NCBI RefSeq assembly: GCF_044704955.1
Contig: NC_091984.1
Coordinates: 144,832,001 to 144,896,000, forward strand
Length of the DNA: 64,000 bases
Reading direction: 5' to 3'
Origin: Pristiophorus japonicus
Lineage: Eukaryota
How positions within the stretch are numbered: the first letter of the stretch is position 1; each line of letters starts with the position of its first letter. The position numbers were made by a program, and so were the translations under genes. The notes under the pieces were generated by a model. That model did not search any database and was not told the origin of the DNA. It worked only from the letters and a program-made list of their open reading frames with translations. This document shows, in pieces, positions 1-64,000 of the stretch.

Positions 1-2060
1 TGCTTTTATACTCTATCCCCCTTGCAATTAAGGCCAACATTTCATTTGCCTTCCTGATTATTGCTGTAACCGCATACTAACTTTTTGTGTTTCATGCACA
101 AGGTCCCCTTTGCAATTTTTCTCCATTTGAAAATTAATTTGCTTTCCTCTTCATTCTGCCAAAGCGGAAAACCTCACATTTTCCCACATTACACTCCATC
201 TGCCAAATTTGTGCCCATTCACTTAGCTGGTCTCTATCCCTTTGCAGACTATTTGTGTCCTCCTCACAATTTGCTTTCCCACCCATCTTTGTCTTATAGG
301 GTGATTATTTTTCATTCTACTCTGATACTTAGAAATTGGCTGAAGACATACAATCGCCCTTCCTGGCTGTATCTATTGTAGGTTTGTGGTCGTTGGTTCT
401 GTGACCAGTTGATCTTCTTTTGGCCATTTTCTGCAGTGTTGTTCCCTCCATGTACGTTCTGTACTACATGTCCTTCTGTCCATTCATCTGTTTGTTCTTT
501 CGACCTGTGTCCATCTGTACACGTGTCCTTCTATTTTTTCTGTGTGCTTCTTCTTCCGTCTGTTCCTGTCCTTCTTCCGTATTCTGCAGAGCTGCTTCTA
601 GCTCGCATATTTATATCCAGGTTATGACTGATCTCCCGCCACTGCGGTTTCTGATAAAGTGTTTGCATCGATATATTGTTTTGTGGTCTACTCGGTTGAT
701 TGACTGCAATAATGGACTCATCCGTTTTCCCATTTGCACACTGAGTCTGCAAGGCTCAAGTTGATTTCTCATCTTCACACCTCATCACAAAAGATGTGCA
801 CCTAGTGTGGTTCCTTTGTTGTCTGGTCTTTTTACAGACTTGATGTCTCCAGTGAGCTTGTTTTCCCCACCCTGGTCAATCAAGTTCAGGGCCTCATGTA
901 ACAACTCCATTCTTGTTATGCATGGAGTCAGTTTTGTTCCCTGACCAAGAATGCCCTTAATTGTCCAGCTTAATTCCAAAAGTTTGTATTAATCTTTAGT
1001 TCATGGTCTCCTTCTGTGCTTTTCTGAAGATTAGTAACCTTACACTCCCTCCTTTAATGTTTCGCTAATATAAAACTAGAGACATTACTTGTGGAGTTAT
1101 TTTTCCATGAGCTCTATTTGGGTGTATTGCAGTCTCAGTCAAAAACTTCAGATTACATTCCTGTTTTACATCAAAAAACAGTACTTTTTCCTGACAAACC
1201 AACACTTGTACAACAAAAATGTTCGGCCTTGATCTGACTTCAGTTTTATATACAAACACTTTGGCTTTGGTTCATCTAAACAACCCTTCAACATTCCCTT
1301 CCTTTGTATTCTGTTTTAACTTACAGGATAAGATAAATAGTTACACCAAAGAACCAACGATACACTGGCTAGTGCATGAGACACGATTAGAACCCAGGAG
1401 AGAATCTGAATATTGAATCCCAAATCCCATTTTGGAGCGGCCATTATTTCCTCAATTTCCTCCCTTACTTTTTCATTTGTTTGGTGTAATGTGTAATAGT
1501 CTTTGTTGGATAGCTCAATGTCCTTCTTTGTATCATCAGCAAATTTGACGACATTACACTCGGTCCCTTCATCTAAGTCATTAATGTAGATTGTAAATAA
1601 TTGAGGCCCCAGCACCGATCCCTGCGGCACCCCATTAGTTACCGTTTGCCAATGTAAAAGTGAACCATTTATCCTGACTCTCTGTTTTTTGTTAGTTAGC
1701 CAATCTTCTATCCATGCTAATATATTACCCCCAACCCCATGAACTTTTATCTTGTGCTTTTGATGTGGCACCTTATCGAATGCCTTCTGGAAATCCAAAT
1801 ACACCACATCTACTGGTTCCCCTTTATCCACCCTGCTCGTTACATCCTCAAAGAATTCCAGCAAATTTGTCAAACATGATTTCCCTTTCATAAAACCGTG
1901 CTGACTCTGCTTGATTGAACATATATGCTTTTCCAAATGTCCTGCTACTGCTTCCTTAATAATGGACTCCAGCATTTCCCAAACACAGATGTTAGGCTAA
2001 CTGGTCTATAGATTCCTGCTTTCTGTCTGCCTCATTTTTTAAATAGGGGCGTGGCATTTG
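1..2060 (-). mobile_element. CR1-clade LINE ORF2 (RT) fragment, split by an insertion at ~290-1525
   Basis: ORF 1316..1975 has CR1 RT motifs [51 protein letters not shown]1 sequence resumes at 1-289. Confidence 0.9.
290..1525 (-). mobile_element. ERV-like 3' fragment: env-like C-terminus, PPT and ~755-bp LTR
   Basis: On the minus strand, purine tract AAAGGAGGGAG is directly followed by TGTAAGG (~1045). The segment ends ...ATAAGACA at 290 and has a TATAAA box at ~611-616. The upstream frame gives a helical segment plus a hydrophobic TM-like stretch ([22 protein letters not shown]). TCTTTGT is repeated at both edges. Confidence 0.55.
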
Positions 2061-2129
2061 CTGTGCATGCTTTGGAGAGGGCGTTAAAAGTAGCGGTGAC
2101 ATCCAGAATACAAGATTTTGCCTCAATTC

Positions 2130-2545
2130 AACGACAACAACTTGTATTTATATAGCGCCTCTAACGTAGTGAAACGTCCCAAGGCACTTCCCAGGAGTAT
2201 TATGAGATACAAAATTTGATACCGAGTCACATAAGAAGAAATTAGTGTAGGTGACCAAAGAGGTATGTTGTAAGGAGCGTCTTGAAGGTGGAAAGAGAGG
2301 TCGAGAGATGGAGAGGTTTAGGGAGGGATTCCAGAGCTTGGGGTCTCGGCAACAGAAGGCACGGCCACCAATGGTTGAGCGATTATACTCAGGGATGCTC
2401 AGGAGGGCTGAATTGGAGGAGCGCAGACATCTCGGGGGGTTGTGGGGCTGGAGGAGATTCCAGAGATAGGGAGGGGCGAGGCCATGGAGGGATTTGAAAA
2501 CAAGGATGATAATTTTTAAAAAGAGGCGTTGGTTAATAGGCAGCC
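2130..2545 (-). mobile_element. L2-clade LINE 3' fragment
   Basis: LPINQRLFLKIIILVFKSLHGLAPPYL...RSTIGGRAF matches the L2 ORF2 C-terminus, followed by the GGCGCTATATAAAT(ACAAG)TTGTTG-type tail. Confidence 0.8.
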
Positions 2546-2759
2546 GATATCGGTCTCTACTTCCCCACCCGCCTCCTCTCACCGAGCCATTCTCACCGCC
2601 CCCCACCTCCAGCCGCTCCCCTGCCTTCCTCCCTCACTTCCGCCCTCCTCACACCACATCTCTCACCCTCCCTCCCCCCATCCCAACTCACCCCTCACTC
2701 CCTCCCAAACTCCCTACCTCACATGCCCCTCCCCCCTCCCATCCCCTCTGCCCCTCCCG

Positions 2760-4010
2760 AATCGGAGTAGACCATTCAGTCCCTGGAGCCTGCTCCGCCA
2801 TTCAATGAGATCATGGCTGATCATCTACCGCAACTCAACTTTCCTGCACTGTCCCCATATCCCTTGATTCTCTTTGTATCCAAAAAATCTATCGATCTCC
2901 ATCTTGAATATACTCAAAGACCGAGCCTCCACAGCCCTCTGGGGTAGAGAATTACAGAGATTCAACACCCTCTGAGTGAAGAGGTTTCTCCTCATCTCAG
3001 ACCTAAATAGCCGACCTCTTATTCTGAGACTGTGACACCTGGTTATAGACTCCCCAGCCAGAGGAAACATCCTCCCTGCATCTACACTGTCAAGCCCTGT
3101 CAGAATCTTATATGTTTCAATGAGATCCCCTCTCATTCTTCTAAACTCTGGAGAGTATAGGCCTTGGAACTGCGAAACCAAGGCGGATAGATGGAGTTCA
3201 GATGCAGATGAGCCGTGATCTGATTGAATGGGGAACAGGCTCGAGGGGCTGAATGGCCTCCTCCTGTTCATTGTGTCCAGCAGCAGCTGTGTACCTCTCC
3301 GCAACCTCATCTTGACTTTTATCAGTCGCATCAGAGCCTTGATTCCCTCACCAGGGGGCTGGTGTTTCCAGTTCAATGTCCAGCTGATCGATGCCATGAG
3401 TCAGACTCAATGAGTGCTGTCAGCGGGTGGAAAGGCTGCTCTAACTGCAGCCTTGTTCTAATGCATTTGGGGAGGGGCAACAAGGCAAGGAATACACAAT
3501 AAATGGAAGGGTACTGAGAGGGTTGGAGGAACGGAGGGACCTTGGAGTGCATGTCCACAGATCCCTGAAGGTAGCAGGCCAGGTCGATAAGGTGCTTAAA
3601 AAGTCATTCGCAATACTTGCCTTTATTAGCCGAGGCATAGAATAGAAGAGCAGGGAGGTTATGCTTGAACTGTATAAAACACTAGTTAGGCCACAGCTAG
3701 AGTACTGCGTGCAGTTCTGGTCACCACATTACAGGAAAGATGTGATTACACGAGAGAGGGTACAGAGGAGATTCACGAGGATGTTGCCGGGACTGGAGAA
3801 TTTTAGCTATGAGGAAAGATTGGATCTGCTGGGGGTGTTTTCTCACTACATTTAAAAAGTACTTGGATGTGCACTTGAAGTGCTATAACCCACAGGGCTA
3901 TGGACCCAGGGCAGGAAAGTGGGATTAGGCTGGGTCGCTCTTCGTTGGCCGGCGCGGACATGATGGGCCGAAATGGCCTCCTTCCGTGCTGTAATTTTCT
4001 GTGATTCTAT
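2760..4010. mobile_element. CR1 3'-end fragments in both orientations (minus 2760-3165; plus ~3457-4010)
   Basis: RRMRGDLIETYKIL...RRNLFTQRV motif (minus); [19 protein letters not shown] (plus); CR1 3' UTR ending in a short ATTCTRTG-like repeat. Confidence 0.85.
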
Positions 4011-4117
4011 AATCGTGCTGGTGGTGTTGACCACTTTAAAAGTCACAGCATACATTTTATTGAAGCTATTTCCGTCCCCGGTTTCCCCGCTGCCAATAAT
4101 TGGATCAATCGATGCTG

Positions 4118-4134
4118 TAGCGCCCCCTTGTGGT
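4118..4134 (-). promoter_or_regulatory. Candidate CTCF binding site (copies at 38059-38075 and 58971-58987)
   Basis: Minus strand ACCACAAGGGGGCGCTA closely matches the CTCF core CCASYAGRKGGCRS, in a non-TE-looking island between repeats. Confidence 0.55.
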
Positions 4135-4309
4135 ATATCTATATGGGCTCCACCCAAACCCCTGCTTTCAACCCTTGAACCCACATTGCCCACGCTAGCT
4201 GGAGCCCTGCTTCTTAATCACAGCATCTCCCAGCACAGAGGGAGGCCATTCAGCCCATCAAACCCATGCTGGCGCTTTGAAAGAGCTATGGACTACAATG
4301 GCCTGGACT

Positions 4310-4447
4310 AACGATCCAGAGACACGAGTTCAAATCCCACCACGGCAGCTGGGGAATTTAATTCAGTTAATTAAATAAATCTGGAATAAAAAGCTAGTGT
4401 CAGTAATGGTGACCACAAAACTGCCAGATTGTCGTAAAAACCCATCT
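4310..4447 (+). mobile_element. tRNA-derived SINE fragment (copies at ~38250-38388 and ~59160-59300)
   Basis: B-box-like GAGTTCAAATCCC followed by a SINE-like body, fused to a CR1 fragment at the same junction in all three copies. Confidence 0.6.
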
Positions 4448-7400
4448 ACCTGGCCTGCTACCTTCAGGGATCTGTGGACATGCATACCAAGGTCCCTTTG
4501 TTCCTCAAAAATCCTCAGTGTCCTACAATTTAATATGTATTCCCTTGCCTTGTTATCCTTCCCCAAAAGCATTACCTCAGACTTCTCTGGATTAAATCCC
4601 ATTTGCCACTGTTCTGCCCACCTGACAATTTCATTGTTATCTTCTAGCAGTCTCCAGCTTTCTTCTTCATTATCAACAACACAGCCGATTTTAGAACCGT
4701 CTGCAAACTTCTTAATCATACCCCCTACATTCAAGTCTAAATCATTGATATATACCACAAAAAGCAAGGGACCTAGTACTGAGCCCTGCAGAACCCCACT
4801 GGAAACAGCCCTCCAGTCACAAAAACACCCAACAACCATTACCCTTTGCTTCCTGCCTCTGAGCCAACTTTGGATCCAACTTACCACTTTTCCCTGGATC
4901 CCATGGACTTTTACTTTCGTGACCAGTCTGCCATGTGAGACCTTATCAAATGTCTTGCTAAAATCCATATACAGTACATCAAACGTGCTGACGTCAGAGA
5001 TCCTCCTTATTTCTTCCTCCATTAATTCAATTAAATTAGCCAGACATGATCTTCCCTCAACAAATTCATGCTGACTGTCCTTGATTAACCCGTCTATCTA
5101 AATGAAGATTTATCCTGTCTCTCAGGACTTTTTCTAACAATTTTCCCACCACCGGGGTTAGGCTGACTGGCCTGCAATGTACGTAGTTAATGTAACACCA
5201 CTTTTTAAAAAGGGAGGGAGAGATGAAAATGTGTAATTATAGACCAGTTAGACTGACAGCAGTAGTGGGGAAAATGTTGGAATAATTTATTAAGGATGAA
5301 ATAACAGCGCATTTGGAAAGCAGTGACAGGATCGGTCCAAGTCAGCATGGATTTGTGAAAGGGAAATCATGCTTGACAAATCTTCTGGAATATTTTTAGG
5401 ATGTAACTATTAGAGTGGACAAGGGAGAACCAGTGGATGTGGTGTATTTGGACTTTCAAAAGGCTTTTGACAAGGTCCCACACAAGAGATTGTTGTGCAA
5501 AATCAAAGCACATGGTATTGGCGGTAATGTACTGACGTGAATAGAGAACTGGTTGGCAGACAGGAAGCATAGAGTCGGGATAAATGGGTCCTTTTCAGAA
5601 TGGCAGACAGTGACTAGTGGAGTGCCGTAAGGCTCAGTGCTGGCACACCAGCTCTTTACAATATACATTAATGATTTAGATGAAGGAATTGAGTGTAATA
5701 TCTCCAAGTTTGTTGATGATACTAAACTGGGTAGTGGTGTGAGCTGTGAGGAGGGCGCTCAGAGGCAGCAGGGTGATTTGGATAGGTTCGGTGAGTGGGC
5801 AAATGCATGGCAGATGCAGTATAATGTGGATAAATGTGAGGTTATCCAATTTGGGGGCAAAAACACAAAGGCAGAATATTATCTCAATGGTGACAGATGA
5901 GGAAAAGGGGAGTTGCAACGAGACCTGGCTGTCATGGTTCATCAGTCATTGAAAGTTGGCATGTAGGTACAGCAGGCGGTGAAGAAAGCCATTGGTATGT
6001 TGGCCTTCATAGCTAGGGGATTTGAGTATAGGAGCAGGGAGGTCTTACTGCAGTTGTACAGGCCTCAGCTGGAATATTGTGTTCAGTTTTGGTCTCCTAA
6101 TCTGAGGAAGGATGTCCTTTCTATTGAGGGAGTGCAGCAAAGGTTCACCAGACTGATTCCCGGGATGGCTGGACTGCCATATGAGGAGAAACTGGATCAA
6201 CTGGGTCTTTATACACTGGAGTTTAGAAGGATGAGATGGGATCTCATAGAAACATATAAGATTCTGACGGGACTGGACAAGTTAGATGCGGGAAGAATGT
6301 TCCCGATGTTGGGAAGTCTAGAAGCAGGGGACATAGTCTGAGGATAAGAGGTGAGCCATTTTGCACTGAGATGAGGAGAAACTTCTTCACTCAGAGATTT
6401 GTTAACCTGTGGAATTCCCTGCCGCAGGGAGTTGTTGATGTCAGTTCATGGATATGTTCAAGAGGGAGTTAGATTTGGTCCTTACGGCTAAAGGGATCAA
6501 GGGGTATGGAGAGAAAGCAGGAAAGGGGTACTGAGGGAATGATTCGTTATAATCTAATTGAATGGTGGTGCAGGCTCGAAGGGCCGAATGGCCTGCTCCT
6601 GCACATATTTTCTGTGTTTCTATTTTTCTTTGTAATTAATCGGTCTATCCCTTTCTCCCTTTTAAAAAAAAGGTGCAACATTAGCTATCCTCCAGTCCTC
6701 TGGCACCACACCTGTATCCCGAGAATTGGAAAATGATGGTCAGAGCCTCTGGTATTTCATTTTTGCTTCTCTTAATAGCCTGGGATACATTTCATCCAGG
6801 CCTGGGGATTTATCCACTTTCAAATCTCGGAAACCCCTTAATACTTCCTCTCTCACAATCTTAATTTCATCTAATATTTCACACTTCTCTTTCCTGATTG
6901 CAATATCTGCATCGACCCTCTCTTTTGTGAAAACAGACGCAAAGTATTCATTAAGAACCATACCGACATCTTACATCTCCACACACAGATTACCTTTATG
7001 GTCTTTAATAGGCACTACTCTTTCTGTAATTATCCTCTTGCTCTTAATGTATTTATAAAACATCTTTGGGTTTTCCTTGATTTTACTTGCCAAGATGTTT
7101 TCATGCTCTCTCTTTGCTTTCCTAATTTCCTTTTTAATTGCAGCCCTGCACTTTCTATACTCCTCAAAAGTTCCTGCAGTATTGAGCCCTCGGTGTCTGT
7201 AATAAGCCTCCCTTTTTTACTTTATCCTACACTGTATTTCTATTGACATTCAGGACCTCAAGATTTGTTAGCCCCACCCTTTTTCTTTAAGGGAACAGAC
7301 TTACTCTGAAACCACAGGATTTCCTCCTTGAATGCCTCCCACTGCTCTGACACTGATTTACCTTCAAGTAGCCGTTTCCAGTCCACTTTGGCTAAATCTC

Positions 7401-9290
7401 ATCTCAGCTCAGCTAAATTGGCTTTTCCCCAATTGAGAACGTTTATTGCTGGTCTATATTTGTCCTTTTCTATAACTATTCGACATCTAACTGAATTATG
7501 ATCACTGGCACCAACATGCTCTCCCACTGATACCTCTTCCACCTGCCCCTCTTCATTCCCCAAAACCAAGTCCAGAACCGTCCCTTCCCTTTTTGGGCTT
7601 GTTACAAACTGGCTAAAAAAAGTTCTGCTGAAAGCATTTTAGGAATTCCACACCCTCTACACCTTTCACACTAATTTTATCCCAGTTAATTTTAGGGTAG
7701 TTGAAATCCCCTCCTATTACTGCCCTATAGTTTTTGCACTTGTCAGAAATGTGCCTACATATTTGCTCTTCTCTCTCCCTCTGACTGTTTGGGGGTCTAT
7801 AGTACACTCCCAGCAGTGTGATTACCCCTTTTTCGTTCTTCAATTCGACCTATATGGCCTCATTTGATGATCCTTCCGACATATCATCCCTTCTCACAGA
7901 TTTAATTGTTTCTTGCAGTTGTTTCAGAACTGCGACCCCCTCCTTTTTTATCCCCCTCTCTATCCCGTCTGAAAACCCTGTAACCACGAATGTTGAGCTG
8001 CCATACCTGCCCTTCTTTCAGCCATGTCTCAGTAATAGCTCTAATATAGTACTCCAAAATGTCTATCTGTGCTCTCAGCTCATCTACCTTATTCCCAAGA
8101 CTCCATGCATTGAAGTATATACCATTTAGCACTGCCAAACTGCCTTGCTGTCTATTTTCTAAGCTTTGTTTCCTCTGTCTCCCAAATTCACTTTCTACTT
8201 TTCTGCTTTCTAATTCCAGCTTTGCTTCTCGCCCGACTGAATCTATTCTCTGGTTCCCATCCCCCTGCCAAGCTAGTTTAAACCCTCCCTAAGCACACTA
8301 GCAAATGCTGCCGTGAGGATTTTGGTCCCAGCTCTGTTGAGGTGCAACCCATTCGGCTTGTACAGGTCCCACCTCCCCCAGAAACGGTCCCAGTGCCTCA
8401 GGAAACTAAAGCTCTGCCTCAGGAAACTAAAGCTCTGCCTCCTGCACCATCTCTCCAGCCATGACACCGGGAGTAATCCAGAGTTTACTACCTTTGAGGT
8501 CTTGCTTTTTAATCTCGCTCCTAGCTCCCAAAACTCTGCCTGTAGGACCTCATCCCTCTTTCTACCTATGTCATTGGTACCGATTTGGACCACAACCTCT
8601 GGCTGTTCACCCTCCCCCCTCAGAATGTACTGCAGCCACTCAGTGTCATCCTTGACCCTGGCACCAGGCAGGCAACATACCATCCTGGGGTCACGTCTGC
8701 GGCCGCAGAAATACCTGTCTGTTCCCCTAACTATCGAATCCCCTACCACTATTGCTCTTCCACTCTTCTTCCTCCCCCCTGTGCAACTGAGCCACCCGTG
8801 GTGCCGTGGACTTGGCTCTGGCTGCACTTCCTAGAGGCACCATCGCCCCCACCAGTACTCAGAACACAATACTGGTTGGAGAGCGAGATGGACTCAGGGG
8901 ACTCCTGCACTACCTGCCTGGACCTCCTCTTCTGTCTGGTGGTCACCCATTCCCTCTCTGCCTGCACACTCTTAAGCTGCGGGGTGACCACCTCTAGAAA
9001 CGTGCTATCCACGAAGTTCTCAGCCTCGCGGATGCACCGCAGTGACTCCAGCCGCCGCTCAATCTCCGAAACGCGGAGCTCGAGTTGCTGTCGCTGGTGA
9101 CACTTCCTGCACATGTGGTCATCCAGGCCACGAGAAGTGTCCAGGACTTCCCACATGGCACAGGATGTGCACTGCACGGGACAGAACTGCCCTGTCGTGC
9201 CTCTATTTAATAGACTGAGAACTGACAGAGCAGAAATAAAATTAAAACTATAAAAAAGCAGAAAATAGCCTGGCCGACATCAATCAGGCC
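4448..9290 (-). mobile_element. Decayed long CR1 LINE: ORF1 (zinc finger/coiled coil + SGNH esterase) and ORF2 (APE + RT)
   Basis: CTSCAMWE...CRKC plus heptad LELRVSEIERRLESL. Esterase motifs VGDSIVRG, CLPGARV, IGTND, GLHLN (8273-9177). APE motifs ITETWL, GVYYRPP, GDFNYP. RT remnants 4448-5177 and 6630-7000. Frameshifted. Confidence 0.9.
5178..6625 (+). mobile_element. 5'-truncated CR1 inserted antisense into the CR1 above
   Basis: RT and C-terminal motifs ([22 protein letters not shown]) and a 3' UTR ending TTTCTGTGTTTCTA; in-frame stops. Confidence 0.85.
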
Positions 9291-9899
9291 ATAATTTTTT
9301 CACCCCATCATTCCTCATCTTTCCTGATAGCTAAAATTTTCCAGTCCAGGCAACTTCTTCCTGTGTGCAATTGGTTGTAAAGCACTTTGGGACGTCCTGA
9401 GGTTGTGAAAAGCGCTATATAAATTCAAGGCTTTATTTCATTGAAGTGGGAGGGCTCTCACCCTGACCTTCGCCAATTGTCTGCGCACTCTGACCTTCCA
9501 GGAGGTCATGGGATCATTGGGAGCAGTGACCCTGCCTGACCCCGGTACACTGATGCTGATTGTAGCCTCACCTTTGACCTCTGGGCAGCAAGCTTTTAAA
9601 TGCAATCTGGAAGCTTCTACACCGACACCCAAAATGAACCTTGCTGAAGTGTGTTTATACAAGTGTGCTGCAATGTTCCCGGATAAAGTTCTCCCGATCT
9701 GTGTGTGATCTGAGCTTTCTCACTGCTGAGCCTGTTTCCCCTGTATCCACCCATCTACAGTTCGAGCTTCCTGCCAGTGAACAGCGTCTTAACGGGACAC
9801 TCAGTCTTTCCCGACTCTTACTGTTAACCATTTCAGTGCTGAATGTGTGCCAACCCTGCACTGCAGATGTTTATACAACAGTCCAATATGATTTTGAGT

Positions 9900-10325
9900 A
9901 TCAGCCGTGGCTCAGTGCGTTGCACTCTCGCCTCTGAGTCAGAAGGTTGTGGATTCAAGTCTCAATCCAGGGACTTGAGCACAAAAATCTAGGCTGACAC
10001 TGCAGTGCAGTGCTGATGGAGCACTGCACTGTCGGAGGTGCCGTCTTTTGGATGAGACTTTAAACCAAGGCCCGATCTGCCCTCTCAGGTGGATGTAATA
10101 GATCCCATGCCACTATTTTGAAGAAGAGCAGGGGAGTTCTCCCCGGTGTCCTGGTCAATATTTATCCCTCAACCAACATGACAAAAGAACAGATTATCAG
10201 GTCATTATCACATCGTTGTTTGTGGGAGCTTGCTGTGCACAGATTGGCGGCTGTGTTTCCCACATTACAACAGTGACTACACTCCAAAAGTACTTCATTG
10301 GCTGTAAAGCGCTTTGAGATGTCCA
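9900..10325 (+). mobile_element. tRNA-headed Deu-domain SINE (SacSINE1/AmnSINE-like)
   Basis: A box TGGCTCAGTG, B box GATTCAAGTC, Deu core GGAGGTGCCGTCTTTTGGATGAGAC...AGATCCCATG...CCCCGGTGTCCTGG, and an L2-like tail. Confidence 0.8.
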
Positions 10326-10540
10326 CCTTACAATCAAACGCATTTCTATTCAGACTAAACTTATCAAACGAGGCAAAGAAGATTAAGAATTAGTGTTGCT
10401 AGCCTCTAATGATTAAACACCAGCCAGGAGTTCATTAACCCAGCTCTCCGTTATCAGATGTGATTATCCACATACGGAGACACACACACACACACACACA
10501 TTAATATACACCTGTTAAACATCCTTCTCCTCCCTTTCAG

Positions 10541-10869
10541 GCCGAGAGAAGACACCACCCACGCTGACCCTGCTGCCCCCCTCCCTGGAGGAGGTCACGA
10601 CCAAGGGCACTGCCACCCTGGTGTGCCTCGCCGATCACTTCTACCCCGATGCGGTGGAGATGGAGTGGAAGAAGGACGGGGCGACCATTTCGGCCGGGGT
10701 CCAGACCAGCGACTACCTGCGAGCTTCGGACAACACCTACAGTGTCAGCAGCCTGCTGACCCTCTCTGGCTCCGACTGGGAGTCCAACGCCAGCTTCTCC
10801 TGCAGCCTCACCCACGAGAGCCTCTCCTCTCCCCTCAGCAAGGGCATCAGGAGAGCAGAATGTGCGTAG
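10541..10869 (+). CDS. IGKC: Immunoglobulin light chain constant exon, kappa type (cartilaginous fish type III/NS4-like)
   Basis: Polypyrimidine tract + AG acceptor at 10539-10540, phase 1. Translates xREKTPPTLTLLPPSLEEVTTKGTATLVCLADHFYPDAVEMEWKKDG...DNTYSVSSLLTLSGSDWESNASFSCSLTHESLSSPLSKGIRRAECA*: a C1-set Ig domain with both Cys, the Trp and a penultimate interchain Cys. Closely resembles shark kappa C regions as I recall them. Confidence 0.93.
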
Positions 10870-11026
10870 TGTGTCAGGGACAGTCCGGGGGAGACACAAC
10901 TTTAAATAGAACAGGGGGTGAGCCGGGAGGCCAAAGGTCATTGTCAGCACTGCATTTCTACTCTCCTCCATCTCGGGACTGGGTCAGGGAAAGCATCTGA
11001 GGGTCAGGGGGTAAGGCACATTATTG

Positions 11027-11101
11027 GGACAGTGTGGAGGGAGCTTTACTCTGTATCTAACCCGTGCTGTACCTGCCCTGGGAGGGTTTGATGGGACAGT
11101 G
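11027..11101 (+). repeat. Single unit of a common shark minisatellite in the light-chain 3' UTR
   Basis: GGGACAGTGTGGAGGGAGCTTTACTCTGTATCTAACCCGTGCTGTACCTGCCCTGGGAGGGTTTGATGGGACAGTGT, bounded by repeated GGGACAGTGT. Confidence 0.55.
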
Positions 11102-11392
11102 TTGACTCGTGCTGCCAAGTAAAACCTCTCGAAGATGCTGAAGACTGTCAGCAGAGTAAAACTAATGTTAAACTGCAAAGTGCCGCTTCAGTAAGCAGAC
11201 CCCCTCCCTGCTCACCCTGCTGTTACAATTTAAGGTTTTGTCCCCGTTTAAAGGGACAGGATTCTCACGGTGTGGAGAAAACACCCACAACTGTTTTAAT
11301 GAAGCTGCATTCTCTCTGTGAGTGTCTCCAGCTCGCTCTCGCTGGGCTGTTTATTCAAGTCTTGTTTCTGTAAATGTGAATCTGTAAAAGGC

Positions 11393-11398
11393 AATAAA
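11393..11398 (+). terminator. Poly(A) signal of the light-chain transcript
   Basis: First AATAAA after the stop (~520 bp downstream), followed by a GT-rich tract. Confidence 0.7.
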
Positions 11399-11894
11399 CG
11401 TGAAGAATATTTAGTCTCTGTCTGGCGAGTGCTTTGCGAATGTTCCTCCTCCACCTCAGCTGGATTGGCTGCATTTCAGTAAGTGTCTGTCCTGATTGGC
11501 TGGGTGGGCTGTCAATCAATGGCACGTCAGCAGGAGATTTGATTCAAAGCCAATTATCATTCATTTTAAAACGATTAATTTGACCTCGAACCCCTGGAAT
11601 GCACAAGATTAAACACAGAGACACTAAAAGCTGCTGGGATTAAACCCTCCCAGTCTGAGCATTGGCTCTCACTCTGCACACTGGGGGTGTTGGGGCAGCC
11701 CCCGATGGTGGGATCGCACTGTGCACACTGTGCTGACTGCTGGGGGCAATCTGGGGGCAGGAGGCCCCAGTCACAACGTTGCATTCTCTCTCCTTAACGT
11801 GTGGCTCGTGGCAGCAGCACAAAACTGTACCGAGTGAGGCCTCAGCTTAGGGAGAGGAGCAGTCAGTGTATCACCATGAACATGTCCCTGAGTG

Positions 11895-11987
11895 TTCGTG
11901 TAGCTTACCCAGCAATGCCTGTAGGTGTGGTGTGTGTGTGTGTCTGACTGTTACCCAGCACCGCCTGTCGGTGTGTGTGTGTGACAG
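11895..11987 (+). repeat. (GT)n-GACTGTTACCCAGCACCGCCTGTAG minisatellite, left half (right half 18511-18592)
   Basis: The same unit occurs on both sides of the 11988-18513 array, so the array interrupts it. Confidence 0.85.
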
Positions 11988-12325
11988 TTTTTTTTTTTGT
12001 TTTTGTTTTTGTTTTTGTATTCGTTGCCAATCTTTCCAATTCTTTGTCAAATCACAAACGCCAGAGGTCACCTTGCACACATCAAGGATCACTCTGCGCC
12101 AATGCTCTTAGCCAAAAGGCCTATAGCCACTGCACCGTTCCTGGAAGTACTGCAATACCAGGTTCGTGCCATGGAGGTGGATGGGTCAAACCACCCCACC
12201 CACCTCTTATTTCCAAAAAGCATAGGAGAACCACCTTCCTGATCCAGGGAGAACCACGTTGGGGTCATGGTTACTCCCCTGTCAGGTCAGCTACGCATGA
12301 TCTTAGCCAAAAGGCCGAGAAGCGA
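11988..12325 (-). mobile_element. U2/U1 snRNA-derived chimeric SINE, copy 1 (full length)
   Basis: Minus strand in order: TCGCTTCTCGGCCTTTTGGCTAAGATCA (U2 5'); CTGACCTGACAGGGGAGTAACCATGA..GTGGTTCTCCC (U1 5'/SL I); TTTTTGG..CCTGGTATTGCAGTACTTCCAGGAACGGTGCA (U2 3'); GGCCTTTTGGCTAAGA; unique tail; (CAAAAA)n/poly(A). Confidence 0.88.
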
Positions 12326-12756
12326 CAGTTTTTTTTAAATTTCAAAATATACTTTATTCATAAAAGGAATCTGTACAGTACATTCAATGGCATTTCATTA
12401 CATTTCGCTGCGGTCAGCAATCCCATACAATACATCTGGGTGCTGACAGCAGTTGCGTTCGTTACATTTCTCGTTTTTCTGTTCAACTGCGATTCAGTAC
12501 AATAAACAGGGTACATTGTGGTACATTTACTCAAATTACATTTCATGTGTTACAATACAGAGCCCGAAATGGGTGACGGTACATTTACATTTTGTCTTAT
12601 CAAACATGCATTTCATAACACACCTTGCATTGTACATGGCACGACATTGGTGTTTACAGATTTGGTGCTCTATGTACACAAAGTGTAAATTACAAATACC
12701 GCCCGAGGGAGGTTTGTACTGATTTCTGCCCCCGGGTTTTCCGTGGCAGAAGGGCT

Positions 12757-15700
12757 TTAGACTGTGGCCCTACCCCACCGTGCCTTTGCGGCGACTGCAT
12801 CAATTTTCAGTGCGTCCCTCAGCACATATTCCTGGATCTTGGATTGCGCCAGTCTGCAACATGCGGACGTGGTCATCTCCTTGTTCTGGAAGACCAGCAA
12901 GTTTCGGCAAGACCAAAGAGCGTCTTTGACCGAGTTGATGGCCCTCCAGCAGCAGGTGATGTCTGTCTCGGTGTGTGTCCCTGGGAACAGCCCGTAGAGC
13001 ACAGAGTCCTGTGTTACGGAGCTGCTTGGGATGAACCTCGACAGCAACCACTGCATCTCTTTCCAGACCTGCGTTGCAAAGGCGCAATCCTGAAGGAGAT
13101 GGGCGACAGTCTCGTCCGCCCCGCAGCCGGCCCGGGGGCACCGTGCCATGCTGCTGAGGCGTCGGCTGTGCATGAACACTCTGACGGGTAGGGCCCCCCT
13201 CACCGCCAACCAAGCTACGTCTTGGTGCTTGTGTGTGAGCTTTGGCGATGAGACGTTCTGGCAAACAAGTTCGACAGTCCGCTCAGGGAACCACCTGACA
13301 GGGTCCACCGTCTCCTTCTTTCGGAGGGCGTCCAGGACCTTACGTGCTGACCACTGTTTGATGGCCTTGTGGTCAAAGGGGTTTCTTTTGAAGAACTTTT
13401 CCACGAAGGACAGGTGGACAGGCATGGTCCAACTGGTGGGGGCGTTTCGCGGCAGCGTGGCCAGACCCATCCTTCTCAACAATGGGGACAGGTAGAACCT
13501 CAGCACGTAGTGACACTTGGTGTTTGCGTACTGGGGGGCTGTGCATAGCTTGATGCAGCCGCACACAAAGGTGGCCATCAGGATGAGGGCCACGTTCGGA
13601 ACGTCCTTTCCTCCACTGTCCAGAGATTTGTACATCGTGTCTCAGCGGACACGGTCCATTTTGGATCTCCAGACAAAGTGGAAGACGGCTCGGGTGACTG
13701 CCGCGGCGCTGCAGCGTGAGATGGGCCAGACCTGCGCCACGTACAACAACACCGAGAGCACCTCGCTCTTGATGACCAGGTTCTTGCCTGTGATGGAAAG
13801 GGAGCGCTGCTCCCAAAATGACAGTTTCTGTCTGACCTTGGCAATGCGCTCGTCCCAGTTTTTGGCGCACGCCCCGTCCGCTCCGAATCATATTCCCAGC
13901 ACCTTCAGGAAATCTGGCTTGACGGTGAAGGGAATGGAGGCTCGGTCGGTCCAGTGACCAAAGAGCATGGCCTCGCTTTTGGTGCGGTTGACCTTTGCTC
14001 CCGAGGCCAGTTCAAACTGGTCGCAGATTGCGAGCAATCTGCGGACCGACTGCGGGTCCGAGCAAAAGACGGCGACGTCGTCCATGTACAGCGAGGTTTT
14101 GACCTGGGCGCCTCCGCTGCCTGGGATCGTCACCCCTCTGATGCCCGCATCCTTCCTGATGGACTCGGCAAAGGGCTCGATACAACACACAAACAAGACA
14201 GACGAGAGAGGACAGCCTTGCCTGACTCCAGATCTGATTGGAAAGCTTTGAGTTTCCCACCCGTTGATTAGAACTGCACTACTGATGTCTGTGTCGAGCA
14301 GTTTGACCCAATTTCGGATGCCCTCCCCGAACCCCATTTTGGAGAGCACGTCCATCAGGTACGTGTGCGATATCCTGTCAAAGGCTTTCTCCTGGTCTAA
14401 GCTGATTAAACAGGTGTTCACCCTCCTGTCCCGCATGTAGGCGATCGTATCTCTGAGTAGCGCGAGGCTATCAGAGATCTTCCTGCCGGGGACAGCGCAG
14501 GTCTGGTCCTGGTGAATCACCAGCTCAAGGGCAGACTTGACCCTGTTGGCGATGACCTTCGACAGGATCTTGTAGTCCACATTGAGCAGCGAAATGGGCC
14601 GCCAGTTTTTGATTTCCTCCCTCTCCCCCTTTCCTCATCGATTCTGACATGCTGCCGGCCAGAAGCATACCTCCGTACACTTCCAGCAGGTCTGGGCCTA
14701 TCCAGTCCCACAGAGCCGAGTACAACTCGACCGGTAAGCCATCGCTTCCGGGAGTTTTATTCGTCTCGAAGGACCGGACGGCCTTTGTCAGCTCGTCCAG
14801 AGTTAGCGGGTGGTCCAGACTCTCTCGCTTGCCGTCGTCTAAGACCTCCGAAATAGATGACAGGAAAGACTGGGAGGCCGCACGGTCTGTGGGCTTGACG
14901 TCGTACAGCCTGGCATAGAAGGATTTGCTGATCCTCTGCATGGCAGGCTGCGAAGACGTCACAGAACCGTCTTCTTCCTTTAGGCTGGTGATCACAGAGC
15001 TCCCCCTGTGTACCTTTTGGAAGAAGAAACGCGAACACGTCTCATCCTGCTCGACGGAGCGGACTCTGGATCGGAAGATGATCTTGGAGGACTCCGAGGC
15101 AAAGAGCGAGGCTTGCTGGCCCTTCACCTCTTCGAGTTCCTCCACAACATCGACCCCCATCGACTGCAGCAGGAGCAGGTTTTGCATATTTGTCTGGAGT
15201 CGGGACAATTCCCTCTGTCTCCCTCTCGCCTCCTGAACACCTTTGAGGATGAAGAACCTCTTGATGTTCGTCTTGATTGTTTCCCACCAGTGAATCGGGG
15301 AATCGCAGAGGGGTTTTACGGTTCTCCAACCGTTGTAATCCCTCTTGAGTTCCTCAATGTTTTCCGGAGTCAACAGTTTCACGTTCAGCTTCCATATCCC
15401 TCTGCCAACTTTCTGGTTGTCCTGTGGGTGACAGTCAGCCAGTAGGAGGCAGTGGTCAGAGAAGAACACCGGCGTGATGTCGGTGGATCTGACCTTGAGC
15501 GTGTGGGACACAAACAGGAAGTCAATTCTGGAACGGACGGACCCGTCTGGTCTCGACCAGGTGTATCTGCGCGGTGCTCCGTCTGCAGGGTTGCTGAAGA
15601 CGTCGCACAGCTTGGCATCTTTTACCGTATCCATCAGGAGTTTGGACGTGGCGTCCAGTTTGCTGTCGGCTCTGCTGGATCGTCCAGCCGCATCGATGAT

Positions 15701-16135
15701 GCAGTTGAAGTCACCACCCAGAATGACCGGCCTGGACGTTGCCAGTAACAGTGGGAGCTGCTGGAAGAGGGCCAGCCTCTCGTTCTTCACAGCTGGAGCG
15801 TAAACATTAATTAACCTGAGAGGGGAGTTTTTGTACATTACATCTGCTACGAGGAGGCGGCCGCCCACCACCTCCTTAACTTCGGTGATGGTGAAGTGGC
15901 CTCCCCGCAGCAGAATGCCCAAGCCGGAAGCTCGGCTGTCGTTGCCCCCTGACCAAATGGATGGTCCATGGGTCCACCATCGTGACCACTGCCGGTAACT
16001 GCTGAAGTGCGGCAGGCCGCACTCCTGCAAGAACAGCAGGTCCGCTTTGACCTTGGCGAGGTACCCCAAGGTGGAAACACATCGCGTAGTCGATTTCACG
16101 CTACGCACGTTAATACTAGCAATTTTTAAATCCAT
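12757..16135 (-). pseudogene. Tx1 ORF2 (APE endonuclease - RT - C-terminal zinc finger), disrupted
   Basis: ASINVRS, FLQEC, GGDFNC, SRIDF, FSDH (APE); LDQEKAFD, GVRQGCPLS, YMDD (RT); CPRAGC..ETVAHLLQDC. Frameshifting deletion at ~14625 and TGA stops at 13888-13890 and 13642-13644. Confidence 0.92.
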
Positions 16136-16155
16136 TTTTAAGCTATGTTTTACAT

Positions 16156-17644
16156 TTACATACATTGCAGTTCAGATACATCGTTTTCAATTTCAGATAA
16201 ATTGTTGTCAATTTCCCCATATTCCACAATGGCGATTTCCAGCATGTGTAAGTTATTACTATCCACATCAAGTTGAACATTTACTGCCCCTGGGGTGGCG
16301 TGGTCATCATCGTCCTCTGTTGTGGGGATGTTTTGACCAGGGGACTGCTGCAGTTCTGTGATTAAGTCCTCAATGTTCTCTGCACTGTCCTCGCCTGGTG
16401 TTGGTGGTTCCCCCTTTTCCTCAGTCGCGGCGGTGTCGAGCTGGTGTGCGTCGATCGCTGCGTCGCTCCCGGTGTTCCGGAGGTGGGGTGTGCTGGGCAC
16501 TTCGCTGCTCTCGTTATCCCGGGCTGGTCTGCGTTGGTTGCTCCTTCGCTGGGTCCTTCGTTGCTCTCAGGTTCCTGGGGCAGGGCTGTGTTGGTCGCTT
16601 CCCTGCTCCTGGTTTTCTGTGGCCGTGGGATGGCGCATTGCCTCTTCTTCAGGCGGTGGCACTTTTCCTCATCAGACAAGCTGCCGTCGCTGGTTTCTGC
16701 CGAGCTTGGTGGTCGCCTCTTGGCCTTGCGCCTTTTCCTTACTGTCTGCCATTCTGCTTCCTCGTCTGATGTCAGCTCATCTCTGGGTTCGGTGCTCTGG
16801 GGTCCTCGCCGTCTTGTCCCGAGTTCATGGTTGGGGGGAGGGTGTGGCTCTCCTCTGGAGCGTTGTGTCCGTCAGCTTCCTCCTCCTCTGGTGCAAAGTT
16901 CTTTGCTGCCTGCGCATAGCTGCGATTGCGTTTGGGGCAGTTTTTGTAAAGGTGCCCAGCCAGACCACAGAGGTTGCAGCACTTGGTCTCCTTGCAGTCT
17001 TTTGACTGGTGGCCCTCGTTCTTGCAGTTTCGGCAGATGACAGTCTTGCAGCTTGCCGCCACATGGCCTGCCTTCCCGCAGGTGCGGCACACGTTGGGTT
17101 GGCCAGCGTACACCATGTAGCCCCGGCTTCCTCCGATGGAAAAGCTGGAGGGGGGGTGCAGGATGGTTCCGCTGGCGTCCACCTTCAAGGTGACCTGGAT
17201 CTGGCGCTTGCTAGTCCATATTCCGTGCCCGTCTTTCACGTCACTGCTGCTTCCTGCCCCATCGAAAAACCTGTTGAGGAAAGTCAGCACATCGATGACG
17301 GGGATGTGGGGGTCGAACATTTGCACTGTGATAGTGCGTCTTCTCTGCGACGGGAGGGTGAACAGCGGCTCCCAAGTTAGCACTGAGCGCACCGGTTCAC
17401 TCGCCTCCTTCAAACCCTTCAGGAACTTCAGGCAGAGGGTGACGGTTCTGAAGGTCACATCGAAGTAACCTCTCTTCGGGAGGTCCTGCAAGGCGAAGAC
17501 GTCGGCGACTTTCATGCCACATGTTCCCAGCAGGATTTTCTTCACGAAAAGTTCCCGGTTGATCATTGTCTGTCCTTCCACTTTCTTTACCGTCACTCGG
17601 ATGGTGTTTCGGACTCCCTGGTTCGCCGCTCGGTTGGCCGCCAT
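16156..17644 (-). pseudogene. Tx1 ORF1 (ZCCHC3-like N-terminus, three CCHC knuckles, acidic low-complexity tail), frameshifted
   Basis: MAANRAANQGVRNTIRV..YFDVTF; CRTCGKAGHVAASC, CRNCKNEGHQSKDC, CNLCGLAGHLYKNC. The natural frame continues DELTSDEEAEWQTVRKRRK after a frameshift near 16800. Confidence 0.85.
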
Positions 17645-17896
17645 CCGGGTTGCAGATTCCTCCTTTCGCTGTGAGTTTTGGCCAAAGCCTTCAACCTGGC
17701 GTTGCCCCAGTCCGGGGCACGGGCGGACCTCCAGGCCCACCCCTTGACAGGCCCAAAGGCCCGTCGAATCGTCAGTCGACATGCAGATTTTGTCTCCTCT
17801 CTCCAATTGGCGCCTGGCTCAAGCCAAAGGCCAGAGCCAGCAAAACTGGAAAAACGAGTTTCTGCAGTCAGTCGATTTGCATATGAATGCCCAATC

Positions 17897-17939
17897 AACA
17901 GGTACTACACTTGATCTTAGCCAAAAGGCCGAGAAGCGA
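17897..17939 (-). ncRNA. U2 snRNA 5' fragment (nt ~2-44) forming the head of the Tx1 element; not a complete gene
   Basis: TCGCTTCTCGGCCTTTTGGCTAAGATCAAGTGTAGTACCTGTT differs at one position from vertebrate U2 as recalled, and includes the GTAGTA branch-point recognition sequence. Confidence 0.9.
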
Positions 17940-17942
17940 CAG

Positions 17943-18240
17943 TTTTTAAAAAAAAATTATTTATTCGTTGCCAATCTTTCCAATTCTTTGTCAAATCACA
18001 AACGCCAGAGCTCACCCTGCACCTGTCAAGGATCACTCTGCGCCAATGCTCTTAGCCAAAAGGCCTAGAGCCACTGCACTGTTCCTGGAAGGACTGCAAT
18101 ACCAGGTTCGTGCCATGGAGGTGGATGGGTCAAGCCACCCCACCCACCTCCTATTTCCAAAAAAGCAAGCATATACCTTCCTGATCCAGGGAGAACCACT
18201 TTGGGGTCATGGTTACTCCCCTGTCAGGTCAGTTACGCAT
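17943..18240 (-). mobile_element. U2/U1 chimeric SINE, copy 2 (lacks first ~27 nt)
   Basis: Colinear with copy 1 from ATGCGTAACTGACCTGAC to the A-rich tail. Confidence 0.88.
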
Positions 18241-18513
18241 TTTTTTTTTTTTTAATTTTTTTTTTTGAAATTCGTAGCCAATCGTTCCAATTCTTTGTCA
18301 AATCACAAACGCCAGAGGTCACCTTGCACACGCCAAGGATCACTCTGCGCCAATGCTCCTAGCCAAAAGGCCTAGAGCCACTGCACCGTTCCTGGAAGTA
18401 CTGCAATACCAGGTTCGTGCCATGGAGGTGGATGGGTCAGGTCCCCCACACACCTCCGTGGAGATGGATGGGTCAAGCCACCCCACCAGGTCAGTTACGC
18501 ATGATCTTAGCCA
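18241..18513 (-). mobile_element. U2/U1 chimeric SINE, copy 3 (U1 part largely deleted, internal duplication)
   Basis: Starts TGGCTAAGATCATGCGTAACTGACCTGG and jumps to the U2 3' half; GGAG(G/A)TGGATGGGTCA duplicated; long poly(A). Confidence 0.85.
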
Positions 18514-18759
18514 GCACCGCCTGTAGTTGTGTGTGTGTGTGTGTGTGACTGTTACCCAGCACCGCCTGTAGGTGTGTGTGTGTGACTGTTACAGTACTGT
18601 CATGGCGGCCTGAGGAGAGTGCCGCGATGATGCTCCAGCTCCTGTGGGGGTCGGGGGTCGTTAGGGGATTGGAGTGAGGGGGGGGTGGGAGACCAGGGGG
18701 GTGATCGGGGGCTGACCTTGTGTGGAACGGTGGGGACCAGGGTGGTCGGGGGGGTTCTC

Positions 18760-19212
18760 AGAGTGTCTCACCAATACCCTGTACAGATGTAGCTAGACTT
18801 CCCTGCTTTTATACTCCATCCCCCTTGCAATAATGGCCAACATTCTATTGACCTGCCTGATCACTTGCTGTACCTGCATACTAACTTTTTGTGTTTCATG
18901 CACAAGGACACCCAGGTCCCTCTGTACTGCAGCAGTTTCCAATTTTTCTCTATTTTAAAAAAAATTTGCTTTTCTATTCTTTCTGCCAAAGTGGATAACC
19001 TCACATTTTCCCACATTATACTCCATCTGCCAACGTTTTTCCCACTCACTTCGCCTGTCTATATCCCTTTGTACATTTTCTCCTCCTCACAATTTGCTTT
19101 CCCATCCTTCGTCATAGGCAGTCCATGGGATTCGAGGAAGACTTGCTTCCACTCTTAAAATCAGTCCTTAGGTGGCTACAGTCCAATACGAGAACCATAG
19201 TCCCTGCCACGT
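18760..19212 (-). mobile_element. CR1 RT fragment followed by an RTE-type 3' end
   Basis: CR1 sequence 18760-19105. GGCAGTCCATGGGATTCGAGGAAGACTTGCTTCCAC resembles the RTE 3' end at ~28507-28540. Confidence 0.65.
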
Positions 19213-19589
19213 GGGGAACTAGAGATGATTCTGCAAACCTGACTGGAGGTTTGGTACAAACAGGTTTTACAAACCGATCAATTGAGTTTCACAGAAATTG
19301 TCAAAAAATTTGCTCTTTTCAGAACCAACATCGCCCACTTTTGGTATGAAGACAGCACTGCCAATTTCCCTCACAATTTGACTGAGCTGCAATTTTCAAT
19401 GTCTCCTTACGTGGCTCGCTGTCAATCTTTATTCTATAACGCTCCTGTGAAGCGCTCGGGGAGTATTACTGTGTTAAAGGTGCTGTATAAAAGTTGCTAT
19501 TGTTGTTTGTTCTGAGTTAGCTGTTCCAACTGAGGTCGGGATATGACTCACAGCTCAGACTGTGCGGCATCAGTGATGCAATGTTGTAT

Positions 19590-19930
19590 CGTGGGTTGAA
19601 GCCCCACTCCAGGGACCTAAGTGTAAAATAAAGATATACACTACTGTGCAGTCCTGAGGGAGTGCTGCACTGTAAGCGGGGCAGCACTGAGGGAGTGCTG
19701 CACTGTAAGCGGGGCAGCACTGAGGGAGTGCTGCACTGTAAGCGGGGCAGTACTGAGTGAGTACTGCACTGTCAGAGAGGCAGTACTGAGGGAGTGCCAC
19801 ACTGTTGCAGGTGCAGTACTGAGGGTGTGCCGCACTGTTGGAGGGGCAGTACTAGGGGAGTGCTGCACTGTCTGAGGGGGAGGACTGAGGGAGTGCCGCG
19901 CAGTGGGAGAGGTAATGCTGAGGGGGTGCT
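19590..19930 (+). repeat. SINE head followed by a ~33-bp minisatellite amplified from the SINE body
   Basis: About 8-9 units of GCAGTACTGAGGGAGTGCTGCACTGT..., matching 10005-10040 of the Deu-SINE. Confidence 0.8.
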
Positions 19931-19969
19931 TGTAGGTGGTTTTCTCAGGCGTACCGAAAACGCACCTCC

Positions 19970-21130
19970 TGTTACAAGTTCTGGACGATAGGGATTATAT
20001 GGACAGATCAGACTCGCACACATGCTTTTCGGTCTGAACCGTATTGTGTTTAATAAGATTAACAACACCACTCATAAATAGTGCAAAACATTACAACCCT
20101 GGCTTGTCCAATAAGCCCTGCCGTGATAAGTTACCACGGCTTAATAAAAGAACCCTCCCCTGAAATAAACTAACACAGGACCCCCCAGCACTAAACCCCT
20201 TGGGTTTGGTTGGGACTTACAATCACCCCCTCACACAGCTAAGTGGTCTTGTGGATGTGTAGGTGCAGGCAATATGCTCACCCTGATTGCCCGTTGTCTT
20301 GCTCGCAGCTTCTTCCTGAACGTCTCGCTCCCGGGCTTTTTCCTGGGCTTTCTTCTGAACTTTTCCTGGGATTTTCCCTGGCATTTTCCCTGGGATTTTT
20401 CCAGAACTTTCTTCCTCCTGATTTGGAGCTTGTTGCAAAGCGACTCCTTTTCTCCCCAAGTCCCATGATCATTCCTCCCGCCAATACTGACCGATGGATT
20501 GACTCCGGTGATCTGTCTGGACCACATCCCCACCCCTCGTAGCCTTTGAAATCTTTGTGAAAAATGATATTTTGTTTTCCCGCTCCCAGGCCTTGCATCT
20601 GGAGAGACAATGGGTGCTGATTACTGGATGTCTGTCGTTTCCTGAGTTGATGGCCCCCATTAGCAGGTAATGGGTTTCGATCACAAACCGATCTTACTTA
20701 ACCGGTTTATCTCCTGGAAGACAATGGGCTGGCCATTTCCTGCCTTGCACCAGTTTGGGTTGGGACTGAGTCATGACTGTGCTTTAATAATGCGAAGGCA
20801 CAGTGTCTCTGAGTTACCTCTCGGGGTATTGTTCCCAGGAATCACTTTAGATGGTGATTACATCAATAGGCCTGGGTTCCCTGCCACCCAGCCTGTCAGT
20901 GTGAAATGTCCGGTTGTATATGAATGCACCTCAGTGCCACCCCCACAAGCTCGCCAAACAGGACAGTTCTTTCTTGGGGATTTGGATTTAACGGTTTAAA
21001 GTATTGTTAATAGAAATGGCCAGAACACTGGTGCTACTATTCCTCACCTGTCCCTCTCTACTAACCACCCACCCCCCCAACGGGGATAATAATGGTATGC
21101 CCCCACCCCGCCCGGGACAATAACAATAAT
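19970..21130. mobile_element. Unclassified insertion, possibly a long retroviral LTR
   Basis: Begins TGTTACA, is non-coding and has internal 12-bp repeats. The right boundary and TSD are not resolved. Confidence 0.3.
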
Positions 21131-21179
21131 GGTATGCCCCCCACCCCCACCTCCCACCGGGACAGTAATGTTCAACCAA

Positions 21180-24168
21180 GCACCACGACAGATGCGAGAC
21201 TGGTGGAAGAACTTCCTTCTGACTTCGGAAACATCTTCTCCTCCAGCCACTGAGGAGATTCTGCCGACTCCCCTCCCCCCCTCAACAGCAGCAGGCCTTG
21301 AGATCCCCTGCTGCAAGACGTCTTGGTCCCATTACTCGGGGAGTTAAATGGGGTGTTACTACAAGGGGGTGTCAAGGTGCAGGAGGGAAGCATGGCCGCA
21401 GGTAGGGAGGGGGAGGGGTGGTGCAATATAGTCCTTAGTTCTTGTTAAAAATACATTTTTTGTTGAATGTTTACAGTTGGGGATGGTGTGAGGGTGTTGT
21501 TATGTTATTGTTGCGTTACAAATGTTGACGCTTCGGGGTTGAGGTGGTAGGGTTATATATGTTTGTACAAAACATTTTCACATTCTTCTTTAATTATTAA
21601 ACACTTTAATTTAACTTTACAATTGTCCTGAAGTGTCTTCTTATAACATAAGGTAACACATCAGTACAATGGTTGGGAACAATGGCCAGGCCAGCCCAGG
21701 CCAGGCAAGGATGAAACGTAACACAACTGTAACTGTCACCAATATAAGTTCATGCAAAATGTTCATTTATTAGCTGCTGACGCAAGAGGTTTGCAGCTGT
21801 GTAACTTCCACGGGGCTTTTCCAGTGTTGTGGGGGGCGGCGTGGGGGCATGGGTTAATCGCCAGGCTGATTGTCCTCCCCGAGGTCGTCGTCCTCCTCCT
21901 CGTCCTTCTCTTCAGCCTCTCCTCTCTCCTGAGGTGGACCGGCGGTCACATCTGGCAATTGTTGGCCTCCTCTTATAGCTAGGTTATGCAACATGCAGCA
22001 CACCACAATAAACTCAGTGACCTGCTCAGGGTGGTATTGTAGGCTGCCACCTGAATGGTCCAGGCATCTGAAGCATTGCTTAAGCACCCCAATTGTCTTT
22101 TCGATGATATTGCGTGATTACCTGTCGCAATATGGCTTTCATTGAAGCGCTTCTCGGCTTCTCTCTGGGGATTACGCAAGGGGCTCATGAGCCAGCTGGC
22201 AAGGCCATATCCTTTATCCCCCAGCATCCAACCGTGATCTTGTGGCTGACTCTTAAACAGGTCAGAGACAGTGTTCTCACACAAGAAATGCACATCATAT
22301 ATGCTCCCTGGAAAATTAGCATTTACTGCCAGAATTATTTGTTTGTGGTGGACAACGAGCTGCACATTCAGGGAGTGGAATCCCTTTCGGTTTTAAACAG
22401 CTCTTCATTCTGTAAAGTTGCTCTCAGGGCGATGTGCGTACAGTCTATTGCTCCCTGCACCTTGGGGAAGTTTGCTATTCTCGAGAACTCCAAAGCCCTC
22501 TCAGTCTGTGCCTCCCTGGTCATAGGGAAGCTTATAAAGTCACCTGTCGAATGCAACAATGTGTGGCATGCTAAGAGATACCGCAAATGTCGCCAGCAGA
22601 GGCCTGAAAGGAGCCCAATGCGTAGAAGGAAAGTGCCGCAGTAACCCTAACCTCAACAGGCAGTGCAGTCCTGATGGTGCTGGTAGGCTGCAGATCTCCC
22701 TTAATTAGCTGGCATATCTCACTGATGACCTCCTTTCAGAAGCACAGCCTCCCAATGCACGTGTAATTGGACAGAGCCAGGTACGATCGCTTATCAGTGT
22801 ATATGCATTGGGTATAACGTCTCCTCCGGTTAGTCTGACATCAGTAGAGGGGAAAATGTTGAAGTCAATTATTAAGGATAAAATAGCAGTGCATTTGAAG
22901 AGCAGTGACAGGATCGGTCCAAGTCAGCATGGATTTGTGAAAGGGAAATCATGCTTGACTAATCTTCTGGAATTTTTTGAGGATGTAACTAGTAGAGTGG
23001 ACAAGGGAGAACCAGTGGATGTGGTGAATTTGGACTTTCAAGAGGCATTTAACTCGTCCCACATAAGAGATTGGTGTGCAAAATCAAAGTGCATGTTATT
23101 GGGGGTAATGTACTGGCATGGATAGAGAATTGGTTGGCAGACAGGAAGCATTGGTTGCCGAGTCGGGATAAACGGGTCCTTTTCGGAATGGGAGGCAGTG
23201 ACTAGTGGAGTGCCACAAATTCACAAATTGATTCTCCTCACAAGTACCTGAAGCAGCCTTTCAGTACAGATCCTCCGAGTCACAAAATGACGTCCGTAGT
23301 GCCGAGTACTGCCGACTAGTGCGACTTTAGGTCAGGCGAGTGCAGCTTTTCTTCAGCGACTTTTTTGGCCAGCAATCATTTCGGCGACGTATGGGCGAAA
23401 TGCCGAAAGTTGCGGTCGGCGATAATCTGAGCGATAATCTGGCGCAAGTTTCCATTTTCAGCCCAATTTTTGGCCTTGCATGCAGATGATGTCATTTTTT
23501 TTTTTAATTAGGCCGGGCGATGCAGCACATTCATGTGTGCCAAAAGTTGGACCAGCAACAAATGGGCGATAATTGGGCGCTAGTTTCAACTTTTTAGCAA
23601 ATATGGGCGATAGCCTGAATCTTTGCGCTTATATGGGCGATTAATGTTCGCTAAATGGGCGATCAATGGGCGACAAATGAGCGATCAATGGTCAATAAAT
23701 TGGCGATCAATGATCGATAAATGGGCAATCAATGGGCGATAAATGGGCGATCAAAGGGATATCAATGGGCGACCAATGGGCGATAAATGAGTGATAACTG
23801 GGTGATAACTGGTCAATCAATGGGCGATAAATGGCCAATAAATGAGCGATAACTAGGCGATAACTGGGCGCTCAATGGGCGATCAATGGGCGATAACTGG
23901 GCAATAAATGGGCGATCAATGGGCGATCAATGGGTGATCAATGGGTGATCAATGGGCGATCAATGGGCGATAACTGGGCAATAAATGGGCAATAACTGGG
24001 CGATCAATGGGCGATAACTGGGCGATCAATGGGCGATCAATGGGTGATCAATGGGCGATAAATGGGCGATCAATGGGTGATCAATGGGCGATAACTGGGC
24101 GATCAATGGGCGATCAATGGGTGATCAATGGGTGATCAATGGGCCATGATGTGCTGAACGTCTAGCCC
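21180..24168 (-). mobile_element. PIF/Harbinger DNA transposon remnant (HARBI1-like transposase), interrupted by CR1 at ~22810-23215
   Basis: GAIDCTHI, FPGSIYD, LGDKGY, VVCCMLHN in shifted frames (21854-22800). Subterminal repeats and a GGGCTAGA terminus at 24161-24168. Confidence 0.8.
23630..24145 (+). repeat. 11-bp minisatellite (AATGGGCGATC / ACTGGGCGATA)
   Basis: More than 40 contiguous tandem units with no spacers. Confidence 0.95.
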
Positions 24169-24667
24169 ATAGAGTCTTTAACGTAGTAAAACATCCCAAG
24201 GCACTTCACAGGGGTGTTATAAGACAAAAGATATGAATTTATGGCAGATGACAAAAAGCTTGCTCAAAGAGGTAGGTTTTAAGGCATGTTTTACAGGAGG
24301 AGGAGAGAGATAGAGAGGTGGAGAGGTTTAAGGAGGGAGTTCTAGAGCTTGGGGCCGAAGCAGCTGGAGGCACATAGATCAAGAACCCCACAGATTCCTC
24401 GATACTGCACCATTCTGTAATCTCTCTCCATTTCAAGAATTTGCTTTTAATTTTTCCTCCCAAAGTGGATAACCTCACATTTTCCCACAATATACTTCAT
24501 CAGCCAAATTTTTGCCCACTCACTTAGCCTATTTACATAACAACATAAGAAATAGGAGCAGGAGTAGGCCATACGGCCCCTCGAGCCTGCTCCGCCATTT
24601 AATAAGGTCATGGCTGATCCGATCATGGACTCAGGTCCCATTCCCTGCCCGCTTCACATAACCCCTT

Positions 24668-24859
24668 TGTTGTGTATGAATAAGGAGTCTGACTCAATAC
24701 TGTGAGCTCAAAGTAAAGTGCGACCTTAGTCTTTTATTGCAGGTCTCCAGAGTGTCTCTCCAGCCTGTGAGGCCTCCTTAAGTACCTGTGCTCCCAAGGG
24801 ATTGTGTGATGAGCACTCTGGTGGTTACACAAGGTATATACAGGTTTACATATATAACA
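24668..24859 (-). mobile_element. Gypsy solo LTR
   Basis: TGTT...AACA termini, 5-bp TSD CCCTT (24663-24667 / 24860-24864), similar to the LTR at 47386-47608. Confidence 0.85.
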
Positions 24860-27800
24860 CCCTTATTCCCTTATCAGTTAAGTAACTGTCTATCTCTTTC
24901 TTCAATTTATTCAATGACCAGCATCCACAGCTCTCTGAGGCAGTGAATTCCGCAGATTTACAACCCTCATTGTGATTGTGATTGTGATTGTGTTAAGTTC
25001 GTCCCAACCATCCACTATCCACTGTTGGGATATTATTTGTGTCCACTACCGTAAAGACTGACACAAAATATTTGTTCAGAGTTTCTGCCATCTCCATGTT
25101 CCCCATCATTAATTCCCCGGTCTCTTCCTCTCAAGGACCAACATTTAAGTTAGCCACTCTTTTCCTTTTTATATACGTATAGAAACTCTTGCTATCTGTT
25201 TTTATATTTCGTGCTAGTTTACTTTCATAAACTATGTTCACTTTCTTAATCATTTTTTTAGTCATTCTTTGTTGGCTTTTAAAAGCTTCCCAATCTTCTG
25301 TCCTCCCACTAGTTTTGGTCACCTTGTATGCCCTTGTTTTTAATTGGATACCATCCTTTATTTCTTTAGTTAGCTATGGATGGCTATCTTTTTTTTTCAC
25401 CCTTTACAATCACTGGAAAATATTTTTCTTGAGATTTATTAAAATATCTCCTTAAATGTACGTCACTGTTCATCAACCGTCCTAAACTTTAATCTATTTT
25501 CCCAGTCCACTTTAGCCAACTCTGCCCTCATACCTTTGTAGTCTCCTTTATTTAAGCTTTGTACGCTGGCTTGAGATTCAACTTTCTTGCCCTCCATCCG
25601 AATTTGAAATTCAACCATGCTATGATCACTCAGTCCAAGGGGATCCTTTACTGGGAGATTGTTTATTAATACTGTCTCATTATACAGGACCAGATCTAAG
25701 ATAGCCTGCTCCCTGGTTGGTTCCTTTACATACTGCTCAAGGAACCCATTCCTTATGCACTCTACGAACTCCTCCTCAAGTCTATCCTGACCATTTTGAT
25801 TTGTTCAATCAATGTGGAGGTTAAAATCACCCATAATTATTGCTGTTCCCTTTGTACAAATCCCCACTATTTCTTGGTTTATACTCTGACCATCAGAGTT
25901 GCTACTGTTAGGGGGCCTATAGACTATGCCCACCAGTGACTTTTCCCCCTTATTATTCCTTATCTCCACACAAACTGTTTCAACATCCTGATCATTTGAG
26001 CCAATATAATTTCTCACGATTGCAGTGATTCCATCCTTTATCAACAGAGGTACCCCACCTGCTTTTACTTTCTGTCTGTCCTTCCGAATTGTCAAGTACC
26101 CCTGAATGTTTAGTTCCAAGCTTTGGTCACCTTGCAACCACGTCGCTGTTGTGGATATCAGATCATACCCATTTGTAACTATTTGTGCTGACAGCTCATC
26201 TGTTTTGTTACGAATGCTGTGTGTTTCAGATAAAGAGCTTTTAAATGTGTTTTCATACCATTTTCTCCTCCTATGGTCCCAGTTTCTGATACACTCTTTT
26301 GTTTCTATATTCTGTCCCTTCCTGTCACGCACTGGTTTTTGTTTCTCCCAATGCTACCCTGCTCTATTGCCTTGTTCTTTGAGCTTTTAGGTTTCTGCTC
26401 ACCTGAACCCTCCCCGCTATGTATAGCCCTTTGCAGATTCTTTGCGTCCTCCTCACAAATTGCTTTCCCAACTATCTTTGTATCATCAGCAAATTTCGCT
26501 ACATAACACTTAGTCCCTTCATCCAAGTCATTAATATAGATTGTAAATAGTTGAGGCCCCAGCATCGATCCCTGTGGCAGCCCACTAGTTACCGTTTTCC
26601 AACCTGAAAATGGCCCATTTATCCTGATTCTCAGTTATCTGTCAGTTAGCCAATCTTCTATCCATGCTAATATATCACCCCCAACCCCGTGTGTTCTTAT
26701 CTTGTGCAGTAATCTTTTATGTGGCACGTTAACGAATGCCTTCTGGAAATCCAAATACACAACATCTACTGGTTCCCCTTTATCCACCCTGCTCGTTACA
26801 TCCTCAAAGAACTCCAGCAAATGTGTCAAACATGATTTCCCTTTCATAAAACCATGCTGACTCTGATTGACTGTATTATGATTTTCTAAATGTCCTGCTA
26901 CTACTTCCTTAATAATGGACTCCAGCATTTTCCCCAATGACAGATGTTACGCTAACTGGTCTATAGTTTCCTGCTTTCTGTCTCCCTCCTTTCTTAAATA
27001 GGGGCGTTACATTTGCCATTTTCTAATCCGCTGGGACCTCTCCAGAATCCAGGGAATTTTAGTAGATTACAACCAAGGCATCCACTATCTCTGCAGTTAC
27101 TTCTTTAAAGACCCTAGGATGCCATCAGGTCAAGGGGACTTGTCCATCTTTAGTCCCATTTGTTTGCCGAGTACTTTTTCTCCAGTGACAGTGATTGTTT
27201 TAAGAACATATGAACATAAGAAATAGGATTAGGATTAGTCCATTTGGCCCCACGAGCCTGCTCCACCATTTAATAAGATCATGGCTGATCTGATCATGGA
27301 CGCTCCCCATAACCTTTTATTCCCTTATCGCTCAAAAATCTGTCTATCTCCGCCTTAAATATATTCAATGACCCAGCATCCACAGCTCTCTGCGGCAGAG
27401 AATTCCACAGATTTGCAACCCTCTGAGAGAAGAAATTTCTCCACATCTCAGTTTTAAATGGGCAGCTCCTTATTCTAAGACTATGTCCCCTAGTTTTAGT
27501 TTCCCCTATGAGTGAAAATATCTTCTCTGCATCCACCTTGTCGAGTCCCCTCATTATTTTATATGTTTCAATAAGAATCCTCTCATTCTTCTGAACTCCA
27601 ATGAGTATAGGCCCAACTTACTCAACCTATCTTCATGTCAACCCCCTCATCTCCGGAATCAACCTAGTGAACCTTCTCTGAAATGCCTGCAATGCAAGTA
27701 TGTCCTTCCTTAAATACAGAGACCAAAACTGCATGCAGTATTCTAGGTGTGGTCTCAGAGTTGTAGCAGAACTTCTCTGCTTTTATACTCTATCCCCCTT

Positions 27801-28485
27801 GCAATGATTTGCCTTCCTGATTAAGTTCGCCCCTCTCAAAAGCCCCTTGATTATCAATTATTCGGATGTTTCTAGTGTTTTCTACCATGAAGACCAAGAC
27901 AAAATATTTGTTGAAAGTTTCTGCAATTTCCCTGTTCCCCATTATTAATTCCTCAGTCTCATCCTCTAAAGCACCAACGTTTACTTTAACTACTCTCTTC
28001 CTTTTTATATACCTGTATAAGTTCTTATTGTCTGTTTTTATATTTCTTGCTAGTTTACTCTCATAAACTGTCTTCTCTCTATTATTTTTTTTGTTGTCCT
28101 TTGCTGGTTTCAAAAAATTTCCCAATCCTCTGGCTTTCCATTATTCTTCGCAACATTGCATGCTTTTGTTTTTAATTTGACACCATCCTTTCCTTCCTGA
28201 GTTAGCCATGGATGGTTCATCCTTCTCTTAGAGTCTTTCTTTCTCACTGGAATATATCTTTGCTGAGAGTTATGAAATATCTCCTTAAATATTTGCCAGT
28301 GCTTCTTTACTGTCTTACACTTCAGTATATTTTCCCAGTCCACTTTAGCCAACTCTGCCTTCATACCTTTGTAATTCCCTTTATTTAAGTTCAGGACCCT
28401 AGTTTGAGACTAAGGTTTCTCACCCTCAAAATGAATTTGAAATTCTACCATGCTATGATCACTCTTCCCAAGAGGATCCTTTACT

Positions 28486-29455
28486 TTGCCTTCTCCTCCT
28501 TCTTAAGCAGTCCTTCGGTGTTAAGGATGACTTGCTTCCACAATAATATGTGTTCTCAGGTGACTGATGAGTCCAGTGTGGGACCAACAGTCTTTGTCAC
28601 AAGTGGGGCAGATGGTGGTTAAAGGGATGGGTGAGTCGGGTACTTGGGTTGTCATGCACTCCTTCTGCTGTTAGCGCTTGGCTTCCGTTTGCTCCCAGCG
28701 AAGAAACTCGAGGTATTCGGTGCCTTCCCGAATGTCTCCTCCACTTTGAGCAGTCTTGGGACCGAGATTTCCAAATGTCGGTGGGGATGTTACACTATTT
28801 CAAGGAGGCTTTGAGGGTGTCCTTGAAGCATATTGTCTGATCACCTGGAGTTTGCTTGCCATGTTGGAGATCTGAGTAGAGTGCTTGTTTTGGGCGTCTA
28901 GTGTCAGGCATGCGGACGATGTGGCCCAACCATCGGAGCTGATTGAGCGTGGACAGTGCTTCGATGCTGGGGATGTTGACCTGAGTGAAAACACTAATGT
29001 CGATGCGCCTATCCTGCCAATGGATTTGCAGGATCTTGCGGAGGCAGCGTTGGTGGTACTTCTCCAGTGGTTTGAGGTGCCTGCTGTATATAGTCCATGT
29101 ATCTGAAGCATATAGGAGAGCGGGGATCACCACTGCCCTGTAGACCATGAGCTTGGTGCCGGCTATGAGGTCCTGGTCTTCAAACATTCCCTTCCTCAGG
29201 CGACCGAAGGCTGCACTGGCACATTGAAGGCGGTGTTAGACTTCATCATCGTCGTTTGCCCTTGTTGACAGTAGGCTCCCGAGGTATGGAACATGGTCCA
29301 CGTTGTCCAAAGCCTCGTCATGGATTTTGATAATCGGGGAGCAGTACTGTATGGCGGGGGCAGGTTGGTAGAGGACCTTAATCTTACGGATGTTTAATGT
29401 AAGACCCATACTCTCGTACGCTTCGGTGAAGGTGTTGCTGATGGCTTGAAGTTCA
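28486..29455 (-). mobile_element. RTE-clade (BovB-like) LINE 3' fragment inserted in CR1
   Basis: GLTLNIRKIKVL, YLGSLLS, TKLMVYRAVVIPALLYASDTW, HQRCLRKILQIHWQD, QLRWLGHIVRM. Confidence 0.88.
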
Positions 29456-30208
29456 ACTATGATATAATTAATTAATCCAGTCTCATTACACAGTACCAGA
29501 TCTAAAATAGCCTGATCCCTGATTGGTTCCACAATGCATTGTTCTAAAAAACCATCCCGAATACACTCGATGAATTCTTCTTCAAGGCTACCTTTGCCAA
29601 TTTGATTTGTCCAATCAATATGAAGATTGAAATCACCGATGATTGTTGCTGTACCTTTCTTACAAGCCTCCATTAATTCTTGATTTATACTTGGTGCTAC
29701 AGTGTAGCTACTGTTAGGGGGCCTATAGACTACTCCCACCAGTTACTTTTTCCCTTTAATTTTTTATCCCTACCCAAACTGACTCTACATCTTGATCTTC
29801 TGAGCCAATATAATTTCTCACTACTGCACTGATCTCATCCTTTATTAACCCCACCTCCTTTTCCTTTCTGCTTATCCTTCCGAAATGGCAAATAACCCTG
29901 AATATTCAGTTCCCAGCTTTGGTCACCTTGCAACCACGTCTCTGTAATGGCTATCAGATGTATCCCCATGTATTTCTATTTGTGCCGTCAACTCATCTAT
30001 TTTGCGATGCATGCTGCATGCATTCAGATAAAGAGCTCTTAATTTTGTCTTTTTACCATTTTCCCTGCTCTGACCCAACTTTCTGATGCACTTATGTTTA
30101 TATGCTCTGTCCCTTCCTGTCAAGCTTTGGTTATCATTCTCCCTTCAGGTATTTATCCAATTCCCTTTTGGAGGTTACTATTGAATCCGTTTCCACCACC
30201 CGATTGGG

Positions 30209-30345
30209 CAATGTTCCCGTTAAGCTGCGTGGCCATGGTCTGGTCTGGAGGTCCCGCCCAGGCTGCTTGCTGGCTTTTAAATGGAAAAACTGCGCATGCG
30301 CGATTATTTGGGCCGCAACCCAGAAAAATGTTAGCTGGAACATTG
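30209..30345. mobile_element. Short non-autonomous DNA transposon (MITE, hAT-like)
   Basis: Terminal inverted repeats CAATGTTCC...TAA / TTA...GGAACATTG interrupting CR1; a degenerate 8-bp flank duplication is possible. Confidence 0.6.
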
Positions 30346-33300
30346 CTATCAGGCAGCGCTTTCCAAATCCCAACCACTCGGTGCGTAAAAAAAGTTTTCC
30401 CTCATGTCACCTCTGGTTCTTTTGCCAGTTAACTTAAATCTGTGCCCTCTGGTTATCAACCCTTCCACCATTGCAAACAGTTTCTCTTTATTTACTCCAT
30501 CTAAACCCTTCATGGTTTTAACCAATCTTCTCATAGCCTTCTCTGCTCTAAGGAAAACAACCCCAACTTCTTCAGTCTATCCCCGGAACTGTAATCCCTC
30601 ATCCCTGGAACCATTGTAGTAAATCTCTTCTGTACCCTCTCCAATACCATCACTTCCTTCCTAAGGTGTGGTGCCCAGAATTGGACACAATACTCCAGCT
30701 GTGTCCATGTTGCTTCTGACCCCTTTATCCCATCAGCTTCAATTTTGTTAACTTGCCTAATATGTGGTACTTTATCAAATGTTTGAAAGTCCAAAAACAT
30801 ATTATAAGAACATCAGAAATAGGAGCAGGAGTAGGTCATACAGCCCCTCGAGCCTGCTCCGCCATTTAATACGATCATGGCTGATCCGATCATGGATTTA
30901 GCTCCACTTCTCTGCCCGTTCTCCATAACCCCTTATCCCCTTATCTTTTCAGAAACTGTCTATTTCTGTCTGAAATTTATTCAATGTCCCAGCTTCCACA
31001 GCTTTCTGCGGCAGTGAATTCCACAGATTTACAACCTTCTGAGAGAAAAAATTTCTCCTCATCTCAGTTTAAAATTGGCGGCCTCTTATTCTAATTCGCT
31101 CTCTCGTTCTAGTCTCCCCCATGAGTGGAAACATGCTCTCTGCATCCACCTTGTCGAGCCCCCTCATAACCTTGTATGTTTCGATAAGATCACCTCTCAT
31201 TCTTTTGAATTTCAATGACTAGAGACCCAACCTACTCAACCTTTCCTCATAAATCAACTTCCTCATCTCTGGAATCAATCTAGTGAACCTTCTCTGAACT
31301 GCCTCCAAAGCAAGTATATCTTTTCGTAAATATGGAAACCAAAACTGCACACAGTATTCCAGGCCTCACCAATACCCTGTAAAACTTTAGTAAGACTTCC
31401 CTGCTTTTGTACTCCATTGCCTTTGCAATAAAGGCCAAGATTCCATTGGCCTTCCTGATCACTTGCTGTACCTGCATACTATCCTTTTGTGTTTCATGCC
31501 TAAGTATCCCCAGGTCCCGCTGTATTGCAGCACTATGCAATCTTTCTCCATTTAAATAATAACTTGCTCTTTGATTTTTTTCAGCCAAAGTGCATGATCT
31601 CACATTTTCCAACAGCCAAATTTTTGCCCACTCACTTAGCCTGTCTATGTCCTTTTGCAGATTTTTTGTGTCCTCCTCACACATTTCTTTTCCTCCCATC
31701 TTTGTATTGTCAGCAAACTGGCTATGTTACACTCAGTCCCTTCTTCCAAGTCGTTAATATGGATTGTAAATAGTTGGGGTCCCAGCACTGATCCCTGCGG
31801 CACCCCACTAGTTACTGATTGCTAATCTGAGAATTAACCATTTATCCCAACCCTCTGTTTTCTGTTAGTTAGCCAATCCTCTAACCATGCTAATACATTA
31901 CTTCCAACCCCGTGAAACGTAGAAACATAAAAACATAGAAAATAGGTGCAGGAGTAGGCCATTCGGCCCTTCGAGCCTGCACCGCCATTCAATAAGATCA
32001 TGGCTGATCATTCCCTCAGTACCTCTTTTCTTCTTTCGCTCCATCCCCCTTGATCCCCTTAGCTGTAAGGGCCATATCTAACTCCATCTTGAATATATCC
32101 AATGAACTGGCATCAACAATTCTCTGCGGCAGGGAATTCCATAGGTTAACAACTCTCTGAGTGAAGAAGTTTCTTCTTATCTCAGACCTAAATGGCCTAA
32201 CCCTTATTCTAAGACTTGTCCCCTGATTCTAGACTTCCCCAACATCGGGAACATTCTTCCCGCATCTAACCTGTCCAGTCCCGTTAGAATCTTATATGTT
32301 TCTATGAGATACCCTCTCATCCTTCTAAACTCCAGTGAATAAAGGCCCAGTTGATCCAGTCTCTCCTGATATGACAGTCCAGCCATCCTTGGAATCAGTT
32401 TGGTGAACCTTCGCTGCACTCCCTCAATAGCAAGAACGTCCTTCCTCAGATTAGGAGATCAAAACTGAACACAATATTTCAGGTGTGGCCTCACTAAGGA
32501 CCTGTACAACTGCAGTAAGACCTCCCTGCTCCTATACTCAAATCCTCTAGCTATGAATGCCAACATACCATTTGCCTTCTTCACCGCCTGCTGTACCTAC
32601 ATGCCCACTTTCAGTGACTGATGAACTATGACACCCAGGTCTCGTTGCACCTCCCGTTTTCTTAATCTGACGCCATTCCGGTAATATTCTGCCTTTGTGA
32701 TTTTGCCCCCAAAATGGATAACCTCACATTTATGCACATTATACTGCATCTGCCATGCATTTGTCCACTTACCTAACCTGTCCAAGTCACCCTGCAGCCT
32801 CTTAGCGTCTTCCTCACAGCTCACACAACCACCCAGTTTAGTGTAATCTGCAAACTTGGAGATATTACACTCAATTTCTTCATCTAAATCGTTAATGTAC
32901 ATTGTAAAGAGCTGGGGTCCCAGCACTGAACCCTGCGGCACTCCACTAGTCACTGCCTGCCTTTCTGAAAAGGACCCGTTTATCCCGACTCTGCTTCCTA
33001 TCTACCAACCAGTTCTCTATCCACGTCAGTACATTATTCCCAATAGCATGCCCTTTGATTTTGCACACCAATCTCTTGTGCGGAACCTTGTCAATAGCCT
33101 TTTGAATGTCCAAATACACCACATCCACTGGTTCTCCCTTCTCCACTCTGCTAGTTACATCCGCAAAAAATTTCAGAAGATTTGTCAAGCATGATTTCCC
33201 TTTCACAAATCCATGCTGACTTGGTCTGATCCTGTCATTGCTTTCCAACTGCTTTGCTATTTCATCCTTAATAATTGATTCCAACATTTACCCGACCACT

Positions 33301-33419
33301 GATGTCAGGCTAACCAGTCGATAATTACCCGTTTTCTCTCTCCCTCCTTTTGTAAAAAGTGGTGTTACATTAGCTACCCTCCAGTCCATAGGAATCTTGT
33401 GCAGTAACCTTTTATGTGG

Positions 33420-34552
33420 CAGCTCATGGGCTCACATTAAAGCACATGGTGTTGGGGGTAATGTACTGACTTGGATAGAGAACTGGTTGGCAGACAGGAA
33501 GCAGAGAGTCGGGATTAACGGGTCCTTTTCAGAATGGCAGGCAGTGACTAGTAGAGTGCCGCAGGGCTCAGTGCTGGGACCCCAGCTCTTTACAATATAT
33601 ATTAATGATTTAGATGATGGAATTGAGTGTAATATGTCCAAGTTTGCAGATGACACTAAACTGGGTGGCGGTATGTGCTGTGAGGAGGACACTAAGAGTG
33701 ATTTGGACAGGTTAGGCGAGTGGGCAAATACATGGCAGATGCAGTATAATGTGGATAAATGTGAGGTTATCCATTTTGGGGGCAAAAACACAAAGGCAGA
33801 ATATTATCTGAATGGCAGCAGATTACGAAAAGGGGAGGTGCAATGAGACCTGGGTGTCATGGTTCATCAGTCATTGATGGTTGGCAGGCACGTACAGCAG
33901 GCGGTGAAGAAGGCAAATGGTATGTTGGCCTTCATAGCAAGGGGATTTGAGTATAAGAGCAGGGAAGTCTTACTGCAGTTGTACAGGGCCTTGCTGAGGC
34001 CTCACCTGGAATATTGTGTTCAGTTTTGGTCTCCTAATCTGAGGAAGGACGTTCTTGCTATTGAGGGAGTGCAGCGAAGGTTCACCAGACTGATTCCAGG
34101 GATGGCTGGACTGACATATGAGGAGAGATTGGATCAACTGAGCCTTTATACACTGGAGTTTAGAAGGATGAGAGGGGATCTCGTAGAAACATACAAGATT
34201 CTGACTGAACTGTACAGGTTCGATGCAGGAAGAGTGTTTCCACTTTTGGGGAAGTCCAGATCCAGAGAACACAGTCTTAGAATAAGGGGCAGGCCATTTC
34301 GGAAGGAGGTGAGGAGAAACTTCTTCACTCAGAGAGTTGTTAACCTGTGGAATTCCCTGCCACAGAGAGTTGTTGTTCATTGGATATGTTCAAGAGGGAG
34401 TTAGATCTGGCCCTTGCAGCTAAAGGGATCAAGGGGTATAGAGAGAAAGCAGGAAAGGGGTACTGAAAAAATGATCAGCCATGTTCTTATTGAATGGTGG
34501 TGCAGGCTCGAAGGGCCTATTCCTGCACCTATTTTCAATGTTTCTATGTTTC
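33420..34552 (+). mobile_element. CR1 3' portion (duplicated at 54838-55845)
   Basis: ORFs 33397..33846 and 33859..34404 carry RT and C-terminal motifs plus the 3' UTR. Confidence 0.9.
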
Positions 34553-35264
34553 TATCCTCATCCACCCTCTGTTACCTCATCAAAAAATGCAATCAAGTTA
34601 GTCACATGATTTGCCCGTAACCACTAGGCGCTGCCTCTCCGTTATTGGTCCGTGCTTATCCACATGGCTGCTCATTTTCTCGCGGATTATTGACCTTGAA
34701 GCTCCCTCACCATAATGTTAAACTGACCGGCCTGTCATTGGCAGCTTTATCCCTCTCCCCTTTTTTGAACAAGGGTGTAATATTTACAATCCTCAGTCCC
34801 CTGGCCCCTGTATCTAATGAGGATTGGAAGATTGTGGTCCGCCACTCTGCACTTTCTACCTTTCCCTCAGTATCCGAGGATGGCTCCTGTCCACACCGGG
34901 TTATTTATCCACTTTAATTATTTCCATCCTTTCCAGTACCTCCTCTTTATCTACTTTTATCATCCAGTATCCCAACAGCCTCCTTGTTTACTGTAGTTTG
35001 GAAAAAGTCCCCTTCCTTGGTAAACACTGGTGCACAGCGTCATTCAGTACCTCAGCGATACCTTCTGCCTCCACCAATCGATCTGTATTGTGCTCCCTAA
35101 TCGGCCCCACTGCACCTCTGACAACCCTTTCACTGTTAATATGCCGATCGCCGTCCCGTCCGTTGTTCTCCAAAAGGAACACTGAGGTGCTGCCCCAGGG
35201 TAGTGGCAGGGGCTACATGGAGCAAGAACATGTGTCTTCTCTCAGGCTGTGAGCATTCGTCCTG

Positions 35265-36722
35265 CCCCCACTCCCCTCCCCCCACTGCCACTCCCCCCAC
35301 ACCCCACTTCCCTGCCCCCACTGCCACTCACCCTCCCCCACTGCCACTCCCCCTCCCCCCACTGCCACTCCCCCCACTGCCACCTCCCCCTCCCCTGCCA
35401 CCACTCCCCTCCCCCCACTGCCACTCCCCTCCCCACACTGCCGCTCCCCCACCCCCCACAGCCACTCCCCTCCTCCCACTGCCACTCCCACTCCCCCAAT
35501 GCCGCTGCCCCAACCCCCACAGCCACTCCCCTCCTCCCACTGCCACTCCCCCTCCCCCACTGCCACTCCCATTCCCCCCATTGCCACTCCCCTCCACCCA
35601 CTGCCACTCCCCTCCCCCCACTGCCACTCCCCCTCCCCCCACTGCGACACCCCCTCTCCCCACTGCCACTCCCCACCCCCCACTGCCACTCCCCCACTGC
35701 CAGTCCCCCTCCCCCACTGCCGCTGCCCCAACCCCCACTCCCACTCCCCTCCCCCCACCACCACTCCCCCTCCCCACACTGCCACACACCCTCCCCCCAC
35801 TGCCACTCCTCTCTCCCCACTGCTACTCCCCCTCCCCCCATTGCCAATCCCTCTCCCCCACTGCCACTCCCCCACCCTCCACTGCCACTCCCCTCCCCCA
35901 CTGCCACAACCCCTCCCCCCACTGCCACTCCCGCTACTGCCACTCTCCCTTCCCCACTACCACACCCCTCCCCCACTCCCCCAATGCCACTCCCCCTCCC
36001 CCCATGCCACCCCCCCAACTGCCAACCCCCCTCCCCCTCCCCTCATGCCACTCCCCCTCCCCCCACTGCCACTCCCCCTCCCCCCACTGCCACTCTCCCA
36101 CTGCCACTCCCCCTACCCCCCCTCCCCCACTGCCACTTCCCCTTCCCCCACTGCCCCTCCCACTCCCCCCACTGCCACTCCCCCTCCCCCCACTGCCACT
36201 CACCCACCCCCCACTGCCCCTCCCCGGCCTGCCACTTCCCCTTCCCCCACTCCCCCTCCCTCCATGCCACTCCCGCTCCCCCCACTGCCACTCCCCTCCC
36301 CCCACTGCCACACCCCCTCCCCACACTGCCACTCCCGCTACTGCCACTCCCCCCTTCCCCACTACCACACCCCTCCCCCACTTCCCCCACTCCTCTCCCC
36401 CTCCCCTCATGCCGCTCCCCCTCCCCCCACTGTCGCTCCCCCCACTGCCACTCCCCCTACCCCCACTGCCACTCCCCCCACTGCCACTTCCCCTTCCCCC
36501 ACCGCCCCTCCCCTTTCCCCCACTGCCAATCCCCCTCCCCCCACTGCCAGTCCCCCTCCCCCCACTGCCACTTCCCCTTCCCCCACTCCCCCTCCCTCCA
36601 TGCCACTCCCCCTCTCCCCAATGCCACGCCCTCCTCCCCCACTGCCACTCCCCCCTCCCCCACTGCCACTCCCCCTCCCCCCACTGCCTTTCCCCGCTCC
36701 CCCCACTGCCACTCCACTGCCG
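35265..36722 (+). repeat. C-rich minisatellite (CCCCCACTGCCACTCCCC..), ~21-bp unit; second copy 56555-57632
   Basis: Directly visible; ~1.45 kb versus ~1.08 kb in the duplicate. Confidence 0.95.
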
Positions 36723-37611
36723 CCCCAGGCTGAGGTGAGGCAGTCTACAGCCGGGCCCTCTAGGCCCAGAGCTGCTCGAGATGGTCCAGCAAGGCCATCC
36801 GCAGCCTCCCCCACTGAAAGTCAGCAGCCTTCCACCACCTATGCTGCAGCCCCTGGGGTAGCACTGTACAGGAGCACTCACTGGGACAGCCAAAGACACA
36901 CGCAAGGCACCCACTGAGGGTATTCACAACGGGGTTAGTTGAGTTTGTGATGTAATATTGGATGGATTGTTATATAACGTTGGGTTGGAATGTTTGTGTT
37001 GGGGGGGCCTTTATTGTGGCTGTGGGGCCAAGTGCTGGGTGTGATGGTCAGTTAGAGAGGGACAGAAAAGTGTGGGACTATTGGTCAATGGGGAGTGGGG
37101 GTTGGGTTCACTGGTACCACACTCGGAGGATTCGATCATGGACAGCCCGGGCAGAAAGGGGCTTTCTGGGTCACTACTCCCTTCCACTTCATCCTCCTCT
37201 TCCTTTTCCTCCTCCCCAGCTGCTCACTGTACACCTGGTAACAAGGACAGTGCCCTCCTGATGGTCGAGGTTGTGGGGCACTCAGCAGGCCACGGCCAAT
37301 CAGGACACATGTTCTGGTGAGTACAGCAGCACTCCTCCAGAGCGGCCCAGGCCGTGGAAGCATTGTTTCAGGACACCAATGTTCTGCTCCATCAGATTGT
37401 GTGTGACAGCATGGCTCTCATTGTCCTCATGCTGCCCACGTGTGGTTGGGTTGTGGAGCAGAGTCATGGAGCCCATGGTCAGTGGATAGCCCTTGTCGCC
37501 CAGTAGCCAGCCTCTGGTTTGTCTCGGTGACTCAAAGACTGAGGAGGCAGCGGCCTGGTGCAGAATAAAAGCATCGTGACTGCTGCCAGGATATCGGGCA
37601 TTCAGCATCAT
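36723..37611 (-). mobile_element. Second Harbinger/HARBI1-like transposase remnant (duplicate 57633-58523)
   Basis: NARYPGSSHDAFIL..GWLLGDKGYPL..EQNIGVLKQCF; truncated by a plus-strand CR1 3' end at 37612. Confidence 0.8.
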
Positions 37612-38388
37612 GATACGGATAGAATGGACCCATTTCCCTCAGCAGAGGGGTCAACAACCAGGGGGCATAGATTTAAAGTAATTGGTGGCAGGTTTAGAGG
37701 GGAGATGAGGAAACAATTCTTCACCCAGAGGGTGGTGGGGGTCTGGAACTCACTGCCTGAAAGGGTGGTAGAGGCAGAAACCCTCACCACATTTAAAAAG
37801 TACTTGGATGTGCACTTAAAGTGCCGTAACCCACAGGGCTACGGACCCAGAGCTGGAAAGTGGGATTAGGCTGGGTAGCTCTTTGTTGGCCGGCGCAGAC
37901 ATGATGGGCCGAAATGGCCTCCTTCTGTGCTGTAATTTTCTGTGATTCTATGATCGTGCTGGTGGTGTTGACCACTTTAAAAGTCGCAGCATACATTTTA
38001 TTGAAGCTATTTCCGTCCCCGGTTTCCCCGCTGCCAATAATTGGATCAATCGATGTTGTAGCGCCCCCTTGTGGTACATCTATATGGGCTCCACACAAAC
38101 CCCTGCTTTCAACCCTTGAACCCACATTGCCTACGCTAGCTGGAGCCCCACTCCTTAGTCACAGCATCTCACAGCACAGAGGGAGGCCATTTGTCCCGTC
38201 AAACCTGTGCTGGCTCTTTGAAAGAGCTATGGACTACTATGGCCTGGACCAATGATCCAGAGACACGAGTTCAAATCCCACCATGGCAGCTGGGGAATTT
38301 AAATTCAGTTCATTAAATAAATCTGGAATAAAAAGCTAGCGTCAGTAATGGTGACCATGAAACTGCCGGTTTGTCGTAAAAACCCATC

Positions 38389-41250
38389 TACCTGGCCTGC
38401 TACCTTCAGGAATCTGTGGACATGCAAACCAAGGTCCCTTTGTTCCTCTACACCTTTCAGTGTCCTGCCATTTAATGTGTATTCCCTTGCCTCGTTAGCC
38501 CAAATGCATTACCTCACACTTCTCCGGATTAAATTCCATTTGCCATTGTTCTGCCCACCTGAACATTTCATTGATATATTCCTGCAGTCTACAGCTTTCT
38601 TCTTCATTATCAACCACACGGCCGATTTTACTATCATCGAACAAAATTCTTAATCATACCCCCTACATTCAAGTCTAAATCCTCGATATACACCACAAAA
38701 AGCAATGGACCTTGTACTGAGCCCTGCGGAATTCCAGGGGAAACAGCCTTCCAGTCACAAAAACACCCATCAACCATTACACTTTGCTTCCTGCCTCTGA
38801 GACAATTTTGGATCTAACTTGCCACTTTGCCCTGGATCCCATGGGCTTTTACTTTCGATACCAGTCTGAAAAGTGGGACCTTCTCAAAAGTCTTGCTAAA
38901 ATCCATAGTCACTACATCAAACACACAGCCCTCATCGACCCTCCACACACAGATTACCTTTATGGTCTCAATTAGGCCAATCTCTTTCTTTAATTATCCT
39001 CCTGCTCTTAATGTATTTATAAAACATTTTTGGGTTTTCCTTGATTTTACTTGCCAAAATGTTTTCATGCTCTCTCTTTGCTTTCCTAATTTCCTTTCCA
39101 ATTGCACCCCTGCACTTTCTATACTCCTCTAAAGTTCCTGCAGTATTGAGCCCTCGGTATCTGTCACAAGCCTCCCTTTTTTACTTTATCCTACACTGTA
39201 TTTCACTTGACATCCAGGGCCACTAGATTTGTTCGTCCCACCCTTTTTCTTTAAGGGAACAGACTTACTCTGAAACCACAGGATTTCCTCCTTGAATGCC
39301 TCCCACTGCTCAGATATTGATTTACCTTCAAGTAGCCGTTTCCAGTACACTTTGGCCAAATCTCATCTCAGCTCAGTTAAATTGGCTTTTCCCCAATTGA
39401 GAACTTTTATTCCTGGTCTATCTTTGTCCTTTTCCATAACTACCTTAAATCTAACTGAATTATGATCACTAGCACCAAAATGCTCTCCCACTGATACCCC
39501 TTCCACCTGCCCCTTTTCATTCCCCAAAACCAAGTCCAGAACCGTCCCCTCCCTTGTCGGGCTTGATACATACTGGCTAAAAAAGTTCTCCTAAATGCAT
39601 TTTAAGGAATTCCGCACCCTCTATACCTTTCACACTAATTTTAATATTAGGGTAGTTGAAATCCCCTACTCTTACTGCCTTATAGTTTTTGCAATTATCA
39701 GAAATGTGCCTACATATTTGCTCTTCTCTCTCCCTCTGACTGTTTGGGGGTCGATAGTACACTCCCAGCAGTGTGATTACTCCTTTTTCGTTCTTCAATT
39801 CGACCTATATGGCCTCATTTGATGATCCTTCCGACATATCATCCCTCCTCACAGCTGTAATTGTTTCTTTCAATTGTTTCACAACTGCGCCCCCTCCTTT
39901 TTATCGCCCTCTCTATCCCGTCTGAAAAACCTGTAACCAGGAATGTTGAGCTGCCATACCTGCCCTTCCTTCAGCCATGTCTCAGTAATAGCTATAATAT
40001 CGTACTCCCAAATGTCTATCTGTGCTCTCAGCTCATCTGCCTTATTCCCTATACTCCTTGCAATGAAGTATACACCATTTAGCACTGCCAAACTGCCTTG
40101 TTGTCTATTTTCTAGGTTTGTTTCCTCTGTCTTCCAAATTCACTTTCTACTTTTCTGCTTTCCAATTCCAGCTTTGCTTCTCTCCCAACTGTATCTATTC
40201 TCCGCGACCCATCCCCTGCCAAGTTAGTTTAAACCCTCCCCAACAGCACTAGCAAAGCCCCCGCGAGGATATTGGTCCCAGCTCCGTTGAGGTGCAACCC
40301 GTCCGGCTTGTATAGGTCCCACCTCCCGCAGAAACGGTCCCAATGCCTCAGGAAACTAAAGCCCTACTTCCTGCATCATCTCTCCAGCCACGCATTCATC
40401 TGCTCTATCCTCCTATTTCTGTACTCACTAGCACGTGGCACCGGGAGTAATCCGGAGATTACTACCTTTGAGGTCTTGCTTTTTAATCTCTCTCCAAGCT
40501 CCCAAAACACTGCCTGTAGGACCTCATCCCTCTTTCTACCAATGTTATTGGTACCAATATGGACCACAACCTCTGGCTGTTCACCCTCCCCCTCACAATG
40601 TACTGCAGCCACTCAGTGACATACTTGACCCTGGCACCAGGCAGGCAACATACCATCCTGGAGCCACATCTGCGGCCGCAGAAATGCCTGTCTGTTCCCC
40701 TAACTATCGAATCCCCTACCACTATTGCTCTTCCACTCTTCTTCCTCCCCCCTGTGCAGCTGAGCCACCCGTGGTGCCGTGGACTTGGCTCTGGCTGCAC
40801 TTCCTGGAGGAACCATCGCCCCCACCAGTACTCAGAACACAATACTGGTTGGAGAGCGAGATGGACTCAGGGGACTCCTGCACGACCTGCCTGGACCTCC
40901 TCTTCTGTCTGGTGGTCACCCATTCCCTCTCTGCCTGCACACTCTTAAGCTGCGTGGTGACCACCTCTAGAAACGTGCTATCCACGAAGTTCTCAGCCTC
41001 GCGGATGCACCGCAGTGACTCCAGCTGCCGCTCAATCTCCGAAACGCGGAGCTCGAGTTGCTGTAGCTGACACTTTCTGCACATGTGGTCGTCTAGGCCA
41101 CAAGAAGTGTCCAGGACTTCCCACATGACACAGGATGTGCTCTCCACGGGACAGAACTGCCCTGCCATGCCTCTATTTAAAAGACTGAGAACTAACTTCG
41201 CAGAAATAAACTTAAAACGAAAAAAAAAACAAATAACGACCTGGCCCTCA
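38389..41250 (-). mobile_element. Decayed CR1 with esterase ORF1 (paralogue of 4448-9290; third copy ~59300-62160)
   Basis: Same ORF1 and APE motifs; an internal deletion at ~38945 relative to copy 1. Confidence 0.9.
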
Positions 41251-41339
41251 TCATTCAGGCCATAATTTCGGGATTTGTTCACCCCACTGAGGACAAACAC
41301 CGTCGATGGGCCATTAATGGGCCTTAAGTTTTCAGCTCA

Positions 41340-41972
41340 GTCAGCTGTGGCTCAATGGGCAGCACACTCACCTCTGAGTCTGAAAGTTGTGGGTTCACGT
41401 CCCACTCCAGAGACGTGAAACGGATAGCACCCAGTGAGTCGTGTCCGCCTCCTTTGAGCCGTGTCCATGAATGGTGTACGTGAGCCATGTCCACGCTGGG
41501 CCTGCGGATCATTAACCGGGCCACACTTCACTTGCGGGGTGAAATTTACCGGGAGGTGCGTGCTGTCGCACCCTGTCATTTGTTTTTGACGACTTACCGG
41601 TCGGGCCTTTCTGTGCCGATGTGGTGGGGTCGATGCCGCGATGGTGCAGCCCGAAACTCGGCGCTGAGCCCACCCCCAGGGGAAGTGCAGCGCGCCACAG
41701 TGCGCTCCATTTCCTGTCAGGTGTCGTGACCCCAATTTCGCTTCCAGGGCGGGATTTCGACGTGGGAAAAGTTACCGCCCCAACCGGGGCTATACGCAAT
41801 TTGGGCCCATTATCTGGTCATAGTCACATGTGGGAGCTTGCTGTGCACAAACTGTCTGTCATGTCTTCTCCATTACCGCAGTGACTACACTTCAAAAGTA
41901 CTTCATTGGCTGTAAAGCGTTTTGGGACATCCTGAGGTGGTGAAAGGCGCTATATAAATGCAAGTCTTTCTT
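41340..41972 (+). mobile_element. Deu-type SINE head and tail separated by an inserted GC-rich element (duplicate ~62250-62885)
   Basis: tRNA-like head 41340-41415 and tail 41810-41972. The insert has degenerate ends GGGGTGAAATTT / CAATTTGGGCCC. Confidence 0.55.
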
Positions 41973-42409
41973 TCCAATTCAGCTCTACATCTTTGAAACC
42001 CAAACCCGCGAACAGTGACGGACAGGTAAAGACCCTGTGGTCCATCCAGCCCGTCCCACACAATTGCAATACCTTGTGTATCACAGTATAGACTCTCCAC
42101 CCCACCCAAAACTACCTGATCTCCTGGGAGAGGCGAAAAACTAGGTAAAAAACCCATTGGGGGGAAATAAATCTGGGAAACTCCTCTCTGACCTCTGCAC
42201 CCGGGCCCCCCCCCCCTGCCCCCCGCCACCAGGCGATGGAAACTACTCCAGGAGGTCACTGTGGCCCTGAATTCCCTGCAGTAACTACCTTCTGTAAGTG
42301 GTGATCTCCGCACCGGCCACAAACAGGTCCTGCTCTCGCTTATGTACAACTCATGGATTTAAAATTACAAGTTTTCCCCACAGTGTCAAGTGCTGCAAAT
42401 ATGTGTTAC

Positions 42410-45400
42410 ATAGAAACATAGAAAATAGGTGCAGGAGTAGGCCATTCGGCCCTTCGAGCCTGCACCGCCATTCAATAAGATCATGGCTGATCATTCACTC
42501 AGTGCCCCTTTCATGCTTTCTCGCCATACCCCTTGACCCCTTAGCCATATCTAACTCCCTCTTGAATATATCCAATGAACTGGCATCAACAACTCTCTGC
42601 GGTAGGGAATTCCACAGGTTAACAACTCTCTGAGTGAAGAAGTTTCTTCTCATCTCAGGCCTCAATGGCCTACCCCTTATCCTGAGACTATGTCCCCTGG
42701 TTCCGGACTTCCCCAACATCGGGAACATTCTTCCCGCACCTAACCCGTCCCTTCCCGTCAGAATCTTATACATTTCAATGAGATCCCCTTTGTTGGGGAG
42801 GGCATCAAACTGGAAATTAGGGGTGCATGCAATAAAGGTGCAGCAGTTATCATGAGTGACTTTAATATGCATATAGATTGGGCTAACCAAACTGGAAACA
42901 ATACGGTGGAGGAGGATTTTCTGGAGTGCATAAGGGATGGTTTTCTGGACCAATAAGTCGAGGAACCAACCAGGGGGGAGGCCATCTTAGACTGGGTGTT
43001 GTGTAATGAGAGAGGATTAATTAGCAATTTCGTTGTGCGAGGCCCCTTGGGGATGAGTGACCATAATATGGTGGAATTCTACATTAGGATGGAGAATGAA
43101 ACAGTTAATTTCGAGACCATGGTCCAGAACTTAAAGAAGGGTAACTTTGAAGGTATGAGACGTGAATTGGCTAGGATAGATTGGCGAATGATACTTAAGG
43201 GGTTGACTGTGGATGGGCAATGGCAGACATTTAGAGACCGCATGGATGAACTATAACAATTGTACATCTCTGTCTGGCGTAAAAAATAAAAAAGGGAAGG
43301 TGGCTCAACCGTGGCTATCAAGGGAAATCAGGGATAGTATTAAAGCCAAGGAAGTGACATACAAATTGGCCAGAAATAGCAGCGAACCCAGGAACTGGGA
43401 GAAATTTAGAACTCAGCAGAGGAGGACAAAGGGTTTGATTAGGGCAGAGAAAATAGAGTACAAGAGGAAGCTGACAGGGATCATTAAGACAGATTGCAAA
43501 AGCTTCTATAGATATGTAAAGAGAAAAAGGTTAGTAAAGACAAACGTAGGTCTCCTGCAGTCAGAATCAGGGGAAGTCAGAACTGGGAACAAATAAATGG
43601 CAGACTAATTGAAAAAGTACTTTGGTTCGCTATTCACTAAGGAGGACACAAACAACCTTCCGGATATAAAAGGGGTCAGAGGGTCTAGTAAGAAGGAGGA
43701 ACTAAGGGAAATCCTTATTAGTCAGGAAATTGTGTTGGGGAAATTGATGGGATTGAAGGCCGATAAATCCCCAGGGTCTGATGGTCTGCATCCCAGAGTA
43801 CTTAAGGAGGTAGCCTTGGAAATAGCGGATGCATTGACAGTCATTTTCCAACATTCCATTGACTCTGGATCAGTTCCTATCGAGTGGAGGGTAGCCAATG
43901 TAACCCCACTTTTAAAAAAATTAGGGAGAGAGATAACAGCGAATTATAGACCGGTCAGCCTGACATCGGTAGTGGGTAAAATGATGGAATCAATAATTAA
44001 GGATGTCAAAGCAGTGCATTTGGAAAGAGGTGACATGATAGGTCCAAGTCAGCATGGATTTTTCAAAGGGAAATCATGCTTGATAAATCTTCTGGAATTT
44101 TTTGAGGATGTTTCCAGTAGAGTGGACAAGGGAGAACCAGTTGATGTGGTGTATTTGGACTTTCAGAAGGCTTTCGACAAGGTCCCACACAAGAGATTAA
44201 TGTGCAAAGGTAAAGCACATGGGATTGGGGGTAGGGTGCTGATGTGGATTGAGAACTGGTTGGCAGACAGGAAGCAAAGAGTAGGAGTAAATGGGTACTT
44301 TTCAGAATGGCAGGCAGTGACTAGTGGGGTACCGCCAGGTTCTGTGCTGGGGCCCCAGCTGTTTACATTGTACATTAATGATTTAGACGAGGGGATTAAA
44401 TGTAGTATCTCCAAATTTGCGGATGACACTAAGTTGGGTGGCAGTGTGAGCTGCGAGGAGGATGCTATGAGGTTGCAGAGTGACTTGGATAGGTTAGGTG
44501 AGTGGGCAAATGCATGGCAGATGAAGTATAATGTGGATAAATGTGAGGTTATCCACTTTGGTGGTAAAAACAGAGAGACAGACTATTATCTGAATGGTGA
44601 CATATTAGGAAAAGGGGAGGTGCAACGAGACCTGGGTGTCATGGTACATCAGTCATTGAAGGTTGGCATGCAGGTACAGCAGGCGGTTCAGAAAGCAAAT
44701 GGCATGTTGGCCTTCATAGCGAGGGGATTTGAGTACAGGGGCAGGGAGGTGTTACAACAGTTGTACAGGGCCTTGGTGAGGCCACAACTGGAGTATTGTG
44801 TACAGTTTTGGTCTCCTATCTTGAGGAAAGACATTCTTGCTTTTGAGGGAGTGCAGCGAAGGTTCACCAGACTGATTCCCGGGATGGCGGGACTGACATA
44901 TCAAGAAAGACTGGATCAACTGGGCTTGTATTCACTGGAGTTCAGAAGAATGAGAGGGAATCTCAAAGAAACGTTTAAAATTCTGACGGTTAGACAGGTT
45001 AGATGCAGGAAGAATGTTCCCAATGTTGGGGAAGTCCAGAACCAGGGGTCACAGTCTAAGGGGTAAGCCATTTAGGACCGAGATGAGGAGAAGCTTCTTC
45101 ACCCAGAAGTGGTGAACCTGTGGAATTCTCTGCCACAGAAAGTTGTTGAGGCCAATTCACTAAATATATTCAAAAAGGAGTTAGATGTAGTCCTTGCTAC
45201 TTAGGGGATCAAGGGGTTTGGCGAGAAAGCAGGAATGGGGTACTGAAGTTGCATGTTCAGCCATGAACTCATTGAATGGCGGTGCAGGCTCGAAGGGCCG
45301 AATGGCTTACTCCTGCACCTATTTTCTATGTTTCGATGTTTCTATCCTTCTAAACTCCAGTGAATAAAGGCCCAGTTGATCCAGTCTCTCCTCATATAAC

Positions 45401-46198
45401 AGTCCAGCCATCCCTGGAATTAGTCTGGTGAACCTTCGCTGCACTCCCTCAATAGCAAGAACGTCCTTCCTCAGATTAGGAGACCAAACCTGAACTCACT
45501 ATTCCAGGTGAGGCCTCACTAAGGCCTTGTACAACTGCAGTAAGACCCCCCTGCTCCGATACTCACATCCCCTAGCTAAGAAGGCCAACAAACCATTTGC
45601 CTTCTTCCTCCCCTGCTGTACCTGCACGCCGACCTTCAAAGACTGATGAACCATGACACCTAGGTCTCACTGCACCTCCCCTTTTCCTAATCTGCCGCCA
45701 TTCAGATAATATTCTGCCTTCATGTTTTTGCCCCCAAAGTGGATAACCTCACATTTATCCACATTATACTGCATCTGCCATGCATTTGCCCACTCACCCA
45801 ACCTGTCCAAGTCACCCTGCATCCTCTTAGCATCCCCCTCACAGCTCACACCGCCACCCAGTTTAGTGTCATCTGCAAACTTGGAGATATTACACTCAAT
45901 TCCTTCATCCAAATCGTTAATGTATATTGTAAAGAGCTGGAGTCCCAGCACTGAGCCCTGCGGCACTCCACTAGTCACTGTCTGCCATTCTGAAAAGTGC
46001 CCATTTATCCCAACACTCTGCTTCCAACCAGTTCTCTATCCACGTCAGTACATTACCCCCAATACCATGCTTTGATTTTGCATAGCAATCTCTTGTGCGG
46101 GAACTTGTCAAAAAGCCTTTTGAAAGTCCAAATATACCACATCCACTGGTTCTCCCTTGTCCACTCTACAAGTAACATTCTCAAAAAATTCCAGAATT
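42410..46198. mobile_element. Plus-strand CR1 (42790-45345, long RT frame 43609-45066) nested in a minus-strand CR1
   Basis: 485-aa RT frame. The host sequence GAGATCCCC...ATCCTTCTAAACTCC is split by the insert. Confidence 0.9.
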
Positions 46199-46555
46199 TT
46201 TTATTATCAGGATTATATTATCAGGGTTATATTCTCACTGTCTGTCATTGTCACAACACTCGCTATATAAGTGCAAGTTGTTGTTGTGTTCAGGGCCGCT
46301 GTATCTGGCTCAGGCTTCTTATCCATCCCCCCCTTTCCCTTCCCCCTCTATTGGGGGCCGTGCCTTCAGCTGCCTGGGCCCTAACTCCCTGCTCCCTAAA
46401 CCTCTCTGCCACTCCACCCCTCTCCTCTTTTAAGACCTCCCTTCAAACCCAATCTGTGACTGAGGGTTTTGATCACCCTCCCAGCCCCTCCCCCTTTGGC
46501 TCAGCACCACTTTGACCAGATTACGCCTCTTTCAGCTGCCTTGGGATGTTGTTCT

Positions 46556-46557
<2 letters not shown>

Positions 46558-46592
<35 letters not shown>

Positions 46593-46928
46593 TCATGTCC
46601 AATCGTTATCCAATCGTTACAATTCTTTGTCAAACGCCAGAGGTCACCCTGCACCAGTCAAGGATCACTCTGCACCAATGCTCTTAGCCAAAAGGCCTAG
46701 AGCCACTGCAGCGTTCCTGGAAGTACTGCAATACCAGGTTCGTGCCATGGAGGTGGATGGGTCAGGTCCCCCACACACCTCCGTGGAGGTGGATGGGTCA
46801 CCAATCCCACCCACCTCCTGTTTACAAAAATGTAAGCATATACCTTCCTGACCAGGGAGGAACCACCCGGACGTCATGGTGGCTGGTCAGGTTAGTTATG
46901 CAGATCTTAGCCAAAAGGCCGAGAAGCG
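46558..46928 (-). mobile_element. U2/U1 chimeric SINE, copy 4 (divergent variant) with TSD
   Basis: Same modular order, ~30-nt poly(A), flanking direct repeat TGTTCTAAT (46550-46558 / 46929-46937); inserted in an L2-type tail. Confidence 0.9.
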
Positions 46929-47385
46929 TGTTCTAATGTTCCAGTTTCTATAGCATTGTCGGTTGTACCTGGCAACAGAACGTCTCTGTGTGGATATACC
47001 CCATGCACCGAGCTCCACGGTGAGGCCTCCCACATTGGAATGGCCAGCCGATGCTCGCTGCAGTGCGGAGTAGCTGCTGAACTGCCAATCAGTCTGAGAC
47101 ACCGCCTCACGAGCGGACGAGGAGATACACGCTGAGATCCACCATCAAATGACACGTGGGGAACTGGAAATGATTCTGCAAATCTGACTGGAGGTTTGGT
47201 CCAAACGGGTTTTACAAACCAATCAATTGAGTGACACAGAAATTGTCAAAAAATGTGGTCTTTTCAGAACCAACATCGCCCCCTTTTGGTATTAAGACAG
47301 CACTGTCAATTTCCCTCACAATTTGACTGAGCTGCAATTTTCAATGTCTCCTCACGTGGCTCGTTGTCAATCTTTATTTTATAAC

Positions 47386-50300
47386 TGTTATGCTCATAAT
47401 AAAAGGTGAGACCGAGTACTGTGTGTAATGAGCAAGTGTGACCTTAGCTCCTTTATTGTAGTTCCAGAGTGCAGGTACTTCGTGGGTGGCCTGCTTATAG
47501 ATTGTACTCCCAAGGGATGCTGGGATCCCTTGGAACTCCAACAGGTCGGCACTCTGGTGGACAGGTCTGATGCAGGTTACAAGGTTACAAGGGGTTAAAT
47601 ACATGACATCACTCCCCCGTGAAGTCAACAATACAATTACATGGTGAGACGATCTGGGTCTCTGCGCTCCCTTGTCGATCGTCTCAGTACAAATGTTGAT
47701 ATGATTGGGTTGGTCAGTTCTTCATTGGACTGTTGGGCAGCCGGCCTTGCCGGGCTGCTGGTGATGACGAGTTCTGTTTCCTGGTCAACTGTGATGTCAG
47801 TTGCCACTTGAGTGTGTGTTGGAAGGTCAAAGTTGGTGGTGTCCTCCTGAGGTTGTCCGTAGCTGTTGGTGAACCGCAGTTTAATTTGGTCCAAGTGTTT
47901 TCTGTGCATTTGTCCATTGGTCATTTTGACCTCAAACACCCTACTCCCCTCTTTGGATGTGATCGTGCCAGCAAGCCATTTGGGACCATGTCCAAAATTG
48001 AGCATAAACGCAGAATCATTGATCTCAATATCGCGTGACATGTTTGCGCAGTCATGTACACACTCTGTTGATGCCGCTTGTCCTCCACGTGATCATGTAG
48101 ATCAGGGTGGGCCAGAGAGAGCCTTGTTTTAAGCGCCCTTTTCATGAGCAGCTCGGCTGGGGGAATCCCTGTGAGTGAGTGGGGTCTGGTGCGGTAGCTG
48201 AGTAGTACTCGGGATAACCGGTTCGGCAGGGAGCCTTCCGACACGTGTTTCAAGCTTTGCTTGATGGTCTGAACTGCCCGTTCTGCCTGGCCGTTGGATG
48301 CAGGCTTCAACAGCGGAGATGTGACATGTTTGATCCTGTTGCGGGTCATGAATTCTTTGAATTCCGCACTAGTGAAGCATGGCCCATTGTCGCTGACTAG
48401 GACATTGGGCAGGCCTTGCGTGGCAAACATAGCTCTTAGACTTTCAATGGTGGCCGTGGACGTGCTTCCAGACATTACTGCACATTCAATCCATTTTGTG
48501 TAAGCATCCACTGTCATATATGCAACCTTCATGTAACTGTAACCTTCATGTAATAACACTGCATACTGTATATTCCTAAGAAATGCACACCTTGACCACA
48601 GGGGGTGAACCTTTGGGAGACACTGCTCATCTGGTCTTCCAGGTATATAAAGGGAGGTCCCATGCAGGGTCATCACTTCTTAAAGGTTCAGGTCACAGAC
48701 TGACCTTGTCTGCAGAATGTGCCTCATGTGAATTTATAGTAGGGTGTAAGGACATTACATTTGGCGACGAGAAACGGGAATCAACGACTCACGAGAATGG
48801 CCACCGGTAGCACAGAGGAACGGTACTATGTTGGTGAGGACTGGGACGATTTCGTTGAGAGGCTCCAGCAGAGCTTTTTCATGAAGGTCTGGCTGGGAGA
48901 TGCAGCGGCTGACAAGCGAAGGGCGCATCTACTGACCAGCTGTGGACCTTAGACTTACGCGCTGATGAAAGACTTGCTCGCAGCCGAGAAGCCGGCGGAC
49001 AAAACCTTTGAAGAGCTCAGCAAACTGATCGGTGAGCACCTCAAACCGGCGAGCAGTATACACCGACACCGAATTGATACACACTGACGTCGGGAAGGAC
49101 AGAGCATACCGGACTTCGTTGCGGACCTTCGGCGCTCGGCCAGCCTCAGTAAGTTCACAGACGCCTGCAGTGGTGACATGTTAAGGGATTTCTTTATTGA
49201 GGGCATTGGTCAGGTTGGGATTTTCAGACAGCTAATTGAGACCAAGAACTTGACCTTGGAAGCGGTGGCGTTCACGGCTCAGACCTTCATGGCAGGGGAG
49301 GAGGAAACCAAGACAACTCTGCTTCCAATGTGGCAATGGATCAGGGAGTTAACATTGTAAACGCGACTCAGAATCCCGCAGGCAGGCAAGGGCAATTCAA
49401 CACCACTCAGGCAGCAACAGACTCTAGAGTGGGTCCTCAACAGAGAGAATGGCAGGTTGAATGGACATTTACGCCATCACGGTGGACAATGCATCGCGAG
49501 ATGGGGCCATTGACACCCACTAAAAGAGCGCTCAAGAGTAATCAAAGAGACAATCAGAGAGGAATGCCTGGTAACAGCCCTTTTGTTCACAACAATCTCA
49601 GCTCATGCTGGAGGTGCGGGGGCAGACTTGCTGCAAAAACCTGTAGGTTTCAACAATTTATCTGTAGAAATTGTAACTTCAGTGGACATTTAGCCAGAAT
49701 ATGCAGGAAGCCTGCAGCGAGGCTAATTTACGAGGCAGATGAACCAGAAGAGGGGTCTGCAAGGCAGGTTGATGCTTGGGACAAAGCTCATACACCAAAA
49801 CGCCACCCATAATGATGAAAGTCCTATTAAACAGCATCCCGGTACGCATGGAGCAGGACACAGGGGCCAGCCAGCCACTTAGGAGTGTCCAACAATTCGA
49901 GAAGTTATGGCCACTCCGAGCTAGCAGACCCAAACTAGAACGCATTGACACGCAATTACGGATGTACACCAAAGAGATCATCCCAGTGCGAGGCAGTGCA
50001 ATGTTGCTGGTCACACATAATGGATCAGAGAACCAGCTGCCACTCTGGAAAATGGTCCCGTGCTATTGCGGAGGAGCTGGCTAGCCGAGATGAACTGGAA
50101 ATGGGGGGATGTGCACACCATTTCATCCGTGGAGTGAAGTTCATGCTCACAGGTCCTACAGAACTTTGAGTCACGATTTCAACCTGGTGTCGGGACTTTC
50201 AAGGGTACCAAAGTAGTGATACGCATCACCCCAGACGCCAGACCAGTGCACCACAAAGCCAGAGCTGTGCCGGATGTGATGCGTTAGAAAATTGAGAGCG

Positions 50301-53300
50301 AGTTGTACAGGTTGCTAAGAGAGGGCATAATTACGTCCGTTGAATTCAGTGACTGGGCAAGCCCCATCTTCCCTGTCCTAAAAAAGGATGGCTCGGTCAG
50401 GATCTGTGGTGACTATAAGGCCACTATCAACCGAGTGGTTCTACAAGACCAATACCCGCTTCCGAGAGCGGAGGAACTTTTTGCCATTCTGGCAGGCAGC
50501 AAGCTGTTCACCAAGTTGGACCTCACTTCGGCCTACATGACCTCGGAACTGGCCAAAGAATCCAAGCTACTGACAACCATCACCACGCACAAGGGGCTGT
50601 TTGTCTACAATAGGTGTCCATTTGGCATTCAATCAGCAGCCGCTATCTTTCAAAGGAACATGGAAAGCCTGCTCAAATCCATCCCTGGAACAATCGTATT
50701 TCATGACAACATCCTTATCACGAGTCGAGACACCGAGGAACACCTCCACAACCTGGAGGAGGTGCTACGCCGACTGGACCGAGTAGGCCTGCGACTAAAG
50801 AAGTCCAAGTGTGTGTTTTTGGTCCCAGAGGTCGAGTTTTTGGGCAGGATAGTTGCTGCAGACTGGATCCGGCCTACCGAAACCAAAGCGGAGGCGATTC
50901 GTCGTGCGCCCAGGCCGGCAACACGTCAGAGTTGCGTGCACTTCTGGGGCTCTTGAACTATTTCGGGAACTTACTGACGAACTTAAGCACATTGTTGGAG
51001 CTGCTACACATACTCCTGTGTAAGGGTTGCGATTGGTTTTGGGGGTCTGTCAGGAACGGGCTTTCAATCGGGCGCGGAACCTGCTTTGTTCAAATAAGCT
51101 GTTGACCCTGTACAAACCCTGTAAGAAATTGGTTTTGACATGTGATGCACCATCCTATGGGGTTGGGTGCGTGTTGCAGCAGAGTAATGATGAGGGCCAA
51201 CTCCAAGCTGTGGCTTATGCCTCCAGGCCGCTCTCCCAAGCAGAACGGGGATATGGGATGGTTGAAAAGGAAGCACTCGCATGTGTCTACGGGGTGAAAA
51301 AGATGCACAATACCTTTTTGGCAGAAGGTTTGAGTTAGAAGCGGACCACAAGCCGTTAACATCCCTGTTGTCAGACAACAAAGCTGTCAATGCCAATGTG
51401 TCAGCTCGCATACAGCGATGGGCTCTCACGCTGGCTGCGTATGACTACACCATACGGCACCGGCCAGACACCGGAAATTGCGCTGACGCGCTCAGCAGGC
51501 TTCCACTGGCCACCACAGAGGGGGCAGCGGAGCAAAGTGCTGAGATAGTCATGGCTGTCGATGCCTTTGACAGCGCAGGCTCCCCCATCACAGCCCGCCT
51601 GATCAAAATCTGGACCAACAGAGACCCCCTCCTATCCTTGATTAAGAAATGTGTCCTGCCTGGGGATTTGCCGCCTGCACATGGAGCATGACCCGAGGAG
51701 GTCAGACCGTTTCACAGACAGATGGATGAGCTCTCCATCCAAGCCGACTGCCTACTATGGGGCAGCCGGGTAGTCATGCCCCAGAGGGGTAGGGAAGCAT
51801 TCATCAGGGAACTCCACAGCGACCAGCCAGGCATCGTGCTAATGAAGGCCATTGCCCGGTCACATGTATGGTGGCCGGGAATTGACTCGCACCTGGAACA
51901 CTGTGTTCACAGGTGCACGACGTGTATCCAGCTGGGCAATGCCCCCAGGGAGGCCCCACTCAGCCCGTGGCCCTTGCCCACCAGGCCATGGTCACGTATT
52001 CACGTAGACTACGCGGGCTCGTTCATGGGAAAAATGTTCCTCATTGTTGTTCCTCAATGGATCGAGTGCATCATATTGAATTTGTGTACGACATCCACCA
52101 CTGTGGAGAGTCTGCATGTGGTCTTAGCGACCCACGGCTTGCCGGACATCCTGGTTAGCGACAATGGCCCGTGTTTCACTCGCTATGAATTCCGGGAATT
52201 CATGTCGCGTAATGACATCAAACATGTCAGGACAGCACCGTTCAAGCCGGCTTCCAATGGCCAGGCAGAACGTGAGGTCCAAATCATAAAACAAGGCATG
52301 CTCCAGATTCAAGGACCCTCTCTTCAATGCCACCTATCGTGCCTCCTGCTGGCCTATAAGTCCCGACCACATTCACTCACGGGAGTCCCGCCCATGGAAC
52401 TACTCATGAAACGTACACTTACAACTCGGCTGTCCTTCATTCATTCAGTCCTGTCAGACATTGTTGAGGGCAAGCGCCAGTCCCAAAATGAGTGCCATGA
52501 CCGTAACTCAAAGGGGAGATGCATAGAAATCGATGACCCTGTATTTGTTCTTCATCACGCTTTGGGGCCCAAGTGGCTTGAGGGTACTGTAATTGATAAA
52601 GAGGGGAATAGGGTCATAATGGTCAGACTTAGAAATGGACAGATATGCCACAAGCATGTGGACCAAGTAAAACAAAGGTTCAGCATGGACACTGAGGAAC
52701 CTGTGGAAGATCATGAGATGTTGCCCACACCACTGCCAGTGAACGAGCAACAAGAACATTCAGCAGCATGCACAGTTCCTGTGGCCAGCCCGGACAAGCC
52801 GGAATCACCACAGGTGACAGACGCAAATCAAAGGCTCAACAACCAGAACCCCAACTGCGGCGCTCCACGAGAGAACGTCGGCCGCCTGAAATACTTAATC
52901 TTTAACCCCATAAGACGTTGGGGTGAATGTCATGTATGTAACCTTCATGTAACTGTGACCTTCATGTAATAACACTGCATACTATATACACCAAAGAAAT
53001 GCACACCTTGACCACAGCGGGTGAACTTGTGGAAGACACTCCTCACCTGGTCATCCAGGTATATAAAGGGAGGTCCCACGCAGGGTCATCACTTCTTGGT
53101 CCTGTGAATAAAGAGTGACCTTGTCTGCAGAATGTGCCTCATGTGAATATAAATAATAGTGTGTAAGGACATTACATCCACGACAACCAAAAACATTTTG
53201 CCGAAGAATGGGCCTGCACAGTCTACATGGATCCTCGACCACAGTTTGGATAGCCAGGACCATAAACTTAGTGGTGCCTCTCTGGGTGCATTGCTCAACT

Positions 53301-54837
53301 GAGAGCAAGTGTTGCACTGGCGTACACAAGACTCTAAATCTGAGTCGATGCCTGGCCACCACACGTGGGATCAGGCTATGGCTTTCATCATTATGATGCC
53401 TGAGTGGGTGCTGTGTAGTTCCCCAATAAATGTGTCTCTGCTTTTCTTGGGCAATACCACAGGATTGCCCCACAAGAGACAGTCCGTCTGCAGGGACAGC
53501 TCATCTTTGCGTCTATGGAATGGCTTAATCGCTTCCTGCATCTCCACTGGGACACTGGACCAGTTCCCATGGAGGACACAGTTTTTTACCAGGGCCAGTA
53601 AAGGATCCTGGCTGGTCCAGGTCCTGATCTGGCGGGCCGTAATGGGGGATTTCTCATTCTCAAATGCCTCCATGACCATAAGCAAGTCCGCTGGCTGTGC
53701 CATTTCCACCCCAGTGGTGGGCAACGGTAGCCGAATGAGAGCATCTGTGCAGTTCTCTGTGCCCGGTCTGTGGCGAATTACATAGTTGTATGCCAACAGC
53801 ATGAGCGCCCATCTTTGGATGCAGGCAGAGGCATTGGTATTGATCCTTTGCTCTCCGAGAATAGCGATATGAGCGGCTTGTGGTCTGTTTCAAGTTCGAA
53901 CATCAGGCCAAGCAAGTACTGGTGCATTTTTTTTACCCTGTAAACACACGCCAGAGCCTCTTTTTCAATCATGCTGTAGGCCCCTTCGGCCTTGGACAAA
54001 CTCCTAGATGCATATGCAACCGGTTGCAAAATCCCCAATTCATTAGTCTGTTGTTACACACACCCGACCCTGTATGACGACGCATCGCAAGCTAACACTA
54101 GTCGTTTACATGGGTTATACAGGACAAGCAGTTTGTTAGAACACAGTAAATTTCTGGCTTTCTTAAAAGCAGCCTCTTGTGAATTCCCCCATACCCAGTC
54201 GTCTCCCCTGCGCAGTAGCGCATGCAAGGGTTCTAGTAGGGTGCTTAACCCAGGTAGGAAATTACCGAAGTAGTTCAGGAGTCCCAGAAACGACCACAGT
54301 TCCATCCCGTTCTGTGGTCACAGCGTGTTCTTGATGGCCTCCGTCTTGGCGTCGGGCGGTCTGATGCCATCTGCTGCGATCCTTCTTCCGAAGAATTCTA
54401 CCTCCTGTGCCAGGAATACACACTGCAAGCGTTTCAACCTGAGCCCCACGCGATCCAACCGACTAAGAACCTCATCCATAGTGCTCCATAGTGTCCCGAC
54501 CTGTAACCAATATGTTGTCCTGGAAGTGTACAAGGAACCGACTTTAGCAGGCTTTCCATGTTTTGCTGGAAGATTGCTACAGCCGACCGAATCCCGAACG
54601 GGCACCGGTTCTAAATGAATAGACCTTTGTGCGAGTTGATGCAGGTGGGGCCTTTTGTAGACTCCTCCAGCTCCTGCGTCATGTAGGCTGAGGTCAGGTC
54701 CAGCTTGTGAACATCTTCCCTCCAGCAAGGTCGCAAATAGGGCGTCTGCCTTGGGTAGAGAAAAACAGTTAATTGTTACTTTATAGTCACCGCAAATTCT
54801 AACTGTACTATCCTCCTTGAGTATCGGAACAATCGGA
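47386..54837 (-). mobile_element. Host Gypsy (Mag-like) element: 3' LTR 47386-47608, PPT, IN, RH, partial RT; 5'-truncated
   Basis: TG..CA LTR preceded by GGGGGAGTGA; VSDNGPCFTS..PASNGQAERAV; ACDASSY, ETDHKPL; RICGDYKVTIN. Confidence 0.9.
48512..53176 (+). mobile_element. Complete but decayed Gypsy (Mag-like) LTR retrotransposon nested in the host integrase
   Basis: LTRs 48512-48759 and 52928-53176, TSD TCCAC, PBS TGGCGACGAG. Gag with two CCHC-like motifs, DTGA protease, RT (RICGDYK, KLDL), RH, IN. Many stops and frameshifts. Confidence 0.95.
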
Positions 54838-57800
54838 ACTAGTAGAGTGCCTGAGGGCTCAGTGCTGGGACCCCAGCTCTTTACAATATATATTAATGAT
54901 TTAGATGATGGAATTGAGTGTAATATGTCCAAGTTTGCAGATGACACTAAACTGGGTGGCGGTATGTGCTGTGAGGAGGACGCTAAGAGTGATTTGGACA
55001 GGTTAGGCGAGTGGGCAAATACATGGCAGATGCAGTATAATGTGGATAAATGTGAGGTTATCCATTTTGGGGGCAAAAACACAAAGGCAGAATATTATCT
55101 GAATGGCGGCAGATTACGAAAAGGGGAGGTGCAATGAGACCTGGGTGTCATGGTTCATCAGTCATTGACGGTTGGCAGGCACGTACAGCAGGCGGTGAAG
55201 AAGGCAAATGGTATGTTGGCCTTCATAGCAAGGGGATTTGAGTATAAGAGCAGGGAAGTCTTACTGCAGTTGTACAGGGCCTTGGTGAGGCCTCACCTGG
55301 AATATTTTGTTCAGTTTTGGTCTCCTAATCTGAGGAAGGACGTTCTTGCTATTGAGGGAGTGCAGCGAAGGTTCACCAGACTGATTCCAGGGATGGCTGG
55401 ACTGACATATGAGGAGAGATTGGATCAACTGAGCCTTTATACACTGGAGTTTAGAAGGATGAGAGGGGATCTCGTAGAAACATAAAAGATTCTGACTGAA
55501 CTGTACAGGTTCGATGCAGGAAGAGTGTTTCCACTGTTGGGGAAGTCCAGATCCAGGGAACACAGTCTTAGGATAAGGGGCAGGCCATTTCGGAAGGAGG
55601 TGCGGAGAAACTTCTTCACTCAGAGAGTTGTTAACCTGTGGAATTCCCTGCCACAGAGAGTTGTTGTTCATTGGATATGTTCAAGAGGAAGTTAGATATG
55701 GCCCTTGCAGCTAAAGGGATCAAGGGGTATGGAGAGAAAGCAGGAAAGGGGTACTGAAAAAATGATCAGCCATGTTCTTATTGAATGGTGGTGCAGGCTC
55801 GAAGGGCCTATTCCTGCACCTATTTTCAATGTTTCTATGTTTCTATCCTCATCCACCCTCTGTTACCTCATCAAAAAATGCAATCAAGTTCGTCACATGA
55901 TTTGCCCGTAACCACTAGGTGCTGCCTCTCCGTTATTGGTCCGTGCTTATCCACATGGCTGCTCATTTTCTCGCGGATTATTGACCTTGAAGCTCCCTCA
56001 CCATAATGTTAAACTGCTCGGCCTGTCATTGGCAGCTTTATCCCTCTCCCCTTTTTTGAACAAGGGTGTAATATTTACAATCCTCAGTCCCCTGGCCCCT
56101 GTATCTAATGAGGATTGGACGATTGTGGTCCGCCACTCTGCACTTTCTACCTTTCCCTCAGTATCCGAGGATGGCTCCTGTCCGCACCGGGTTACTTATC
56201 CACTTTAATTATTTCCATCCTTTCCAGTACCTCCTCTTTATCTACTTTTATCATCCAGTATCCCAACAGCCTCCTCGTTTACTGTAGTTTGGACAAGTCC
56301 CCTTCCTTGGTAAACACTGGTGCACAGCGTCATTCAGTACCTCAGCGATACCTTCTGCCTCCACCAATCGATCTGTATTGTGCTCCCTAATCGGCCCCAC
56401 TGCACCTCTGACAACCCTTTCACTGTTAATATGCCGATCGCCGTCCCGTCCTTTGTTCTCCAAAAGGAACGCTGAGGTGCTACCCCAGGGTAGTGACAGG
56501 GGGTACATGGAGCAAGAACATGTGTCTTCTCTCAGGCTGTGAGCATTCATCCTGCCCCCACTCCCCCTCCCCCCACTGCCACTCCCCTCCCCGCACTGCC
56601 ACTCCCCCTCCACCGCTGTCACTCCCCCCTCACCCCACTTCCCTGCCCCCACTGCCACTCCCCCTCCCCCCACTGCCACTCCCCCTCCATCCACTGCCAC
56701 TCCCCTTCCCCCACTGCCACTCCCTCCACTGCCACCTCTCCCTCCCCTGCCACCACTCCCCTCCCCCCACTGCCACTCCCCTCCCTCCACTCCCCATCCC
56801 CCCACTGCCACTACCCTCCCCACACTGCCGCTCCCCCACCTCCCACAGCCACTCCCCCTCCTCCCACTGCCACTCCCACTCCCCCACTGCCGCTGCCCCA
56901 ACCCCCACAGCCACTCCCCTCCTCCCACAGCAACTCCCCTCCTCCCACTGCCACTCCCCCTCCCCCACTGCCACTCCCATTCCCCCCACTGCCACTCCCC
57001 TCCACCCACTGCCACTCCCCCACTGCCACACCCCTCCCCCCACTGCTACTCCTCCTCCCCCACTGCCACTCCCCCTCCCCCACTGCCACTTCCCCTTCCC
57101 CCACTGTCCCTCCCCCTCCCCCCACTGCCACTCCCCCTCCCCCCACTGCCACTCACCCACCCCCCACTGCCCCTCCCCGGCCTGCCACTTCCCCTTCCCC
57201 CACTCCCCCTCCCTCCATGCCACTCCCGCCCCCCCCCACTGCCACTCCTCTCCCCCCACTGCCACACCCCCTCCCCCCACTGCCACTCCCGCTACTGCCA
57301 CTCCCCCCTTCGCTACTGCCACTCCCCCCTTCCCCACTACCACACCCCTCCCCCACTTCCCCCACTCCCCTCCCCCTCCCCTCATGCCGCTCCCCCTCCC
57401 CCCACTGTCCCTCCCCCTCCCCCCACTGCCACTCCCCCTACCCCCACTGCCCTCCCCCCACTGCCACTTCCCCTTCCCCCACTGCCCCTCCCCCTCCCCC
57501 CACTGCCACTCCCCCTCCCCCCACTGCCAGTCCCCCTCCCCCCACTGCCCCTCCCCCCATTGCTACTTCCCCTTCCCCCACTCCCCCTCCCCCCACTGCC
57601 TTTCCCCGCTCCCCCCACTGCCACTCCACTGCCGCCCCAGGCCGAGATGGGGCAGTCTACAGCCGGGCACTCTAGGCCCAGAGCTGCTCGAGATGGTCCG
57701 GCAAGGCCATCCGCAGCCTCCCCCACTGAAAGTCAGCAGCCTTCCACCACCTATGCTGCAGCCCCTGGGTTAGCACTGTACAGGAGCACTCACTGGGACA

Positions 57801-60800
57801 GCCAAAGACACACGCAAGGCACCCACTGAGGGTATTCACAACGGGGTTAGTTGAGTTTGTGATGTAATATTGGATGGATTGTTATATAACGTTGGGTTGG
57901 AATGTTTGTGTTGGGGGGGCCTTTATTGTGGCTGTGGGGCCAAGTGCTGGGTGTGATGGTCAGTTAGAGAGGGACAGCAAAGTGTGGGACTATTGGTCAA
58001 TGGGGAGTGGGGGTTGGGTTCACTGGTACCACACTCGGAGGATTCGATCATGGACAGCCCGGGCAGAAAGGGGCTGTCTGGGTCACTACTCCCTTCCACT
58101 TCATCCTCCTCTTCCTTTTCCTCCTCCCCAGCTGCTCACTGTACACCTGGTGACAAGGACAGTGCCCTCCTGATGGTCGAGGTTGTGGGGCACGCAGCGG
58201 GCCACGAACAATCAGGACACATGTTCTGGTGAGTACAGCAGCACTCCTCCAGAGCGGCCCAGGCCGTGGAAGCATTGTTTCAGGACACCAATGTTCTGCT
58301 CCATCAGATTGTGTGTGGCAGCATGGCTCTCATTGTCCTCATGCTGCCCACGTGTGGTTGGGTTGTGGAGCAGAGTCATGGAGCCCATGGTCAGTGGATA
58401 GCCCTTGTCGCCCAGTAGCCAGCCTCTGGTTTGTCTCGGTGGCTCAAAGACTGAGGGGGCAGCGGCCTGGTGCAGAATAAAAGCATTGTGACTGCTGCCA
58501 GGATACCGGGCATTCAGCATCATGATACGGATAGAATGGACCCATTTCCCTCAGCAGAGGGGTCAACAACCAGGGGGCATAGATTTAAAGTAATTGGTGG
58601 CAGGTTTAGAGGGGAGATGAGGAAACAATTCTTCACCCAGAGGGTGGTGGGGGTCTGGAACTCACTGCCTGAAAGGGTGGGAGAGGCAGAAACCCTCACC
58701 ACATTTAAAAAGTACTTGGATGTGCCCTTAAAGCGCCGTAACCCACAGGGCTACGGATCCAGAGCTGGAAAGTGGGATTAGGCTGGGTAGCTCTTTGTTG
58801 GCCGGCGCGGACATGATGGGTCGAAATGGCCTCCTTCCGTGCTGTAATTTTCTGTGATTCTATGATCGTGCTGGCGGTGTTGACCACTTTAAAAGTCGCA
58901 GCATACATTTTATTGAAGCTATTTCCGTCCCCGGTTTCCGCGCTGCCAATAATTGGATCAATCGATGTTGTAGTGCCCCCTTGTGGTACATCTATATGGG
59001 CTCCACACAAACCCCTGCTTTCAACCCTTGAACCCACATTGCCTACGCTAGCTGGAGCCCCGCTCCTTCGTCACAGCATCTCACAGCATAGAGGGAGGCC
59101 ATTTGTCCCGTCAAACCTGTGCTGGCTCTTTGAAAGAGCTATGGACTACTATGGCCTGGACCAATGATCCAGAGACACGAGTTCAAATCCCACCATGGCA
59201 GCTGGGGAATTTAAATTCAGTTCATTAAATAAATCTGGAATACAAAGCTAGCGTCAGTAATGGTGACCATGAAACTGCCGGATTGTCGTAAAAACCCATC
59301 TACCTGGCCTGCTACCTTCAGGGATCTGTGGACATGCAAACCAAGGTCCCTTTGTTCCTCTACACCTTTCAGTGTCCTGCCATTTAATGTGTATTCCCTT
59401 GCCTCGTTAGCCCAAATGCATGATCTCACACTTCTCCGGATTAAATTCCATTTGCCATTGTTCTGCCCACCTGAACATTTCATTGATATATTCCTGCAAT
59501 CTACAGCTTTCTTCTTCATTATCAACCACACGGCCGATTTTACTATCATCGAACAAAATTCTTAATCATACCCCCTACATTCAAGTCTAAATCCTCGATA
59601 GACACCACAAAAAGCAAGGGACCTTGTACTGAGCCCTGCGGAATCCCAAGGGAAACAGCCTTCCAGTCACAAAAACACCCATCAACCATTACACTTTGCT
59701 TCCTGCCTCTGAGACAATTTTGGATCTAACTTGCCACTTTGCCCTGGATCCCATGGGCTTTTACTTTCGATACCAGTCTGAAGAGTGGGACCTTCTCAAA
59801 AGTCTTGCTAAAATCCATAGTCACTACATCAAACGCACAGCCCTCATCGACCCTCCACACACAGATTACCTTTATGGTCTCAATTAGGCCAATCTCTTTC
59901 TTTAATTATCCTCCTGCTCTTAATGTATTTATAAAACATTTTTGGGTTTTCCTTGATTTTACTTGCCAAAATGTTTTCATTCTCTCTCTTTGCTTTCCTA
60001 ATTTCCTTTCCAATTGTACCCCTGCACTTTCTATACTCCTCTAAAGTTCCTGCAGTATTGAGCCCTCGGTATCTGTCACAAGCCTCCCTTTTTTACTTTA
60101 TCCTACACTGTATTTCACTTGACATCCAGGGCCACTAGATTTGTTAGTCCCACCCTTTTTCTTTAAGGGAACAGACTTACTCTGAAACCACAGGATTTCC
60201 TCCTTGAATGCCTCCCACTGCTCAGATATTGATTTACCTTCAAGTAGCCATTTCCAGTCCACTTTGGCCAAATCTCATCTCAGCTCAGCAAAATTGGCTT
60301 TTCCCCAACTGAGAACTTTTATTCCTGGTCTATCTTTGTCCTTTTCCATAACTACCTTAAATCTAACTGAATTATGATCACTCGCACCAAAATGCTCTCC
60401 CACTGATACCCCTTCCACCTGCCCCTTTTCATCCCCCAAAACCAAGTCCAGAACCGTCCCCTCCCTTGTCGGGCTTGATACATACTGGCTACAAAAGTTC
60501 TCCTAAATGCATTTTAAGGAATTCCGCAACCTCTATACCTTTCACACTAATTTTAATATTAGGGTAGTTGAAATCCCCTACTCTTACTGCCTTATAGTTT
60601 TTGCAATTGTCAGAAATGTGCCCACATATTTGCTCTTCTCTCTCCCTCTGACTGTTTGGGGGTCTATAGTACACTCCCAGCAGTGTGATTACCCCTTTTT
60701 CATTCTTCAATTCGACCTATATGGCCTCATTTGATGATCCTTCCGACATATCATCCCTCCTCACAGCTGTCATTGTTTCTTTCAATTGTTTCACAACTGC

Positions 60801-63800
60801 GACCCCCTCCTTTTTAACCCCCTCTCTATCCCGTCTGAAAACCCTGTAACCAGGAATGTTGAGCTGCCATACCTGCCCTTCCTTCAGCCATGTCTCAGTA
60901 ATAGCTATAATATCGTACTCCCAAATGTCTATCTGTGCTCTCATCTCATCTGCCTTATTCCCGAGACTCCATGCAATGAAGTATATACCATTGAGCACTG
61001 CCAGACTGCCTTGTTGTCTATTTTCTAGGTTTGTTTCCTCTGTCTTCCAAATTCACTTTCTACTTTTCTGCTTTCCAATTCCAGCTTTGCTTCTCTCCCA
61101 ACTGTATCTATTCTCCGCGACCCATCCCCTGCCAAGTTAGTTTAAACCCTCCCCAACAGCACTAGCAAAGCCCCCGCGAGGATATTGGTCCCAGCTCTGT
61201 TGAGGTGCAACCCGTCCGGCTTGTATAGGTCCCACCTCCCGCAGAAACGGTCCCAATGCCTCAGGAAATTAAAGCCCTCCCTCCTGCATCATCTCTCCAG
61301 CCACGCATTCATCTGCTCTATCCTCCTATTTCTGTACTCACTAGCACGTGGCACCGGGAGTAATCCGGAGATTACTACCTTTGAGGTCTTGCTTTTTAAT
61401 CTCTCTCCAAGCTCCCAAAACACTGCCTGTAGGACCTCATCCCTCTTTCTACCTATGTCATTGGTACCGATATGGACCACAATCTCTGGCTGTTCACCCT
61501 CCCCCTCAGAATGTACTGCAGCCACTCAGTGACATCCTTGACCCTGGCACCAGGCAGGCAACATACCATCCTGGAGTCACGTCTGCGGCCGCAGAAATGC
61601 CTGTCTGTTCCTCTAACTATCGAATCCCCTACCACTATTGCTCTTCCACTCTTCTTCCTCCCCCCTGTGCAGCTGAGCCACCCGTGGTGCCATGGACTTG
61701 GCTCTGGCTGCACTTCCTAGAGGCACCATCGCCCCCACCAGTACTCAGAACACAATACTGGTTGGAGAGTGAGATGGACTCAGGGGACTCCTGCACGACC
61801 TGCCTGGACCTCCTCTTCTGTCTGGTGGTCACCCATTCCCTCTCGGCCTGCACACTCTTAAGCTGCGTGGTGGCCACCTCTAGAAACGTGCTATCCACGA
61901 AGTTCTCAGCCTCGCGGACGCACCGCAGTGACTCCAGCCGCCGCTCAATCTCCGAAACGCGGAGCTCGAGTTGCTGTAGCTGACACTTTCTGCACATGTG
62001 GTCGTCTAGGCCACAAGAAGTGTCCAGGACTTCCCACATGACACAGGATGTGCTCTCCACGGGACAGAACTGCCCTGCCATGCCTCTATTTAAAAGACTG
62101 AGAACGAACTTCGCAGAAATAAACTTAAAACGAAAAAAAAACAAATAACGACCTGGCCCTCATCATTCAAGCCATAATTTCGGGATTTGTTCACCCCACT
62201 GAGGGCAAACACCGTCGATGGGCCATTAATGGGCCTTAAGTTTTCAGCTCAGTCAGCTGTGGCTCAATGGGCAGCACACTCACCTCTGAGTCTGAAAGTT
62301 GTGGGTTCACGTCCCACTCCAGAGACGTGAAACGGATAGCACCCAGTGAGTCGTGTCCGCCTCCTGTGAGCCATGTCCATGAATGGTGTACGTGAGCCGT
62401 GTCTGCGCTGGGCCTGTGGATCATTAACCGGTCCGCACTTCACTTGCGGGGTGAAATTTACCGGGAGGTGCGTGCTGTCGCACCCCGTCATTTGTTTTTG
62501 ACGACTTACCGGTCGGGCCTTTCTGTGCCGATGTGGTGGGGTCGATGCCGCGATGGTGCAACCCGAAACTCGGCGCTGAGCCCATCCCCAGGGGAAGTGC
62601 AGCGCGCCACATTGCGCTCCATTTCCTGTCAGGTGTCGTGACCCCAATTTCGCTTCCAGGGCGGGATTTCGACGTGGGAAAAGTTACCGCCCCAACCGGG
62701 GCTATACGCAATTTGGGCCCATTATCTGGTCATAGCCACATGTGGGAGCTTGCTGTGCACAAACTGTCTGTCATGTCTTCTGTATTACCGCAGTGACTAT
62801 ACTTCAAAAATACTTCATTGGCTGTAAAGCGTTTTGGGACATCCTGAGGTGGTGAAAGGCGCTATATAAATGCAAGTCTTTCTTTCCAATTCAGCTCTAC
62901 ATCTTTGAAACCCAAACCCGCGGACAGTGACGGACAGGTAAAGACCCTGTGGTCCATCCAGCCCATCCCACACAATTGCAATACCTTGTGTATCACAGTA
63001 TAGACTCTCCACCCCACCCAAAACTACCTGATCTCCTGGGAGAGGCGAAAAACTAGGTAAAAAACCCATTGGGGGGAAATAAATCTGGGAAACTCCTCTC
63101 TGACCTCTGCGCCCGCGCCCACCACCCCCCCCCCCCTGCCCCCCGCCCTCAGGCGATGGAAACTAGTCCAGGAGGTCACTGTAGCCCTGAATTCCCTGCA
63201 GTAACTACCTTCTGTAAGTGGTGATCTCCGCACCGGCCACAAACAGGTCCTGCTCTCGCTTATGTACAACTCATGGATTTAAAATTACAAGTTTTCCCCA
63301 CAGTGTCAAGTGCTGCAAATACGTGTTACATAGAAACATAGAAAATAGGTGCAGGAGTAGGCCATTCGGCCCTTCGAGCCTGCACCGCCATTCAATAAGA
63401 TAATGGCTGATCATTCACTCAGTGCCCCTTTCATGCTTTCTCGCCATACCCCTTGACCCCTTAGCCATATCTAACTCGCTCTTGAATATATCCAATGAAC
63501 TGGCATCAACAACTCTCTGCGGTAGGGAATTCCACAGGTTAACAACTCTCTGAGTGAAGAAGTTTCTTCTCATCTCAGGCCTCAATGGCCTACCCCTTAT
63601 CCTGAGACTATGTCCCCTGGTTCCGGACTTCCCCAACATCGGGAACATTCTTCCCGTACCTAACCTGTCCCTTCCCGTCAGAATCTTATACATTTCAATG
63701 AGATCCCCTTTGTTGGGGAGGGCATCAAACTGGAAATTAGGGGTGCATGCAATAAAGGTGCAGCAGTTATCATGAGTGACTTTAATATGCATATAGATTG

Positions 63801-64000
63801 GGCTAACCAAACTGGAAACAATACGGTGGAGGAGGATTTCCTGGAGTGCATAAGGGATGGTTTTCTAGACCAATAAGTCGAGGAACCAACCAGGGGGGAG
63901 GCCATCTTAGACTGGGTGTTGTGTAATGAGAGAGGATTAATTAGCAATTTCATTGTGCGAGGCTCCTTGGGGATGAGTGACCATAATATGGTGGAATTCT
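54838..64000 (+). repeat. Segmental duplication, copy B (runs off the window)
   Basis: Matches 33547-43080. Confidence 0.95.

Follow-up and report, generated by a model that had tools for sequence, protein, structure and literature searches.

Almost every SINE has a pol III gene at its start, be it that of a tRNA, 7SL RNA, or 5S RNA. Alu, which comes from 7SL RNA, has an internal pol III promoter; U2 snRNA genes have an external pol II promoter. The closest described systems to the element presented here are the SINEU families of crocodilians. These families, with 1,000 to 7,700 copies each, carry poly(A) and have no tail in common with a LINE (PMC4494074). SINEU-1G contains a partial duplication of U1 at a TGG, and SINEU-3 has been described as forming “tandem insertions sandwiching a TSD” (PMC4494074). 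Some of the crocodilian Tx1-Mar partners have U1 or U2 heads of their own, and Tx1-11_Crp has a U2 head in common with SINEU-1 subfamilies (PMC4494074). How do pieces of spliceosomal RNA come to lie at the front of a retroposon? Kojima, who found no SINEU outside the crocodilians, proposed both capture of the target flank and template jumping (PMC4494074). In the case of Utopia insertions, the downstream U2 begins at nt 39, and the 3' flank of Keno is stated to be identical (PMC4640811).

The window analyzed here, a stretch of 64 kb, contains four copies (c1 to c4) of a short element that looks like the elasmobranch counterpart of crocodilian SINEU. The points of likeness are 6-fold. (i) It is a short (<500 bp) poly(A) retroposon whose 5' part comes from U1 and U2 pieces. 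(ii) The mosaic seemingly grew as snRNA pieces were added again and again at the 5' end and were in part duplicated, and the duplication junction in the shark element reads TGG. (iii) It has internal T runs and no evident pol III promoter. (iv) Like SINEU-1, it has no LINE with a matching 3' tail. (v) Three of its copies lie in an array whose pattern is that of tandem insertions sandwiching a TSD, as in SINEU-3. (vi) It is associated with an L1-superfamily LINE, which here, in one array, has the same U2 head. The two systems differ in their hosts, the present one being an elasmobranch, in module order (U2-U1-U1'-U2(3')-U2'-tail in the shark), and in the target, which in the shark is not a Mariner element. 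A looser parallel can be drawn between monomeric Alu (FAM/FLAM) and SINEU-3, in that a small structured RNA has had an internal segment removed or replaced while its terminal protein-binding hairpins have been kept.

As judged from its sequence, the element fits the definition of SINEU in every feature tested, with the multicopy criterion and the Tx1 partnership only partly shown. As it has no evident pol III promoter, the term SINE applies to it in Kojima's structural sense only. We consider it probable that this is a SINEU-class, noncoding poly(A) retroposon mobilized in trans by a U2-headed Tx1/Keno-like LINE.

Anatomy of the U1/U2 mosaic

All four copies lie on the minus strand of the window, and a reader of the plus strand therefore meets their poly(T) first. 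The preliminary description had placed them to within 1 to 3 nt of the boundaries in Table 1, which come from reading of the sequence and from blastn. Only c1 and c4 are full length; both are noncoding and start at U2 nt 2 to 4. The mosaic that the copies share begins with the U2 5' end, continues with the U1 5' end plus stem-loop I and a second U1 loop piece, and then passes to a U2 3' module (Sm site to 3' end), which is followed by a second U2 5' piece, a unique tail of ~80 nt, and poly(A). A tracts are present at the 3' end of four of the four copies. This order of modules had been proposed beforehand, and the Rfam U2 and U1 alignments and the alignment of the copies bear it out, the second U2 5' fragment included.

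How good are the matches to the snRNAs? The Rfam gathering scores are 46 bits for U2 and 69.5 bits for U1. At curated thresholds, a scan of the whole window returned two hits, both of them to U2, namely c1 at 63.5 bits and positions 17766-17940 at 53.1 bits. The U2 model aligned with c1 from end to end (positions 1-192), with high posterior probability for U2 nt 1-36, the Sm site, and stem-loops III and IV as far as the mature 3' end; a U1-like block occupies the place of U2 stem-loop II. The score of c4 was 45.8 bits, with the same layout as c1. Positions 1-48 of the U1 model matched c2 at 22.1 bits (E 0.003 in a 1.1-kb search with all families) and the same block of c1 at 15.9 bits, the better of these being significant for the search but far under the gathering score, and Rfam did not detect U1 in the divergent c4. 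Of the two snRNA matches on which the preliminary description relied, the one to U2 is above its threshold on c1; the one to U1 is weaker and stays below.

Several details of the modules deserve mention. Beyond nt 29, the U2 head of c1 continues through nt 30-36 with 2 mismatches, a stretch that is ambiguous with the start of U1. Of the second U1 fragment, c1 contains more than c2 and c4 do. The U2 3' module, corresponding to model positions ~94-192, is the best conserved region among the copies. A 35-nt duplication of U2 stem-loop III is common to c3 and c4. Rfam matches to “Prion_pknot” and several miRNAs, at 18420-18471 in c3 and 46745-46796 in c4, were rejected as artefacts of this duplicated, GC-rich stem-loop.

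The tail had been called unique and ~90 nt long. The first holds, as it matches neither the adjacent LINE nor any Rfam family; the length is 76 nt. With respect to structure, the tail does no better than shuffled sequences (z = -0.24) and gives no covariation signal. In a hairpin predicted at 12026-12126 on the minus strand, the variable positions lie mostly in loops or leave the pairing intact (U-A to U-G), which may be a faint hint of constraint among four sequences.

Rfam scans of the element copies with the tRNA, 5S, and SRP (7SL) models gave no match at an E of ≤10, in keeping with the earlier view that no such head is present. A classical SINE, with a tRNA, 7SL, or 5S head and an internal pol III promoter, was rejected for want of any such match. 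In c1, moreover, T runs (T4, T5, and T4) occur at element positions 15, 108, and 210. The T4-T5 runs and the lack of a tRNA, 5S, or 7SL head make pol III transcription unlikely. Two other readings of c4 were also dropped: a V-gene/leader context, suggested by an octamer-like motif, had no ORF in support, and an snRNA-type PSE seen by eye upstream proved to be a half match only, at -95, which is the wrong distance.

Table 1. Features of the element copies, the intervening LINE, and their target sites
Feature	Position	Strand	Remarks
c1	11988..12326	-	Full-length copy, 339 nt; A-rich tail 12017-11988; 5' end at U2 nt 2-4
c1, U2 head	12291..12326	-	U2 nt 1-29 exact except nt 1 (Rfam U2 alignment, LINE-head alignment)
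c1, U1 module	12247..12293	-	U1 model positions 1-48, 5' end and stem-loop I (Rfam U1)
c1, second partial U1 stem-loop I fragment	12225..12246	-	GGATCAGGAAGG...; assigned by eye against the Rfam consensus
c1, U2 3' module	12125..12224	-	Sm site ~12220-12213, stem-loops III and IV, to mature U2 3' end
c1, second U2 5' fragment	12094..12124	-	~U2 nt 7-36, diverged
c1, unique tail	12018..12093	-	76 nt; 91-95% conserved among copies
CTGTC, 3' copy of c1	11983..11987	-	Followed by (AC)n of the ~36-bp GT-rich repeat
CTGTC, LINE/c1 junction	12328-12324	-	
LINE	12329..17940	-	5.6 kb, near full length, L1 superfamily
LINE 3' end	12336-12329	-	Poly(A), preceded by an AATAAA signal
LINE ORF2	12757..16165	-	Exo_endo_phos, RVT_1, zf-RVT (Pfam); APE-RT-zf-RVT
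LINE ORF1	16772..17806	-	Two ZCCHC3-type RNA-binding domains and CCHC zinc knuckles (Pfam)
LINE head	17940-17897	-	U2 nt 2-44, one mismatch
CTGTC, c2/LINE junction	17942-17938	-	
c2	17943..18239	-	5' truncated precisely after the U2 head; poly(A), then CTGTC, then LINE
c3	18240..18513	-	5' truncated inside the head at U2 nt ~18-21, TGG microhomology with flank; U1 and Sm-site modules deleted; stem-loop III duplicated; poly(A) abuts c2 without a TSD
c4	46558..46928	-	Dispersed full-length copy of another subfamily, 371 nt; divergent U1 module, stem-loop III duplication, 7-nt tail deletion, 11-nt tail insertion
c4 TSD	46550..46557	+	TGTTCTAA(T), 8-9 bp, repeated at 46929-46937

The CTGTC array and its U2-headed LINE

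The first three copies form an array together with a LINE. On the minus strand it reads as follows: GT-rich repeat, c3-poly(A), c2-poly(A)-CTGTC, LINE-poly(A)-CTGTC, and c1-poly(A)-CTGTC-(AC)n repeat. The same five nucleotides are thus found at three consecutive junctions (c2/LINE, LINE/c1, and c1/flank), which implies that a single kind of machinery has used one site several times over. A short tandem repeat with units of ~36 bp, CCTACAGGCGGTGCTGGGTAACAGTC(AC)n on the minus strand, surrounds the array and occupies 11900-11987 and 18514-18600; where the insertion site of the array has CTGTC, the neighboring repeat units read CAGTC. With its flank, CTGTC agrees with U2 nt 38-45 at 7 of 9 positions on the primed strand (p estimated at ~0.01 at best). 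Given so modest a p value and the CAGTC of the neighboring units, the resemblance is a hint only.

The junction between c3 and c2 is of another kind. There is no duplication between these copies, and TGG microhomology is present where c3 meets the flank, for which the simplest reading is one event, in which the reverse transcriptase left a first SINE RNA and jumped onto the poly(A) of a second. The c3-c2 junction would then show on a small scale how an element might gain modules.

What is the LINE that sits between c2 and c1? Its ORF1 shows no L1-type Transposase_22 domain in Pfam. Its ORF2 aligns from end to end, in two frames, with a 1127-aa Pleurodeles protein at 45-48% identity, and its lesions amount to a single frameshift (near 14630) and two in-frame stops (at 13890 and 13644). 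It is a full-length copy that died recently. The nearest solved structure to its reverse transcriptase is human L1 ORF2p (E 4e-35), with R2 at an E of 7e-13, a result that places the LINE in the L1 superfamily only. The best matches to its proteins come from the whale shark (60-81% identity), Mustelus (72%, a short match), and Mobula (62%), and only after these elasmobranchs do frogs and salamanders follow, at 40-45%; the matches indicate an elasmobranch host. No labeled Tx1 reference was among the matches in the protein searches, nor did cluster names or the Atlas give a Tx1 label, and we infer the description “Tx1/Keno-like” from the architecture, the U2 head, and the site-specific behavior of the LINE.

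The likeness to Keno and Tx1-Mar lies in an APE-RT ORF2 with a C-terminal zinc-binding domain, a CCHC-type ORF1, and head-to-tail insertion at one short site, and that to Keno in particular lies in a 5' U2 fragment that ends 6 nt past the published nt 38/39 site. Unlike Keno, the LINE copy is flanked by SINE copies and is not in a U2 gene, its target being CTGTC next to (AC)n in the GT-rich repeat.

How might the SINE and the LINE be related? A blastn search of the window with c1 found, beyond the four copies, a fifth match of 36 nt that covers the U2 head only and lies at 17940-17905, that is, at the 5' end of the LINE. There, 34 of the first 36 nt of the LINE and c1 are identical. The U2 head is all that the SINE and the LINE have in common, with no similarity between their 3' tails. 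We propose that an RNA of ~340-370 nt, made up of U2 and U1 pieces and the unique tail, would enter the genome through target-primed reverse transcription, for which an L1-superfamily LINE would supply endonuclease and reverse transcriptase. As partner, the U2-headed Tx1/Keno-like LINE of the same array is the likeliest, and the array itself was probably built by repeated insertion at one CTGTC site.

A family that is real but is mobilized by some other poly(A)-dependent LINE, from a different Tx1 or L1 family, is the one competing account to which we give an appreciable, if minor, chance. The adjoining U2-headed LINE would then merely use the same hot spot. That SINE and LINE have no common 3' tail speaks in its favor, as does the target of c4 (TTAGAACA), which is unlike CTGTC. 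It has more trouble with the near identity of the two U2 heads and with a 5-bp duplication that is the same at three consecutive junctions, with SINE and LINE interleaved in one array. We keep to the U2-headed LINE as the probable partner, a pairing that rests on one array in one window.

Separate insertions of one family

Are the four copies members of a family, or are they the products of duplication at a single locus? Against c1, blastn gave 93% identity over 282 nt for c2, 92% over 218 nt for c3, and 74% over 379 nt, gaps included, for c4. An nhmmer search with a profile of the four copies, built without positions 12129-12164, found no further copies in the 64 kb. The identity to c1 is unevenly distributed along the element. 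From stem-loop III to the tail it is 95% in c2, 95% in c3, and 91% in c4; in the 5' part it is 88% in c2 and 79% in c4. From this contrast, the differences in c4 look like a different U1 module and not like uniform decay. The five module junctions and the 76-nt unique tail are common to all copies, and the junctions are thus found in four copies at two loci and in at least two structural subfamilies. The 5' ends of c1, c2, and c3 are all different. The 5-bp TSD of c1, CTGTC, is unlike that of c4, and c4 lies 28 kb from the other copies in unrelated flanking sequence. Its own TSD and different U1 module argue against a single segmental duplication, and we read the copies as separate retroposition events from at least two subfamilies.

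It might still be asked whether the array arose by local rearrangement, through unequal crossing-over or segmental duplication of one insertion in what would be a very small family. A span of 6.5 kb does hold three of the four copies, and both ends of the array are flanked by the same GT-rich repeat. Set against this are the differences among c1, c2, and c3 in their 5' ends, internal structure, and 5-8% of sites, as well as the separate location of c4, 28 kb away with a TSD of its own, and we think such an origin improbable. That these few copies might all stem from segmental duplication had been named beforehand as one way to refute the family, and the TSD and U1 module of c4 speak against it.

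Even less likely, in our judgment, is that each copy is an independent chimeric retropseudogene, made anew by template switching among U1, U2, and another RNA. L1-type enzymes do make snRNA chimeras (PMC4494074), and the c3-c2 junction resembles a template jump. The chimeric retrocopies of the U6/L1 type even offer a close likeness, with an snRNA joined to another RNA by template switching, poly(A), and TSDs, as here. Such chimeras, however, are one-off products with variable junctions, whereas the five junctions and the 76-nt tail of the shark element are identical in all copies, and the subfamily-specific indels common to c3 and c4 are not something that independent events would repeat. Junctions that are fixed across copies and subfamilies indicate that the shark unit itself propagates. 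We can practically discard the idea that these are U2 variants, whether genes or pseudogenes, with a role in splicing. In its favor, the Rfam U2 model aligns with c1 end to end above threshold, and neither the Sm site nor stem-loops III and IV are damaged. Against it stand the poly(A) tails and TSDs, the U1-like sequence in place of stem-loop II, the disruption of GUAGUA, which pairs with the branch point, the 200 nt of additional sequence beyond the 3' end of U2, and the truncation of two copies.

The evidence therefore supports an element that, on its sequence features, acts as a retroposon family and not as a set of snRNA genes or one-off chimeras. The proposal that a chondrichthyan genome carries an snRNA-derived SINE is borne out by the shared junctions and tail, the poly(A), and the TSDs, and by the match of the LINE protein to elasmobranchs.

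The surroundings of the copies contain a number of other repeats. One of ~236 bp occurs twice in the window, at 47150-47385 and 19205-19440, with 93% identity. The two lie 0.2-0.7 kb upstream (in element orientation) of c4 and of the array, in the same relative orientation. A repeat near both SINE loci could reflect a preferred target context, local duplication, or chance. CR1-like LINE fragments, recognized by RVT_1 hits or typical C-terminal RT motifs, are found at 1316-5022, 18767-19110, and 43609-45978, one of them directly upstream of the array and another ~0.6 kb from c4. Integrase and RT fragments of LTR retroelements are located at 47921-48676 (minus strand), 50303-50956 (plus strand), and 51722-52969 (plus strand). 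Tandem repeats include C-rich 21-bp minisatellites, (CCACTCCCCCTCCCCCCACTG)n, at 35268-36715 (1.4 kb) and 56558-57627 (1.1 kb), as well as an 11-bp satellite, (ATGGGCGATCA)n, of ~46 copies and a 33-bp tandem array (23633-24144; 19648-19930).

Origin of the snRNA modules and its wider meaning

Where might the U2 heads come from? The LINE may have taken its head from its target, a U2 gene, whose upstream half would have been included in the transcript when the U2 pol II promoter drove a copy lying inside that gene. This head ends at U2 nt 44, which equals the published nt 38/39 site plus a 6-nt duplication, and this favors an upstream target flank cotranscribed from the U2 gene. The head of the SINE may share the origin of the LINE head. 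It is unambiguously U2 only to nt 29, with no clean end at nt 38, and the case for a cotranscribed target flank is weaker here than for the LINE. The inner modules could be the outcome of template jumps of the reverse transcriptase onto mature snRNAs, as suggested by a U2 3' module that ends at the mature U2 3' end. Both target-flank capture and template jumping, the two processes put forward for SINEU, probably contributed.

A further speculation, which we hold to be less likely than not, is that the U2 head is a captured promoter context and not a random product of template switching. In this scenario, active U2 genes would harbor master copies of the LINE and the SINE at their Keno site (nt 38-44), and the external promoter of these genes would direct pol II transcription of the copies, with U2 +1 as the start. 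Having kept the Sm site together with stem-loops III and IV, the SINE RNA might then follow the snRNP maturation route.

In the open-access literature searched, SINEU families are described only in crocodilians, and we found there no snRNA-derived SINEs in cartilaginous fishes. A “SINE_U” class label is present in the automated annotation of another animal, and an unpublished library entry is therefore possible. Exact-pattern scans of metagenome and viral contigs with two SINE-specific motifs found none, which is expected and uninformative. Sampled words were recovered in sequencing runs of one organism at 70-85% in four DNA runs of one sample and at 30-42% in three small runs, and in those of a second organism at only 6%, figures from which no cross-species inference is made.

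The SINEU class has so far been published for one reptile order only, and its mode of transcription is an open question from Kojima's work. The lineages of sharks and crocodilians have been separated for more than 400 million years. A second occurrence, again with U1 and U2 pieces and again beside an L1-superfamily LINE with the same head, would show that Tx1/Keno-type biology can give rise to this design repeatedly and that the design is no peculiarity of crocodilians. To this the window adds a physical link, namely, SINE and LINE interleaved at one duplicated site, and with a U2-headed L1-superfamily LINE inside the same array, the parallel with crocodilian SINEU is stronger than the preliminary description had made it. 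The U2 head of the LINE ends next to the published U2 target site, and promoter capture is thereby directly testable in the genomes and RNA data of sharks. If true, it would answer Kojima's question of how SINEU is transcribed and would define a type of SINE that depends on the promoter of its own target gene.

What the first reader, a model, noticed from the sequence alone, without database searches (positions are those of the whole stretch)
12329..17939. Tx1-clade LINE carrying a U2 snRNA head outside any U2 gene: candidate autonomous partner
Seen: the element's first 43 nt are near-perfect U2 (through GTGTAGTA and CTGTT), closer to true U2 than the SINE heads are. Its 3' flank is not the remainder of U2, and the upstream sequence is another SINE tail, not an snRNA promoter region. 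Established: Keno elements (Tx1 clade) insert specifically into U2 genes ~37 nt from the 5' end. Inference: a Keno-like lineage kept the co-transcribed U2 leader as its own 5' end and now moves itself and the U2-headed SINE elsewhere. The SINE tail does not resemble the LINE 3' UTR, implying poly(A)-type recognition and/or recognition through the shared head.
Basis: partly seen in the sequence, partly recalled or inferred. Interest (0 to 1): 0.85.

Follow-up and report, generated by a model that had tools for sequence, protein, structure and literature searches.

The report
Shark LINE with U2 snRNA head
A nearly intact 5.6-kb jumping gene of the L1/Tx1 type in a shark genome starts with the first 44 letters of the spliceosomal U2 RNA and sits head-to-tail with short U2/U1-derived elements. 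This design is published for crocodilians, and I found no report of it in cartilaginous fishes.

Summary
On the minus strand, 17940..12329 is one full-length LINE. It has a U2 head (U2 nt 1-44, 42/44 identical, identity collapses after nt 44), an intact ORF1 and a lightly damaged ORF2. ORF2 has one frameshift and two in-frame TGA codons. An AATAAA signal and an A8 tail close the element. It lies outside any U2 gene: the tail of an snRNA-mosaic SINE is upstream and a full SINE copy is downstream.

LINE and SINEs therefore used one nick site.

The RT falls in a vertebrate L1/Tx1-type clade. Keno membership could not be tested, because no Keno reference sequence was available. No second copy could be fetched, so I could not show that the head belongs to the whole family.

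The design itself is already published for crocodilians: Tx1-Mar LINEs with U1/U2 heads plus SINEU (Kojima 2015). This is a new member of a known kind in a new vertebrate class. The scan noted the SINE family on other DNA of this genome; it noted the U2-headed LINE only here.

The parts
17897..17940 (-). U2 snRNA-derived head of the LINE. U2 nt n corresponds to window 17941-n. A1 reads G and U39 reads C.
   Evidence: Rfam U2 alignment. 42/44 identity to the U2 gene of L016, with identity collapsing after nt 44.
17645..17896 (-). LINE-specific 5' UTR. It holds ATTGG at 17895-17891, an octamer ATGCAAAT at 17882-17875 and CCAAT at 17810-17806. These are candidate internal pol II promoter motifs (inference only).
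   Evidence: Sequence and motif positions. No significant likeness to the SINE body.
16772..17644 (-). ORF1, intact, 290 aa from the ATG: two ZCCHC3-type RNA-binding domains and CCHC zinc knuckles.
   Evidence: Pfam PF23057, PF23058 and PF00098. Shark homologues at 56-81% identity. ATG and stop positions.
12757..16135 (-). ORF2 (APE endonuclease, reverse transcriptase, zf-RVT). It is broken by one frameshift within 14637-14567 and by in-frame TGA codons at 13890-13888 and 13644-13642. The natural stop is TAA at 12759-12757. An upstream ATG at 16165 is an alternative start.
   Evidence: Pfam. tblastn of P0208, P0166, P0009 and P0316 gives two frames only. Stop positions.
12337..12756 (-). 3' UTR, with the polyadenylation signal AATAAA at 12358-12353.
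12329..12336 (-). Poly(A) tail, A8.
17939..17942 (-). CTGT between the poly(A) of SINE B and the LINE head. This is copy 1 of the recurring 4-nt junction, read as a target-site duplication. Its GT overlaps U2 nt 1-2.
12325..12328 (-). CTGT between the LINE poly(A) and SINE C (copy 2).
11984..11987 (-). CTGT between the SINE C poly(A) and the (CA)n-rich flank (copy 3, the native target).
11988..12326 (-). SINE C, a full-length U2/U1-mosaic, poly(A)-tailed SINE immediately 3' of the LINE.
   Evidence: Rfam U2 63.5 bits. Alignment of the four copies.
17943..18239 (-). Main part of SINE B, immediately 5' of the LINE. Its 5' stub is at 18510-18502.
18240..18486 (-). SINE A, 5'-truncated, of the subfamily with a 35-nt insert. 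It is nested in the head of SINE B with a 15-nt target duplication TGCGTAACTGACCTG (18501-18487 and 18239-18225).

Best explanation
This is a full-length, recently inactivated copy of a poly(A)-type L1/Tx1-group LINE family of sharks whose RNA begins with a U2 snRNA-derived leader (U2 nt 1-44).

It was inserted by target-primed reverse transcription at a nick between A and CTGT, in a (CA)n-rich repeat. snRNA-mosaic SINE copies (SINEU-like) were inserted at the same nick, before or after it. Each event duplicated CTGT, which regenerated the site and built a head-to-tail stack. One enzyme, most simply the LINE's own ORF2 protein, therefore served both LINE and SINE, recognising their poly(A) ends and not a shared tail.

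The locus is the shark counterpart of the crocodilian Tx1-Mar/SINEU pair.

Shown here: the anatomy, the head, the shared junction, and the type of enzyme.

Inferred:
- that the head is a family feature;
- that the LINE drives the SINE;
- the origin of the head. I put a leader co-transcribed from a U2-gene-resident ancestor at about 40% and template switching to U2 snRNA at about 45%.
For: - Domain make-up of ORF1 and ORF2. The best solved relative is L1 ORF2p.
- Damage is limited to one frameshift and two TGA codons in ORF2, and ORF1 is intact. AATAAA plus A8 close the element.
- The head is 42/44 identical to U2 and stops abruptly at nt 44. Nt 30-44 differ from every SINE copy in the window, so they came with the LINE RNA.
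- CTGT follows three successive poly(A) tails. SINE B and SINE C are only about 91% alike, and SINE A belongs to another subfamily. These are therefore separate insertions and not a segmental duplication.
- The solo SINE copy at 46930..46560 has its own 9-bp duplication, so the SINE is mobile.
- The family has other copies: P0316 is 83% identical in the RT and 77-80% over ORF2. Whale shark and bamboo shark fragments are 60-81% identical. A second species holds 21% of the stretch's 31-mers.
- Precedent: Tx1-Mar LINEs with U1/U2 heads, SINEU, and tandem insertions sandwiching a duplication (PMC4494074).
Against: - Only one LINE copy could be examined, so a head acquired in this single event is not excluded.
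- There is one shared site at one locus (n=1).
- Other Tx1 families exist in this genome (earlier notes, unchecked) and could drive the SINE.
- There is no sequence link between LINE and SINE beyond 27-29 nt of universally conserved U2.
- The 36-nt identical junction cannot separate a 4-nt duplication from a long, homology-mediated join.
Confidence: 0.55

Rival explanations
1. One-off chimera. The family normally has no U2 head. During this one insertion the reverse transcriptase reached the 5' end of the LINE RNA and switched to U2 snRNA at about nt 44, as in U6/L1 chimeric retrocopies.
For: The SINE body is itself a U2-U1-U2 mosaic, so this machinery switches onto snRNAs. Kojima 2015 favours template switching for such heads. 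Only one copy was seen.
Against: The LINE is full length with its UTR, whereas such chimeras usually join 5'-truncated LINEs (my own knowledge). In crocodilians the heads are family-level features. The SINE family of this genome carries a U2 head of similar extent in every full copy.
Confidence: 0.2
2. The U2-headed LINE is a real family but it is not the SINE's driver. The SINE is moved by another poly(A)-type LINE of this genome, for example the CR1-targeting Tx1 family or an L1. The common head only reflects independent capture of U2.
For: There is no tail or body likeness. The shared 27 nt are invariant U2 sequence. Earlier notes, which I did not check, report another stacking Tx1 family and SINE copies inside CR1.
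Against: LINE and SINEs used the same A|CTGT nick at this locus. The crocodilian precedent has the same pairing.
Confidence: 0.2
3. The head belongs to the target. A headless LINE landed inside a pre-existing U2 retro-pseudogene or U2-headed element at about nt 44, Keno-style.
For: The head ends 6 nt past the Keno nick (PMC4640811, PMC6136364). Keno-type junctions in L004 and L012 lie at nt 41 and nt 36.
Against: The remainder of that element (U2 nt 39 or 45 onward) is absent. The 3' flank is CTGT plus a SINE from nt 1-3, so a target deletion would have to be assumed.
Confidence: 0.05

Closest known systems
Tx1-Mar LINEs with snRNA heads (e.g. Tx1-11_Crp, U2 head) and their SINEU partners in crocodilians (Kojima 2015, PMC4494074)
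   Same: A Tx1-type LINE whose 5' end is U2-derived. Co-resident poly(A)-tailed SINEs built from U1/U2 pieces. No tail likeness between SINE and LINE. Tandem insertions that sandwich a target duplication.
   Different: The host is a cartilaginous fish. No Mariner target is seen here; the sites are a (CA)n repeat, a SINE head and unique DNA. The SINE is a U2-U1-U2 mosaic with an extra tail. Kinship to Tx1-Mar was not tested.
Keno, the U2 snRNA gene-specific Tx1 family (Kojima and Fujiwara 2004, as cited in PMC4640811 and PMC6136364)
   Same: APE-type Tx1-like LINE linked to U2. The head ends within 6 nt of Keno's cut at nt 38|39, as expected for a co-transcribed 5' target flank plus a short duplication.
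   Different: This copy is not in a U2 gene and has no U2 nt 39 onward at its 3' side. The SINE sites show no U2 specificity. RT kinship to Keno is unknown.
U6/L1 and other snRNA-L1 chimeric retrocopies made by template switching (Buzdin 2002 and Garcia-Perez 2007, as cited in PMC4494074)
   Same: An snRNA 5' part fused upstream of a LINE sequence within one retrotransposition unit.
   Different: Those are single events, mostly with a whole snRNA and a 5'-truncated L1. Here a 44-nt U2 piece sits on a full-length element.
Metagenome Tx1-like LINEs in snRNA genes found here (L004 and L012 in U2; L016, L037 and L039 in U1)
   Same: The LINE begins with the first 18-41 nt of the snRNA. In the U1 family the 3' flank restarts at snRNA nt 1-3, like the SINE head that follows the shark LINE.
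   Different: They sit in genuine snRNA genes of invertebrate-like hosts and fall in a different RT group.

Membership tests
L1/Tx1-group non-LTR retrotransposon | ORF2 with an N-terminal APE-type endonuclease, an RT, and a C-terminal zinc-binding domain | tested here: met
   PF03372/PF14529, PF00078 and PF13966. The best PDB relative is L1 ORF2p at 124 bits.
L1/Tx1-group non-LTR retrotransposon | ORF1 RNA-binding protein, here with CCHC knuckles as in Tx1-type elements | tested here: met
   PF23057, PF23058 and PF00098. That this ORF1 type marks Tx1 and not L1 rests on my own knowledge.
L1/Tx1-group non-LTR retrotransposon | Poly(A) 3' end and target-site duplication | tested here: met
   AATAAA plus A8, with CTGT on both sides.
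Tx1 clade (Repbase sense) | RT groups with reference Tx1 families to the exclusion of L1 | tested here: inconclusive
   It sits in a starred 18-row vertebrate clade with Takifugu BAD04856, a Kojima and Fujiwara deposit that is probably KibiFr1. No labelled L1, Tx1L, Keno or Tx1-Mar rows were available.
Keno | Inserted in U2 snRNA genes at nt 38|39, with U2 sequence on both sides | tested here: not met
   The 5' flank is a SINE tail. The 3' flank is CTGT plus a SINE from nt 1-3.
Keno | RT clusters with Keno references | not testable with these tools
   No Keno sequence is held. The U2-gene LINEs from metagenomes (L004, L012) fall outside its clade, but whether those are Keno is unknown.
snRNA-headed Tx1 (Tx1-Mar type) | U1/U2-derived sequence at the 5' end of the family consensus | tested here: inconclusive
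   Met for this copy.
snRNA-headed Tx1 (Tx1-Mar type) | Target preference shared with the snRNA-headed SINE | tested here: inconclusive
   The same A|CTGT nick was used by the LINE and by SINEs at one locus. The other SINE sites differ.

The most novel reading that the evidence does not exclude
A Keno-derived Tx1 lineage escaped from U2 genes in cartilaginous fishes. It kept the U2 leader (nt 1-44: the target flank plus a 6-nt duplication) that it once received by co-transcription. The snRNA heads of its SINE partners arose in the same way. If so, snRNA-headed LINE/SINE pairs would be relics of site-specific ancestors and not products of template switching. The pairing would then be either more than 400 million years old or repeatedly reinvented.
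Probability: 0.3. Interest if true: 0.65.

Novelty: new member of a known kind. Interest (0 to 1): 0.42.

Why it matters
snRNA-headed SINEs (SINEU) and their Tx1 partners are published only for crocodilians. How they are transcribed and how the heads arise are open questions. A young, almost intact U2-headed LINE next to its presumed SINEs in a shark extends the system to a distant vertebrate class. It also offers a sharp head boundary (nt 44, next to the Keno cut) with which the two origin models can be tested genome-wide. It is an extension of known biology, not a new principle.

Tried and rejected
I worked beside them. Only local scripts read them.
- There is no second copy of the LINE in the window.
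- The scan of viral contigs with ORF2 was blank.
- I searched for antisense 5'-UTR ORFs of other copies, whose ends would have revealed the head junction. The search was blank.
- The findings search by sequence was blank.
- Likeness between the LINE UTRs and the SINE body is not significant: z is at most 2.6, and 13-109 of 500 shuffles reach the observed score. A second 'GGCCTTTGGCT' motif in the 5' UTR is no better than chance.
- Naming BAD04856: no paper gives its family. KibiFr1 is a guess from PMC6515669.
- I considered reading the 36-nt identical junction as a long target duplication. It cannot be told apart from a 4-nt duplication plus a common head.
- I rejected the idea that the stack formed in one event by serial template switching, because that does not explain CTGT at every junction.
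- I rejected CTGT as part of the RNAs (read-through of U2 nt 40-43), because SINE A and SINE D lack it.
Full report
**What is there.** The element lies on the minus strand. Read 5' to 3' it runs from 17940 to 12329. Its parts are:
- a 44-nt U2-derived head (17940-17897);
- a 252-nt specific 5' UTR;
- an intact ORF1 of 290 aa (17644-16772) with two ZCCHC3-type RNA-binding domains and CCHC knuckles;
- a 0.6-kb spacer;
- ORF2 (16135-12757) with APE endonuclease, reverse transcriptase and zf-RVT domains;
- a 3' UTR with AATAAA at 12358-12353;
- an A8 tail.

Protein-to-DNA alignments with four relatives show only two reading frames. ORF2 therefore carries one frameshift (within 14637-14567) and two in-frame TGA codons (13890-13888 and 13644-13642). 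The copy is dead but young.

**The head.** Rfam's U2 model reaches its gathering score at 17940..17766 (53.1 bits), but only model positions 1-45 align with confidence. It is 42/44 identical over nt 1-44 and 7/16 over nt 45-60. The SINE heads match U2 through nt 29 and loosely to nt 36, then continue as U1-like sequence. Nt 30-44 of the LINE head cannot have been copied from the adjoining SINEs.

**The surroundings.** The LINE is one unit of a head-to-tail stack in a (CA)n-rich repeat. On the minus strand the order is:
- SINE B, which is 5'-truncated and has a 5'-truncated SINE A nested in its head with a 15-nt duplication;
- poly(A), then CTGT;
- the LINE, then A8, then CTGT;
- SINE C, full length;
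- poly(A), then CTGT, then the flank.

The SINE copies differ from each other: B versus C is about 91%, and A and D belong to a subfamily with a 35-nt insert. They are therefore separate insertions. A solo copy at 46930..46560 has its own 9-bp duplication.

The simplest reading is repeated target-primed reverse transcription at one nick (A|CTGT), with a 4-nt duplication that regenerates the site each time. Kojima 2015 describes the same pattern for SINEU: tandem insertions sandwiching a target-site duplication. LINE and SINEs used the same nick, so one endonuclease probably served both.

But that flank is a U2-headed SINE starting at nt 1-3. With the A-run and CTGT, this gives 36 identical nt at both junctions. 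A longer, homology-mediated join cannot be excluded.

**Kinship.**
- The closest solved relative of the RT is L1 ORF2p.
- A whole-library HMMER search found many shark fragments at 60-81% identity. Those I looked up come from whale shark and bamboo shark. Full-length relatives were at 36-45%.
- P0316, from an ENA assembly, is 83% identical in the RT.
- In a careful RT tree the LINE and P0316 (support 100/99) are sister to a newt family (93/94). They sit inside a starred vertebrate clade that holds Takifugu BAD04856, a deposit of Kojima and Fujiwara that is probably KibiFr1.
- No labelled Keno, Tx1-Mar, Tx1L or L1 sequence was available. Clade membership beyond 'L1/Tx1 group' is therefore unproven.

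**Labelled snRNA-gene LINEs.** To obtain some, I scanned metagenome contigs with an RT alignment and ran Rfam on the 80 loci.
- L004 is U2 nt 1-41 followed by a LINE, in a genuine U2 gene.
- L012 is a LINE, then A14, then U2 from nt 36.
- Published Keno and Utopia 3' flanks start at nt 38/39 (PMC4640811; PMC6136364).

The shark head ends at nt 44. Three points weaken it. These invertebrate elements fall in another RT group. Nt 26-47 of U2 is, to my knowledge, single-stranded, so it may also be a favoured landing zone for template switching. The SINE body is a U2-U1-U2 mosaic, which fits template switching. I leave the origin of the head open.

**What is known.** Kojima 2015 (PMC4494074) reports crocodilian Tx1-Mar LINEs, which cluster with Keno. 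Some carry U1 or U2 heads nearly identical to those of SINEU. They share targets with SINEU and show no tail likeness. Full-text searches found SINEU reported only for crocodilians. The present locus is thus a new member of a known kind in a new vertebrate class.

**What I could not do.** The decisive test is whether other copies carry the head. It failed for lack of access:
- three indirect routes were blank.

One search shows the stretch in DNA runs of the source species and, at 21% of its words, in a second species.

Earlier notes of this scan, which I did not check, report the SINE family at other places in this genome. They also report another stacking Tx1 family that targets CR1, which is a possible alternative driver.

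Noticed in passing
L016 481-500 and 6094-6146; L037 5005-5150; L039 4751-4891: A Tx1-like LINE family sits in U1 snRNA genes. U1 nt 1-18 precede the LINE, and a short A-run plus U1 from nt 1-3 follow it, so the duplication is about 16-18 bp and the downstream U1 copy stays whole. PMC4640811 (2015) lists only a DNA transposon (Dada-U1) as U1-targeting, so this may be an unreported target for LINEs.
   Followed up: partly
L005 2067-2639; L045 5238-5355: Related LINEs are flanked on the same strand by U5 snRNA: two copies on the 5' side in L005 and one on the 3' side in L045. U5-targeting Tx1 families are mentioned in Kojima 2015, Fig. 3.
   Followed up: no
L004 15-55; L012 5247-5418: Keno-type insertions in genuine U2 genes of an invertebrate-like host. 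The 5' junction comes after U2 nt 41 and the 3' flank starts at nt 36. The two belong to different RT sub-groups.
   Followed up: partly
window 18501-18487 and 18239-18225 (minus strand): SINE A is nested in the head of SINE B with a perfect 15-nt duplication, TGCGTAACTGACCTG. What looks like an internally deleted SINE is really a 5'-truncated copy inside another copy.
   Followed up: yes
window 17895-17875 and 17810-17803 (minus strand): Directly after the U2 head the LINE 5' UTR holds ATTGG, a perfect octamer ATGCAAAT and a CCAAT/ATTGG pair. These are pol II promoter-type motifs that could form an internal promoter. This was not tested.
   Followed up: no
window 19060-18790 (minus strand): A fragment of a CR1/L2-like reverse transcriptase ORF lies about 250 nt upstream of the stack, followed by a C-rich stretch and the (CA)n repeat.
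   Followed up: no
L071 1-159; L074 1-244 and 10418-10838: LINE-bearing soil metagenome contigs are flanked by 18S rRNA gene pieces on the same strand. This suggests 18S-targeting elements in the outgroup clade.
   Followed up: no
P0208, P0303, P0306-P0310 (Pleurodeles waltl): The nearest non-shark family has many gene models with closely spaced locus tags on one newt chromosome. That hints at stacked or tandem insertions, but their DNA could not be read.
   Followed up: no
window 10926-11110 (minus strand): Weak Rfam match to uc_338/TUC338 (31 bits, far below the gathering score of 120). Probably chance.
   Followed up: no
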